In this document: piece by piece, positions 1-64,000 of the stretch
How the letters are laid out: every line of letters begins with the position of its first letter
How positions within the stretch are numbered: the first letter of the stretch is position 1
From: Podarcis erhardii
Taxonomy: Eukaryota
DNA: 64,000 nt
Direction: 5' to 3' (one strand)
Assembly: GCA_964252035.1 (NCBI GenBank)
Contig: OZ176212.1
Translations under genes and position numbers: made by a program
Notes under the pieces: generated by a model
The model's input: the letters and a program-made list of their open reading frames with translations, nothing else
The model's database searches: none
Told to the model about the DNA's origin: nothing

Positions 1-1017
1 GTCTTAATGGTTGGCGATTTGGGTGTCGGAGCTGGGAAAGGCAGAGGAGACTGAACAAGCACAATTCTGCAAACCCCACTGTAGTCTACAGGAGCAGTGC
101 AAGAATATCGCTTTGCAGCAGACATGAAGGAAGTATGGAGCCTGTTTGTGTACTAAAGGCAGCCCAACTTTGATAGGCAAGGTGAGGCGGCCACCCCAAA
201 TGATTGTCGCTGAGTGAGAAGGGTTGGAGAGACAAGAGTCACTCCATGGGACTCAAGTCCTTCAGGAGGTTCTCCTAGAGCAGCTCCACAGAGGTGCCAA
301 CCTCCTGGACAATTCATTTCAATGGGGTTTGCAGAGAACTTTCTGTGGGATTATGCCTTTGTGCACAGCATGTGTTTCTGTTTGGGGTGCCATTTGCATT
401 GGACTGACTCCTTGAGGATTTTAACTGGAAGTTTCTGAGCAGATCCGGGAGCTTGGGCTGGCTCTTGATGCACAGAAACAGGCTCATTATAAAACAACCA
501 CCACCACCAATACTGCAATGGCTGCACCTGGTAGGTAGGAAAGCAACCAGTTTTGTCAGTAAACCACTTTAGCAAGGTAGTAAATTGGAAGACCAAGGTC
601 CCATGGCCAACCTTCTACCACAAAATAGCTTAGTGCCAGGACCCATTGCCATGGCTTCTGCATCACACTTCTCTATTGAATGCAAGTTGGCAACTGTGCT
701 TGGGGGGGTCGAGGAGGAGGGACAGTTGCCATTGCCCAATTGTCCATTTTCTTCAGAACAATAAGCAAGTCTTTACTGCAAGCAAAGGTTTTACTGTCAC
801 GTTTAACAAATGGGAGACACTGAGAAAGGATATTATTATCTCGGGACTGCAATGTCATTATATCCCAGAAGAGGTCAGGCAAGGGAAGTTTAGAGTGGGC
901 TATTTGCAGCAATTGTGAAGGAACCAGAGCAAAAAAATTAAATTAAAACTGCACCTCTGAAATATTACTTAGATGGATCAGCCTGATTTGACTTTTCAGG
1001 CTTACCACGCCATTTCA

Positions 1018-1023
1018 TTTATT
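1018..1023 (-). terminator. Candidate distal COPZ2 polyadenylation signal (AATAAA)
   Basis: TTTATT on + strand about 340 nt past the stop codon. Confidence 0.5.
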
Positions 1024-1358
1024 CCAGTAATGCAGTTGTTAGGCAGAACTGCCAATTAGCAGGAATTATTGGAGTTGTAGTCCAAAAATGGGAAGGGCCG
1101 TAATAGATTATTCTATTACTTTGTTTACAACACTTTTAATATATACACACACTTTCCCCAGCCCTCCAAAGTTACACAGATGAGTCCCTGGGAAATTAGC
1201 ATTGTCTCCACTTGTCAGAGTCACCAACCAACTTGTACCCACTGAAAGGTTCCATCCTCATCCTTTGGGGCAAATGGGAAGGGCTCACAAGAACAGAGCA
1301 ATGTGAGAAAGTGTAAAAACAAAACTCTCCAACGCCGTGTCTTTTGCTGTGGGTGACT

Positions 1359-1406
1359 TTATTTTAATAAGGACCACTTAATTTGTTCTTTGGCAGACTG
1401 CAGAAC
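1359..1406 (-). CDS. COPZ2: COPZ2 exon 9 coding part ([15 protein letters not shown])
   Basis: Acceptor ...ttgttcatag|GTTCTG; stop TAA at 1361-1359. Confidence 0.95.
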   Translation of the reverse strand, partial: VLQSAKEQIKWSLLK

Positions 1407-4400
1407 CTATGAACAAGTTGGGGGGGAAGAGAGAGAAAATGAGAACAATTAATTGCTTCTGTCTCCAGTGTTTTCCAAACAGGCTAGGCCAAAGGGATGG
1501 GGAATCTGTAGGCCCTGCATTGGGGCAATACAATTAGCCATTCTGAAGTTGAAACTAAAGGGATCTGTTGTTTGCATTTCTTTGCATCTTTACAAGCTTA
1601 TCTTGGGAGATGGTTAACAAAGAGCAAGCCCAGAAATAAATTCACAGGAGCCAAAAGATCACCGGACCAAATGTGACCCTATGAGGCAGGACCACCCAGC
1701 ACTACCACCCTCAAAACACATCCCCTACCCAAATCACCCAAAACACAGCATCTCTCAAACAGAAAGCCATGCATTGTGGAACATGTGTTCTAATAATCCC
1801 GGTCAACAAGATGCACAATGTAGATGCAAGACAACCAGCAGATGCTGTGGTTCAAACCACCCTGTAAATCAGGAAAACATGTGGCCCTTCAGGTGTTGTT
1901 GGACTGCAACTTGCTTTGTGTTGGCCACACTGGCTGGGGCTGGTGGGAGTTGGAGTCCAATTCCCCATTCCTACTGGGAGTCATTTCTCTTGACGTGGAA
2001 GATCTTCCTCCAGTCCTGAATATGCAGCTGCCAATTGCAGTTATACAAAGCCATGGAAAAGGCACTCTTCACGTACTCAAGAGGCATGCTGATGTTTGTT
2101 AGTCTGGTGTCACATCTGCCGCTGCCATTAAAAAAAAAAAAAAGCAGCTCTGGGAGCTAAATCCAGATGAACATTCTAAAGGAATCAAATCTTGGGGAGG
2201 GTCTCAACCTAACTAGCTGAACACCAGGGGGCAGGTGTGTCTTTTAGATGAAGAAGGGGTGATCAGTGAATGCAAAATCAGGCTCTAGGACAGACACAAA
2301 AGTTTGTGGTGGCCCGGGCAACTGGATGCTAAGGACTTCCCAACTCTATCTGAGTTCTCCCTCTGTTTAAAAAAGATGAACTATCATGTCCACAGTAATC
2401 TGATCACAATGTTTAAGCAAACATTGGTGCATATAGAGATATGCCAAGCATTTATGTGTGATGCCCTTTAGTTTCCCCATTGTGGACAAAGGGGATATTG
2501 GGCCCCAGCATGTCCTCTGTCCCTCACTGTAATGTGTCCCTTAGTGCCAGCCCCTCTCCCCTGACCCCCTCCTCGACTTTCTCCCCAGGTATGACGCTAG
2601 ATCTATGAGAAGTGTGCTTGCAGTTGCTAGGCAACATGTGGCCCCACGGAGCTAGTTATGCAAAATGGTGCAGCTGACTGCAAGTGTGCCCTATAGGCTA
2701 ATACAGATTTAAACTGTCTTAATATTCATTCCCTCGTTCTAAGGAATCTTGGGGGATGTAGTCCTGTGCAGAAAGCTGCAAATCTCTAATGAAGAATTCT
2801 TAGCATTCGAATCAAACTACAACCCACGATTGTCAAACTAGATAAAGCCCATATAGATCTGTAGGGTACATGTATGTTGTAAGATGGTAGAGGCATATTT
2901 CACACAAAAAAGTTGTCAAGCTACAAATTGTATTCTCCCATTTCGACAATTTTTCAGGAGGGACTGCAAAACACAGCCAAAATGATCTCTCATTCGGAGT
3001 GAAGGCAGAAAGCATCGCCGTTCATTCTTGCTTAGTATCATCACTTAGCATAATCTGATGGCCTATACAGTATCATCAGGGAGCCTATTCAGAGTGAAAG
3101 CAGAACTCTCTGCCTTCATTCTGATTTGGCTTTGTGAAGCTGTCATGCAGCCATTCCTGCATGAAACCTGATGGCCTCACACTACCTATGCGATCCTTGG
3201 TTGGCTGGTGTCAAAAGCTACAGACAAGGAAAACAAGCAAGTTCAAACAGGCAATGAGCAGCGTGTGGAATAGTTAAGCAAGTGAAAATTCCCACCAAGA
3301 CTCTTTCACCGTGAAAAAATTAAATTGACAAAATTGAGTATACCCCTAATATGCCACAGAGAATTGGGAGATGTAAAAAAATGCTGAAGGAAATAGCCGC
3401 ATATCAGTTAGAATTGGCAAGAGCAGCCACGAAAAAGTAACATTCAAACAGTGAGTAGGCTCAAACATTATACCACGCTCTTCTATCTCCCCCTTCCCAC
3501 CCCAGTTTTGAGGACCTGTCTCCTGGTCCGCAGAACTGCGAACGTCAACTCATTGGGATATTCGAGCATTGATTACGCAGGTCGTTTTTTAGGCAATGGT
3601 TCTTGTTCTATGGATCGGAGCAACTGGGTTAAAATGGGATATATTTTCACAGGCGAAAGCAGCAGCGCAGACTCGAGGGGTTTATGTTGCCAACTACTTA
3701 CTCTAAGGCAGCAGATAAGAAGAGGCAGTTAGTACGGTGTTAGAAGACCTGCCAGGGACCCACCCCCTGTCCTCTTGGTCTATGCCATCAGGATTAACTT
3801 GGAGAAGACGGCCTGTAAGGAGATAGCTAGTGAGATGGGGGGATAAGAAACCTTAGGGGAGGTGGAGCAGAATCGCTGCCAATATTACCAACATTTTTCA
3901 GCCTCTTGTTTGGCTGAACAGGGTCTGGTTTCAGGAAGCTGCTTTCCGGTTTGTGGGAAGAGAAAACAGCGCAGTCTCTCACTTTGTGCTCTGTATCCTG
4001 TACACACTCTCCCCTCCCTCTCTCACATACACACCTCTATGGCCACATGCTGATGTCATGCAAGCACTCTGTGCAAACACATGAGGTAGAGTCCCAATGC
4101 CAATTTTAAGAAAGAAAAGCTGCTTCCGGGCAGACTGGGTACTGAAGCTCTCCCAGCAGAAATTTCCCCAGCAGAGTTTTAATTGCATGTTTGCAAAGGC
4201 AAGGATATGCTTCGCTGGGGGAGAGGGCATGCATGTCTGTGGGAAAATATTGTGTACCACACAGACAATATCCATAACTGTTAGTAGCATGTAAGATGGC
4301 ACACATCTAACATGCTACTAACAAACTCATTATCTGAGTGCAAATCCTTATATAGTCAAAATACACTGCCCATGCACGAGAGGATAGGTATAGGCAGGCT

Positions 4401-7400
4401 TGGGGATACCCAAATATTTTCAGAAACACAGAAAAACCTTGGGGGTTGGAACCAAAGAGGGGTCCCCACAAAACGATCTTAGAACAATTTCTAGACACTG
4501 AGCACACTTAAGTTTTTGTTGGGGGAGGAAGGGAAAACAAGGAGGAAGTTGGGATGGAGCAGGGAGTAGCTGGAATCCTGAAGCGCTGCACTCTGCACTG
4601 CAACATTCTGTTGCGGATCCCACTTGTCTAACTAATCCGCACGACGACACCGCCAGCTGAGAGCAGGGTACCTGCACGTAAGAGAAACTCCAGAGTAGAC
4701 TCACCTGAGTGACACTGTGTTCAGATAAAGAGCTGTCATCCACCTAAAAACAGGCAGGGGAAAGGTGAGGAAATTTAAGGGGATCTGAAGAGCAAAATCC
4801 TGAAGACACAAACAATGACATTTCCTTTAAATATACCACATGCAAGAAATTGAGCAGCTAAAGACCATTATGACAAAATTTAAGAATAAAATGTTGGGAG
4901 AGATACACCCAGGCCAACCCAGGCAGCTTTTTTCAGGGAGATCTCTTGAAGAACTAATTCAGAAACCGAGATGGGGAAAAACTCATCCGGTCTTGCACTG
5001 GCCAGGACAAAAGGTGGGTAGGTGATGGCTTGAGGGGGCAAAGTATAGTGTTTTTCACTCTACCTGCCCCCCTTTGCTGTTACCTCTGACAGCAGAGCAA
5101 CAAGGGCTGCAAAGTTTCTGCACCTGTAACTGGGAGGCTTGTGAGGGCAGATCTCCTTCTTTGCAGGCAGAAAGAGGGATTTGTTTTGTTCTATCCTACG
5201 GCCCCTAGGATGACTTTGCAGGGACCATGGGATTGTATCCTAACTAAATTTACGGACAAACTGGATGCAACACAATTCAGAGAATTATCAATGGTGTGCA
5301 TGACTTTTAAAAAAGCCCACTCCCCCACAATCTGGATTAGGCTCCTGGCAGGGGTGTGGGGGTGGGTGTTAAGGTAGGCTTTAACCCTTTCCCCCCTTCT
5401 GCAGTCCCAATCCAGATCAAATGCCTGCTCTTTGTAGTGAATGGGAAGGGAGCATGAATGGGAGCTTTTCTTCCATAACAACAGCAAGTGCAGCCCCCCT
5501 CCCAAATTCCCACACCAGATTCCTGATCTAGATCAGGCCTCATGAGCCTGCAGTTTGTTTTTTAAAAGCCATTCGCACAGCTGATAATTCTGTGAATGGT
5601 TTCTTCGTCTAGATTGGTCCTTAGTGGTCACCAGATAATAGGACAGGTCCTTTGACAGGTCAGTAGTGGATTAAAGAACAAGGAGAAGGTGGAAGTAATA
5701 AATGGCTACTTTTCACATGGGAGGGAATCTTCACATTGCATTGGGAATAGCGGTGTTTTAACACTCATAAATGATCTGGAGGTGGAAGGAAGCCGTGAGG
5801 TAGTGCAAAATTTTCAGACAACTTCAAATTATTCAAGATGGGAAAATTCCAATTAGACAGACCGTGAAGAATCCCAAAAGGTCTTTTCCAAATGGACAAT
5901 ACCGTATTGGCCTGAATATAAGCCACATTTTTTTCCAAGTTCAAATCGTGAAACGTTAAAGTGTGGCTTATATTTGCAACCTTATGCTGCTGGCAAAGCA
6001 GTGTGGCTCACCCCCCCTCCCCCCGCCGAGGAAGCAGCCCGAGAGCACGGGCACCCATCCTGTCCACGGCTCCCAATCCTCCCCCAAGCTGCCAAATTTT
6101 TAAGGTGTGGCTTATTTGCGGGTGTGGCTTATATTCGGGCCAATAGGGTAACATGGCAAATAAAATTCAATGTGCAGCTAAAGCGGTGTACATTGGACCT
6201 CATTGCTTCCTGCTTGATTATTCTCCCTCCATCGATGCCTCAGCCAGCAGGCAAGTGGTGGCAATGGTGGCACTGAGAGAGGGTAGGAAGAGGTGGCTTT
6301 TAACTCGGTGCAAGACCCTATTCACTGTCCCAGCATCCCTAGGTAAAGATTCTGTCTGACACCATGGGAGATATGCAACCACGCACTGTGGACAACGCTG
6401 AACTAAATGGACCATTCCTCTGACTTGGCTCCTCCTGTGCCTAATTCCTTTAGCTGTTCTTGGGTCTGTTACCAGCCACAGTCACTCAGGAGCTTTTCAC
6501 CACCAGGCTCCTGTGTGAAGCAGGCCGTAAACAGAATCACCCCCATAGCTTCTGGAGGTGGGTACAACACATGCAGAGATAGTTCTGCAAGAGCCCTTAA
6601 GGCTTGGAAGCCAGGCTACTGATATTACATCTCCTCTCCCAATCCTCTTTCCCATCACAGGAGCAAAACCATAGGAATAGCAGCAATATTTAACATCGAG
6701 AGCATTGTTACACTCAAAGAGTTGTCCATGCAGCAAGCTCATGTCCTCCTTAAAAAAAAAAAAACCACACTTGAAAAGGAAACCCAAATATGGGGGGAGT
6801 TTGTGCATATTCTGATGAAGTGGGAACATAGTTTAATACTGCTGTTGACACAGCATGCTTAGAAGCTCACACATACCACATCATACCAGGCACACACATG
6901 CTGCATGTGTATTGCGGCTGACTCATCCTATACAAATATAGGCTACCCCTCTGGCCACTTATTAAAAATCATTTATTTAGCTTTAATTATAGCATCCCTC
7001 CACCCGCATCCTCATGGGATGAAAGACAGGAGCAACCCCTTCGCAGCAGGACACTTACATAAAATGCAATAAAATTGTACCATTTTCTCTTCCCTTAATT
7101 GCAAAAAGTTTGCCATGTCTGCAATGGAAGGCACCCACAATCCTATTGTCCTGCTGCCTGCTGGAGACATTTCTCTTTCCACAAGCCTCTTTAGAGAATT
7201 AATTTGATGCAGTGTTGGTCGTTTCTTAATTTACTTTGAAATTTTATGTTTTAATGATTTTACTGTATACTCTTTTTTTTTAACGAATTGGCAGTTCAGA
7301 AATCCTCTTGTAAAATAAATATAATAAAAAGTTGCATTCCTGGGAGGCAAGGAAGCAACCAACCACTGGTAATACAAAGGTTTTGTTTGTGCCCTATAGC

Positions 7401-10400
7401 AGATTCAGTCTCTTTTGCATCTCCTTGGCTACCTTTGCTTCCTGCTTCTTTACCCAGCCACCTCCTTTCTGCCAACAACATACAATCTCATAGAACCATT
7501 GTGTGTGTGTGTGTTTATAACAACAGCCACTCGATACAAGCTGGCCAGAGATGCGCGAGTGCTGGCTTTACACAGGTTCTGGCCTAAATGGTACCATGAG
7601 ATCAAAATGTCTAGGGCTTTACAGTATCTGGGCTTTTTTTGCTTTCTTGAAATTGTGCCCCCCTCCATTCCTACATGCACACAAGCTAGTTTTAGCCACA
7701 GCCCCCAAAAGGGTCTAGAGGTGTGGGAAAAGCCAGACAGGTAGAAAGGAGAGAGAAAATCTCTGCAGACGATTTGGAATGGGGGATAAAGGAAGCAGGA
7801 TGATTTTAACCCAGCCAGCTGCCATGCTGCATTAGAGCGACGTGCTTAGAAGGAAGTCAAGTCTTACTCCTGGATCCTGTTTGCAAGAACAGTTCGCTAT
7901 TTGTAGAGCCTCTCGGGCAAAATTTCATTGTATTCGGAGTTACCCGTGATGTAATCAAAGAGAACAAAGCCATAAGCTGCAGGTTCCGGGATCGTCTGAG
8001 GTGGAAAGAGGTTCAGGGAGATGAGCAAGGGAATAAAGTGCAGAGATGAGAGAATATTTACAGGAAGGAAGGAAGGAAGGAAGGAAGGAAGGAAGGAAGG
8101 AAGGAAGGAAGGAAGGAAGGACCGGACCACTTACCCTAAAATTCAGCTTCTGGATGACTTGCTGGGCATCACTTTCCAAAATCACACTAAAATGGAGAAG
8201 AGAAATGAAACATCTTGGGAAGGGAGATTTTGATCTGTGTCTCTGGCAAGAACTATGCAGTTGTTATGCAGCTGTTGCGAGGAATCCAGAAGAATTTGGG
8301 GAAGCGATTCTAAAGCACTTTACACTACTGATCCAAATGCAACGTTTTGTTGCCACACACTGCATTTCTTTTAAGAAACAGTTTGTGCAATTGTGGCTGC
8401 AGCTTACTGGCTGTTGTCAGTGATGAACAGGACCATGGCATTCCTTGTGCCATTTGGCGACATTTATTTTATGTGCTGCTGTTTTCTAAAGCCCTGTTCT
8501 CATTTTATATCTGATCTCTCCCTAAGCTGCACCATGGAAGTATAAGAACATTTATGAGAGCCTTTAAAAACAAAAGTAGTAACTCCCACAAAGTTCCTCC
8601 CTTCCTCCTGGTATTTTGTGAAACCTTTTTCATTTCATTTCCCTCAAGCAATGGAGCAATGCATCAACTGCAATTCTGCCTTTTGAAAAGGAGAAATTAC
8701 CTTTAATTGCGAGTCTCTTACTAGTTCAAAAAGTAGGAGAAAACACATCTAATGGGTTGTTTGTAAAACATGAATTAATTGAGCTCACATTTTGTTACTT
8801 GTGTTTACATTTTAACTGGATTCCTTAATGTGATTTAGGTACTCAGCTAGTGTTTGAATCTCAGTGAGTTGGATGAGCTATGGCAGATCCTTTTAACTCC
8901 AGATTTAAAACAAGGTGACACGAGCCAGCTTGCTGAGATCTGCCAAATTAATTCATTTCCCTTTTCTCCCCTTCCACATGATCTCACCCGCCATCAACGA
9001 TCTCATCCACCACAAGGAACACCCCATCCATGTTTTCCATCAGGGTTCGCTTCTCCACATTCTTTCTAGATACAAGACAACACAAGGCAACTATGAGCAC
9101 CAGGAACATATCTACACTACTAGATTTAAACTAGTTTAGGAGTCATTTCTGTGCTGGTCAAGCCACATCTGGGGAACTGTGTCCAGTTTTGGGTGCCATA
9201 TTTTAAAGGAGGACCTTGACAAACTGGAGTGTGCCAGAAGGAGAACAACCAGGATGGTGAGAGTTCTGCAAAGGGGCAGAGCTTCTTGTTGTATTCGGAC
9301 AATAAAAAGGAGTGCTGCCCAAATGATAGCAAAATGGATGGTACGCAAGCCTCCTTAAGGTCAGCATTCCATGGGCAGGGTGCCACTACTGAAAAGGCTC
9401 TCTCCTTCATTGTCACTAACTTCACATTTGATAACAGGGCACCTAGAAAACAGTCACAGATGCAGATTCTTGCTATCAGTTTCTTGGTATTTGAGGAGAC
9501 AGTCCATTAAAATACCCTATAACTCAAGGGGAATAAAAGCTTTTCTGGATAGCAGAAGATACTTTGGGCTTGGAGATACTGTTAATCTGCTATTGCAATA
9601 GACACAATCCACTGAGAAATTCTCAGTGTTTTGCCATTCCCTGTAGCATGCAGCTTCACTTGCTTCGAGCCATCTTATGTTCTTTGCTCTACACCTACAC
9701 TTCTCTACAATACGCCCATCCTCTGTTTTGTACCAAACTATGATCTGGATTGGGGACGCTGGTGGCTCTGTGGGTTAAAACACAGAGCCTAGGACTTGCC
9801 GATCAGAAGGTCAGCGGTTTGAATCCCCGCGATGGGGTGAGCTCCTGTTACTCAGTCCCTGCTCCTGCCAACCTAGCAGTTCGAAAGCATGTCAAAGTGC
9901 AAGTAGATAAATAGGTACCACTCCGGCGGGAAGGTAAATGGCATTTCCGTGCGCTGCTCTGGTTCGCCAGAAGCGGCTTAGTCATGCTGGCCACATGACC
10001 CGGAAGCTGTATGCCGGCTCCCTCGGCCAATAAAGCGAGATGAGCGCCGCAACCCCAGAGTCGGTCATGACTGGACCTAATGGTCAGGGGTCCCTTTACC
10101 TTTACCTATGATCTGGATTACAAGCACATGGCCACACATACTATCTTTGGGCAACAGGTCAGAGCGATTATTTATTTCATCCCCTCCACTTTGTGAGAAT
10201 CTCAATGATTTCCACTGGGATTAATGATGATACTCACCGCAGCATATGGTTGAGAGATTCAAAGAGACAGGTGAGAACGGACATCAACATCAGCTATTAA
10301 AAAGTGGGGCCAAGAAAGGAAGACTCACGTCAACAAAAACAAAATCAAGTGATCTTTTAAACATGTACTGTATTTCTCCCTGACCATCTACTAGGAAACA

Positions 10401-13400
10401 TACAGAGCAGCCAGGACATAGGTTGTTTCCACATAGGGGCCCCAAAGCTTTGAAGTAGCTTTGTTTTTCTGAAATTAGCTGAGAACAGAAGCAAACGGTG
10501 ATTCTACACAACATGTAACATAGCACTATTACTAGGCAATGTGATGACTTTGTGCAATCTTTACTCAGAGTCCTGTCCATTCGTAAAGTCATGTGTAAGT
10601 TTAATTAGAACCCTTCTCCTCGTGGTTTCTACCTATAACTGTTTTCCGTTCAACATTTGGGGAGGGGGAGGAACAGAAATGAAAGGCAATGAAACCACAA
10701 AATAAGAAGTACAGGATATCACTTAAGGCTACATAAGTCACTATTTAGCTCATTTACCTGCTGGCTAAAAAAAAAAGTATTTACCTCATTCTCATGGGGG
10801 CTTCCCACTACATAAAAGAAAAGATCAATGCTGCTTTTATAGACAATAGTCAGACCTTCCAAAAAAGCAATCTCACCTGAGGAAAACAAGAAAGAGAAAT
10901 GATGTTTAGAGAGAGAAGCGGGAAAGCTCTTAGAATCATAGAATTGTATTGTTGGAAGGGACCACGAGGGGCATCTAGTCTAACCCCCAATGTTAAAATG
11001 CAGGAATCTTTCGCTCAGTGTGGGGCACAAACCCACAACCGTGAGATTAAGAGTCTAATGCTCTACCAACTGAGCTATCCCACCTTCGAGAACCTTACAA
11101 CTCTATCAGGCCCTGCCTCATTTGCTTGTGGACTGGTGACCTTATTTCTGATTTATTTTTTATGATTTCTAACAACTTAATTCTACCCATGCTGCAGTTG
11201 TAAATGGATGGAATCTGAGTCAGCCAGGTCTTTTGTGATGGGCTCCATCTGACTGAGATGGAGCTTGTTTACCTTTAAAAGCATGTGCCAGGCTGTCCCA
11301 GAGCTGAAGGGGTTTTCTCTTGACTGCACCCAGAACAGTGTGGCATGGCAGAGTTAGGGACCAAAAGGAGGCCCACCAACGTCCGACTGCAGATAAGGCA
11401 AACACCTTGTCCAACACACACAGGTTTCTAACAGTTAGAGCATACAAGATCTGTGCTTGGCATAACATCTTCTAAGTGGCAGGTTTTTATTTTATTTTTT
11501 AAAGACTGCTTATTCCTCTCCAGATAATGGCTAACATTTCTACAGGAGTACCTATGTGAAATGCAAACCAGTGGAGTGGATTTGTCTTGGGGTAAATATG
11601 TCTCCTAACCAGCAACTAAATTTGCTTTAGGTGTGCAGGCCAAATTCACCCCATACTCCTCCTCCTCCTCCTCCTCCTCCTCCTCCTCCTCCTCCTCCTC
11701 CGTGGTGCAGAAAAAACCTTCTGCAATGTGTCCTCCTCTTGATCTCTCTCCATCACTTAGGCCAGTTGCTGGACCACTCCACATTGCCATCACCTGTCCC
11801 TTTGTCACTCCAAGTGTCTCTTTTCACTATTGGTTGACGGAAATATTTCTGGTCCCACCTGCAGTATACATTTAAAGCAATATCATACCACTTTAAACAG
11901 TCATGGCTTTTCTCAACATATCCTGGGAGCTGTAATATTTTAAAGGGTATGGAGAGTCCCCTATTCCCCTCACAGAGCTATAGTTCCCAGAGTTCCCTAA
12001 TAAGAAAGACTGATTGTTAAACCACTTTGGGAACTGTAGCTCCATGAAGGGAATAGGAGTCTTCTAACAACTCTCAGGGACGCAGGTGGTGCTGTTGGTT
12101 AAACCACTGAGCCTAGGACTTGCCGATCAGAAGGTTGGCGGTTCGAATCCCCGCATCCCCTGCGGGGTGAGCTCCCGTTGCTCGGTCTCTGCTCCTGCCA
12201 ACCTAGCAGTTTGAAAGCATGTCAGAGTGCAAGTAGATAAATAGGTACCGCTCCAGCGGGAAGGTAAATGGCGTTTCCGTGCACTGCTCTGGTTCGCCAG
12301 AAGTGGCTTAGTCATGCTGGCCACATGACCCGGAAGCTGTACGCCAGCTCCCTTGGCCAATAAAGGAAGATGAGCACTGCAACCCCAGAGTCGGCCACGA
12401 CTGGACATAATGGTCAGGGGTCCCTTTACCTTTATAACAACTCTCAGCCCATTTAACAAACTACACTTCCCAGAATTCTTTTGGGGGCCTGTTTAAAGTG
12501 ACATGATACTGCGTTAAATGTACAGTGCAGATATGGTCTCTGTTTCTCAAGGGAAGGAGAAGAGCCAAGGAAATTTATGGTTGAGTACTTGGTGGTACTA
12601 GAAGCTGCTGGTTGTTTGTCTATACTTTAATGGCCACATACTCACTGTCAGTCTTGTGGGTCTTGTTGAAGACATTCCTTTCGAAACTCTTCTGTTCCTT
12701 CATAGATGGAAAGGTGTCATCATAATACTGTGGACAGCCAGAACAAGAGGCTCAAAATAAGGATGAGGCAGCATAGGAGTAGGGAATGGCTAACAAATAA
12801 GAATCACCTCTATCCAGACTTTAGAGCAGGGATTGGGAACCTGTGGTCTTCCAGCTGTTACTGGAGTACAAATTCCAACATCCATGATCACTGGATGTGC
12901 TGGCTAGGATTGATGGGAGCTGGAGATCCCACAACATTCATGTTCACTGAAAATGAAAATCCCCTCAATGTGAAAATTGGTAAAAGCCTGTTAGAGAACA
13001 GTGCTCCTGAGCAATAGATATAGCAATAGCTATCAGGCATGATAGCTAAATGGAACTTCCATATTCAGAGACAATCTGTCTCCAAGCACCAAATGCTAGG
13101 AATAAACAAGGGGATGCTATTAACTTCTTGGCCCACCTGTGAGCGCTCAGAAACACTTGGCTGGCTGTTGGTGTAAACAAAATGTTGGACTACATCAGAG
13201 TTGGGCCCTCAAATTTCTTGGAAGCTCCCACCTCTGGAATCTTCCCTTTATCTCTGGGTTGGAGGGAGAGGGAGTGAAGGTGAGAGAGAGCGAGAGAGAG
13301 ACTGGTCATGGATCTCTTGCCACTCTAGCCTTCATACTCTGCTTTCTCTCTCAACAGTTTTAACAGTCTTTCATGCTCTCGCTCCTGCACTCTATGGTTT

Positions 13401-16400
13401 CTCTCTCAAGAATGAGTAATGTGTACATTAGGCATGGGGAACATGTGGCCCTTAGTGTGGCTAATAGTCAGGGATGATAGGAGCTGTGTTCAGTGACATC
13501 TAGAGGTCCACAGGCCCTTCATCCCTCACATCAGTGATGAACAGAGAGTGAAAAACGATTATCTGTCAGAATGCATAAAGGTGGAGTCAGTGGCTGAAAT
13601 TGATGGGGACACATTTACGAGAACAGGAAGTAATTCCCATGATACGAAGACTCAACTGATGGAACTCAATGAACACAAAGTGTTTGGTCCCAAGTAGTGA
13701 AAGTAGCTTTTCAAAAGGATTGGATGGCTACATGGGGCACCAGTACAGCTGAGGCAATTAGCCAAGGTAATAAGGATCTCTTGCTGACCTCATGCTAGGA
13801 AATAACAACAGAAGGCAGATGTTGCCCTCCTTTTGCACTCCCCGCCCCCCCCCCAAACTTGGTTGGTTGCTGTTCAGCATAGCAATTCTTAATTTCTGGG
13901 ATGGAGTCAACAGGCCCACCCCAAAGAATGGTCTGAGGACACATACTGCGGCTGCACTGTTCAAATTAAGCAGGTCTCAACTCTCTGGATGTGAGATTGG
14001 CTGCAAGTCTCAGATAAGCTGCTCTGGCCTTCTCAAAGGAGGATTTCTTCTTTCATGTCTTTGACCCCCACTACTGAATGCACCCCAGCAGAGATCATCT
14101 ATTCCCAACCTGAAAAATGGTGTTCATAATTCTACCTGATGTCTTACCAGAGTGGAACTGAGCCTTTAAAAAAATTGGTGGAGGTACCTGCCTTGGCCAA
14201 AAGTCGCTGCCCAAAGCTGTCCAAGATGAAAATTGCCTTGACAGTGTAAAGGGACGGTTCCTAGGATCAAAATGAATTAATTTTACTTAGATGAAGGGAT
14301 AAGAATGTACTTTTAAAAAGCCAGAAAATATTAAGTGAGATCTATGAAAATGTCCCATTTAGCTTGTACTACCACAAATGCAAGTACCATATACCATGTA
14401 GCTAACATATCTAAATATCTAAATCAATGGGCATTTTTGGTTGAAGAGCAGGGTAGTTGTTTTACAAAAATAAAAAATAAATATTTGTATGGCACCATTA
14501 ATATATATGGAACTTAGCGCAAAAATACATACAAAAAAGGACCCTGCCCCCTATAAGCTTACAGTTCAAAATTGTTTTGATTTCCCAACTGCACTCAATC
14601 TTTTCATTCTCTGGACTGGCACTGCACCTCATTCATTCATATTTCTAGCTAACTAATTTCTGTGCATCTCCGACCTCACTGGTGTTTCTGCAAAGTAGGT
14701 CTAAAAGGTAAAGGTAAAGGTACCCCTGCTCGTACGGACCAGTCGTGACCGACTCTGGGGTTGCACGCCCATCTTGCTTAAGAGGCCGGGGGCCAGCGCT
14801 GTCCGAGGACACTTCCGGTTCACGTGGCCAGCGTGACGAAGCTGCTCTGGCGAGCCTGCACCAGCACAGCACACAGAAACGCCGTTTACCTTCCCGCTAT
14901 AAAGCGGTACCTATTTATCTACTTGCACTTAAGGGTGCTTTCGAACTGCTAGGTGGGCAGGAGCTGGGACCGAACGACGGGAGCTCACCCCGCCGCGGGG
15001 ATTCGAACCGCCGACCATGCGATCGGCAAGTCCTAGGCGCTGAGGTTTTACCCACAGCGCCACCCGCGTCCCCTGCAAAGTAGGTCTACACCCACACAAA
15101 AACAACAAAGCCCACCACCAGCAGCCATATATTATGGCCTACCAAGCGCTTCACAGCTCTTTCTTGCACTCCCCAAACAGGAAATGGTACTTCCTGTCTC
15201 TCTGGGTTCTCTCTACAGAACTTGTTCAAGATACAGTAAATTGTTTCCATAGCTTGTTTACTAAGGACCACTTGTTACTACTATTTCATGGTAGCGACTT
15301 CTTGGGTCCCTCACATTCTACATGGCAGGCTCCCCTGAGGTGCCTCCCTCCATGCCTTTGGGTCCCACTCTGCCTGAAACCCATCCCGTATGAGTTTCTC
15401 CATCTTCCTTTAGTAAGGATTCTGGATGTGGAATGCTGAACCAGCTTCCCTCTCCCTGGGGTCTGTCCCTTCCCCTTTCACAATACTGTTTCTTTGAGAC
15501 CCCACTAATTCTGAGTGCCATCTCTTTTAACTTTGTATGGCTGATTGCACTGTGTAAGTCCATCGGTATCTGAAGCATCATCGGTATCATGTGCATGCAC
15601 ATGAAAGCTTATACCAGAACAAACTTAGCTGATCTATAAGGTGCACTAGACAATTTTTTATTTTTATTATTTTTATTTCCACAATAAATCGTATCTCGCT
15701 AGCTTTGTTGACCCCAAAACCTAGAATTCTCCCCCATTTCCCCAGGGTTTCCTGATTCGCAATGTCTTTTCTGAGGTGCTCCTTGATGTGCTGTCCACTT
15801 AAGACTTTATAGTTGAAGACTGGGATGAGGAACCAGAGGCACTCCTAATGTTGTTGGACTCTCGCTAGCCGCAGGCAGCACAACCCACAGTCATAGATGC
15901 TGGGAGTTGTAGTCCAACATCTGCAGACCCTCAGCTTCCTCATCATTGATCTAAGACCTCCTGAAACACATACCTTGGGCCAAACAAAAAACAAATGTAA
16001 GCCATTTTGGCCTATAAGAAAAATTTCCTATTTCATATTATGGCAATACATTTATTAGCCTCCCCCTTAGGTCAATTATTCTCTTCTCCTCTGTTTTGTT
16101 TACAATTCTAGCCTGATTAAGACTCCTGGATAACTTGAAAGCTTAAACACTGCTTTGTTATATTTTGTTTAGTCTAATAAAGGCATTGCCCTAATATGGA
16201 TTTTGGAATATTTCCTTAAGTAACTGTCACACCCTGTCTGTGGCATAATCATTCACTCTGGATACTGCTTTTGGGTTAAAGGGTTCCCCCTGGAGAAAGC
16301 TCACTTTGGACATTACTTCAACACTAGTAGGGGTAAACTGGTGTCCAGACTAGACTAGTTTCAAGTGGAAGCTGGTATGATGGAATGTGGGTACACCCTC

Positions 16401-17213
16401 AAGAAAAATAGATTCACCTACCCACACAGAAAAGGAGCCTATCAGGAAGAAAGATAGGCTAGGCTGTGTTCCAAGCCTTCTCCCTTAGTTCTAGTTTTCT
16501 AGGCGCAGGGGAGTTTTGTTTCCCATAGGTAACCCCTTCAGTCATGTGACCCCCCCCCCTTGCAGTCCAACGTGGTGCAGCTGAGACACATGTTTACCAC
16601 TTCAGCAAAAGCTAGGCCCCTGCCGAGGACGCTTTGTCCTGTGCCCGTCCTTCTTAGGACGACGTTTGCAAACACGCGCGTCGCCTACTCCTCGGGCGCG
16701 CACACGGCGCTTGGGAACCGAGGTGCGTAAAGTTCAGAAAATGAACTGTACAACGCAGTTTGGAGAGCCGTTTCTGATCGCGCAGGCATTTGCTTCGGTG
16801 GCGGATTTCCCCCCGCTCCTACCGCGGGCCCGCCCTAGACATTTCTGCAGCCTCAGGCGCCAACCTCTAGCGGCGTCTCCCCCTCCGCCCCACTCAAATG
16901 AAGGTGCACCGCGCCTTTGGGGGCACCTGCGGCAGACAGTTCCACAGATGCTGGAGAGCAAACGCGTCGAAATGAATTGAACGACTGCCCTTCCGAGATG
17001 GCCAAAATCCTCTGCTTGAGGCGGCTGCCTAGCCCAAGGGCCGGCTTCCGCCCCTTTTCCCTCGCCGCTGCTTCCCCGCCCTCGTACCAGCATCAGCCCC
17101 GCGGGGATTTCCATGGGTCCGAGCGGCACTCCGGCGGCGCGCTCCCCGCCTCGTCCCCTTGCGGCGCCCCCGAAGTGGTCGTGCTGACGTGGCCGGGCCT
17201 CTGCCTTTTGCAT
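1359..17213 (-). CDS. COPZ2: Coatomer subunit zeta-2, complete 9-exon CDS: join(17088-17213, 14192-14260, 12646-12727, 10785-10876, 10238-10293, 8988-9065, 8135-8186, 4705-4743, 1359-1406); 642 nt, 213 aa
   Basis: Exons assembled by hand into one open frame: [10 protein letters not shown]...[39 protein letters not shown].../[25 protein letters not shown].../[33 protein letters not shown].../[45 protein letters not shown]. Internal exon sizes 69/82/92/56/78/52/39 match recalled zeta-COP structure. The N-terminal extension and position next to NFE2L1 favour COPZ2 over COPZ1. Confidence 0.96.
4705..4743 (-). CDS. COPZ2: COPZ2 exon 8 ([13 protein letters not shown])
   Basis: 39 nt; tttttag acceptor, GTGAGT donor. 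Confidence 0.93.
5630..6190 (+). mobile_element. Old CR1 LINE reverse-transcriptase fragment, split by a Tc1/mariner MITE
   Basis: Degenerate match to the recalled CR1 ORF2 segment (WIK...INDLE...KF(A)D..KLF), resuming after the MITE with WQIKFNV. Confidence 0.65.
5902..6148. mobile_element. Tc1/mariner (Tigger-like) MITE
   Basis: TIRs CCGTATTGGCCTGAATATAAGCCAC / GTGGCTTATATTCGGGCCAATAGGG flanked by TA on both sides. Confidence 0.85.
8063..8120. repeat. (GGAA)n microsatellite, 14 nt from the COPZ2 exon 7 donor
   Basis: Read directly. Confidence 0.98.
8135..8186 (-). CDS. COPZ2: COPZ2 exon 7 ([17 protein letters not shown])
   Basis: 52 nt; ttttag acceptor, GTAAGT donor. Confidence 0.95.
8988..9065 (-). 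CDS. COPZ2: COPZ2 exon 6 ([25 protein letters not shown])
   Basis: 78 nt; tctag acceptor, GTGAGA donor. Confidence 0.95.
9140..9270 (+). mobile_element. CR1 LINE ORF2 fragment
   Basis: Resembles LV.PHL..CVQFW.P.FK.D.DKLE..Q.R.T.MV. Confidence 0.7.
9752..10105 (+). mobile_element. Sauria SINE, full length
   Basis: tRNA-like head, (ACCTTT)n tail, 14-bp TSD CTATGATCTGGATT at 9738-9751 and 10106-10119. Confidence 0.92.
10238..10293 (-). CDS. COPZ2: COPZ2 exon 5 ([19 protein letters not shown])
   Basis: 56 nt; aatag acceptor, GTGAGT donor. Confidence 0.95.
10785..10876 (-). CDS. COPZ2: COPZ2 exon 4 ([30 protein letters not shown])
   Basis: 92 nt; ttcctcag acceptor, GTAAAT donor. Confidence 0.95.
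10931..11081 (-). mobile_element. SINE with tRNA-Lys(CTT)-derived head and CR1-derived 3' tail
   Basis: Minus strand GGGATAGCTCAGTTGGTAGAGCATTAGACTCTTAATCTCACGGTTGTGGGTTTG... then GATTCCTGCA...ATTCTATGATTCTA. Confidence 0.8.
11656..11701. repeat. (CTC)n microsatellite
   Basis: Read directly. Confidence 0.98.
11858..12532. mobile_element. Long-TIR palindromic MITE interrupted by the 12077 SINE; a related partial copy lies at about 20720-20910
   Basis: CTGCAGTATACATTTAAAGCAATATCATACCACTTTAAACAG pairs with CTGTTTAAAGTGACATGATACTGCGTTAAATGTACAGTGCAG. Confidence 0.7.
12077..12434 (+). mobile_element. Sauria SINE, full length, nested in a palindromic MITE
   Basis: Same consensus as the 9752 copy; TSD TAACAACTCTCA at 12065-12076 and 12435-12446. 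Confidence 0.92.
12646..12727 (-). CDS. COPZ2: COPZ2 exon 3 ([27 protein letters not shown])
   Basis: 82 nt; ccacag acceptor, GTGAGT donor. Confidence 0.95.
14192..14260 (-). CDS. COPZ2: COPZ2 exon 2 ([23 protein letters not shown]), GC donor
   Basis: 69 nt; cctag acceptor; the frame-preserving donor is AAG|GCAGGT. Confidence 0.92.
14704..15072 (-). mobile_element. Sauria SINE, CpG-rich (probably young) variant
   Basis: (AAAGGT)n at the left end; 16-bp TSD CTGCAAAGTAGGTCTA at 14688-14703 and 15073-15088. Confidence 0.92.
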
Positions 17214-17420
17214 CTCGGATGGCTCCGCGGCAGAGATGAGCTTCGGCCGAGCTGGGCTGCTCCGCCCCGCTCAGGCACTGGGTGGGCTGCCGCATCCTCC
17301 CTCCCCAGACCGCTCCCAGTAAATATAATACATATAAAGATCTCTCCTAAAATGTGTGCGCTGCGCATGAGGGGGACGACGACGACGACGGCAACAAAGT
17401 TGTGACAATTTGTAACGAGG
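16620..17420. promoter_or_regulatory. CpG island, COPZ2 promoter and first exon
   Basis: High GC and dense CpG in an otherwise CpG-poor window; GC boxes; overlaps exon 1; AT-rich TATA-like block at about 17320-17340. Confidence 0.85.
17088..17213 (-). CDS. COPZ2: COPZ2 exon 1 coding part (42 aa)
   Basis: [10 protein letters not shown] resembles the recalled mammalian COPZ2 start MQRPEAWPRP; ends ...GLML at phase-0 donor CTG|GTACGA inside a CpG island. Confidence 0.85.
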
Positions 17421-19715
17421 GCTTTCTCTGCGAAATAATTCTTGCGGGAGAATAGGAAAACCAGCTTTCATTCGAAAGAAAAGAGAGATGTACCAATTTT
17501 GGAAAGCGTAAAAATGTTTCTCCGTCATTTTTAACCCACGCAGTGTCTTAAAATACTTTAAAATTATGTATTGCGCTGCTCTCTCCTGATTTTATGTGCA
17601 AACTTAATGCATGATCCTCCTGGAAGTTTTTGAGCAAAACGCTTTGAGAAGAGCAACTGCGCAGGGCTGTTGGCTCTGGATAAGTACAGGTCTGGCAGAT
17701 TTATTATCATCAGACCACTCTCCTCCCCTTATTTGGTAGAGTGGATATTTATTATCAGGGCTAAATTTGAGCCCACTTAGGACTCTAGTTGTAAATCCTG
17801 GAAATAGATTTGAATGCAAAGGAGGCGGCTTTGGACATTTTGTGTTTACATAACGCTTCCAGAACGTTCAAAGAGCTTTGCATGGGATATTTTAGTAATC
17901 TGTACAACACCCTTGTAAGGTAGGTCAGTCTGTTACCCCTGCATTGGAGGAGGCTGAGATAAAATGACTTGTTTGAAATCATGCTCTGAGTTCAAGGCAG
18001 AGATAACTTCTCTTATAAGCGTCACTTATGTCCAGCACAATCATTTTCAGGTTAGCTTGGAAGTTTCAATGTGCCAAGGCTTTTAAAATCTGAAATGTGT
18101 ACAAATTTGGATGCCATATGGTAGTTGTTTTCTTGTGAAACTTGGAGGTGTGGTATTCCAAACCTTTGACTACACAATCATGATCCATAACTGATTGCGG
18201 CTTTCTGGCAAAATCCCCACTGCTTATTTACAGGCATATATCTTCCCTTCTACCATTTTATGATGCTCACACCGCAGATGCTGGAGCACATGTTGCAAAC
18301 ACAAAGAGAACAAGTGTTGATCTGCATTTACCAATTGTGTGGACGCAGCTTTATTGCATCCAGTTCTGGTACCTTTGCACACACAACACCAGATTGTAAT
18401 TCTAGTTCCAGCATTTGGGTCATCAGGTTAAAGCTGTGTTCTCAATCCATCTACAGTCCCTGCATCTTTGGAACAGTTCCAGTCAAGCAAGGAGCACACC
18501 CCCCCCTCCATCGTCTGGACGTCTTAATAACATGTTAATGATGCCTAGTTCATCTGAAGAGGGTCCAGATGTTTCACTACTAATTGCTTCTGTGGAGGGG
18601 AATACTAAACGCCCACCAGAAGTGTTCTAAATGTCGAGGATCTCCAGTCTTGAAAGGATAAGCAGACTGGTGGAAAGGTTTTAATTAGTGTATGAGGGGA
18701 GGGGGCAGTTAATTAAGTTGGATTCTTTGCTGAATTTTGATTGTAGTTTGGCAAAAGAATAGTTATGAGAAAACAATGGCGGACTCACACAGGCCTTGCA
18801 TACCTAAACAGCTGCATCTAGTGTCCCACTCTTGATTTCTAATGGCAGTAAGGTTGCCATCTTTGTGGGCTGAAAAACTGTGGCTCCCTGGTTACAGAAC
18901 CAGCAAGTTAGAGCAGAGTTTGGAGTAATACGGTGAGTCAGAGACAGAACCTTAAGACATACAGGGCCCAAGGCAGAAGTTGCCATGTTTTAAGTACAGT
19001 CTTGACAGAACCTAGCAACACAGATCTGGGATTTACTGACAATCCTGAATATCTAACTACACACAGTTTTATTGGTAGGACTAGTAAAATACTACTTGGT
19101 TGAAGAGACAGCGTCAATTTAAGACTTAGTTTAAACCAAGTGATAGGTGCACCCTGGTTTTGTGAGCAGTGAGAATTTTGAGGGTGCGATGCTTTTGGAA
19201 GGCAAGAGGCAGAACACATTTTGAAATATCTGTATTTATTTACAAATTTACAGATTGAGCATACATGGAAATTCAGTTTAAACATTCCAACATAGTCCAA
19301 AAAACTGTTGCTCCCACACTCAATCTCCATAGAGCCAGTCAGCACTCTCAAATGGTGTCAGTTTCCACGCCTAACTATAACAACAACAACAACAACAACA
19401 ACAATTTTATTACTTATACCCCGCCTATCTATCTGGGTTTACATCATATCAGGCTGGGTTTACATCAGCTGGGTATCTTGCCCTTTTAGTTATTTATTAG
19501 TCATTCAGAAGGCCAGCTATTGAGAGCAGTCAGCCAACGATTTAGTTCCCATGGCAGCATATCGTGTCTATTTTACCTAACAAAAATGAGATACTGTACT
19601 TGCTAGGTCTAGTCAGGCCTATTCAGATAATTCTCTGTCCAGATTTCACTCTTTGATTCATAGAACCACTGAGTTGGAAGGGATCCTGGAGAACATGCAG
19701 TCCACCCCCACTTAG

Positions 19716-20016
19716 ATTCATAGAATTATAGAGTTGGAAGGGATATCTTGAGGGTCATCTAGTCCAACCCCTTGCAATGCAGGAATCACAACTAAAGCAT
19801 CCATGGCAGGTGGCCATCCAGCCACTGCTTGAAAACCTCCAAGGAAGGAGAGTCCACCACTTTCCAAGGGAGTCCGTTCCACTGTGGAACAGCTCTTGCT
19901 GTCGGCAAGTTCTTCCTGGTGTTTAGTCGGAATCTCCTTTCTTGTAACTTGAATCCATTGGTTCAGGTCCTACCCACTGGAGCAGGAGAAAGCAAGCTTG
20001 CTCCATCTTCTATGTG
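19716..20016 (-). mobile_element. CR1 LINE 3' end
   Basis: TAGA(T/A)TCATAGAAT tail followed by typical CR1 3' sequence. Confidence 0.8.
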
Positions 20017-20923
20017 AAGATGAAAGATCTTACAACACAGTGCTCATTACAACTGGGGCCTGGTCCTGGAACAAGTGGCACAGATTAAACAGAGCACATC
20101 TTAAGTCTCTCTGTGCTCCCTTTCTTTCCTTATCAAGAAATGAGGCCGCATTTAGGAAAGTGCTCTGAAGAAACAGAGATGTGTAAATACCTTAAGGGCT
20201 TGGTGAACGGTTTCATCTGTACTTTCACCATGTACTTTTAAGGGGAGGTGAGCAATACCTCTAGATAGAGGTTGCTGAGTTTGCCTGGGATGGCACACCC
20301 TACCCTGGCAGAGGAAGCAGAAAAGCACACCTGACCTAAAGTAATACCAGCATCTTTAACTTCCAAATGCCTCTAAGCAAAAACTTACCAGTAATCTCTT
20401 AGTTTGCACCCAGATTTAACCTGTTTCTGTTTTCAGGTCTTTTGGTGCACATTCTCATGCTAAGACTGGGCAAACCAGTTTCCCAGACACTTTCTCATTC
20501 TGCAAATGAGTGTGCACTGGCTGGTCAAACAGGGAAAGTGACCTCCTGCACCAGTTGTCTAGGAGTTAGCATGCATTATTCGTGGTCATGTCACATTGCA
20601 CAGAGAGAGCCTTTGAATAATAGGATAGTTTGGTTTATAACAATTGATAGATAGATCTGTTGGATATTCGATTTTTATTTGCTGGTGGTCAATGTTTTTC
20701 TATCTATTCTTTCCCCTCCCAGAGCTACAATTCCCATAGTTCCCTGGGAAGAAAGGTTAATGGTTCAACTACTCTGGAAATTGTAGCTCTGTTACAATTG
20801 GAGAGAGGTAGCTCTTCACCTCAACTACAGTTCCCATAATTCTTTGGGGGAAGCGATGACTGTTTAAAGTGGTATCATAGTGTTTTAAAGGTGTGGTGTG
20901 AATGTGGCCTAAATGTTGTAATT

Positions 20924-21128
20924 CAGTGGTGTCCAAACTTTTTTCAAAGAGGGCCAGATTTGATGAAGTGAAGGGCCGTGCGGGGGCTGACCAAAGGGCC
21001 GACCAAAGTTATTGACCTTTTTAGGATTTTACCCCAAAGTTGTTGAGCTTTTTGTTGGATTGGAGTTGAGCTATTTTTAGGATTTTATCCCAGGAAATAG
21101 GACCCGAAACGGACTTTGGGCATGCCGG
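20924..21128. mobile_element. hAT-type MITE directly upstream of the LSP1 retrocopy
   Basis: CAGTGGTGTCCAAA...TTTGGGCATGCCGG ends; imperfect 8-bp TSD TTGTAATT / TTGTAAGC. Confidence 0.65.
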
Positions 21129-21175
21129 TTGTAAGCTCTACATGTGGGCAGAACTTGTCATTAATGAATGGAAGT

Positions 21176-23194
21176 GGCTTTGCTTCCTGTTTTCCTGGAG
21201 GTTGAGGGAGAGCCACAGCTCCAGTTCCTAGGTCACCAAGGCGTTCCTATGAGGAAGAAGAAGGCAATCTGATGGAAGCAGAAGCCAAGCTAGGGCAGAT
21301 TCACCTGGATCAGGAGTTTCCCATCTTCATCCGGTTTGCACCTGGGCCTTCAAACTTCCTCAAGTTTTCCTCTGGTTCCATCTCACAAGATCAGCTTGAA
21401 GAAGAAGCAGAGCTGGAACAGCAGCAAAAGCTTACCGAAGATGTGGGTATAAGAGAAGAGAATCAGGATGTCAGAGAGGATGTCGAAGAGGAACCACAGC
21501 ATGTTGCAGAAGAGAATCGGCATGAAGAAGAGAGAGAAATGCAAGAGGAGAAGAAAAGGAGAAGGAATGAGGAGGAAGAGGCACCAGAAAAACGGCAAAG
21601 AACTCCAAGCACTTCCAGCCAAGAGGAAGAGTCTCAGCCTCCTTCAAGCCCTACGGTAAAGATCGTTGAAAGAACTGAATCCCTGAACCGCTCCATACAG
21701 AAAAGTAACAGTGTGAAGAAGACACAGCCACCTCTTCCAGTTTCAAAGATTGATGACAAACTTGAGCAGTACACTCATGCCATTGAGACGTCCATCAAGT
21801 CTCCGAAGCCAGTGCGTCAGCTTTCCATTGACCTGCCTTCCACTAGTGCTGCAGTGGCCAGCACGAAAAGCCTCTGGGAGACAGGGGAAGTGGCTCAAAC
21901 CTCTGTGAAGACAATCCCCTGTAAGGACATTGTGGCTGGAGACATTGTGAATAAGAGAAGCCTGTGGGAGCAGAAAGAGAGCCCAAGGACAGATGAAAAT
22001 GTCAAGCTTCCTCAGAAGCTTCCTGGCAAGAAGTACAAGTATGTGGCAACAGGGCACGGCCAATACAAAAAGGTCTTGATAGAAGATGGGGCAACCGAAA
22101 AATAGCCTGCTTTGGCACCAAAACACACAGGTTGGCTTGCTCCGTGATTGATGGACACCTGAGGCAATACTTCTATGCAGTGCTGATGTTCCCCCTGCTA
22201 AAAAGGAACTGTGTTCAAAGGATGACTTCACTTCCCAGCTCAAATCCAGCAGCCTGCTTCAAAACCCAGCTACTGATTTTCTTCACAAATGGGAGCATCT
22301 CTCCAAGTTTGACTTCATTTAGACTTGGACACAGCATCAACTCAAGTGGCAATAATCTAGTTGTTTTTTAAAAGCTATCTCTAGATCGGCTTTTCATTCT
22401 TTTTTTTGGAAAATTAGCTTGCGTGCTGTTCTGTACCCTAATTTCTTAATTTAGTAAAAAGAGAGGTTTGCCTACTTCTCCTGGCCAAGCCTAGGGCCTA
22501 TCTTAATAGCCAAGGAGGAACGTTTAATTTTCCTTAACTACTTTTGAGTTGTGAGCAAGAAAGTGAAAGCAGTAGGAAAACTTAGGCGTTTATGGCTGAG
22601 TCTAAGGATCTTTCTACCACCTAAGCCTTCAAAATGACAAGGCATACCAGTGTCTCACCTCTTGACTAACATGGATTCTTTTGATGATACAGGATGCAGT
22701 CTTGAGCATGAATTGGTGCCCAGTGCACCTAGGAGGCCTCTTCCCCCTCACACCTCAACCATTCCTGCCTTGAAGGGAGCATGGTGGTGGTTCTGGCAAA
22801 GTTACCAGATTGGTGTATCGGTTGGGATGAAGGCCAGCTCCCAGAAGACAGCCAAATGGGTTCTCAGAGGACCCATGGCTGCTAATACTTTGCAAGGAGT
22901 GCCTGACTTGGTGCAAAGAGTGCCACACCTTGCAGTATAAATGCATCTCTTAGTTTGCCAACTTCAAACACTTTTTGCCTCTCCCTCATTATACAAAAAA
23001 GGGAGAGGGCACAATATCCTGCTTCTAGCCTCCCAAGACTAGCAACTCAAGGGCTTAGACAATGTTATACATATCCCCACCCCACCTCCTCTGTTGCTTC
23101 TACTTGGTACCATTCTGTGTGACCTGGACTTGTTTTTGTAAGCCTTTAATAAAAATTCTGAGAAACAAAAACAAAAAAAATAAAAATAAAAAAA
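21176..23194 (+). mobile_element. LSP1: Processed LSP1 retrocopy, full extent (2019 bp)
   Basis: Perfect 16-bp direct repeat ATTAATGAATGGAAGT at 21160-21175 and 23195-23210; AATAAA at 23148-23153; A-rich tail at 23161-23194. Confidence 0.92.
21272..22105 (+). CDS. LSP1: Intronless lymphocyte-specific protein 1-like ORF (277 aa), caldesmon/LSP1 family F-actin-binding C-terminal domain; retrocopy
   Basis: ERTESLNRSIQKSNSVKKTQPPLPVSKIDDKLEQYTHAIET...RQLSIDLPS...VASTKSLWETGEV...CKDIVAGD...KRSLWEQK...GKKYKYVATGHGQYKKVL matches the recalled LSP1 C-terminus, which is multi-exon in the parental gene; no introns, stops or frameshifts here. Confidence 0.92.
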   Translation: MEAEAKLGQIHLDQEFPIFIRFAPGPSNFLKFSSGSISQDQLEEEAELEQQQKLTEDVGIREENQDVREDVEEEPQHVAEENRHEEEREMQEEKKRRRNEEEEAPEKRQRTPSTSSQEEESQPPSSPTVKIVERTESLNRSIQKSNSVKKTQPPLPVSKIDDKLEQYTHAIETSIKSPKPVRQLSIDLPSTSAAVASTKSLWETGEVAQTSVKTIPCKDIVAGDIVNKRSLWEQKESPRTDENVKLPQKLPGKKYKYVATGHGQYKKVLIEDGATEK

Positions 23195-26100
23195 ATTAAT
23201 GAATGGAAGTTGGAAAAGCATAGGACTGGCCTTAAGGCTAACTTGTGTTTCTTAACACGTTTTTAAAACCAGAAGTAGCATAAAGCAAGGAAACAGGCTG
23301 TATCAGCGAAAACCAGTGTGTTATACAGGTTAGATCTATGGGCTGCAATATGTTAGGAAGTTCTACTGCACAAGCTCCTTTGAAAGGAAACAGGAACTAC
23401 ATAAGAGCTCACATTCATTTCAGTGGGCCTACTCTAAGACAAATTCCTGGTGGACTATGCAGGTAGGATGAGGGAAATGCTCAGCCTTGAAATTCACCGG
23501 GTGACCTTGGGCCAGTCTACCTTGTAGGGTTGTTGTGAAAGTAAATGGGAGAAGAGAATTATCTGTGTTGCACTGAGCTCCTTGGAAGAAAGGCAGGCTA
23601 TAAATGCAATGAAGTAAACATGTAAAAAAAGGGGGGGGGAGCAGAGTACAAGAGAGAAGATTTGATGTACAACACACAATCCATCAAGAAGTTCTCTTGC
23701 ACAAGCGCTGATGAAAATAATAGGAACTACGCAAGAACTACACTATGCATTTCAGTGGGCGTTCTGCAGGAGAAATTCCTCATAGATTGTGACCATTTTA
23801 AATAGTAGGTGGGGAATATGCCATTTGGATTTTTCATCTCAAGCACCAAAATATATTAACCTAGCCCTCTTTTTAAACTTTTGATCCACAGAAGCCTTCT
23901 TTGGCCCTCTTGTAACACTCTGATTTTGAATCAACAAAGCAATGGCTCTGCTAGTGTTTACAGAAGACCCAACAAAGAAATTCTTTCATCATCCTATATA
24001 TTTATTCATAGTAGAGAACATATTTCAGATCAATCCGGTTCTTGCCAAGCCACAGCCAGGATTGTAGGATGGAGCTTATTTTTAGATTTTGTTCTGGACT
24101 TACCGGATGCCCTCCCTGCACTGCAATTAGGCTAGGAAAAAGGCTCCTAGCTGTTTCCAAGCGTAATTACCATATTGCGGGTGTAAGACTGTTAGGCGGG
24201 TGAGGGTGGATAAGAGGAGGAGGAGGAAGGGTTAACTTTCTCTATGTGCTGTGGCCATTTATTTGAATGAAGTCTCCCATTGGCTCCCAGAGAAGTCTGT
24301 TCTCAAGTCTTATACAGGCTACAGGCGGGGATATGTATTATTAAAGGTTTGTTATTGGGCCCAACTAAATGGCCTACATGCTTCCTCAGTTACCCACAAC
24401 TGTATTTGATTTTAATCTGATTTGAGAGAGCCAAGAAGCTTCCAAGGTATCGGTTCTTCATGATCTAACAACTGCTGCAATTTGAGCTCTTCAGGAGGAG
24501 CTCTTCTCCCCCTTCTACTCAACAGCCACTTCAAGCTTGAAGATCAAATTCCAAATTCAGGTTTTGCAAGTATTAAGGGCTATTCTTATGGCTATGTGCA
24601 CCTTTACAAAACTTGAGAATGTGAGTGGAAGCTTTCGTTTTTGTTTTGATCCCAAAGTCATTTAAACTAAGAGTCAGTTTGAATCTGAGCACAGAAACAG
24701 TTCCAGAGAGTCTGGACCTTGGCACCATTTGGTTTAGAAACTGGCAATAAATAAAAACAATAACAAAAGTTATAGCAGGTAGAACCAAGGGGATGTTTCC
24801 TGGTCTAGGGCTCAGGCCTTGTGTGATAATACTGTTGCAGCTGCTGGCTGACTTTTCTTTTGTTAGGAAGATAGCTCGTTAATTACCCGGAATGGTTGGT
24901 TATTCTTTCATCAGTTGGTGTTAATGGTTATGAAATGCCTCCTCCTGATAGTGTATGTGGTTTTACATGACACACGACCTGATATGTGGAATGGGAGTGC
25001 GAGAGTTGCTTTCTGATGAATCTTCCGCCTTGTGGGAGTGCCTGTTTATGCCCGTTTACCTTATACAATATTTGTATATAAAGCAATTAATGGATACCTG
25101 AAGTATCCCCTGCTGTTTTTGTTTTTGTTTTACTAAGGAAAACAAGATCTGCCAGCACATCACCTGGAACTTCTCATCTAGAGAAGTAGCTTAGTTCTTG
25201 TGCGGTTCCTATTCTTTTCAGTGGGGCTTGTGCAAGAGAACTTCCTGATGGATTGTACACCATACATTTCCATAGTCTGTTTCAAGTGTTCAAAAGAACT
25301 GATACATTATCTCAGTAATGCTTACAACAAACCTGTAAGGTTGGCCAGTATTACTGTCTAGGGTGTCTTGCCCAATAGGGGCAAGTGGCGTGGGGCGCCA
25401 GGGTGACAAGTTCTGGAGGGCACCAGGGAAGAGGTGGAGGCTGGAAGCGGCACTTCCCGGCATCAGCTTGCTGCCCTTGCCCGCCTCTGCCATGCCATGC
25501 CAAAGCAGCGCCGCGCCCGGAGCCTCTGCCTGCTGTGGCCACTGCGGCATGGGCGCCAGGGAAGAGGCAGAGGCTGGGCGCAGCGCCTCTTGGCATCAGC
25601 TCACCACCTCAACCACCTCGCTGAGGCAACGCTGTGCCCGGAGCCTCTGCCTCTTCCCTGCCGGAGGAGCTGCCCTCCAGCCGCTGCCTGCCTGCCTGCC
25701 TCCTCCAGCCCCGCAAAGCTGCTGGCAGTGCCTTAAAAAGGTTGGCAACTCTGGGAAACCGGGGGGGGGGGGGGGCGGAGGGATCTTTGCACCACAACAC
25801 TGGATATACTTAAGACGGCCCTGATACAGTACTGTTGCTTGCTGAAAGTCTATCAGTTTGTGTCTGAGTGACACTTGAATCAGGAACATTCCAGCCCACA
25901 CTTTGAGCTACTACAACACAGCTGCTCATTTTGAATCTATTTATTATAACTACAATTCAGCCTTGGAAGCAATAATAATTTCGCTGCTTCTGAGCATGTG
26001 CAGAAACCCCTTCCTTGATTCTCAGCGCTCAGTGACTGAATCTGGGATCTGGGAGATGAACTTTGAATGTGAGGGTGTAGCTTTAACCTAAGTTTGATCT

Positions 26101-26342
26101 TTGGCACTTTTCTCTCTGTTTTGTAATGAATGACCTGATTTAGAGTTGAGTGAGGATCCAGGTGTTTTGATGAGTGGCTGGAGAGGAGGGTTAAGGACTA
26201 CGGCAGGCTGCTGGAGGCAGGAATGGTGAGTAAGAAAGGCGCAGAAGATATGCAGAACCTTGAAGCATGAAGCTGTTATTTTATTAGAGTTTTTTTTTTT
26301 GCTTAGCTCAACATTAGATACCTACCTGATGGGAGAAAGCAG

Positions 26343-26613
26343 TAGGGTTGCCGTATTTCAAAAAGTGAAAACCTGAACATAAAAGTTGTTTGGGTTTTTT
26401 TTGGGGGGGGGGGAGTTGTTGAGCTTTTTAAATTTTTGGCCAAAGTTGTTGATCTAAGAAAAGAAAGAAGCTGTGAGCTATTTTTAAGAGATTTCGCCAG
26501 AATATACACTTGCAGCATGGGTTGCCATATGCCCAATGTTTTCCACCCGGACATTGTTTACAAGGGCAGAATCCTGGCTATGTCCGGGAAATTCCAGATG
26601 TATGGCAACCCTA
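26343..26613. mobile_element. hAT (Tip100-like) MITE
   Basis: TIRs TAGGGTTGCCGTA / TATGGCAACCCTA; TSD poorly preserved. Confidence 0.7.
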
Positions 26614-27527
26614 TAGAGCAAATCGAATATGGGACAGGCATGGAGCCACTTGTTGCACTCCATTAAGATCCACCCCCCTCCTGAGTTTCATGTTTCTTTC
26701 TTCTTTTTAAGCAGTGTATTCTGTGCCACTGTAATCCAGTTAGCAGCTTTATTGAGCAGGTCACACCCATGTTTATGCAGGGACTGTTTTATCCAACACA
26801 CCTGTTCAGGCAACTGGCTTCCTCTCCCTTTCTCTCCCTTTCTCAAACCCAGCATCAAATTACCCTGATAAATAGATCTCGTGATGCAACAGCTTCCAAA
26901 TGAATTCTGCAAGCGCTGCATATGGAATATGGCAAGAGCTGGTCATTCTATCTCCTGCCACCAGGTCATTAATTGGGGGTGCCTGCGTGAGATGACTTAT
27001 CGCAAGCTAGCTATCATTTAATGTGCTTTTAGTGGCTATTTTAGGATGTCTCTCTCACTCTTCTCTTGATATGTCTTTAGTATTTGTACATACAGAAAAA
27101 TGAAATCTGGATTGAAGTTCCAGAAGAGCCTTCTCTGGAACTTCAGAGTTCCCAAGGCTTTCTGGTGACTGCACTTGCGTCTCCAGAAACAAATTGGGAG
27201 GAACAAACAAGTGGGGTGTGTGGCAACCTTTTGAAACATAACCACGTCTGATAAACTGCCTGTCCCAAAACCAAGTGCTGAGGAGCCTCTACACCAGCAG
27301 CATTTTTTTTGCAGAACGGACTAGGATCTTGGAGACCATGGTTTAAATCTCCACTCAGTCCTTATGTACACTGAGTGACCCTGGGCCAGTTGCTCTTTTG
27401 GGGCAAGGCAGTTGGCAGAGGGGGGGGGGGAGAGAGAGTGTCAACCACCATCACCACCAGTTTTCAAAACCTTTAGTGGAGCTGACCAGCATTAACTGAT
27501 CTTCACAGAATTGTCCTGTTTATGCTA

Positions 27528-27690
27528 CAGTGGTACCTTGGTTCTCAAATTTAATCTGTTTGATTCCCAAAATGGTTTGAAAACCAAGGCGCAGCTTCAG
27601 ATTGGCTGCAAGAGCTTCCTGCACTCGATCGGAAGCCGCAGAAGCCACGTTGGACGTTCGGCTTCTGTAAAACATTCACAAACCGGAACA
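27528..27690. mobile_element. Truncated Tigger-like MITE abutting the PPP6C pseudogene
   Basis: TA-CAGTGGTACCTTGG left TIR, similar to the 49556 element; no right TIR found. Confidence 0.65.
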
Positions 27691-27732
27691 CTCAAGCGCT
27701 TGTGTAACTACGTCTGTGACCTTCTTCTAGAA

Positions 27733-28049
27733 CAGGGGTGGCCAAATTCCAAGAGACTGTGATCTACTCACATAATTAAAAACTACCCACTTTTTTAGGG
27801 GTTCAGGTCAAAGCTGTTGAGCTCTTTTTTGAGGGGGGTGGCCTGGCATTTTTAAATTTTTTTGCGGTCAAAGAGGAACAGCAACTCACCAAAGGATCAC
27901 TGGGATAAAAACAGCCTCGGTTTGTAAACTCCGTCTTCCGTTCTCCAACAATGGAGGGCACGGCAAGGGGGCGGGAAGGGGGCCAGCGATCGACCAAAAC
28001 CTCGCAGGGATCAACTAGTAGATCGCGATCGACCTGTTGGACATTCCTG
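27733..28049. mobile_element. hAT (Charlie-type) MITE inserted in the PPP6C pseudogene
   Basis: TIRs CAGGGGTGGCCAA / TTGGACATTCCTG; perfect 8-bp TSD TTCTAGAA at 27725-27732 and 28050-28057; removing it restores LLLEESNVQ. Confidence 0.92.
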
Positions 28050-28401
28050 TTCTAGAAGAATCTAATGTGCAGCCAGTTTCTACACCAGTTACAGTCTGTG
28101 GCAACATACATGGACAGTTTTATGATTTATGTGAATTGTTCAGAACTGGAGGTCAGGTTCCTGACACAAACTATATATATTTATGGGTGACTTTGTAGAC
28201 AGAGGCTATTATAGCCTTGAGACGTTTGCCTATCTTCTTGCCCTGAAAGCAAAGTGGCCTGATTGCATCACACTTTTATGTAGGAATCATGAGAGCAGAC
28301 AGGTAACTCAAGTGTATGGGTTTTATGACGAATGCCAAACCAAATATGGCAATGCTAATGCCTGGAGATATTGCATCAAAAGTTTTTGACATGCTCGCAG
28401 T

Positions 28402-28482
28402 AGAATCATAGAATCATAGAGTTGGAAGAGACCACAAGGGCCATCGAGTCCAACCCCCTGCCAAGCAGGAAACAGTGTAACT
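28402..28482 (-). mobile_element. CR1 3'-tail fragment inserted in the PPP6C pseudogene
   Basis: TAGAATCATAGAATCATAGAGTTGGAAGAG... sits where the AALI codons should be, between DMLAV and DEQI. Confidence 0.85.
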
Positions 28483-31400
28483 AGATGAGCAAATCTTCTG
28501 TATACATGGGAGCCTATCTCCAGACATAAAAACACTGGACCAGATTCAGACCATTGAGCGCAACCAAGAGATCCCACACAAAGGAGCTTTTTGTGACCTT
28601 GTTTGGTCTGATCCAGAAGATGTGGACACCTGGGCCTTAAGTCCCCGAGGATCAGGCTGGCTGTTTGGGGCAAAAGTCACAAATGAGTTTGTCCATATCA
28701 ACAACTTAAAGCTCATCTGCCGAGCCCACCAGCTGGTGCACAAAGGTTATAAATTCATGTTGGTCACAGTGTGGTCTGCTCCGAACTACTGCTATCAGTG
28801 TGGAAATATTGCCTCAATCATGGCATTTGAAGGTGCAAATACAAGGGAACCAAAGCTCTTCTGTGCAGTTCCAGACTCAGAACGTGTGCTTCCTCCAAGA
28901 ACAACTACACCGTATTTCCTCTGAGATGTGGCTTTGCTGTCCCATACCCTTTTCTTTTGTGACGTACCTTTTTAGCACTTTGCTGCTGAAATGCTGCCTC
29001 TTGCCTTTTATATTTTTTAATTATCTAAATGTGTTGTATATGGTCAATAGGGATGCATCTTTCAATCTCTTTCTCTGTCTCTCCTCTTATCGCTACCCTA
29101 CCTGTCTTGCCAGCTTTTGAAATGTCTCTGAACACCTACCTAGCTGTTTTGTAATACTTGTGATTTGTTTATTTTTAGTTCAGTTCTTTTTTTAAATAGG
29201 GACACTGCACTTCCCCTTTAAAGAAATAAATCCAAACAGCAAAACATCAGAACTAGTTGGATCTTCTTTCATTCAAGGGGTTGATTTTGGGGAGGCTGTT
29301 GTTTTTTTGAATAAGCTGTTAAAAAATTCCAGCAGCAAAGTTGTATTTGGTGTGCATAATGGGACTGTCCAAGCCCTGCAAGTGAGCACATTGCCAAGAT
29401 GTATAAAAAATGTCCTGGTTTATATTTTGTTTTAATTCAGCATAAATACATGGTTTTAATGGCTGCCTCTGATCTCCCACCACCCGTTGCTTTTATTATT
29501 TGTTTTATTTTTTTAAGATTTAAACTAAAATGCAAAACCTTGTACAGGTATTTGGATTTGTACGTTGAAATAATGGTTCTGATTTTTCTCGGATACCTTG
29601 TCTTTTTAATAAAGTCATATCCTGAACTCAAGTCTCTAGGTTAAGCATTCAAAATAAAACCCTACATTGTTGATGTGGGAAAGATAATAATTCAGGATGG
29701 CTCCTCGAGGTTTCCAATGGAAGCTATTAAATCTGTGAGGAGGTAGAAGCAAAGGGGGCAAGCTGTATCTCAACAAGTTGTCCCATCTGAGTTTCTCCCC
29801 ATTCCTCCAGTACCTGCAAGAGAGTTGACTTGAGAAGGGGATGTTCACTAATATACCTGTTCACAACTCATCAGATAGAAGCCAGTAACCCTGCACTGGG
29901 GACCATGCTCTGGATGTTTCAAGTGCTGCAAGGCTTTGCCCTCTGGTCTACCAGAACTACCCTGTTTAGTTCCCAGAATATTAGCTTCTCGAGAGCTGGC
30001 AACCCTGCACTTGCTTCCTACTCCACTACAGTAAAGCATATGAGGGAGTAGGCTAGACCAGAACCTTTCTCCCTGCAGTTACTGGGAGTTTTTTTTACTT
30101 GCAGGTAGTATTTTATTGGTGTGGGTGCATTAAAATACTGCACCCTTGCAGCCTTGAAGTGCTACACTGCACTCTAATTATACAACATGCGTTGACCAGG
30201 CTGCATTCTCACAGTGCACCTGTTTTCATGTGACTAATATCAGCTTTCATTTGTTCCTGCTTGGCTTTGTTTTGTGAGCCTCTTCATTGCTCATGCACCG
30301 TCTCTGACCTGTCAGCCTGCCAAGCATTATCTAGCATCTCTGTCCTGTTGAAACACGGAATGGTGTAATCTTAATTACTATTTATCATCGCTCAGATGAT
30401 TGTGAACTTTGTACCCGTTCTCCTCTGGCCTAGCTCTGGCTGACACACCTTGGTACTGCGAGGCTTTGAAAATCTGCCCCAGAGTTGGTATCTCCACCCT
30501 CCACAAGAGAACTGTGAAGCCATTCATGCATGGTAGACAAGCAAGCTGAAATAGAACATCTTTCCATCCGACTCTCTATCTCTGGCTTTACGATTCGAAC
30601 AGATCCTTAGGGAGCGTTGTACAAGGCACCTCTTCTTTAATGGTCAAATTCAGGGCTTGATTTGAGGGGGCTCAGCAGAACTCAAAGAATTATGCTCTGA
30701 GCATGTCAGAATCTTGACCTGAAATCCCTACACATTTAGCATCAGGAAAACATCTTACCTGAAAAGAGGGTATGACTTCCAGACAGGTTAGAGGCTCCTC
30801 TCATTTCATAACCTAAACTTAGCACAGTTTATACTCCTTAAATCAACAAAAATTGCATACAGTACTTGGCCATGAATTTTAAGGCTGCAGTCTCTTGCAC
30901 TCTTACTTGGGAGGAGATTACACTGAGCAAACTTGGTTTTATTTACTTATTTTATTTTTCATCCTGCCTTCATCCAAGTTAAAGCCCCAGGTTTCTGAAA
31001 ACAATAACTTTATTAAAGATTTTTTCAGACTGTAACAATGGAATCATAACACAGAATTGGTAGAGTACATATTGTTGAATATCTGAACAACAACAACAGA
31101 ATTATTCACTCATCATTGCACGTCTTCATGTGTCTATTGTAATAAACTGCAGGGAATATTCAGGCCACACCCAAATGCATAGCTCCTCCACAAATTAATC
31201 TGGGACAATCTGGCCTGCATTTGCTCTCTATTTCAGTTTTGAGAAGATAAGAATGATATCCAAACAGCCTCTAACTGGTCATTTTTAGCATACTTAATCA
31301 GCTCCCAATTTATGTTAAACATTCAAGTAATGCCATTTCCCGAACATTATCCAGTCAGCCCTTTACCAGTTTTTGTAAGGATATGTTTGTACTGTTTCAA

Positions 31401-31563
31401 CTACAAAAATAGAATAATAGAAAGATCATATACTGGTACCTAAAAATAGAGAGTAATCGGCAATATCCCTCATCCAATAGCTCATAGCCATCTTATCCTA
31501 ACAGGTTTCTCCATCAGGAGTGTCCAGAACAAGTGATATTTTTATAGGATTTTATGCCCAATG

Positions 31564-31827
31564 TGTTATGTACTGAAGTTCTCACCCTGGGCCAGCAGGG
31601 GGATACTGTAGATAGTTTTCACTCAGGTCCACATATGCAAATAAGGGATTGAAAGTGACGTTCAGTGATTGGATAGTTACAGAAAGTGGTTACTGTTGCG
31701 TTGTAGTGGAGCTCTATATAAGCAGGCTGGCTGAACCCTTCAGTTCAGTTCTGTTCTGGCCTGTGAATAAACAAGAGCTGTTTGAAGAATCGCTGGGTCA
31801 TCTGATATGTTCACCCACAAATTAACA
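31564..31827 (+). mobile_element. Solo LTR, 264 bp
   Basis: TGTTA...TAACA termini; 5-bp TSD CAATG on both sides; ATGCAAAT 31635, ATTGG 31668, TATATAAG 31715, AATAAA 31766. Confidence 0.85.
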
Positions 31828-33001
31828 CAATGCAAAAGCCATTACAAAAACCAATTGCTTGCAAAGTCATGTCTTAATGCTTGTGCTTGTTTTGCTAGCT
31901 ACTTTCAATGCACAACCTATTGGTATGCCATTCCATTATACTTCCTCCTTCCCCAGATTTCCAATTCTTCTCAACCACCTGCTTTAGAAATTTTCCAGTG
32001 ACTAGCTAACTCCAAATGAACAGCTGTGAGCAAAATAATTATTAGGTCTTGGTGAACTTATATTGGTGTCATCTGGCTGCACTATTGCCAGTAGGGCCAG
32101 GGCCAGGTCAGGTGGGATTAATTGCCCTTTAATGTCTGGGATTTTGTAAATATCACTTCCCAAAAACCTTGAACATATACTATCACATATGGCCCATATG
32201 CACAGGTTTTGAGTTGTCCAAGGCAAGAGCTCTCCCTCACATTTTCCCCCCAAAAGTAGGTTATCTTTCCCAAACTGCATAACCTCTCACCCCAGCTCAT
32301 CTGACTTTCAGTATTCATACGTGGGCAGTGATGCCAACTAATATATAGAATGATGAAAGATAATGAGATAACATACATAATCTTAAACTTTTATTTTCCT
32401 TATTTGAGCGATGCATATCGTACCCCTCAATAAAATTCTTGACAGGTATTTTGGAGTGCTTTGGGACTAGTTTGACAGGTAAAATACACTTTATCTGTAT
32501 TGTATATTAATTGCTGCTAGTCAGATTGACTATAGTGTTTCTAAACTGTTGTGACATATTTGACACCTAGCTAAATAAGAAAACAAGTGCACTATATTTG
32601 AGTTATGCTGGCTGAATGGTCTTAGGAAGTGGCTAAGTGCTCTTAGCGCTGCTTTGCCAGTCCAGATGGAATTACACCTCCAGCATGACACTTAAGCTGA
32701 TGGAACTCTGCTGGTATGTTGGCAGAGATACTGCGCTGGCAAAGTGACACTGGTAGATAGGACAGGTGCGGTGGGGAAAGCAGAATGGGATAGAATCATG
32801 GGTGTGCCCTGAGCAGGGCATAGTTACACCTCTTCATTTCCAAGACATGCCCATTTGACAGTGGAACATTATGCCAGGTCTGAGGTTGGTGCAGGTAATT
32901 TTGCCTTCCATAGAAGTTAACGGGGGGGGGGGGGGAATTACATTAAAAAATAGCAGCCCTCCCACCTCCTTCCCCACCCACCTCAGAATGATAAGAGCAT
33001 A

Positions 33002-33249
33002 CAGGAGACAGCAAACCTTTTCAGCAGGGGGCCGGTCCACTGTCTCTCAGACCTTGGGGGGGGCAGACTATATTTTTTGGGGGGAATGAACGAATTCCTA
33101 CGCCCCACAAATAACCCAGAGATGCATATTAAATAAAAGAACACATTCTGCTCATGTAAAAGCACGCTGATTCCCGGACCGTCCGTGGGCCGGATTTAGA
33201 AGGCAATTGAGCCAGATCTGGTCATCGGGCCTTAGTTTGCCTACCTATG
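33002..33249. mobile_element. hAT MITE, same family as the 54213 element
   Basis: Shares CAGCAAAC..TTTTTCAGCAGGGGGCCGGTCC and CCTTAGTTTGCCTACC ends with the 54213 element. Confidence 0.75.
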
Positions 33250-34169
33250 GCATAGGATATGCCTTCCACTGGCATATCTGTAGCATGGTGTGAGTAGAGG
33301 ACTGTTTTGCTTGGGTGTAATCCTGTACTCGCCTAGGAGTAAGCCCAGCTGAACTTAATGAGACTTCAGAATCGCTATGTATAGGATTGCAGTTTAAAAT
33401 GTGTCTTTAGTGGTAATTTCATCCTTGGTTGGGTGAACAACAACATTTTAACAGAAGGATTTGCTTGTGCAGAGGGGGGAGGGCGCAGATTATAATAGTT
33501 TTAAAGCTTAACATGTAAGCATTGTGTGATCCTGTTTTGAGATTCCAAGGTGTTTGAGAGGCTGTTCATGATCAATAAACAAATTTGTGTTTTTGAGTAT
33601 TGTTTTAATGAAAGAAATAATTGTGACATAACTCAAAACCCTAAGTTTCTGATTTAACTATTTGGCTTTTGAAACTTTCAGGTTCTGGTAGGTAAAATTC
33701 AAAATTGTGACAATTTGAAAATTTGAAACAGAGTGCAGTATACCTACACAAATTCTTACATTTTGGCTCTAAAGCCTTTCTGTTACTTGATGTCATTTTC
33801 AGTTTCATACAATATCATGTTTGGAATACCTGCAAGTTTAAATTATTAAGTGAATTTAAATTATTGAGTGAATTTAAAGTTTTATTGGGTACGAGGAAAC
33901 CGTGTACATTGTCAAATGTGTTTCCCAAATCCCTCTATTTTATCCTTCTCTAAACTGTAAATTACAAATCTGAAATTCACAAACTGAATGCTACATAAAT
34001 TGTATAACTTTTTTTTTTGAAGGATTGGAGAAAAGATTTTTCATCATTCCTAATTTAAAGTCCAAAAGCTCCTTTCAGATTTGAGTTCAACACTGGCGAA
34101 GTGAGAATTTAAAGTTTGGCAGCTGCCATTCGCACAGGTTCCCTCCCCTCCCCCTGAGGTTTCGTCCTT

Positions 34170-35600
34170 GGTTGCCCGTAGCAACCCACCTAAGATGTCG
34201 CTCCCTCATAAGGTGAGACACAGGCCGCTATGAATGTACGGAGATTACGTATTGGGGTGGGAGGGGGAAGGGCTAAGGACCCGTTGCGGATGGCAACACC
34301 GTCCAAAGACAATGGGAACGATCGTAGTAGCTATTCGATCGGCGGTTGGTTGCTACCTCCGTCGCTCAAACCACATTGCGCGGGGGAGCCTCGCGAGCGT
34401 TTAACGGATTGGCGAATTTGTGATGTCAGTCGGCGCTCAGTCCGGCCGGCCCACTACTATAGCGATTGGGACTTTCCCCTTATCAGGGTCTTTTTTTTTT
34501 TTAATGCCATCTACCGTTCCCCCCCCCTCGAGCGCGCTCCGATTGGCCGTTATGATGTCACTTGCTAGGAGGTTTGGAGCTGGGAGGCCTGCTTGTCCTC
34601 TGATTGGGCAAACGAGCTGTCGCTCGCCCCCGTCTTAGAGGAGGATTGGACGAGGCAGCGCGGCGGGCGGGGAGAAGAGTGGTGGTAGACGGGTGCTGCT
34701 GTTTGGGGCTCGGGACCGGCTCCGGGGCAAGGCCCGCCTGAAGGCAGCGGCGGGTGCTGAAACAACGGGAGCTGGGGAAGAGAAGGTATGAAACGAAGTG
34801 GGGTGGGGAGGAGGATAGGGCTATATGAGGGGAAGGGGGTGGAGTTAAACAAAGCAGGGGGAAGACTAAAGGGGGGGGGAGGAAAGCATAAAGCGGAGGT
34901 GGGGGGGGCGAGGAGAAACTGAGAGAGCAATGGGGTCCGCGGTAGAGAAGAGGGACCTCTAACTGGGCCGCTGGTGGAGAGCGAATTTAGGGGAGGGGGC
35001 TAAAGAAACGGTGGCCTTGAATAGGCCAGGTGGGAGGGAAGCGGGTAGGAGGAAACGTGGGCTGGGCGAGCAGCGGCGAGAGCACGAGAAGGCGGCGGGG
35101 AAGACCGAGAGGAGCAGAAAGCTGAGGAGAAAGGAGCCGCGTGTGGTGCGCTGGTCAAGGGAGGCTGCGGAAGGGTAGGGGGCAAACTGAGGCCAGCCCC
35201 CTTGCAAGCGGCGGCTGGTGGGCTGAGGGAAGTGTGGGGGAAGGGCCTGGAAGCTGTGGCGTGGGGGGGGAGGTTTGAGTAGGGTGTATCGGGGGTCTCG
35301 AGAGCTAAAGGGCAACCACGTGGGCTAGAGGAGGAAAGGAAAGGGGTTGGTGGCCTTGGGCTGTGTGGAGGGGTTAAAAGTTGGCCTGGAGAAGTGAGGG
35401 CTGGGGGAACTCCCTTTTCTGGTTTCCCCGGTGTTGTTGGGAAACGAAGCAACCTGAAGCAGGGACTTCGGAAAGGATGGTGCAGGTGGATGTGGGAGGG
35501 GTTCCTCCACAATTGGGGGGGGGGTAGTTCGGGAGCGGAGGGTCAGATTGGATGAAGGATTCTTGGAGTGGAGCGCGACTTTCATTGTAGGTTTGGGTTG
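34170..35600 (+). promoter_or_regulatory. CpG island, NFE2L1 main promoter
   Basis: Dense CpG; five ATTGG boxes (e.g. 34408, 34542); TGATGTCA at 34421 and 34553; RFX X-box at 34171-34185; G-rich first intron. Confidence 0.85.
34650..34785 (+). other. NFE2L1: Probable non-coding first exon of NFE2L1 (start approximate)
   Basis: Follows the CCAAT cluster; ends at donor AAG|GTATGA (GT at 34786). Confidence 0.55.
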
Positions 35601-36952
35601 TAAACCACATTCGGTACAGTAGGCTAGAGTGGTGGTATGCAAATTTTAAAAATCGAAAGAGCCTGTGAATTATAAGGGCTGTTTGGTGTTGTTCTGAAGA
35701 AAAGTATAGGTATGCTTTATTATGCAACAGTGATTTGGGGAAAATATTGCCCTACCTTACAAGGTTGTTGTAAGAACTGCTGTGTAGTGTTTGAAACTCC
35801 CATTGTTCTAGGAGCATTTTGCAACGGGGAAATTCATTAGTGCGAGCAGTTTCTGAGCTCTGGGTGCAGTACTGTGCCTAAGATTTTAGATTAAACTGCA
35901 GAGTGGGAGGAAAGGAAGATCTTTTTCTGCCTCCCCACTTCCAGCTACTCTCTAAAGACGAGAAGAGACCCTCTTAAGAATATTGGGGGGTGGGCAGGGG
36001 AAGGACTAGACCGTGTGAAAAATGAACATAATACTGTACTTTAGCTGCAGTTCATTCTTTTTCAGCTTTGTATCCTTCTTATTAAAAAATTATGCCTAGA
36101 CATTCCATTGTTGCGTCCATAACCTAGGTTCAAAGTGCCATTTAGCTTCTAGCTTTCATATCTCAGTTTCTAACATTGCTACTGTGATAAAGTATGTCAG
36201 CATTCCCCAATTTGGTCCCCTCCATATGTTTTTGACTGCAGCTTGCATCTTCCCTGATCACTGACCATGTTGTCTGGAACTGATTGATGTGGGCACCCAG
36301 AAAGAGCACTGTAGGAAAGCTAAGTAGTATCTGTTTACAGGCTTCCCATAGGCACCTGGTTGTCTGCAGTGAGAACAGGATGTGGGACTTGACTGGTCTT
36401 TGATCTGATTCAGCTGAGCTCTTGTATTCTTAAATGGATGCATGGTGAAATGTAGATGGGGCTGTAAGCATCAGTGCTAGGAGCCTGGAGGAAGATGGTA
36501 GTGGGTGTGGTATAGTTAAGGTCAAGATGACCAAGAGCATAATGGGTACCGGTAGTTTGGAGACTAGCAAGTTATTGAGTGGGGGAAAGAGGCGATTAGA
36601 GAACCTTTGGATAGTATACAACTTTATTTATTTCATAAAATTTATACACTGTTTGATTGTAAACAAACAAACCTCAAATTAGACCCTCTTAAAAAGGATT
36701 AATTATGAAAAGTTCTTGCTTTCTGATCCCATGTTTGCAATCTTCAGAAAATGAATTGAAATCCCCATTTCAAAGAAGGTCTTTTAGGTTTTGTACACCA
36801 TGTTTTAACTGTTTTTTTTTTTTTTTTACTGCAGACGAATTCTGGAGGCTGAAGTCTTGTGCATATTTACCTGGGAGAAAGCCCCATTGAATGTAGTGAG
36901 ACTCATCCTTAAGTAGACATGGATTGGATTGTGCTCTAAATTTTGATAATGG

Positions 36953-36987
<35 letters not shown>

Positions 36988-37115
36988 TTATTTGTACCCC
37001 GCCCATCAGGCTGGGCTTCCCCAGCCACTCTGGGCAGCTTCCAACAAAGATTAAAAGTACATTAAAATGTCACACATTAAAAACTTCCCTGAACAGGGCT
37101 GCCTTCAGATGTCTA
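36953..37115 (-). mobile_element. L2-type LINE 3' end with (TTA)n tail; a similar end with (GTT)n lies at about 19379-19480
   Basis: (AAT)n followed by TTTATTTGTACCCCGCCCATC... Confidence 0.6.
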
Positions 37116-39029
37116 CTATGTGATCCAGGGGGTGCAACTTTTGAGTGGGCTATTAAGTAACTGGAACAAGAAAGTAATACTTTCTAGAAAGAGGAGATAG
37201 CAGGGAAATTAATGGGATGGAACTGTTTTATGTGTGGCTAAGAGTGTGTGAACACTCTTTAAATTTAAATCAGGAAGAATAACAGACAAATTTAAAATAC
37301 TGATTTTAAATTGTTTCCCATTGATTCTACAAATTATTTCTAAAACTATGGTGTAAGACACCAATAAACTATGTTATTTACACGGTTTAATTCTTTCAAC
37401 CAGGCTTTACACCTCTTTGTCATGTTGTATGTACATTTTGTATGCTCTCCTTTCTTACCAGTACAAAAATAGTCTTTAAAATATTCCCGTATGGGGCCTG
37501 TCATAATCAGGTTTCATGATTGTTTGGAGGTTAATAAGCATTTCTTCTCAGAAGTAAGTCCCATGGAGCTCGGTGAGACTTACTCCTAGAAGAGAGTATA
37601 GAATTGGAACCTTAGCATGAGAATATTGGAACATGCAGACTGGACAGTTTGTCTTCTCTTCTTCCCAATGTTCTTCTCTGCTTCACCCTGCCTTTGCCCA
37701 TCCCACCCTCACAAATACAAGCAAAAATAAAATACACATGAATAATATATCATAGCAAGGCTTCATAGTTTGTAGGCAGACTAGTATAGATCTATTTTCT
37801 TCAGGTGAAAATGCATGTATATGTTTGGCAGATAGTGTAAATACTCATATTTTAGAAATTGTCAAATTGGCCTTTTATGTACAGAAGCCTCATTTAACTC
37901 AATGTATATGACACTGATTCTGTGGGTAGCTGGAGGACTAACCTGCCTATATTAAGATTTTTTAATATTAACCTAAATTATTTGCAGTTTAAACAATATG
38001 ATTAAATATATGCGCGCGTGCACACACACACACATATATATATTACCTTGCAAGTAGGAAATATTTCAAAAACTTGCAAGTAAGTCTAAATAGAAAAACT
38101 AAAGGGAATTGTTCTAGTATAATGTGAGGAGAAGATGACATTCTCAGTTGAGAAAAGTGTTTAAAGAGTTGAGGGTTGGGGATGGGGTTGGTTGGGGCTG
38201 TGGATTTCATAATGGAATTTAAAATTATTGAAAGCTCAGAACTGTTAGAGATGTGCATCCTTGTGGGGCTGTATAAATAAGTACAAGCTCTCTGGTGGTC
38301 TGAAAAAGGATTTTATGGTAGTGACTGGCCTAGGGGGAATTCTCCAGGCTGCCTCCCATGTTATCTGGATGCATTTTGAGAAGGTTTAAAATGAGACTGA
38401 AATGTGAGCCCAGAAAGTCATAGTGACAGAGGTTAGGATTAAAGAGGGGGCAAGCATGCCGGAGAACATGTGTTGGGGGATTCTGGCTCTCCTAGATCTT
38501 TAAAAACAACAACAACAACAACTTTGAAATCACATGTCTCTGATGGAAAGGAAAAGAGAGGGAGACTGAAATGTGATAGTAGGCCAGAACAGAGATTGGG
38601 TTAGGATGAGTACATGATTGCACTTAGCAAATCAAGGTATGGATTTTGAAATTTCTTGTTTCCCCCCCTTATTGCTGGTGGTGACAACTGATTGAACAAA
38701 GATTAAGAGTGGGTTACAACAAATGTTACAGGTTAAATGAGGCAAAAGTTGTGTTGAAATGCTACAGGTAGGCTTGCAAGCTATCATCTTTCTACTTAAG
38801 GCTCATATATAATTCTTATTTTAAAAAAATCAAGGATGCGTTATGGATATGTTATGATGTGCACACACATTTCCTCTCTCCTGCAATTTTGTGGTGGGCA
38901 TGCTAAGCCTTCCCTATTTTCATGTGGCTTAATTGCAACTGTCAAAAGTGGGTTCTTAATAGTAATTTAATGCTGTACATGCAACCTCATGTCCTTGGGA
39001 GTTTGCTAACTAAGAACTTGCATGTGAGT

Positions 39030-39159
39030 CATGGGCGTAGCCAGGATTTATGTTGGGGGGCAGGACCGTTGTTTTGGGGGGGGGCAGAACTGAGCTATCT
39101 GCATCTCATATTATTAAGTATATTTATTTACCTGCACCCCCCCCCCGGCTATGCCCATG
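39030..39159. mobile_element. Short hAT-like MITE
   Basis: CATGGGCGTAGCCAGG / CCGGCTATGCCCATG TIRs; 8-bp TSD ATGTGAGT / GTGTGAGT. Confidence 0.75.
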
Positions 39160-40201
39160 GTGTGAGTGTGAGTGAGTGTGTGTGCGCTTTATGGGCTGCT
39201 GCGTTACACTAAGTCAAATCATTAGCCCATTTAGCTCAGTATTATCAACACTGATGGCAGCATCTCCAGGTTTTAGACAGGACACTTACCCAGCCCTATC
39301 AGGAGACACCAGGATTTGAACCTAGACTTTTTGTGTGCAAAGCATGTGCTCTAGCCTTTCCCCTTTGAATTAAACTCTTAGGAACTTTGGCTCATTACTT
39401 CCTGTCCATCCGTCTCTCTACAGTTTCCATGGTTCCTTATAATCACCAGAGGGGTCAAGGTAGATTAAGGATAACAGGGAGTGGTCAGATTTTTCATACA
39501 TAAGCTCAGGATGACACACATGAAATACCCTAAATCCTCCACAAGCTCTTTCGTGGTAGCTTACAAGAATGAAGAAGAAAAAAATAACATTAGTATAACC
39601 TCTAAAAACATTAACAATGCATTTTGCAGAACAAAATGAGGACTTTAGACCAAATGAACCTTAAAGCTCAGCTACTCTGTAAGAATATTTACCTTCTGGA
39701 TGTTAAATGACCCCTAATAGTTAAACACTCCCTGCCCCTTTGAAACACAATGCATGTGTATTCTGTAAGCATTACGATGCTATAAACGTGGTAGGTGCAA
39801 CTTTGTGGGGAAATGTTGGAGGATTCTTTCAAACTGATGTGTATATACAGTAATTCAGAGTTCTGTAGCTAATAATTGAGGAAATATGAACATTCCAAAG
39901 TGGGGCAAGGCACCATGGAAAAGAAGTGAAAGAAGCTGGTGGGGTGGATAGTGAGGTTATTTGGCTTTCCCACAGTATCACAAATATACATGGTAGGTAT
40001 CTGTGATTGGAATGGAAATCAGAGGATTTGGCAGTTTCTGGAGCAGGGACAAAGGTAGGGGGAAGTGAACACGTTAAGCAAGAGCTTAATAGTATTTTTG
40101 GTCCTGCATTTGTTGGATAAATGTGGGTTTTGTTCTAAAGTGCCAGCAAGCTCTGTGTGTGAAGTAGGAGAAGTAGCTGCAGAGATGTATGTTGATGAAT
40201 A

Positions 40202-40564
40202 GGTAAAGGTACCCCTGACGGTTAGGTCCAGACACGGACGACTCTGGGGTTGTGCGCTCACCTCGCTCTATAGGCTGAGGGAGCGGGCATTTGTCCACAG
40301 ACAGCTTCTGGGTCATGTGGCCAGCATGACTAAGCCGCTTCTGGCGAACCAGAGCAGCGCACAGAAACACCATTTACCTTCCCGCCAGAGCGGTACCTAT
40401 TTATCTACTAGCACTTTGACGTGCTTTTGAACTGCTAGGTGGGCAGGAGCAGGGACCGGGTAGCAATGGGAACTCACCCTGTTGCGGGGATTCGAACCGC
40501 CGACTTTCCAATCGGCAAGCCCTGGGCTCTGTGGTTTAGATCACAGCGCCACCCACATCCCCAC
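40202..40564 (-). mobile_element. Sauria SINE
   Basis: Reverse-strand copy; TSD GTTGATGAATA at 40191-40201 and 40565-40575. Confidence 0.9.
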
Positions 40565-41043
40565 GTTGATGAATAACACCCTTCTAAAACCTGAAAGCCA
40601 GGCTTCGCACTTGTACTTAATGTAAATTGACCAGAAACTCATACTGAATAAAAGCATAATCAGCATACTTTAAAATCATTGGTTGTAAGCAGCTGGGATA
40701 GAGGATAAAGGGTGGTTGAAAAGCGAGTAGCGCATTAGTTTTATTTGCAAGGTTGTTATTATCAGTTGGTTCTTTGTTGTGTCTTGCTGTGGAGTCAAAG
40801 GGGAGTGGAGAGAAGTGAAAGATGATGTTGCTATAAAATGGAGGAAGATAAGCAAACCAGGGCAGTATTGACCTAAATATAACTTTGTGTGTGTCAAGAT
40901 ATACTTGTTGGTGAATTATGTAGACTCTGTGCATACTTTTTTCTTTGTGGCCCATAGGTAACAAAGTGTTTCAGTGTTGAGCAGTGTTCAAAGGGTGGTG
41001 TCTCTAGTGTTTTATCACCTTCATTTTTTTGGCTGTGTTTCAG

Positions 41044-41229
41044 TTTCTGACGAAACCCAAAGCAAGCAGCAGAAGAGTCTTTGAACATTTTCCTGCTCTG
41101 GAATCTTGGACTAGAGGAAGGAGGAGGGGAGAGTGAAGTTGCAGCTGTTCCAGAGGACTTGTCCCATCTTGTAGTCCGTGTGGGAAATTAAGACTCAAGG
41201 AAGTTGCTGCATGTGGACTCTTTGAGACA
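41044..41229 (+). other. NFE2L1: Probable 5' UTR exon of NFE2L1
   Basis: Acceptor ttcatttttttggctgtgtttcag| and donor ACA|GTAAGT (41230); next acceptor at 41536 is 2 nt before the ATG. Confidence 0.55.
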
Positions 41230-41538
41230 GTAAGTCACGTGGGTTTATATGCAACTACCTTGGCTTAGTTACAAAACAGTTTTTGTCTCTGGATAGGCAG
41301 AGAGCAGCAGAAATAGGAGTCCTCCTGCTGGGAGACAGCTTTCTCTCTTCGGGAGATCTTTAGAACTTTAACAACTCTCTTGGTGGTAATGATTGCTTTT
41401 AGGTTTTATTTTTTAAATGGGGTTTGAACATTTTTTAATTAGATTTTTTCTTTCTTTAAATAACTGTGGAGAGTTAGCTTGATAGTGTGAGTTTTAGTAC
41501 ATTTTCTGCTACATGCATTTGCTTTTCCTTTTCCAGAA

Positions 41539-42048
41539 ATGCTTTCTCTGAAGAAATATTTCACTGAAGGACTCATCCAGTTCACCATTCTCCTCAGCTT
41601 AATAGGTGTGAGGGTGGATGTAGATACTTATCTGAACTCGCATCTTCCCCCTCTGCGAGAGATCTTTTTGGGCCAGAGTTCTGCTTACACCCAGACACAG
41701 TTCCACAACCTGCGGAACACTTTAGATGGCTATGTCATCCATCCAAAAAGTGTAGATCTGGACTATTATTTCACAGCTCGACGGCTTCTTAACCAGGTGA
41801 GGGCCCTGGATAGGTTCCAGGTGCCCACCACAGAAGTCAGTGCCTGGTTGGTACACCGAGATTCTGAAGGTTCTGTCTCTGGTGCCCAACCCAATACAGG
41901 CATTGCCCTTGAGAATGGCAGTGGCTTGCAAGATGGAACTGTTCCAGACAATGAAGTGAGGGAAAATGGAGCAGAACAAGGATTTGGTGAAGAATTGGAA
42001 GACCTAGGTGCTGTGGCTCCTCCAATGAATGGTGATCTAACCAAAGAG
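41539..42048 (+). CDS. NFE2L1: NFE2L1 first coding exon (170 aa)
   Basis: 510 nt ending ...GDLTKE at GAG|GTAGGT. Confidence 0.97.
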
Positions 42049-43691
42049 GTAGGTTGTTACTCTCAGGCACAATCTGTGGACTGGTGTGGTGGGGAAAAGA
42101 GAACTATTTGAGTATTTATTTGTGACTTGCAGCTATAAAAATGCTACTTATTGTCAATAGCTTAATATTTCAGTGATTTGGGTAGGATACTGGGAAATTT
42201 CTCTTTTTGGTAAGATGTTTGTTGGTTTGAAATTAGAGCAGTTCTTTTGTTGCAGCTTTCAGGAGGCATCTCAATAACACCACCTGCTTATTTTGCAGCA
42301 TTAGGTAATAGTCTCAATGCACGTATCAAATGGATAGTGATTTACTCAGCTCTGGAGTACTTCCAGGAGATTTTTCTACTTGGTTTTCAAGGGAGCAATG
42401 GGTAAAGCAGGTCTCCTGCTCTGTCCTAGTTTCTAATTCCAGTGTACAATGACTGCCTAGTGCCTTCCTTTTCCCACCCCTTACTGTCTCATAAGGTTTT
42501 CTTTATGAAAGCCTGTTCTGGTTTGACCTGTTTGTATTGTGCCTTGCTTAGTGATGATTTGAATTAGCTGGCTTGTTTGCTTGGATGCTCAAATCCCTCT
42601 CCCAAACACAGGGTGGAATGGTCATGGAGAATCTCTTCCAGACCACCCTTAATCCCTGATACTTTGTGTTGGAAATGGACGGTATTACTAGAGCCAGTGG
42701 CCAGGCTGGGAGTTGCTGAAACAGCTGCTGTGGCTGCCTACCGCTCTTGTCATGTTTTCTCATCCCTACAATTGGCAAAAATAGGCTGAAGGTTTCTGAG
42801 ATCTTATCCTTGGAAACTAAAAGTGAAATATCTCAGTTTGCGGGGTTTCCCCTACAGAAGAAGTAGATAACTGAGAAATGGAGAATGACCCACTCAGATA
42901 GGAGTGTGTGTGAGGGTATGCATGTGCCTGTGGGGTGCTTGGAAGAGGAGATTGCAGCTAAAGAATTGAAGGTTTTTTGTTTTGTTCTGGTAAAGCAGGG
43001 GATACTAGGGGGGAGTCTTGTTTGCATCCTTAAATACATCTTTTGTGTTCTGGATTATTGTTACTGGAATGAGGAAGAAGATGGTTGTACTAGAATTTCT
43101 CATATTTTAAGACTGCTATCTTTAAAATATACATTTTAACTACCCATTATTGTAATTTTAAAAATGAGAATACTGCGTTAAAAAGTTGAATAGCATTTTT
43201 TTTGTATACTGTATTTTTCGCTCTATAACACGCACCCGATCATAACACGCGCGTAGTTTTTAGAGGAGGAAAATCCGTAGGCATGCCACCCGTAGGCATT
43301 CCCTCCATAACACGCACAGACATTTCCCCTTACTTTTTAGGAGGAAAAAAGTGAGTGTTATGGTGCAAAAAATACGGTATTTAAAAAGTTCTATAAATAG
43401 TGACTTGCTGAGATGTGCAAAGCAATTTGTAAGGGAAGTGTGAGGGTTGCTGGTACTTTCCTTTGTGTGTGTATGCACACGTGTACTTTCTATTGCTAGG
43501 GTTACAATGTAAAAAACACAAATATAAGACTAGGGTTTTTTGTGGACAAGGACAATCAGTAGGCTCTTCAACCATGAATCTGAAGACCAACACAATATAA
43601 AGGCCCCCAAAGGGTGAACAAGTTTTGTGTTGGTCTCATGGCAATGAAAAAGTGGGAGTTACTGAGGCGTGGCTGATTCTGACTTTGATCA

Positions 43692-43731
<40 letters not shown>

Positions 43732-46700
43732 GACAGGGATAGAAATTGTGCAATACAGAGAAGCTCCTATTCTGGAGCAGCCTTTAGGGTTAATTCATTT
43801 TGCTTCCTATCTTTTTGTGCTGGTCATGTGTGATCCGGGGCTGGAATGGACTTGCCATGGGTTCATTAGAAGTATATAATATTTCATACTGCACTTAAGT
43901 ACTTGGAGCACTTCTTGTTCATAATGCTACAGCAATGCAAGGCACCAAGCCATTTTCCTATTCCATATTGTCAGCTGTGGACTGAGTAAAGTCTGATTTG
44001 CCTTAGTGAATTGATAGCTGAGACTATATTTGAATTGGGTTCTTTCCCATTCATGGCTCACTTTGTTAATCACAATGTTAGACCAATTATGTGCTTTCAC
44101 TACTGATGTGCAGATAGTGATCATGCACAAAACTTCAGGGTCGTGGTGGGGATAGGGACATAGTCACTTTGCTTGTAATGAGGTAGTGAGTCACACTCCT
44201 TTTTTTAGTTGTGCAGAGAACTTAAATTCAGACACAGGCTGCAATACAGTCTGGATATGAGAGAGATGATACAAGCTTTGATGGTCCCCAGCGGCACTTG
44301 TCCCCTCCTAAATGGGAAGTCCCTGAACACAAAAGGAGGACAAAAAGGAAGGATTTGGTAGACATGTAGAGTTGTATATATGCACAATCCCACTAAATGA
44401 ACTCTTACGGTAGAGTGCTCAAACTGCCACATAAAGGCTACATATTTTCTCGTTATGAGATACGGTTTTAGTGCTAGTGGTTTACTGGGTGATGCGCAGA
44501 TTAGAAGCAGGTTTAGGGTTTGCTTTGGATGAACAATACAGGGTTTATTGGATATAGGTGGACAGGTGTTATGTCCGTAGAGGAGCAGCTCAAGTGAAGA
44601 TAATATGCTTCAGGAAAGGCATTGTGAAGGGAGGTTTGGCTCTGGTTTGTGTTTAAGCACTTGCTAGATGCAACGTGGATAGAATTTTCTGAGCTGTTTG
44701 CTATAGTGTTAAGCAGTTGTGACTGCTTAACAAAAACAACCTTAACATATTTATAACAAGGAAATAAGTTTTTCAGCTGAAGGCCTTCCTAAACGATCAG
44801 GTTCTGGCCAAATGCCTAAAACACTGAAGTGTTATAGCAGTAGTGATTATTGCAAGGTCAATTGTGAATGCCATGGAGGATGATGAACAGAAGAAAGGGC
44901 TGCCATGAGCAGTTTTGTGCATTGTCCAGAGTTGTGAGCAATAGGTATGGGAAACCATGTTCAACTGATCACACAGCTCTAAAGCTCATTGGGTAGCTTA
45001 TGCAGGTCACCATCTCTTAGCCTGCCCACTGATTTTTGAGAAGCTAAAATGTTTGTCAGATCTCTTTGGGAGAAAGGCAATATATCTTGTGATCAGGGTA
45101 GAAATGAGGTTCAGCTATTATGGCCCTAAGCCCTGTGATTAGAGACTTGTTTCTGGAAGAAACCGCAATTTGGACCATGGATTTACTGTACATCATTGGG
45201 CATATCTTGCTCTTTTCTACAAATAAAATGGGAATAGTTGCCTGTCTTACAGGGTGGCTATGAGGGTGAATATTATCGGGAATACAAAGCAATTGGTATG
45301 AGTTTTTGAGTCCCTCACTCCCTATAGAAAAGGAAGGAACAGCAGAAGTAGCAGTGGCTTGTGAGTTTGTTGAGAAAGGAGAGGCTTCAGCAACGTGAAG
45401 GTTTTTTATGTGTAGGTGAGCTGTGTAGGACTTTGGTTTATCCTATTGTATCTGCAGAAGTGGTTATAAATGCTTTGTGTATGAAAATAAGGGCCAGGTG
45501 TGAGTAGCATGAGACCACTTTTGTGTTGTCTAGGGCTTTCCTTTTTTGCATCATAAAATATCATGCAACTCCCTAATGCGTTGCTGAATTTGTTTTTTAT
45601 TTTAAGCCCCATTTCTCAGCATATGTTCTTTGCTCACTGGATGCAGTAAGTCTGCTAGGAACCCTAGCTGGCTTAGACTGGATCCACTGCCGGGAAGAAT
45701 TTGGGCTAATCCAAATACCAGCTTGTGTGGGAGGTAAGCATTGCTGCAACCCTCAAAACACTTTACCCCCCTCACCCCCACGCATGCAAATGCCACAAAC
45801 TGCTTGCTATGGGGCTACACCTCTTCCTGCAGCAGCTGCACAGCCACTCCCTACCCAGACAAGCAAATGTAGTATCCCCTGAGCTGATACATTATGTATT
45901 TTTTTAACTGTTTGTCTAGATGGTGATGTCTAGAGGTGATGCTGGGTTTGCTAAGATTCAGCATGGGACATATGAACTGGTAATAAAGAGCTTCTGACTC
46001 TTCATTTCACCATGTGATAACCACCAGTCAGGCCCTATCTGATTACCAAAGGAATTGTTTTATTTGTATTCTGTTAAAAACATACAAACTCTCAACATGG
46101 CTCAGAACATAAGAAAACATTAGGACCAATTAATAAAAGCAGTATAAAATTTTAAAATATGTCCAACCAATATAAAATGCATACCTTTCTTATATGTGTG
46201 ATCTTCAGTCACTTCTTTTTTTGAAATTATAATATGGGACAGCTTGTGAGGTGAGAGGACTACATGTCCTGCAGCTCTTCTGTTCTTGGTCCACAGGATA
46301 ATGAATCACACAACAAAAGGCTAACTCTTCCGATGGGAATTTAGCCCTTTGCTGTCTGATCCACTCCTTGCTGACCAGAAGAATATTTCCTTTTCCTTTT
46401 CCAGTGACTATTCATTCAAAAGTAGCGAGTGATCCTTTGAAAGCAGGTGTCTGTACCAATCTAGCAGTTCTTAGTGGATGGGTTGGGGAAGATATAATTT
46501 CTCCTTGGGCCTAGTCAGTACAGTGGATGCTTCTGCTTTTCTCTGTTACTGAGTTGTGTATTTATCACTGAGATAAAAAGTTGCTTACCATATCCACCAG
46601 ACCATTGTCTAGCTTCCATGACTGCAATAATGATTCTCCTAAGAACTACCCCCCCCCACCTGTATGCATATTCATGCACTTACCCCAAACTGCTTGCTTG

Positions 46701-49700
46701 TGATGTGATGTGTAATCTTAACTTCAGAGCAATATTTTGGCTTTGTTTTTCTTTGCTGAGTGACCTGAAGCACTTGCAGGGGATTTTGAGATGTTAAGGG
46801 GCTTTTTGTGTAAATAGAGGTAATGTAGAAGGCATGCTGTCTGCCTTTGAGTAGTGTTGCATTAGTGGGAATTTTTCCCCATCTTCTGCCATCTACGTAG
46901 AAATACTGTGGCATTTTAAAAGTATCACAGGCACAAGACATGCTCCTAGGAGCTTTTCTATCCAGCCACAGCAATTTGATTTTCAAAGTTTATTGAGTGG
47001 GTAGAATAGACACTCTAATGCTTGGAGATTGATTCTGTGGATAAGTTATTTCCATATCTGGGAATTGGGAAGATGGCCTGTTCTGGACAGGGTTGTGCTT
47101 CCTCTGATGGAGTTGGGTGCATGGTGTGGGATGCTCTCGGGTTCATCTCCATCACCGGAAGCACCTTTTTTGCTAGCTTGTTCCTGGAAAGAGAGCTTGA
47201 CCACAGTGATCCATGCTCTGGTAACCTGTAGATTTGAATTCTATAATGTGCTCTGTATGAGGTGGTTTGGGAGCTGCAGCCAGCATTTGAAATTAGCCAG
47301 GCGCCAGTCTCATTTTGTAACTAGCAACCAGCTTTTTGCAACTGGATGGAGATATCCAGGTGCCACCTCTTGACTCCTAGCATCTCCACCTGCTTGGCTG
47401 CAGTCAGCTGGTCTGCTGGGCACCGCGGCAGCAAAATTCATGTCTTTTGGTGCCGTGCTACCCTGCAGACTACCCAATTTGCCTGGCAGTAAAAATAAGT
47501 AAAGTTAAAATATTTTTTTGCTGCTGGGTGAATCAGGTGGTCTGCAGGGTAGTGCGGCAGCAAAAGACACCCTTTTCAGCGGTGGCTCCCTGGCTTTGGA
47601 ATTCCCTCCCTCTTGAAATCTGGTTGGCACCAACATTGGTAGGTGTTTGGCACTAGCTAAAAACTTAACTTTTAAAAAAGTGGATTCTTGATGTATTAGG
47701 CAACTGACTTTTTTTGTACTGATAGGCCATATAATGTGTAGTTGTTTTTACTAGAATTGTTGTGTTGTTAGTTTGATGTACCCTGCCTTGGGATCACTTG
47801 TTTGATGAATAGCGGGTTAAAAATGACATGGATTCCTTTATGTATTATAGCCACTGTTTGTTTAAAACTGGGGCAGATTTACTAAATAAGAATGTTTGTG
47901 TCTGTCTTCTGATGTGTAATCAAAGTATGGATTTTTCTTGTTACTCTATAATACAGCTTTCCCCTACTTCTCCTTGGTGTCCAAGGTTTGTGTTGTTTTA
48001 CATGGGATATTGTCTTTAGATTCTGCCTAGTTTCTTATTTTAGCAGCTGCTACATGAATGACTTTATCTTAGTCTTCACTTCCCACCTTTGTGGAAACAC
48101 ACAGCCTGTTGCTGTTAGCTAGAAGTGGCTCTAAAAATGTGAGTACTGGGATTAAAGCTTGCCTTAAACTAGTCTGCTCTGGAAAGCTCTTCCTCTCTTC
48201 CTTGCTGTGTTTTGGGTTGGGGTTGATTATGAAATAGTGAAATAAAGGTACTCTGCACATGCTCAGAAGCAGTTTATAGATACTCCATGCTGAGCCTTGC
48301 CTCAAGGTAAGAACTCGTTTCTTACTGAATGCTGCCCATGACTGGAGCCAAAGGTTAAGAGGGGGGAGGAATTGTAAAAGTATGAAGTATCTTTCCAAGT
48401 TCTTTGTGTACAATAATGTCTCAGTAATCCTTATATCAAGATGTCAGAATAATAACATTTGGCATTTCACAAGTTGGTTACTGAGACTGAAAAGAAAGTG
48501 ACTTGTTTGAAGCTGCTTAGAGGGCTCATAGTATAGAAAATGAACTGGGGACTTCCAACTCACTCTTTGTGTTCTTAATATTATGTCACACCAGATCAGT
48601 ATGCTGAGATACACTTTTGTAGAAATACCTGGTATCCTGGAGCATCCTTGTTAGTCTAAGTAATGTAGTATTTTGATTCCATATTAATTTCAAGTATCTT
48701 GAAATAATTTTTTTAAGCATATGTGTTTGGGAAATCCACACTCCCAAGTGAGTCATAAGCTACGGATGAAAGAGATTGTGTAGATTACATTTATATGCTT
48801 TTTTGAACATCATCCACTTTGTCATCTGAGCTCCAGCATTGTTCCAGTGGATCAGAGTGCCAAGCCTTGTGCTTCAGATTGTTGAGTGGGGTAGCTCTTC
48901 AGCTGTAACAGCTTTCATACCAAACTTGTTCTTTCATCCCTGCAAGGCCGTATAAAGTTCTTACGGCTGTCTTGTATTATTGGCCTTGGCTGTCATTGCT
49001 TGTTTTTCAACTTTGTCCTAGAATGGGGTGCTTTGGTTGCCCCACCTCATTAGCTGTGGATGTTGTAGATTGTAGACAAAAAACTTCATTGAAACTTGCC
49101 TGTGGGGTACTATAGGAACATAGGAAACGCCCTTACTGAATTAGGCCCTTGGTCCATCTAGCTCAGTATTGACTACACGGACTGGCAGTGGCTCTCTGGG
49201 CAGGCAGGGGTCTCTTCCCATTCTATGTGGAAATGCCAGGGATTTTACCTGAGACATTTGGCATGCAAAGCAGAATCTATGACCCCTCCCCAAATACTTG
49301 CATTCTGTCTGCCTGAAACTTTCCATTAAGCTTGCTGCCTCCTCAATTATCTGCCCTCTTGCCTGGCCTGGTATCTTTGCACCTGATTTCATCAGACATG
49401 ATCCTTCAAGATTGCTCCTGTTCATGCCCTGGCTAGTCTTGTTCAGTCATTTCCTATAAATGCAACATTGAGCGACCATAAGAGAGATGGGTAGCTGTGA
49501 TGTCCCTGGTCTCTGGCAAGGTTTTGGAATTGGGTGAGAGTGAGGGATGCTTGTACAATGGTACCTCTAGTTGCGTGCACCTCTGGATACGTATCCTTCG
49601 GGTTATGTGTGCGGCAAACCCAGAAGTATTTTTGCATGTTTTGCTGTGCGCGCATGTGCATATCAGGCACCTCCAGTTGCGAAAACCTTGGGATCCGACC

Positions 49701-52700
49701 AGACTTCTGGAACTGATCCTGTCTGCAACCAGAGGTACCACTGTATTTAGGAGTCCAGAGTCTTGATGCCTGCTGTGCAAGGATTCAAGAACAGTGCTTG
49801 TAAAAGTGGCAGAGTTTGCTGTTAATTTCTCTAGTATTTTTCCTACTTTATTATTCTATAGGCTTGAGTTGTGTAGGCAGCTTGAACTTCTAGAAGGACT
49901 TGTTCTCTGGATTATGGTGCCCTTGTATTATATTTCCACAACAAGGGTATAAAAATAAATGCCCAGCTCAGGCAACATGTGATGAGAGCTGAGAGAGTTA
50001 GTATTATTCCATCGTGACCCACTCCCACCCCAAGCCTGTCTCTACTCTGGCAACATATGGAGAAGATCTCCTTACCCTTTGCTCTGTCTCCCCCCTCCCC
50101 CTGAATGCTGGGGTGGTGTCCCTTAAGCAATTCCTGTAAACATGGGCCAGTTGAGAACATACTGTTTTCCTCAAACCTTAAGAGGTGAAGGTTCCCCCTC
50201 CCCTTTCCAGACATGAGGGCTAATGGAGTTTACAGGAACTATTCTAGTATGTGCACGGACATTTTTCAGTGTGAGACTAGACTGCTGGCCTTCTGAACCT
50301 GGGCACTCTAGAACAAGACTGGACTGTTCAGAGCAGACTTGCATAAAGTAGGCACTGCAAAACAGGCACAGGACTTCAAAGCTGCTGAGCAGCATTCTTA
50401 TTAGGACACAGCAGACTCCTGTAAGATTATACATTGCTTCTGAAAATGGCTGCTGTCTGCTAGTAAGAATGCAGCTCAGCACCCTTTAGCCTTGTCTCTG
50501 TGCTTCATTGCATATTTTAGCATTGCCCTTGCTGCTTTTCCAGGCTGGTTTTAGGTTATCTTCATTGGGCAGCTACTGTGCCCCAAGGTGCTTAATGAGA
50601 GGCTTACTTATTAACTCCTAACTTGCCCACAGTGCCATCTCTCCCTGTTTCTGGCTCACTGTGATATTATGATTATCATGTAATTATAATAATTTCTGTC
50701 TCACCATTTCTACAGCCTGGGACTCAAAGCGGCGCTTACACAGATAAATTAGAACAAGCTAAAAACATAGAAAAGACAATAATTAAAATGTAATTAAACA
50801 CTAATTGGGTGCATCCACCCTTTAGCATGCACCACCAATAGTGGGAGCATTTTCTGCTATGATTTGCTTGCCACCAAGCAAGCAGGCAGTGATGCCTGAT
50901 AGGAACAGCAGCTGCCACTGCTTACTTGCCTGCCTTCTCCCACTTACGATGGCAGCAGCAAGCAGTGACCACTGCTGCACTGCCTACTCACTGGCTGGTA
51001 TGTGGAGGGGGGAGGAAGAAGAAGCCACTGCTCATTATGGTGACTTACCTCATGGAGGCGGAGTGGGAGTGGGTGAGCAGGGTCATCTCACCAAATGGTT
51101 TGCTATCAATAGTCCCTCAAAGGCTGGAGCCTGCCCCAAATGTCTTTTCTTGCTCTTCAAAGTGTTAGGATTTGGGCTTGATTCATGTTACCTTGGTCTG
51201 CATCTCTGATCCATCTGAGCCTTTCGTTCTCTGTACTTTTAGTTCAGGCATAGGCAAACTTAGCCCTCCAGATGTTTTGGGACCACAACTCCCATCATCC
51301 CTAGCTAACAGGACCAGTGGTCAGGGATGATGGAAGTTGTAATCCCAAAACATCCGGAGGGCCGAGTTTGCCTATGCCTGTTTTAGTTCAAGTTCTATCT
51401 TTAATACTGCTATAAGCCTCTTTCCCACCCCCACCCCTCAAAAAGTGATTTATTGCTTAGTCTGGACCAGAGGCTTAAGGTGAACTATAGTATTCACATA
51501 CAAATCTCAAATCCGTAAGATCCAGCTCTCCAGGGAAATGTTTCTCCCCTGCCTCCTAGACCTCCCCCCCATATTGTTGGCAGTGGCAGAAACAAAAATA
51601 GTGTCGACATGATATTGGAGTGGACACCCTGTTGGGGATGCAAATTGTCCCCTTCCCAATCATCCAACTGGCCACTTGAGCTGGGAGGGGGTAGTTAGAT
51701 CTTCATGGCTCAGCTGAAGGGCAGAGCACTGTGTCTTGTACATGGGTTTGCCCTGTGTGTAGGTTGTGGTGAAAAGTGTGGTGTTACCATTGGTGTGCAG
51801 ACCTTGGAGATCTCACCAAGGGTGAATGTGGGTCTTGGATCAAGAAAGTTTAGCTACCTCTGGCCTAAAATATTTGTAGGTATGTCACACAAGTCTGTTT
51901 CTCTCAAAAAAAAGATTGATACCAGCTCTGTATAGGAAATTCAAGTATTGTACAATAACTTAAGATTAAAGTGCACAGATATTTTGTTACATGTTTCTGC
52001 ATGCGTGTTAAGATAGCAGGAATAGGGCCCCTGAGTATGTGTTTGCAGAAGTGGCCCCTAGAGGAATTGGCAGTAGGAGATGACAGGTTTGGGACAGACA
52101 TGGTCCAGGGGCAGACATAACTTAGGGTATGGGCATTTAGTCTCAGAAAGCTGTGGAATAGGGAGGCTCGAGCTGTTCTGCTTTCTTGAAAAGAAATTAA
52201 GGACTGCTTGTAGAAAACTGGCTGGTTGAAAAACACAACTTGCCCACAAACTCTGACACTTTTATGCCCACTTCTTATTGCATCCAGCACGACTTCTCCC
52301 TTTCCTTGAGGAGCTGCAGCTATTCTCCAGTCTCGCACTTCTGTTTGTACTCAGGGCCCCCTAAACCTGGGCTCACTTGTGTGAAAGTAGGACCCTTTAG
52401 GATTAGGAGGGTTTGAAGAGGTTCCGCCCTGTCAAATTAAAGGAACAAAATGCTTGAGCTGTGTTTATTTTTAACTGCAGCAGAGTATGTTGCTGTTGTT
52501 TTTAGTAAGCTTGTCTTTCCCGGAATTACAACATGAATGCACTGGGACTAGATCCATACACATTAGTTTGGCCTGAACCCTTGGGAAATAGCCTGACTAT
52601 AAATGCTATCGCCCATCGTTCACCACCACCCTGTTTCCTGGCCAATCTTGTTTGCCTTGACATGGCTACCAAAAAGCTAACTTTTGTTGGAGATTAGGCC

Positions 52701-53059
52701 CCAGAGTCCTGGAGCTCTTCAAACACCATTTAAAGCAGTAAATGCTGCTTCAACAGAACATACTTTAAAAAGGGGTGAGTCTTATAACATCGTCAGTTTT
52801 CTTAAGCTGTCATGTTTATCGCCCACATACTGGGTGTTCGCCTGTGCTTACCTTCATCGTGATTACGTGTTTATATATGGATGGCAAACTGGGGTGTAGA
52901 AGATCAAAGAGTTGCCAAAGTTTTCTTCGGAAATTGTGATGCAATGCATGCAATACAGTTTTTGGCTTTTGATGTCATGCTTTGACCTCAGTTTTGTAAT
53001 GGGGTGACTTAGGATGCAGCACCCTTGGAGTCCACTGAATGCCAACTTTTTATTCATGG

Positions 53060-53108
<49 letters not shown>

Positions 53109-56100
53109 ATCTCTCTCTCTCTCTCTCTCTCTGTTCTATACTCTATTGACTCTTTCTGCATCTTGCTTTCCTCCCCTGTTCATTTTGAATTAGATATATA
53201 CATAGCAGGATGCCATTCCTTCATCTTCTTTCCCCAAGACCTGCTTTTATTTCTCATCACACTCAACCATAAACTTTTCCCGCCTGCTCCCAGGTGATCA
53301 GGGTGGATTTAAAAAAATAATCATTTTTTTTAAGCGACTAGAAGTTTATCTTAAAGAACAACTAGGTTGATCTGCATGTTAGCACTATAGTATGCCTTTC
53401 TACTGATTTAATTTTTACCTGCTAGCATTGAGGCTTGCCTATATCTATATCTATGTCTGAAGATCCAATTTGATCAAGTATGAATATTTGCATTCAGCCT
53501 ACCAAAGTATTTGGTATTTATTTACCTAATGAAAATAACCCAGTAACTAGCAAACCTTACTTCCATCTTTGTTACTTTGTTTTTGTGAGGGTGAGGTTGG
53601 GCCGAAGCAGAGAGGAGGAATGCTGTAAATAAGACAACAAATTTACCCAGTGGTCAGATTCCTATATTTTTATGTGTAACCTCACAAACTCTCATGGCTA
53701 TTGGTTGTAAGCAAACACTAAAGGGGAATATTTTAAAGGCATTCCCTATATAGCTAAAGAAAAACCTACAAACCTTGCTACAAAATGTATACAATGCAAG
53801 ATGCAGGACACGGTTGTAAGAATCAAAACAGAATAAACAATACTCTATTTAGACAGGAACCATAGAATACGTTGGAGCCTCATCTTTGCAGAAACACCCA
53901 GTGTCCTGGCCCTGCCAGGGGGCTGTCAGGCAAGGAATGTCCAGAGTGAGGAGGTAACTCTTTATTGTCAAAAGTACACTTACAAGTAGGGAAAAGGCAT
54001 GTCTATCAGTACTACATTGCTCAGCTACTCCAAGGTGTGCACCCGATGAGGCAGTTGCAGTGACAGAGGCCTGGCCCCTGACCTCAACTTATGTATCTTC
54101 CCTATCTGCATGTAACCTGCTTCTGCTCCTCCCTCTTCAATCCTTGCTTGGTCCTGGGAGACAGTGGAGCAGGAGAGACGGGGCAAGAGGAGGAGGTGTG
54201 GAAGCCCTTGACCAGGGGTCAGCAAACTTTTTCAGCAGGGGGCCGGTCCCCTGTCCCTCAGACCTTGTGGGAGGCCAGACTATAAGCCCCCCCCCGACTC
54301 TCCCATCCCTTCTCCACTGTACTGGACGAGCCCTGGTGGCTGCTTACCTGTGTCTTGCGAGCGGCAGGGGCTGGCGGCGGCGGCGGAGGGATGATGAGCA
54401 GCACATGAAAGGGCTCCAGAGAGGGGCTGCTTAAAATGGTGGCTGCTCGAGCGCTGCTGACCCTGGCACCAACAAAGCCCAGCCCTCTTCCTCCTCTAGG
54501 CAGGGCAGGGAGAAGCCAGGAGGAGGGAGGGAGGGAGGAGGCGCCAGTGCCGGAGCTGCCGTGTGAGGGAGAGGGAAAGAATGTATGTGCTGGCAATCCA
54601 TGCAGCAATTCCCAGACCATCTACGGGCCAGATCCAGAAGGCAATTGGGCCTGATCTGGCCCATGCACCTTAGTTTGCCTACCAATGCTCTTGACTCTCC
54701 ACCAGCCTGGCCTCTCCCTCCTCCTCAACCTGTTCTTCACTCTCTAATCCTGCAGCTTATCCTGCCTGATTCTCGTCTCCTGTCTGTTACAGGCTCCCCC
54801 AGATCACTGTTCCCTTCTTCCAAGTTAGTCTCTAACCCCCCTTCTCCCTGTGGTGCCCACTCCTCAGTATCCAACCACTACTCCTCAGTGCCCAGCCAGC
54901 CCCTGTCACAACATCAGGTTTGGGTTTGAAGAATTCCCAGCTTTCCTGGCCACCCAACCTGTTCCCAAACCTGGGAGAGATTTCAACTAGCTCAGGATGT
55001 TTCATAAATCACTCCTTCTAAATCCCCTTCTTTTATTCCCAATGACAGGGAAATAGTTTTATGTATTTTTTTAAAGAGAAAATTCCAGAGGGAGTGCAAG
55101 TTAAAGCAGCTCAATCACCTTTGGTTCCCTTCCTCTTTGGATTGCAGCATAAACTGTAAATGAATATGGTTTCATGATCAAATGTGTACCATTCTTTAGG
55201 AACTATATGAAGAAATAATAATCATTGATTTTAAATCAGCTTGATTTAAATCAAACCACCTTGTTGGTGATTGCAGGCTTGTTTGGGAAAAGTCTAGGTG
55301 GAAATGGGTGGCAATATATTTTGAGGTCAGGGTTTTAAAAATTCCCACATAGTGGCTCTAGGCTCTGACTACACAGTGAGCTGAGCACACTTTGTTGACT
55401 GACTGTCTGGCCTCTATGTTGACTACTTTTAGTTATAGCTGTCGTGAGGTTTTTGTAAGTAATTTTGGTATATGCTTTCACTCTTGTCATTTATAATGTA
55501 GAATGGGGGAAGTGGGACATGTGTTTGTAGTGTCAGCTCCTCTGTCTTAAAGAAGGAGATGGGTAATAAACTATTTACAGTGTAATTTTGTACATGTCTA
55601 CTTAGAAGTAAGTCCCACTGAATGTAGTGAATAAGTGAATGTAGGATTACAGACTTAAGTTCCCATGTGCCAGTAAAAAATAAAAAATCATATATGTTCA
55701 AAGGACCTGGGATTTTTCAATTTCTACTTGAACTATATTCTGCAAAATACAATGGAGACAATTGAAACCACAAGGTTCAGCTGGATTGAACAGTTAGAAC
55801 AGCTAACGGAAGATAGAATCAACAAGAGAGCATTGAAACATGCAACTTGGGATGGCCTATAATATATAATATTTTGTGGCATTAAGATGCTGCTCTGTTC
55901 CAAGTACTTGCTGTGAATCTTTGACCTTTAGCCCATTGCTGTCTTAACTCATTTCAGAACACAATGTAGACAGAATCCTACCTTATTAATTTCACTGTAT
56001 AGGATGTAAATGTGTAACTAATAGAATGGCAGGTAAGGTTAGACTGGACTGTTTGTGGGGGGAAACAGATATAGAAGCCATTGGTAACTGTCCTGATCCA

Positions 56101-59100
56101 AAGGGATGGTATAAATATTTCTGAGAGAAAAGGTTGGATCAGACCAGTAAAGGTCCATGGCAGCCTCCAGGGAGGCTACAAGTCTCCCCTGTTTCTTCCT
56201 CAGCAGCTGCTTATGTATGTAGAGGTTCCATTTTACTGTCATGGTTATTGGGTTTATTAATGGCCACCTTCTATTAACCTGTCCAATCCCTTTTTAAAGC
56301 TTTCTAAAGCAGTAGCCAGCACATAATAAATATAAATATAAATATCCCTTCCATCTGACTGGGTTGCTCCAGCCACTCTTGTTGCGGCGAATTCCTTAAA
56401 TTGTGTTCTGTGATAAAGTGATTTTAAAAAATCTACTCATTGAGTTATTTGTTACATCAGTAGAGGAAAATATTTCCTCTTCGCTTTCTCCACACTTTGA
56501 TTAATTAAAAAAGTTACTGTCATGTCCCTTGATCTTCCTTTTCTAAACTGCCAGTGAAATCCTATGCATGTAAATACAATTGATTAAGATGGGACTTTCC
56601 CTGAGATAAGAGTGCATATTAGAATCACAGGTTTAAAAGTCTCAAATGCTTTAGCATTGGGGAACATATGTGAAGTGGCTATGGAAAGGGGTGTATAAAT
56701 ATTTTGTGTTTTATTATTTGTAGAATGCTGCTGATTGCTTGTGTGAGTGGATGTGGTAGTAGTAGAATCACAGAATCATTGTAGAGTTGGAAGGGACCCT
56801 GAGGGGCATCTAGTCCAACTCCCTGCAATGCAGGAATCCTGGCCACAGCCAGGTGTGCTCGAACCACCAGCCTTCTGGTTAACAACAAGACGCACTGACC
56901 CTCCTCTGTCCTGGCACTCTGTCTGTGTCTGTTAACGCTGCTGTGTAAGAATCCATAGACCCCCCCCCTTCACCATATTTGTAAATGCTCATTCCTAGGG
57001 CTTTGCGTAGTTTGAAGTGTAGTGCAGCAAAATCTCAGCAGCCGGAGTGGGCTTCAGCAGAGCTTTTCTGGCGGTTGAGGGGCTTCCATACCCTTCCGTG
57101 CTGCCATAAAACAAAAGTGTGGGGGTGGGGATGAAATCTGTGTTGATACGGAAGAGGGAACTTTTGGTAATCTCCGGCAGGCTGGGGAAAACATTCTAGG
57201 CAAGGGTGCTGCCTAGCAGGACTGATTTTGGTAGGTGATATGCAATAGCGAAGGAATGTTGTCGGCATTTTATTCTTTTCGGTGTTCCCCGAACCGCTGC
57301 GAGCATCACTGCCTGGCTTGGGTGGGGCATCTTGGCGTGGGAGCTTCTCAAGGAGACAGAGGCCCAAACATTGCTGCAGCTCCCAGGGCGACCTGGGCGG
57401 GGTGGAAGAGAGGAGCAGCAATTGGCTCTCCTCTTCGCATTCTAGGTGACGAGTGCGAGGAGGAGCCCTTTCCTCTGCATCCTCAGCAGGGACCTGAGGC
57501 CTGGGATTGGTTCTTTCTGCAGCCTAGGTAACCAGCACAGGGCGGAGCCTGGCTCCCTCTGCATCCTCCGCGGTGACCTGGGGGAGGGGATTGGCTCCGG
57601 CTGCAGCCTAGGTAACGGGTGTGTGTGGTGGGGGGGGGGTTGTCTCAGTCTCACTGCAGCCTCAGCCCGGCACATGGGGTGGGGATTCCATATCTGCAGC
57701 CTGGGCATTGAGCAGGGGGTGGGGATTCGCCGGAACTCCTCTAAGCAACAAGAGGAGGAGCGCTGAGGATTGGATCTCATGCTGGGGCGGAGGGAGGAGG
57801 GCTGGCGATAGCACAGCACCTGTGGGTCACATGCTGGCAAAGGAGGGGGGCTTCTAAACAACTCGGGGGCGGCTGGCAAGCTTGCCAAAAAAGAAAAGAA
57901 AAAAAGAGCAACTGTTAACTGAAACCAGAGATGTCTGTCCAGCACCCTGCCTGGGTCACCCAGCTCTGCCTGCCCGGAATTTGCGCTCTACATAGACCAT
58001 GATCTGGGTGGACAGCTCTGGGAGCGGCAGCTGGGGACATGAGAAAGGTATCCCTTTTAACCCTTTTCTTGCCCCTCCTTCATGCCTGCTATTAGATTGT
58101 GGCTAGAGCAGGCCAGATCTCTTCCCACCAGGCACCTTGGAGCTAATAAATCTGTAGGGGGGAAAGGATGTGTTATATCGACTTGAGGAGGGAGAGGCTC
58201 TGAGAACAAGAGGAAATGGGTTGTGTGAGAAATGAATGTCCTGAAATGGGGGAGGGGGAAGCGGAGTCTTGGAATGGGGGGGATACATCTGGGAAGAAGC
58301 AGATGGTCAAAATGAGGGTGAGTGAGGGGGTGCAGACCAAAGACGCCTTTGGCCCATATGGGTACCCTGGCCTGTTTACTGAAAGGTGCAGGTGGGGGGG
58401 GGCAGAGATGGGTACCTTGCTGGCATATCTCTTTGCCCACACCATCTGATCGCCCCGAGACCTGAGAAATCTTCTGTGTGTAACTGGACAAGGCATCCAT
58501 CCAGATTGTATTATTTAATTTGAACGGGTTTTTCGTGTTAAAGGGCACACTGCAGGAGAATAACGAAGTTGGGTTTGGTCAAGGTACCCATTTTGTGAGA
58601 TGGGGAAGAGGGTTGTCTAAACTTGTTTTAGTTAATTTGGGGTGAATTAAAGAAGTGGGGGGGGGGGGAGGAAAGGTGATCCAAATAGTGCCTCCGACAA
58701 ATTAGGCCCTGAAAGAGCATTTGATTCTGCTGGGGTGGGGATAGTGAGAGTCCATAGCAGAACAGGATTGGCAGTTACAGAAGAGACTGATTTGTAAGGA
58801 GGTCCTGAAATATTTGACCAGTGATTGAAGGTGATACCAGAATTTGCATATTCAAGTTGGAGCTATTATTGACAGGAGGAAAATTCTGAATAGTGTTGCA
58901 ACACAGAGCAACCTCACGACACTTTTCTGTTTTCTTTTTGGTAGTGCTGTGAAAAAGAGGGCACTTTACTCTGCTGAGTTCTTGTCTGGAAGAAAGAAAC
59001 AGCAGCTTAAAAATTAGTGTTTCTGGCAGCCTGAATTCTGGATCCATATGTAACCTCTGTACATAGTAGAATAGTAGTTTGGGGTGGGTGGGTATCTGTT

Positions 59101-62100
59101 TTCCTTAGGAAATAGGTTTGTGGAGGGTGGGGCCAGAAGGGCTGGCTGACAGTGGTGCTTAAAAAACTGCATATGCCTTGTAACAAAAAAGAGCAACCGC
59201 CTGTGCCACAGGGTGGGGAGGTACCTCTGTGTGGTTGGCAGTTCTAGGGCTGGGCCTGGATGAAAGGAACACACTCCTGCAGTGCGTGAATAAATATAGC
59301 CTGCCTGTGGGGGGTGGCTTAGCCTTGGGAGAGGCCTGTCCTGCAGAGGAAGAATTTTCAGGATATTGTGGGGGAAGGGAGATGGCATTCCAAAGGAGAA
59401 GCATGTCTAGAGTCTGGTCTGGATGAGGGCTGATCACTGCTTTGCGGTTGGAAGAAGGCAGTGTGTTTTGAGTGCGTTCAGCGGGGCAATTTGCTTTCAG
59501 TTTGAAGGGCTGGTTAAGGTAGGCAGCTCTGCTGTCTGGAGCAGAGGGAGCTGGCCAGGCAGAGCACGCATGGCAAAGCCGGGTTCTTGAGTTGCATCAG
59601 GTGGCTGTAAATGCAGAGAATCCCCACCCCTTTATGCAAATAGCCAGAATGGCACCACAGGCTGATGCAAGCCCGCTATGGAGCAGCAATCCAGAATGAC
59701 AATTGGCCCTCCCTTCCCTCCCTCCTCCCCTCCCTCCGCCAGCCAGCCAGCCAGCCGTCTGAGCGGTTAAAGCTGCAGACTCCCTGCTGCCTGGACAGAG
59801 CGAGCACTGCTGCGTAGCATGGGCAGCGGCAAGGAGACAGCTCTGTTGCTGTTCATGGAGTTCCCGGTCTGTGCCCCGGAGCAGCCTCGTTGCAGAGCCG
59901 CTCTTGGCCAGCTCCCAGTGCAGAATGGCTGTAGGTGGGGGGAAGGTATCTGGAGCCCCACGACATCAGGGATGGTCCAGAAAAGGAGCAGGAAAGGTGG
60001 GGCTGCACCACATTCAGACTGAAGGGCGGCACTTGGAGGTGAGTGGGGTCAAATGGTGGCGGGTGCAGTACGTCACAAGGGAGGCTGAAGTTGCAGGGGA
60101 GGGCATCCTCCAGAGAAAATAGGGCGGCAAGGAAGGAAGAAGCCTTATTAAGAGTTTTTAAAGTCCCCCCCCCTTGTTTTTCTTTTGTTTTTAGGACATT
60201 GATTTAATTGACATCCTGTGGAGACAGGATATCGACCTTGGAGCTGGGCGTGAGATTTTTGACTACAGCCACCGCCAGAAGGAGAACGAAGTGGACAAAG
60301 AACCAAATAATGGGGAGGAGTGTGGGGATGGCTGGAGGAGCAGAGGGGGCGATGTCGCTGACAGGGCCTTGCTAGTGGATGGCGAGACAGGGGAAAGCTT
60401 TCCTGCGCAGGTAAAAAAACAAGTCAACTCCCTAGTTGGGTAGGACAGTTTTCTTATCCACCATCCTGGGATTGTTCTTTGTAGCTGTTCAGTAGAGGAA
60501 AATCTGCTGCATGCTTGGGTAGGCCTTGGGAAGAAAATAGCTGTGATGCGAGAAAATGTCCTCCCCTTTTCAAGTTCAGACACAACTCTTAAAAGGGAAT
60601 TAGTTCTGAAACACTGATGTTCAGTGTTACTGATCCTGCCCAGGAAGCAGGCAGGGCTGCTTCTCCGTTTGTGTTGGCTTTGAGTGCATAGATATTCATT
60701 ACCGTTCCATGCTTGGTTCAAGGCCTTGGTCTGTGCTCTGTTGCTTTGTGGTAGTCCTCAACATGCACCCCTTGTTTCTTCCTAGGCTTCACACCACCAC
60801 CTTCTGATCCTTCTCTCAGCATCCTGGCTTCTTCTCACCTCTGCTCTGTGAGAATTGGGCCTTCTCCCATGTCTTATTTTTGGTTGCAACTGTTAAGAGT
60901 ATGTTATTTAGTAAGAATTTTTAAATCTCTCTCTATAAATCTCATTAGTTTGGTCCTAGCCAGCCTCCTTCCAAATGGGGCTAGGATTTATTAGAGAATC
61001 CTGCTAGCAGATGCTGTGGGGAGGCCATTTCCCCTTATTTCTCTTTATAACACCTCACACACTGCTCTGGAGCCAATCTTGTGGGGGCAAAGGGGACAGC
61101 AGGGGGAATAGGTAGAATCACCATGAGTTTCCCTCCAACATGGCAGGAGCATCTTGTGAGTAGGATTCTACTTGGGGTTGCTCTTGCTTGGCATCCTAGT
61201 CTATATCTCTTTCTAATTTGGTGAATCCATCCTGAGTCTTCAGAGTAGGACTGTGATATCCTATCAAAGCCAGTTAATAAACTCTTGACCCTGGATGGCT
61301 TTGAGAACAGTTGTTACTGGGCACATCAGATCTCCAGATTCAGTTCAGTCAGTACCCACTTATAAGACTGCAGGAATGCAGGGTAGGTGACAGCCTCTGG
61401 AAAGGCTCACCCCAGTTAGAATATCCTCTGGAAGCAGGGCTTCCCTTCTTGGGGGCTGCATCTAATTCTGCACCAAGAGAATTTGCATTTGATTAAATTT
61501 TACTGTGTGACATAAACCGTTTCTTGACTTGAGCATTTGAAATTTTGTCAGAATGCAGGGTGTTTGAGAAGAGACTCAGGGGTGTCATTGGAATAAGTAG
61601 TGGGGTGGTTGTGGGACAGGGAACTGGGTGTGGTATTGGAAACCGCGCCAGATAGACAACCATGTAGCTATTGGCTGTTGAGGTGAGTTTTTAGGAAACT
61701 GTGTCTCTTGGTCAGGACTACCTGGTTCTGAGCATTTAGCCCTGTCCCAGGCTGTGCATTGGACTACATCACTGGGTTTCGTCTGTGTCTGAGACGGGTG
61801 TCACCTCAGCATTAATTACATTTATCTAAGTTCAAGAGAAGAATAAAAGTGAGTGGGGCGAGGAGGAAAGATAAAGGTTAGTTTAGATTATTCAGCTAAT
61901 AGATTGCTTTACACAGCCAAAAGAAAAGGAAGTCTTTGTGTGAATTACATAGACAGTAACACACAAAATACAATACTTTTAAAAGCAATGCAGATGCACT
62001 ATAATGTGCATCTACAACATCAGCAGCAACATAAAATAACCACCCCATCCACATAAAAATGTATACACACAAGCACACACAAACACAGCCACTATTAATG

Positions 62101-63009
62101 CTGCTGAAATGTCAAGGGGAATAAAAATGTCTGCCTGGTGCTGGAAGGATGACAGAAAAGGGCTATTTTCTCATTGCCACCCTCCAGATATCTCTTAAAA
62201 GAGGCACACAAAGAATAGGAGAATGTACAGGCTTTTAAAAAAAAGTTAGTCGTATCTTGCCGGTGGAGGTTGGTCTGAAAAAGTTGAAGGGCATGGGTAT
62301 AGATGATCTTACAGTAAAATGACACTCGAATTATTTGCTCTTCCAGGTGCCTGGTGTTGAGGACCAGACAGCCTTGTCCTTGGAGGAGTGCCTTAGGCTG
62401 CTGGAGGCCACGTTTCCCTTTGGGGAGAATTCGGAGGTGGGTCAATGATGGCCCTTGGGAAAGGGAAGATTTAACTGCTTAGTAGTAACAGCATATGGCA
62501 TTTCTATAGATGCATTCAGTGTAAAAAATGGACTTGGACAATCTTTATCTCATGCCCTTGCCATAACCTTGTGAGGCTGTGAATTCTTCCAAATGAAGAG
62601 AAAAGCTTGTTCTTGTTCCAGGCACAAGGCCAGGTAGATTAGCAGGAAAGAAGTGGCGAGAATGCCACCCCTCCCTCCCTGCCCCTGCAAATGCTTTAAA
62701 GCCCCTAATACTGTGGTTGCAGGGAACCTTGGGAGTGGGGGATGGCTGTTAGTCTGCATCAGAAGTTCATGCAGAGAGGAAGCGGGAGTAATGATGTTGC
62801 TGACATGCTGCTTCACTGCCACATAATGAAAGGTGTTTTGCTTTCAGTTTCCAGCTGCAGATGCCCCCAGCCTAACTGAAGTTCTGCCGAGTGAGACCGG
62901 GCCTTCCACTGTGCCAGAGGGGCTTCTGTCTCCCCTACTAACAGGGACAGAGTTGCCCTTCGACCTGGAGCAGCAGTGGCAGGACCTCATGTCTATAATG
63001 GAAACGCAG
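41539..63009 (+). CDS. NFE2L1: NFE2L1 (Nrf1/TCF11, CNC-bZIP), partial CDS: join(41539-42048, 60195-60410, 62347-62436, 62848-63009); 326 aa; the bZIP-containing last exon is not in the window
   Basis: MLSLKKYFTEGLIQFTILLSLIGVRVDVDTY... ER-anchor N-terminus; DDI2 cleavage site W103/L104 retained; DIDLIDILWRQDIDLG and ETGE motifs; FDLEQQWQDLMSIME; all junctions phase 0 and GT-AG. Confidence 0.97.
43209..43377. mobile_element. Tc1/mariner (Tigger-like) MITE
   Basis: CTGTATTTTTCGCTCTATAACAC / GTGTTATGGTGCAAAAAATACGG TIRs with TA TSD. Confidence 0.8.
43694..43729. repeat. (GT)n microsatellite
   Basis: Read directly. Confidence 0.98.
47070..47665 (+). mobile_element. L2-clade LINE 3' fragment
   Basis: Degenerate PVLD.V.LPL...VIHALVTCR...YN...FSAVAPWLWNSLPLEI.LAP. 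Confidence 0.75.
49110..49295 (-). mobile_element. tRNA-head/CR1-tail SINE (Squam3-like); similar copies at about 39215-39362 (-) and 36245-36432 (+)
   Basis: CATAGGAACATAGG tail and CCATCTAGCTCAGTATTG...GCATGCAAAGCAG body. Confidence 0.55.
49556..49743. mobile_element. Tigger-like MITE
   Basis: CAATGGTACCTCTAGTTGC / GCAACCAGAGGTACCACTG TIRs with TA TSD. Confidence 0.85.
51245..51380. mobile_element. 136-bp palindromic hAT MITE (MER5-like); degraded relatives near 1030, 12826, 13430 and 15850
   Basis: CAGGCATAGGCAAACT / AGTTTGCCTATGCCTG TIRs; perfect 8-bp TSD TTTTAGTT. Confidence 0.92.
53061..53132. repeat. Compound (TATC)n-(CT)n microsatellite
   Basis: Read directly. Confidence 0.97.
54213..54687. 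mobile_element. hAT MITE with GC-rich interior
   Basis: CAGGGGTCAGCAAACT / AGTTTGCCTACCAATG ends; TSD CCCTTGAC / CTCTTGAC. Confidence 0.85.
56763..56904 (-). mobile_element. SINE with tRNA-Asn(GTT)-like head and CR1-derived 3' tail
   Basis: Minus strand ...GTTAACCAGAAGGCTGGTGGTTCGAGCACACC... then GATTCCTGCATTGCAGGGAGTTGGACTAGATG...ATTCTGTGATTCTA. Confidence 0.7.
57370..57780 (+). repeat. CpG-rich degenerate tandem repeat (84-bp period) of ATTGG plus CCTAGGTAAC modules; promoter-like
   Basis: CCTCTGCATCCTC at 57472/57556, ATTGG at 57421/57506/57590, CTGCAGCCTAGGTAAC at 57517/57601. Confidence 0.75.
59580..59760 (+). promoter_or_regulatory. Candidate internal NFE2L1 promoter: two CARE/AARE motifs, octamer, CACCC, CCAAT, pyrimidine tract
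   Basis: TTGCATCA 59592-59599, CCCCACCCC 59622-59630, ATGCAAAT 59634-59641, TGATGCAA 59663-59670, ATTGG 59702-59706. Confidence 0.55.
59925..60038 (+). CDS. NFE2L1: Candidate alternative first coding exon of NFE2L1 (38 aa, MAVGGGKV...EGRHLE)
   Basis: Strong Kozak (agaATGg), 114 nt open, phase-0 donor GAG|GTGAGT, 156-nt intron to the 60195 acceptor. Confidence 0.5.
60195..60410 (+). CDS. NFE2L1: NFE2L1 Neh2-like exon (DIDLIDIL...ETGESFPAQ, 72 aa)
   Basis: ttttag acceptor; CAG|GTAAAA donor. Confidence 0.96.
62347..62436 (+). CDS. NFE2L1: NFE2L1 90-nt cassette exon (TCF11-type; VPGVEDQTALSLEECLRLLEATFPFGENSE)
   Basis: ttccag acceptor; GAG|GTGGGT donor. Confidence 0.95.
62848..63009 (+). CDS. 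NFE2L1: NFE2L1 exon FPAADAPS...FDLEQQWQDLMSIMETQ (54 aa)
   Basis: tttcag acceptor; CAG|GTGAGG donor. Confidence 0.96.
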
Positions 63010-64000
63010 GTGAGGAAGGCTGACTTCTACCCTTGTTAAAATAAACTCTGCTTTCTCTTCAGGTGGGTGTACCATGCTACTGTTTAGTGTTTTGCTAGGT
63101 TTCAGGCAAATGTGAAGGTTGTTAACATCTCTGTTTTGTGAATTTCTCCTTCTGTAGAAGAATGATCTTTCTGCTGCTGCTGCTGCTGCAACCATCTTTC
63201 CTATAACAATAGGCAGGAGCCTAGAAGAATTTGCAGCAAATGGGAAACCAGAGCTGCAGAGTTAGGTGACCATCTAGTTCAAGAGTCGTCAAAAGCAGTG
63301 CACACACTGTACCAAGTGACTGCCTGCAACGTAGCAGGGCAGAGGTCCCCTGGGAAGGGCCAAACAAAAGATACCCCTCTCTTCAGGGTCGTAATAAGCC
63401 ACTACAACTTGGGGACAGTTCTTTCCCACCCTTAAAACAATATAGCATCCCTGTCACAGGATGCATGCAGCCTATTCATTATCCTTGCTGGGGAAATGTT
63501 TTGCCTCTCTGCATACCAGGTATTGATTTTATTTTTTAAAAAATCCTCCACAAATTGCACAGCCACTGCTCCCGACCCTGGTTTTTTCACCTCTGGCCTG
63601 ATTTTCTCTAAGAGCAGTCAGTTTCTGAATGTTTGTCTGCTATTGGCTTCCTATACTAAACAAAAAGATTTATCAGTGGCGTGTCTCAGATAGGAGCCAT
63701 TTCCGCCCCCCTCCTGGACCCACCCCAATAACTAGGTAGCTAGCTACAGAGGAGTATTGAGTAGGGCAGGATGCAGACCTGGCTTTGGCTTTCTTGGTAG
63801 ATAGGGCACAGTTGCTAGCAAGCATGCTGCCTTGTTATGCAAGTTCCTGATTTGTTGCAAACAGAGACCCGTGTCCCAGTTCTCCACATGTGCAGGTGGA
63901 AGGGAAATGAGTTCCCTTCATGCTAACGTACTTAAAACTTCTGAATGATTGGGTCTTTGGTTTTCTTTGCTCTCTCACAGGGTCCTCTTTGGAGGACTTG

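What the first reader, a model, noticed from the sequence alone, without database searches (positions are those of the whole stretch)
21160..23210. Intact intronless LSP1 retrocopy between COPZ2 and NFE2L1, with perfect 16-bp TSD and poly(A) remnant
Seen: a 2019-bp insert bounded by identical ATTAATGAATGGAAGT repeats holds a 96-nt leader, an uninterrupted 834-nt ORF (277 aa), a ~1.05-kb 3' UTR, AATAAA and an A-rich tail. Known: the ORF matches the LSP1 actin-binding C-terminus, including the MK2-site contexts KSNSVKK and RQxSI (human Ser204/Ser252). Parental LSP1 is multi-exon and, as I recall for amniotes, lies near TNNI2/TNNT3, not here. Inference: this is a lineage-specific retrogene candidate. 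The perfect TSD means it may be young, so an open ORF does not by itself prove function.
Basis: partly seen in the sequence, partly recalled or inferred. Interest (0 to 1): 0.85.

Follow-up and report, generated by a model that had tools for sequence, protein, structure and literature searches.

The report
Young LSP1 processed retrocopy in Podarcis
A wall-lizard (Podarcis) genome carries a very recent, reverse-transcribed copy of an LSP1 messenger RNA between COPZ2 and NFE2L1; it is real and cleanly built, but it is an ordinary young retrocopy with no sign yet of being a working gene.

Summary
A 2019-bp intronless LSP1 copy (21176-23194) sits between exact 16-bp target-site duplications. It has AATAAA and a 25-nt A-rich tail, and lies between divergent COPZ2 (- strand) and NFE2L1 (+ strand).

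It reproduces nine parental exons with eight introns removed. These include a previously unnoticed non-coding alternative first exon and a 3'-UTR exon 11 kb past the stop codon.

The 277-aa ORF is not full LSP1. It starts at Met154 of the 433-aa protein, which is the first in-frame AUG of that alternative transcript.

The site is empty, with a single target copy, in P. muralis, P. raffonei, P. lilfordi and Zootoca. It is also empty in a relative only about 1.2% diverged, so the insertion is very recent.

In the source species' own reads only two positions (22677, 22699) show a differing parental allele. Most changes that looked private to the copy are also present in relatives' parental genes.

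An open ORF after so few substitutions is expected 81-96% of the time, dN/dS cannot be computed, and no RNA data exist for the species.

Verdict: a new member of a known kind. It is most likely a neutral processed pseudogene-in-waiting. First readers noted other retrocopies elsewhere in this genome.

The parts
21160..21175 (+). 5' target-site duplication (ATTAATGAATGGAAGT)
   Evidence: Exact repeat of 23195-23210. A single copy is present at the empty site in P. lilfordi and Zootoca, with 1-nt variants in P. muralis and P. raffonei.
21176..21176 (+). Untemplated G at the 5' end of the insert
   Evidence: It is not part of the TSD, since the 3' copy is followed by T, and it is not in any parental gene, where T precedes GCTTTG. 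Inference: reverse-transcribed cap G, which would mark a full-length cDNA.
21177..21225 (+). Copy of a non-coding alternative first exon of LSP1 (49 nt), containing an in-frame TGA at 21203-21205
   Evidence: It matches P. muralis L002 66569-66617 and is followed there by a GTAAGT donor. It is 94-100% conserved in four lacertids, and its upstream 150 nt are highly conserved.
21226..22135 (+). Seven joined parental exons (junctions near 21547/8, 21661/2, 21704/5, 21787/8, 21925/6, 22006/7), running through the stop codon plus 30 nt
   Evidence: blastn against four parental loci. Every block is bounded there by AG...GT splice sites.
21249..21272 (+). Short upstream ORF (7 codons) whose TGA overlaps the main ATG (TGATG)
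   Evidence: Read directly from the sequence. It is inherited from the parental coding sequence.
21272..22105 (+). 277-aa ORF equal to LSP1 residues 154-433 of the canonical isoform. It holds the acidic middle region, the C-terminal actin-binding half and the KSNSVKK/RQLSI kinase-site contexts.
22136..23169 (+). Copy of the terminal 3'-UTR exon of LSP1
   Evidence: 98.1% identical to P. muralis L003 4913-3868, which lies 11 kb beyond the stop-codon exon, past a nested PRR33-like gene. An RNA contig of a related species runs unbroken across this junction (record 8).
22677..22699 (+). The only two positions (22677 T, 22699 G) where the source species' own reads also show the parental allele (G, A)
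   Evidence: table 3, X16 columns. Relatives E and D and the RNA of organism A all carry G and A.
23148..23153 (+). AATAAA polyadenylation signal
   Evidence: Homology to the parent ends about 16 nt downstream of it.
23170..23194 (+). A-rich tail (25 nt, with one C and two T interruptions)
   Evidence: It is absent from the parental genomic sequence, which continues GGTTTGGCTC....
23195..23210 (+). 3' target-site duplication

Best explanation
This is a very young processed retrocopy of LSP1. It was made when a LINE reverse transcriptase (L1-type target-primed reverse transcription) copied a fully spliced, polyadenylated LSP1 mRNA into an AT-rich site. That site lies about 4 kb upstream of COPZ2 in one Podarcis lineage.

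The template was not the canonical mRNA. It was a transcript from an alternative internal promoter, with a 49-nt non-coding first exon spliced onto the exon that encodes ...PRSPRRSYEEEEGNL-M154. The copy is therefore probably full-length for its template, and its first in-frame AUG gives a 277-aa N-terminally truncated LSP1.

The copy arrived without the parental promoter. It is nearly identical to its parent and is found in no relative tested. It is most likely selectively neutral, a processed pseudogene that has not yet had time to decay, and not an established gene.

Shown here: retrocopy structure, source isoform structure, empty sites and youth. Inferred: the LINE machinery, the cap-G/full-length status, germline expression of the alternative transcript, and lack of function.
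For: 1. Eight introns are removed exactly at parental AG/GT boundaries, including a 5'-UTR intron and an 11-kb 3'-UTR intron.
2. The tail starts about 16 nt after AATAAA, where the parental genomic sequence diverges.
3. The 16-bp TSD is exact.
4. Single-copy empty sites are present in P. muralis, P. raffonei, Zootoca and P. lilfordi. One contig of relative E joins 21174 directly to 23210, and E's flanks differ from the window at only about 20 of 1681 positions (record 26).
5. Source-species contigs cross both junctions with no differences. The 3' junction contig is unbroken at about flank depth, and body contigs have roughly double depth. That fits two near-identical copies collapsed together.
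6. Only 22677 and 22699 show a second, parental allele in the source species.
7. The 9-nt deletion, N55T and most other apparently private changes are shared by the parental exons of relatives E and D.
8. The leader exon, its donor and a TATA-like TTAATTA at -35 to -29 are conserved in four lacertids.
9. An ORF this long stays open with probability 0.81-0.96 after 1-5 neutral substitutions.
10. The exact protein is absent from a 15-billion-protein collection.
11. Lizards are known to carry hundreds of retrocopies, about half of them intact (PMC3136929).
Against: - No RNA data exist for the source species, so lack of transcription is assumed and has not been shown.
- The copy points away from the COPZ2 CpG-island promoter about 4 kb off, which could supply divergent transcription.
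- Logan contigs drop variants, so the count of two retro-versus-parent differences is a minimum.
- S16F, D49E and possibly T215I hit otherwise conserved residues. They could sit in either copy.
- The alternative leader exon was not seen in the one RNA run laid, which is from another species.
- The nick site (TC|ATTAAT) is AT-rich but is not a textbook TT|AAAA.
Confidence: 0.77

Rival explanations
1. It is a newborn functional retrogene. The copy is transcribed, for example by divergent transcription from the COPZ2 CpG-island promoter or from the repeat just upstream. It would make a 277-aa truncated LSP1 that retains the C-terminal F-actin-binding half and the kinase sites, acting as a new or dominant-modifying cytoskeletal factor.
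For: - The ORF is open and contains the whole conserved C-terminal half. LSP1's high-affinity F-actin site is C-terminal and the protein is a MAPKAP-kinase-2 substrate (PMC2213033).
- The copy is oriented away from a CpG-rich promoter about 4 kb off.
- No empty allele was seen in the sequenced individual.
- In Anolis, intact retrocopies are often expressed (PMC3136929).
Against: - The site is empty in all five relatives tested, so there is no conservation to point to.
- Near-identity to the parent makes the open ORF uninformative.
- The weak Kozak context and the overlapping uORF are merely inherited from the parent.
- No promoter was carried along.
- No transcript evidence is available.
Confidence: 0.13
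2. It has a non-coding or regulatory effect. The insert matters as DNA or RNA rather than as protein. It could perturb the shared COPZ2-NFE2L1 intergenic regulatory region, or yield an RNA that cross-regulates parental LSP1 through near-identical sequence.
For: It sits in a 24-kb intergenic region between two divergent housekeeping or stress genes. It is nearly identical to the parent over 2 kb.
Against: There is no evidence of transcription. The flanks at the site are ordinary repeat-rich sequence (depth table). This reading is purely speculative.
Confidence: 0.07
3. It is an assembly artefact or cDNA contamination rather than a genomic insertion.
For: Intronless cDNA-like sequences can in principle contaminate assemblies.
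Against: The exact TSD and precise empty sites in relatives argue against this. So do independent short-read contigs of the species that cross both junctions with no mismatches at flank-level depth.
Confidence: 0.01

Closest known systems
L1-type processed pseudogenes / mRNA retrocopies of vertebrates (including the ~400 retrocopies reported in Anolis carolinensis, PMC3136929)
   Same: Introns are lost at every junction. The poly(A) tail sits at the authentic cleavage site and a 16-bp TSD flanks the insert. The copy landed on another chromosome without a promoter, and the orthologous sites are empty.
   Different: Nothing differs in kind. The notable details are that the template was an unannotated alternative-first-exon isoform and that the 3' UTR is itself spliced across an 11-kb intron hosting another gene.
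Functional retrogenes that recruit nearby or bidirectional CpG promoters (established knowledge; not tested here)
   Same: The ORF is open, and the copy lies about 4 kb from a CpG-rich promoter and points away from it.
   Different: There is no expression evidence, no cross-species conservation and no measurable purifying selection. The copy is younger than a 1.2% species split.
Parental LSP1 (lymphocyte-specific protein 1; Pfam Caldesmon PF02029)
   Same: 93-96% identical over residues 154-433. The C-terminal actin-binding half and the KSNSVKK/RQLSI motifs are retained.
   Different: It lacks the N-terminal 153 residues, including the conserved TAQWSVEDEEEAARERRRRERERQLRSQ segment. It has no introns and none of the native promoters.
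Other LSP1 pseudogenes (for example the chicken entry named 'Lymphocyte-specific protein 1 pseudo 1', seen)
   Same: They are additional LSP1-derived loci in sauropsid or vertebrate genomes.
   Different: They are independent events in other lineages. Their mode of origin was not examined here.

Membership tests
LINE-mediated processed retrocopy | All parental introns are precisely absent | tested here: met
   Nine exon blocks map to four parental loci, each bounded there by AG...GT. Eight introns are removed.
LINE-mediated processed retrocopy | Poly(A) tail at the parental cleavage site, downstream of AATAAA | tested here: met
   Homology to the parent ends at 23169, 16 nt after AATAAA, and a 25-nt A-rich tail follows.
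LINE-mediated processed retrocopy | Target-site duplication flanking the insert | tested here: met
   The 16-bp repeat is exact, and none of 100 shuffles gave two matches.
LINE-mediated processed retrocopy | Empty orthologous site with a single target copy in relatives | tested here: met
   P. muralis, P. raffonei, P. lilfordi and Zootoca assemblies, plus the contig joint 21174>23210 in relative E.
LINE-mediated processed retrocopy | Location unlinked to the parent | tested here: met
   In P. muralis the parent is on record OZ076954.1, next to troponin and PRR33-like genes. The COPZ2 site is on OZ076966.1.
LINE-mediated processed retrocopy | L1-endonuclease-like TT|AAAA nick site | tested here: inconclusive
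   The site reads ...CTTGTC|ATTAATG. It is AT-rich but does not match the consensus, and the lizard LINE responsible was not identified.
Functional retrogene | Uninterrupted ORF | tested here: met
   277 codons. The probability by chance is 0.81-0.96 at this age, so this is uninformative.
Functional retrogene | Purifying selection (dN/dS well below 1) on the retrocopy branch | tested here: inconclusive
   Only two proven retro-versus-parent differences exist and both are in the UTR. The two to four coding changes specific to this lineage (S16F, D49E, possibly T215I) are mostly nonsynonymous and cannot be assigned to either copy.
Functional retrogene | Transcription of the copy | not testable with these tools
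   No RNA runs of the source species were offered. The RNA run that was laid belongs to a species whose contig carries the 9-nt parental insertion.
Functional retrogene | Retention with an open frame across species | tested here: not met
   The copy is absent from all five relatives examined.
LSP1 protein family | Caldesmon-type C-terminal domain | tested here: met
   PF02029 at E=2.9e-45, covering residues 37-219.
LSP1 protein family | Conserved N-terminal acidic region of the canonical isoform | tested here: not met
   The ORF begins at Met154, and an in-frame TGA lies upstream in the leader.

The most novel reading that the evidence does not exclude
The copy could be a just-born gene. Transcribed divergently from the COPZ2 CpG-island promoter, it would supply a constitutive, N-terminally truncated, actin-binding LSP1 in tissues or germ cells where the leukocyte gene is silent. 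It would be fixed in one Podarcis species within the time of a ~1% species split. As a by-product it reveals a conserved lacertid-specific short LSP1 isoform, from an alternative promoter plus a new Met154 start.
Probability: 0.08. Interest if true: 0.5.

Novelty: new member of a known kind. Interest (0 to 1): 0.2.

Why it matters
On its own this is an ordinary young retrocopy and should not be reported as a new gene.

Its modest value is threefold:
1. It is a clean, datable presence/absence marker within Podarcis and is direct evidence that mRNA retroposition is still active in wall lizards.
2. It acts as a fossil cDNA. It documents an unannotated LSP1 transcript with an internal promoter, a 49-nt leader and a spliced 3' UTR around a nested PRR33-like gene. 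That transcript must have been present in germline or early-embryo cells.
3. If RNA data appear, it would be a time-zero case for following the fate of a retrocopy that landed next to a bidirectional promoter.

Tried and rejected
- **Chance 5' truncation or retained intron.** Rejected. The leader is a separate upstream exon with its own GTAAGT donor.
- **Chimeric or template-switched 3' UTR.** I suspected this when only 30 nt matched within 10 kb of the stop. Rejected after walking downstream, because the source is a normal terminal exon 11 kb away, and RNA of a relative spans the junction.
- **Five substitutions and a 3-aa deletion private to the retrocopy**, which would have implied an older, decaying copy. 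Rejected. The parental exons of relatives E and D share the deletion and most of the changes.
- **Source species is P. muralis.** Rejected. The flanks are 4.4% diverged.
- **Pfam on ten long window ORFs** gave nothing.
- **Rfam** gave only a tRNA-like hit.
- **Look-ups that found nothing.** P0144 (Lacerta COPZ2) and P0140 (P. lilfordi isoform) were not on record, so the Lacerta agilis site was not tested.
- **Contig depth as a count of hidden retro/parent SNPs.** Too confounded by neighbouring high-copy repeats to use quantitatively.
- **Relative D.** Its site status could not be read from the pieces listed.
- **Literature.** A search for an LSP1 retrogene found nothing relevant, and one search failed on syntax.
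Full report
**Observation.** The 16-mer ATTAATGAATGGAAGT occurs exactly twice in the 64-kb window, at 21160-21175 and 23195-23210. None of 100 dinucleotide shuffles gave two matches. The 2019 bp between the two copies hold a 96-nt leader and an ORF at 21272-22105 encoding 277 aa. After the ORF come about 1.06 kb of 3' UTR, AATAAA at 23148-23153 and an A-rich tail. The ORF hits Pfam Caldesmon (PF02029, 2.9e-45). Its best database matches are lacertid 'lymphocyte-specific protein 1' sequences at 93-96% identity. The motifs KSNSVKK and RQLSI are present. The C-terminal F-actin site and the MAPKAP-kinase-2 substrate status of LSP1 are documented in PMC2213033.

**Neighbours.** Short conserved motifs locate coatomer-zeta exons on the minus strand at about 14260, 9061 and 1391. 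The ORF at 17213-16734 begins with the COPZ2-specific N-terminus and retrieves 'coatomer subunit zeta-2' of Lacerta and Zootoca at 95% identity. NFE2L1 exons lie on the plus strand at 41.5-42.1 kb and 60.2 kb. The copy therefore sits in the divergent COPZ2-NFE2L1 intergenic region. Its 5' end is about 4 kb from the COPZ2 ATG and it points away from COPZ2.

**Relation to the parent.** I fetched the P. muralis LSP1 locus. blastn splits the insert into nine blocks, each bounded in the parent by AG...GT.

- The first block (21177-21225) is not part of the canonical coding sequence. It matches a separate 49-nt exon 2.7 kb upstream of the next exon, followed by a GTAAGT donor.
- That exon and its donor are 94-100% conserved in P. 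muralis, P. raffonei, Lacerta agilis and Zootoca.
- The 150 nt upstream of it are almost invariant. They include a GGAA-rich tract and a TTAATTA box at -35 to -29.
- The leader carries an in-frame TGA in the parents too. The first in-frame AUG of such a transcript is therefore Met154 of the 433-aa protein.
- That Met is lacertid-specific. Other squamates and birds have R or T there.
- Base 21176 is a G found neither in the TSD nor in any parent. I read it as a copied cap nucleotide, which is an inference.

At the 3' side, homology stops 30 nt after the stop codon, exactly at a parental CAG|GTAGGT donor. The remaining 1.03 kb matches, at 98.1%, a terminal exon 11 kb further on, beyond the antisense PRR33-like gene. 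An RNA contig from a related species runs unbroken from 21350 to 23157 (record 8), so this 3'-UTR splice is normal for LSP1 mRNA. Retrocopy and parent agree until 16 nt past AATAAA, after which only the retrocopy has the 25-nt A-rich tail. The insert is thus a faithful, probably full-length cDNA of an alternative-promoter LSP1 mRNA. The alternative leader itself was not seen in that one RNA run, where the contig reaching 21226 continues upstream into other sequence (record 7).

**Species and age.** COPZ2 upstream flanks from four assemblies all show an empty site with one copy of the target.

| Species | Target at the empty site |
|---|---|
| Zootoca vivipara | exact 16-mer |
| P. lilfordi | exact 16-mer |
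| P. muralis | GGCAGT variant |
| P. raffonei | GGAAAT variant plus a 13-bp deletion |

Substitution distances in these flanks are as follows.

| Pair | Distance |
|---|---|
| Window to P. raffonei | 3.0% |
| Window to P. lilfordi | 4.2% |
| Window to P. muralis | 4.4% |
| P. muralis to P. raffonei | 3.8% |
| Each Podarcis (P. lilfordi not compared) to Zootoca | about 6-6.5% |

The source is therefore a Podarcis species other than these three. Public runs are coded. Organism C holds 90-96% of the sampled words including the flanks, so it is the source species.

Laying contigs of four runs on 20200-24200 gave the following results.

- **Relative E.** A 2029-nt contig passes from 21174 directly to 23210, which is an empty site. 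E's flanks differ from the window at only 5/541 and 15/991 positions, about 1.2%.
- **Organism C, junctions.** Contigs cross the 5' junction (21025-21206) and the 3' junction (23140-24200 and beyond) with no differences. The 3' contig is unbroken at flank-like depth, and no empty allele is listed.
- **Organism C, body.** Contigs break at exon boundaries and have roughly double depth. This is expected if the retrocopy and parental exons are near-identical and collapse together.
- **Organism C, differences.** Only 22677 and 22699 show a second allele (G, A). That allele matches E, D and the RNA species, so these are genuine retrocopy-versus-own-parent differences.
- **Relative D.** Its site status could not be read from the listed pieces.

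The insertion is younger than a split about one third as deep as that between P. muralis and P. raffonei. It may be much younger, since the observed minimum is 2 differences in 2 kb. Contigs can hide variants, so 2 is a lower bound.

**Coding changes.** Against the four assembled parents the copy looked as if it had private changes: S16F, D49E, N55T, K89E, T215I, a 9-nt deletion and a few synonymous sites. However, the parental exon 2 of relatives E and D aligns to the copy with no gap and only five differences, and E's exon 8 shows none. The deletion and most substitutions therefore arose in the parental gene of this clade before retroposition. Only S16F and D49E, plus at most two more that may include T215I, are specific to the source lineage, and they cannot be assigned to the copy or the parent. 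No meaningful dN/dS can be computed. Simulation shows that the ORF would remain open with probability 0.96 to 0.81 after 1-5 random substitutions. The exact protein is not in a 15-billion-sequence collection, so no source annotates it.

**Expression.** No RNA runs of the source species were offered. The RNA species that was laid carries the 9-nt parental insertion, so its contig is parental mRNA. This criterion remains untested.

**Context.** Anolis has about 404 retrocopies, of which 54% are intact (PMC3136929). First readers of this scan noted several other mRNA retrocopies in the same genome (unverified). A literature search found no described LSP1 retrogene.

**Verdict.** The structure is real and textbook. 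It is a very young, lineage-specific processed retrocopy of an alternative-promoter LSP1 transcript. Most likely it is a neutral pseudogene-in-waiting (about 0.77), and the functional-retrogene reading (about 0.13) awaits RNA and population data. Novelty: a new member of a known kind. Interest is low, apart from the by-product that it documents an unannotated, conserved alternative LSP1 promoter and short isoform in lacertids.

Noticed in passing
window 20922-21131 (high-copy region 20602-21137): A ~210-bp repeat insertion flanked by GTTGTAA lies 30 bp upstream of the retrocopy. It is present in the window and P. raffonei, and present in P. lilfordi except for an ~80-bp gap in the alignment, but absent in P. 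muralis and Zootoca. Read depth there reaches 10^5, so it belongs to a very abundant SINE-like family and is a possible phylogenetic marker within Podarcis.
   Followed up: partly
L002 66420-66617 (P. muralis LSP1), and equivalents L007 65081-65278, L009 67935-68132, L008 65837-66034: A conserved candidate internal promoter (GGAA-rich tract, TTAATTA box) and a 49-nt non-coding first exon of LSP1. No short-isoform protein starting at Met154 appeared among the lacertid LSP1 proteins retrieved. Met154, which would start a 277-280-aa isoform, is lacertid-specific.
   Followed up: partly
L003 10001-11587 / L002 80077-81663: A PRR33-like (DUF4643) gene lies antisense inside the 11-kb 3'-UTR intron of lacertid LSP1. 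LSP1's stop codon is only 30 nt before the last exon junction.
   Followed up: partly
window 11020-11077 (-): A tRNA-like Rfam hit (36 bits) inside a COPZ2 intron, probably a tRNA-derived SINE head.
   Followed up: no
window 1360-17213 (COPZ2): No mir-148/152-family hit at the Rfam gathering threshold anywhere in the window. From memory, mammalian COPZ2 hosts MIR152 in an intron.
   Followed up: no
window 21504: Relative E's parental LSP1 shows T>C at the second position of codon 78 (V to A). All assembled lacertids differ instead at the adjacent third position (21505). It is a small oddity in a fast-evolving acidic region.
   Followed up: no

What the first reader, a model, noticed from the sequence alone, without database searches (positions are those of the whole stretch)
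59580..60410. Candidate stress-inducible internal promoter and in-frame alternative first exon giving an ER-anchor-less NFE2L1
Seen: two copies of CTGATGCAA in inverted orientation (cores at 59592-59599 and 59663-59670) bracket a CACCC box and an octamer. A CCAAT box and pyrimidine tract follow. Downstream is a strong-Kozak ATG (59925), 38 open codons and a phase-0 GAG|GTGAGT donor 156 nt before the DIDLIDIL exon. Known: TGATGCAA is the ATF4-C/EBP CARE/AARE core. Mammalian Nrf1b uses an alternative promoter and a short unique N-terminus spliced to this region, lacks the ER transmembrane segment and is nuclear. Inference: this lizard may make an ISR-inducible isoform that bypasses ERAD/DDI2 processing, with a different, longer unique N-terminus.
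Basis: partly seen in the sequence, partly recalled or inferred. Interest (0 to 1): 0.7.

Follow-up and report, generated by a model that had tools for sequence, protein, structure and literature searches.

The report
Conserved internal NFE2L1 promoter-like exon
Just upstream of the third NFE2L1 exon, this wall lizard has a control element with two ATF4-type sites shared with birds and a mammal, followed by a squamate-conserved exon that is spliced onto NFE2L1 in one lizard RNA data set. Transcripts of this kind lack the membrane anchor, but stress induction and translation remain untested.

Summary

**What is there**
- Both inverted CTGATGCAA copies, the CACCC box, the octamer, the ATG at 59925, 38 open codons, the GAG|GTGAGT donor at 60038/60039 and the 156-nt intron are all present.
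- The motif cluster (59590-59720) is conserved in two other squamates, two birds and a non-human mammal.
- The ATG, the frame length and the donor are conserved in three other squamates. A fourth covers only the donor end.

**Expression**
- One RNA-derived contig (run X8) joins 60038 to 60195.
- A raw RNA-seq run (X23) shows none: 0 reads on the exon against 37 canonical junction reads.
- The exon is therefore real but minor or tissue-specific.

**What stays open**
- The start site is unknown. Contigs reach upstream of the motifs.
- Two conserved out-of-frame upstream ATGs precede 59925.
- The ORF interior evolves about neutrally, so the 38-residue N-terminus is unproven.
- ATF4 inducibility is untested. 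Mouse ATF4 ChIP-seq does hit Nfe2l1, but the peak position is not given.

**Relation to known isoforms**
The homologues of Nrf1b and NFE2L1-616 lie about 2 kb further upstream (57.3-58.0 kb). This is a third, distinct unit.

The scan has not noted this element before.

The parts
59540..59720 (+). Conserved cis-regulatory module. It holds CARE-type site 1 with an overlapping E-box, a kappaB-like GAGAATCCCC, a CACCC box, an octamer/D-box (TTATGCAAAT), an ATGGCACCA block, CARE-type site 2, and in squamates only an inverted CCAAT box.
   Evidence: Identity over 59590-59690 is 96% to squamate L007, 78% to a bird (L002) and 81% to a mammal (L003). blastn E-values are 1e-13 to 8e-16. Invariant columns are listed.
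59592..59600 (-). CARE-type core 1. TTGCATCAG reads as CTGATGCAA on the minus strand, giving TGATGCAAC with its flank.
   Evidence: Invariant in Podarcis, L007, L011, bird L002 and mammal L003.
59634..59641 (+). Octamer ATGCAAAT, which overlaps a D-box-like TTATGCAA.
   Evidence: TTATGCAAAT is invariant in all five aligned amniote sequences.
59662..59670 (+). CARE-type core 2, CTGATGCAA (TGATGCAAG with its flank).
   Evidence: GCTGATGCAAG is invariant in the lizards, both birds and the mammal.
59707..59756 (+). Pyrimidine-rich (CCCT)n followed by (GCCA)n. Its length varies between species. It could be the spacer of a promoter or the pyrimidine tract and CAG of a 3' splice site.
   Evidence: read laying masked 59705-59765 and dropped one joint and two loose ends there for run X8.
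59757..59924 (+). Conserved leader of the alternative exon. It holds a TTAAAG at 59767-59772 and two conserved out-of-frame upstream ATGs at 59819 (strong Kozak context) and 59855.
   Evidence: Pairwise divergence among the four squamates is 0.12-0.22, lower than in the ORF. The upstream ATGs are conserved, but their frame relative to the donor differs between species.
59925..60038 (+). Candidate coding part of the alternative exon. It is an ATG followed by 38 codons ending in phase 0.
   Evidence: Open and 38, 39, 38 and 38 codons long in Podarcis, L007, L011 and L009. The only indel is 3 nt. Pooled dN/dS is 0.48, against 0.64 and 0.91 in the other two frames.
60039..60194 (+). 156-nt intron with a GTGAGT donor and the shared acceptor of exon 3.
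   Evidence: A contig of run X8 skips exactly this stretch with GT..AG ends. CACTTGGAG|GTGAGT is invariant in four squamates; L010 has one change. Conservation drops right after the donor.
60195..60410 (+). NFE2L1 exon 3 (DIDLIDILW...PAQ), common to all isoforms.
   Evidence: Depth is 41x in X23, with 37 canonical exon-2 junction reads.
41539..42048 (+). Canonical exon 2, which carries the start codon and the ER membrane anchor. The alternative exon bypasses it.
   Evidence: The loose-end consensus at 60193 in X23 matches its 3' end.

Best explanation
A conserved regulatory module lies in NFE2L1 intron 2, about 480-600 bp upstream of exon 3. It holds two C/EBP-ATF composite sites, an octamer/D-box, a CACCC box and a kappaB-like site.

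In squamates the module is followed by a conserved transcribed segment of about 300 nt. That segment ends in an invariant consensus 5' splice site, which is spliced in phase 0 to exon 3.

The unit most likely acts as a minor, tissue- or condition-specific internal promoter with an alternative first exon. Its transcripts lack exons 1-2 and therefore the ER anchor.

- **Shown:** the sequence features, their conservation, and one spliced RNA contig.
- **Inferred:** that transcription starts at this module, that the 38-codon ORF is translated, and that ATF4 or C/EBP factors drive the unit.
For: - **Splicing.** In run X8 a 334-nt contig (depth 5.9) covers 59766-60036 and joins to 60193-60221, skipping 156 nt with GT..AG ends. 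X8 is RNA, because its exon-3 contig (depth 25.6) is itself spliced to exon 4. The alternative contig ends at 60221. For 31-mers, that is the last word specific to the alternative path before it merges with the exon 2-exon 3 path (my inference). No unspliced contig covers 60101-60181.
- **Branch point.** The contig of run X4 ends at 60039, where a spliced and an unspliced path would diverge.
- **Constraint in close relatives.** In X4, 12 of 806 letters differ inside 59173-60039, against 73 of 1170 in the flanks (p = 1e-7). In X8 the counts are 10 of 675 against 16 of 367 (p = 0.006).
- **Constraint in distant squamates.** Blocks at 59540-60079 are 72-93% identical to L007, against about 50-60% in the surrounding intron. 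The ATG, the 38/39-codon length and the donor are kept in L007, L009 and L011.
- **Amniote conservation.** The module is conserved in birds and a mammal, with both CARE cores and the octamer invariant.
- **Rarity.** An ATG-ORF-donor arrangement of this kind is found at only 2 places in 128 kb.
- **Precedent.** Mammalian NFE2L1 has proven intronic promoters that give nuclear, anchor-less isoforms (PMC3483171, PMC10646089). Mouse ATF4 ChIP-seq finds GCN2-dependent binding at Nfe2l1 (PMC9436309).
Against: - Raw RNA-seq run X23 has 0 reads over 59372-60181, with 41x on exon 3 and 37 canonical junction reads.
- Only one run shows the joint.
- No start site is known. Contigs begin at 59173 (X4), 59294 (X8) and 59463 (X1), all upstream of the motifs. 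X1 reads through the donor unspliced.
- The library type of X1, X4 and X8 is only guessed. X8 is shown to be RNA by its splices; X1 and X4 are not.
- Two conserved upstream ATGs precede 59925 out of frame.
- The ORF interior diverges as fast as synonymous sites of exon 3, and the dN/dS of its frame is not clearly lower than that of the other frames.
- All three frames are open in L007 and L011.
- CpG observed/expected is 0.33, so this is not a CpG island.
- No protein with this N-terminus was found.
Confidence: 0.6

Rival explanations
1. The conserved module is an intronic enhancer that serves the canonical NFE2L1 promoter at 34-35.5 kb. On this reading, the RNA seen over it is enhancer or pre-mRNA transcription. 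In squamates that RNA happens to meet a strong donor and is spliced to exon 3, giving a low-level, non-coding by-product.
For: - The module, but not the exon, is conserved in birds and the mammal.
- Contigs cover the module itself and start upstream of it.
- The exon is absent from X23.
- The ORF interior evolves about neutrally and is preceded by upstream ATGs.
Against: - The donor and about 15 nt after it, the leader and the ATG context are conserved across four squamates. A by-product would not need that.
- In X8 the spliced form reaches about a quarter of the exon-3 contig depth.
Confidence: 0.25
2. The segment is an internal cassette (poison) exon. The pyrimidine tract and the CAG repeats at 59707-59753 serve as a 3' splice site. 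The exon is then inserted between exons 2 and 3 and brings in stop codons.
For: - A long pyrimidine tract followed by several CAGs lies directly before the conserved segment.
- From 59742 to 60038 is 297 nt, a multiple of three.
- The main frame has one stop in Podarcis and one in L007.
- Read laying dropped a joint and two loose ends in the masked 59705-59765 of X8.
Against: - The tract varies in length like a microsatellite.
- The contigs of X4 and X1 run straight through it.
- The adjacent conserved sequence is made of transcription-factor motifs.
- No exon 2 to 597xx joint was reported.
- All 37 loose ends at exon 3 in X23 come from exon 2.
Confidence: 0.1
3. The motifs, the ORF and the donor are a chance arrangement in a GC-rich stretch of intron and have no function.
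For: - Stop-poor composition keeps frames open.
Against: Conservation from squamates to a mammal, an invariant donor, and a spliced RNA contig.
Confidence: 0.03

Closest known systems
Nrf1b (mouse and human NFE2L1 isoform; PMC3483171)
   Same: [quoted passage not shown] The exon is spliced in phase 0 directly to the DIDLIDIL exon. The ER-targeting N-terminus is replaced by a short unique peptide.
   Different: Nrf1b has a 12-residue peptide (MGWESH/R...). Its homologue in this window is at 57674, about 2.5 kb upstream of exon 3 and upstream of the module studied here. Start site, promoter activity, protein and nuclear location were shown by experiment for Nrf1b. None of these is shown here.
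NFE2L1-616 (human; PMC10646089)
   Same: It has an intronic promoter in the same intron, a unique N-terminus of similar length (44 against 38 residues) that is basic and rich in Gly and Ser, low expression compared with the long isoforms, and no ER anchor.
   Different: The reverse primer of its promoter construct matches the mammalian contig L003 at 185-204, beside the Nrf1b exon and about 1 kb upstream of the conserved module. It therefore belongs to the upstream block, which is homologous to lizard 57.3-58.0 kb. By eye, the antigen peptides printed in the paper show no similarity to the lizard ORF. No alignment was run.
C/EBP-ATF response elements (CARE/AARE) of ATF4 target genes such as DDIT3, ASNS, TRIB3, ATF3 and the aminoacyl-tRNA synthetase genes (PMC5175342; core sequences from my own knowledge)
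   Same: Two copies of the 9-bp core TGATGNAAN are present and invariant across amniotes. CAREs are known to work from introns as well as promoters. NFE2L1 is reported as an ATF4 ChIP-seq target in mouse (PMC9436309).
   Different: No binding or induction data exist for this element. The position of the mouse peak is not given in the text. The same sequences also fit C/EBP dimers, and TTATGCAA fits PAR-bZIP/NFIL3 factors.
Short NFE2L1 forms made by internal translation (LCR-F1/Nrf1beta; cited in PMC10404558)
   Same: If the upstream ATGs block 59925, ribosomes could start only at downstream in-frame methionines. That would give a short anchor-less protein of this type.
   Different: Those forms are described from the canonical mRNA, not from an alternative leader.

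Membership tests
NFE2L1 alternative-first-exon isoforms (Nrf1b / NFE2L1-616 class) | An exon in the intron upstream of the DIDLIDIL exon, spliced to it so that the frame is kept | tested here: met
   The joint 60038|60195 with GT..AG ends is seen in an RNA contig of X8. Phase 0 follows from the sequence.
NFE2L1 alternative-first-exon isoforms (Nrf1b / NFE2L1-616 class) | Its own transcription start and promoter activity | tested here: inconclusive
   Contigs cannot show starts. They begin at 59173, 59294 and 59463, and near 59732 beside a masked repeat. X23 raw reads have no coverage there. The conserved motif module argues for regulatory function.
NFE2L1 alternative-first-exon isoforms (Nrf1b / NFE2L1-616 class) | An in-frame start codon giving a unique N-terminus, translated into a protein without the ER anchor | tested here: inconclusive
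   The ATG and frame are conserved in four squamates. Against this stand two conserved upstream ATGs, a weak coding signal and no matching protein.
NFE2L1 alternative-first-exon isoforms (Nrf1b / NFE2L1-616 class) | Sequence or positional orthology to the Nrf1b or NFE2L1-616 first exon | tested here: not met
   The Nrf1b-like ATG is at 57674. In the mammal it is at L003:120 and the module at L003:1233-1372. The 616 construct primer maps to L003:185-204.
CARE/AARE, ATF4-dependent stress elements | Core sequence TGATGNAAN | tested here: met
   TGATGCAAC (minus strand, 59592-59600) and TGATGCAAG (59662-59671).
CARE/AARE, ATF4-dependent stress elements | Evolutionary conservation of the core | tested here: met
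   Both cores are invariant in squamates, a bird and a mammal. The second is also invariant in a second bird.
CARE/AARE, ATF4-dependent stress elements | ATF4-C/EBP occupancy and induction by amino-acid limitation or ER stress | not testable with these tools
   There is only indirect evidence. ATF4 ChIP-seq in mouse fibroblasts binds the Nfe2l1 locus in a GCN2-dependent way, but the position is not stated (PMC9436309).

The most novel reading that the evidence does not exclude
The double-CARE module conserved across amniotes is the site through which ATF4 acts on NFE2L1. In squamates it has also become the promoter of a stress-induced transcript. The product of that transcript skips ER insertion and the NGLY1/DDI2 processing route. 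This would link the integrated stress response directly to proteasome and antioxidant gene control.
Probability: 0.2. Interest if true: 0.7.

Novelty: new variant of a known kind. Interest (0 to 1): 0.55.

Why it matters
NFE2L1 activity is normally gated by ER insertion, retrotranslocation and cleavage. Isoforms that bypass this gate are known only from mammals and are poorly understood.

This finding gives two testable things:
- **A candidate ATF4 site.** A short, deeply conserved element with two ATF4-type sites sits next to exon 3. It could explain how ATF4 regulates NFE2L1 in mammals as well.
- **A natural comparison.** In one lineage, squamates, this element is coupled to a spliced exon. 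That allows comparison with lineages where it is not.

Tried and rejected
- **Word search with the 83-residue ORF (59871-60119):** no hit.
- **Exon-3 peptide search of the representative library and of the word index:** only unspliced intron read-through ORFs and canonical fragments came back. None carried the alternative N-terminus.
- **Exact look-up of the 67-residue upstream ORF:** not on record.
- **Rfam scan of 57000-60500:** nothing meaningful.
- **Self-comparison of 58400-60800 with the rest of the window:** no repeat copies.
- **Paper search for the run accessions, to name the species:** nothing. The organisms behind L001-L012 are inferred only from their exon-3 proteins.
- **Codon-position counts and dN/dS:** inconclusive.
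- **A homologous exon after the module in birds and the mammal:** one bird has an ATG, 35 codons and a phase-0 GTGAGG 71 nt before exon 3. The other bird and the mammal do not, so I treat it as chance.
- **The second candidate at 58216-58317:** poorly conserved, so I rejected it as chance.
- **Pattern scan of metagenome contigs for the module:** not run, because it would probably return human contamination.
- **The contig of P0012:** not fetched, because it looks primate- or human-like.

Full report
**1. The observation**

- The inverted 9-mers lie at 59592-59600 and 59662-59670 (pair I4).
- CCCCACCCC is at 59622-59630.
- The octamer is at 59634-59641.
- An inverted CCAAT is at 59702-59706.
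- A (CCCT)n/(GCCA)n tract is at 59707-59756.
- The ATG at 59925 has A at -3 and G at +4.
- 38 open codons follow.
- GAG|GTGAGT is at 60038/60039.
- A 156-nt intron ends at the acceptor of the DIDLIDILW exon (60195).

The 9-mer occurs only at these two sites in the 64 kb. A strong-Kozak ATG with an open frame ending in phase 0 at GTRAGT occurs at only two places on both strands.

**2. Gene context**

- NFE2L1 runs on the + strand.
- A CpG island lies at 34.0-35.5 kb.
- The start codon and ER-anchor exon are at 41539-42048.
- Exon 3 is at 60195-60410.
- The 30-codon TCF11-type exon is at 62347-62436.

Intron 2 is therefore 18.1 kb long, and the candidate sits at its very end. The region is not a repeat within the window and matches no Rfam family.

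**3. Transcript evidence**

*Run X23* (raw stranded RNA-seq) covers exon 3 at 41x.
- It has 37 reads whose loose ends match the end of exon 2.
- It has 14 reads that go on to the 30-codon exon.
- It has no read at all over 59372-60181.
- The alternative exon is unused in that sample.

*Run X8* is shown to be RNA by its exon 3 to exon 4 splice.
- It holds a 334-nt contig of depth 5.9.
- That contig covers 59766-60036 and continues at 60193-60221, skipping 156 nt with GT..AG ends.
- It stops at 60221. For 31-mers, that is the last word specific to this path before it merges with the exon 2-exon 3 path. This is my inference from the shared GAG.
- No unspliced contig covers the small intron in X8.
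- The exon-3 contig has depth 25.6, so the alternative form is a sizeable minority there.

*Run X4.* Its contig ends at 60039, the point where a spliced and an unspliced path would part.

*Run X1.* It has one isolated, unspliced contig at 59463-60113.

Contigs cannot show starts or strand. The library type of X1 and X4 is only guessed. X8, X4 and X1 all reach upstream of the motif cluster, to 59294, 59173 and 59463. The start site is therefore open, and the motifs may lie inside the transcribed part.

**4. Conservation among close relatives**

The contigs of X4 and X8 come from related lizards.
- X4: 12 of 806 letters differ inside 59173-60039, against 73 of 1170 in the flanks (p = 1e-7).
- X8: 10 of 675 differ inside, against 16 of 367 in the flanks (p = 0.006).

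**5. Conservation among distant species**

I searched the representative protein library with the exon-3 peptide. I then fetched the contigs of the fragments it found. This gave the following genomic pieces of the same intron-exon junction:
- other squamates: L007/L008, L009, L011/L012, and the divergent L010;
- two birds: L001 and L002;
- a non-human mammal: L003-L006. Its exon-3 protein differs from the primate-like P0012 at several residues.

Against L007, three blocks stand out from an intron background of about 50-60% identity:
- 57320-58040 (88-98%);
- 59240-59360 (85-88%);
- 59540-60079 (72-93%).

Conservation falls right after the donor.

In L007, L009 and L011 the following are all conserved:
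- the motif module (L009 starts only at the pyrimidine tract, so it does not cover this one);
- a TTAAAG;
- two upstream ATGs;
- the ATG context;
- CACTTGGAG|GTGAGT.

The ORF is 39, 38 and 38 codons long in these three, and its only indel is 3 nt.

Only the module at 59590-59720 aligns to the birds and the mammal (E = 1e-13 to 8e-16). Its identity to them is 78-81%. GTTGCATCAGGTGG, CCCACCCC, TTATGCAAAT, ATGGCACCA and GCTGATGCAAG are kept. The exon body is not alignable outside squamates.

**6. Coding potential**

The case for the 38-residue N-terminus is weak.
- Two conserved ATGs, at 59819 (strong Kozak context) and 59855, precede 59925 out of frame. Their frame relative to the donor differs between species.
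- Pooled dN/dS is 0.48 in the ORF frame, against 0.64 and 0.91 in the other frames. The leader gives 0.50-0.99. Exon 3 gives 0.14, against 1.96 and 0.88.
- The ORF interior diverges about as fast as synonymous sites of exon 3.
- All three frames are open in L007 and L011.
- No database protein carries this N-terminus. These searches cannot see full-length isoforms that are hidden inside clusters.

**7. Relation to the known mammalian isoforms**

Nrf1b replaces the first 174 residues by 12 residues from an alternative first exon that has its own promoter (PMC3483171). NFE2L1-616 has 44 unique residues from a promoter in the same intron (PMC10646089).

On the mammalian contig L003 the layout is as follows:
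- the Nrf1b exon is at 120-155;
- the reverse primer of the 616 promoter construct matches 185-204 exactly;
- the conserved module is at 1233-1372;
- exon 3 starts at 1769.

In the lizard the Nrf1b-like ATG is at 57674, inside the strongly conserved block 57320-58040. The unit under study is therefore a third element, downstream of both known ones. Its exon is seen only in squamates.

**8. The stress reading**

Both cores fit the 9-bp C/EBP-ATF element, and they are invariant across amniotes. ATF4 ChIP-seq in mouse fibroblasts names Nfe2l1 as a GCN2-dependent target. The peak position is shown only in a figure (PMC9436309).

This makes ATF4 binding to the module plausible. I estimate about 0.5 for some amniote, and about 0.3 for induction of the lizard transcript. 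Nothing here tests it. The same sequences also fit C/EBP dimers, and TTATGCAA fits PAR-bZIP/NFIL3 factors (my own knowledge).

**9. Verdict**

- **Supported:** a real, conserved exon that is sometimes spliced, sitting behind a deeply conserved regulatory module.
- **Open:** whether it is a first exon, whether it is translated, and whether it is stress-induced.

My estimates:
- 0.6 for an internal promoter with an alternative first exon;
- 0.25 for an enhancer with by-product splicing;
- 0.1 for an internal poison exon;
- 0.03 for chance.

It is a new variant of a known kind, and of moderate interest.

Noticed in passing
window 57320-58047: This block is 88-98% identical to squamate L007. It holds an Nrf1b-like start at 57674 (MGWGFH..., against MGWESH... 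in the mammal), four inverted CCAAT boxes about 83 nt apart, and an exon-like end GAGAAAG|GTATCC at 58047/58048. It is probably the lizard counterpart of the mammalian Nrf1b / NFE2L1-616 promoter region. The Nrf1b donor itself is not kept.
   Followed up: partly
window 58216-58317: A second strong-Kozak ATG with 34 open codons ends in phase 0 at GTGAGT in the same intron. It is only 48-65% identical to L007, so it is probably chance. The reads were laid from 58400 onwards and do not cover it.
   Followed up: partly
window 59237-59360: A further block is conserved in L007 and L011 (85-88%). It contains TGAATAAATATAG, which could be TATA-like or a poly(A) signal, and GAGGAAG. A contig of X8 starts at 59294 and X23 has a few sense reads here. 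It may be a second regulatory block or the true start region.
   Followed up: no
window 62347-62436: The 30-codon TCF11-type exon is present and used. Fourteen X23 reads and the X8 contig go from 60410 to 62347.
   Followed up: partly
L010:228-443: This squamate copy of exon 3 has many changes in the otherwise invariant core (DIDLG, REIFDYSHRQKE), yet it keeps the upstream GTGAGT donor. It may be a paralogue or a decaying duplicate in an unknown species.
   Followed up: no
window 60237: Four X23 reads leave exon 3 here for a sequence that is not in the window. They are most likely reads from a paralogue (NFE2L2 or NFE2L3) that match in part.
   Followed up: no
L002:540-715 and protein P0006: In birds the module lies only 180-280 nt before exon 3. 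In one bird the whole interval is a single open frame continuous with exon 3. A transcript starting at the module could then enter exon 3 without any splice.
   Followed up: no
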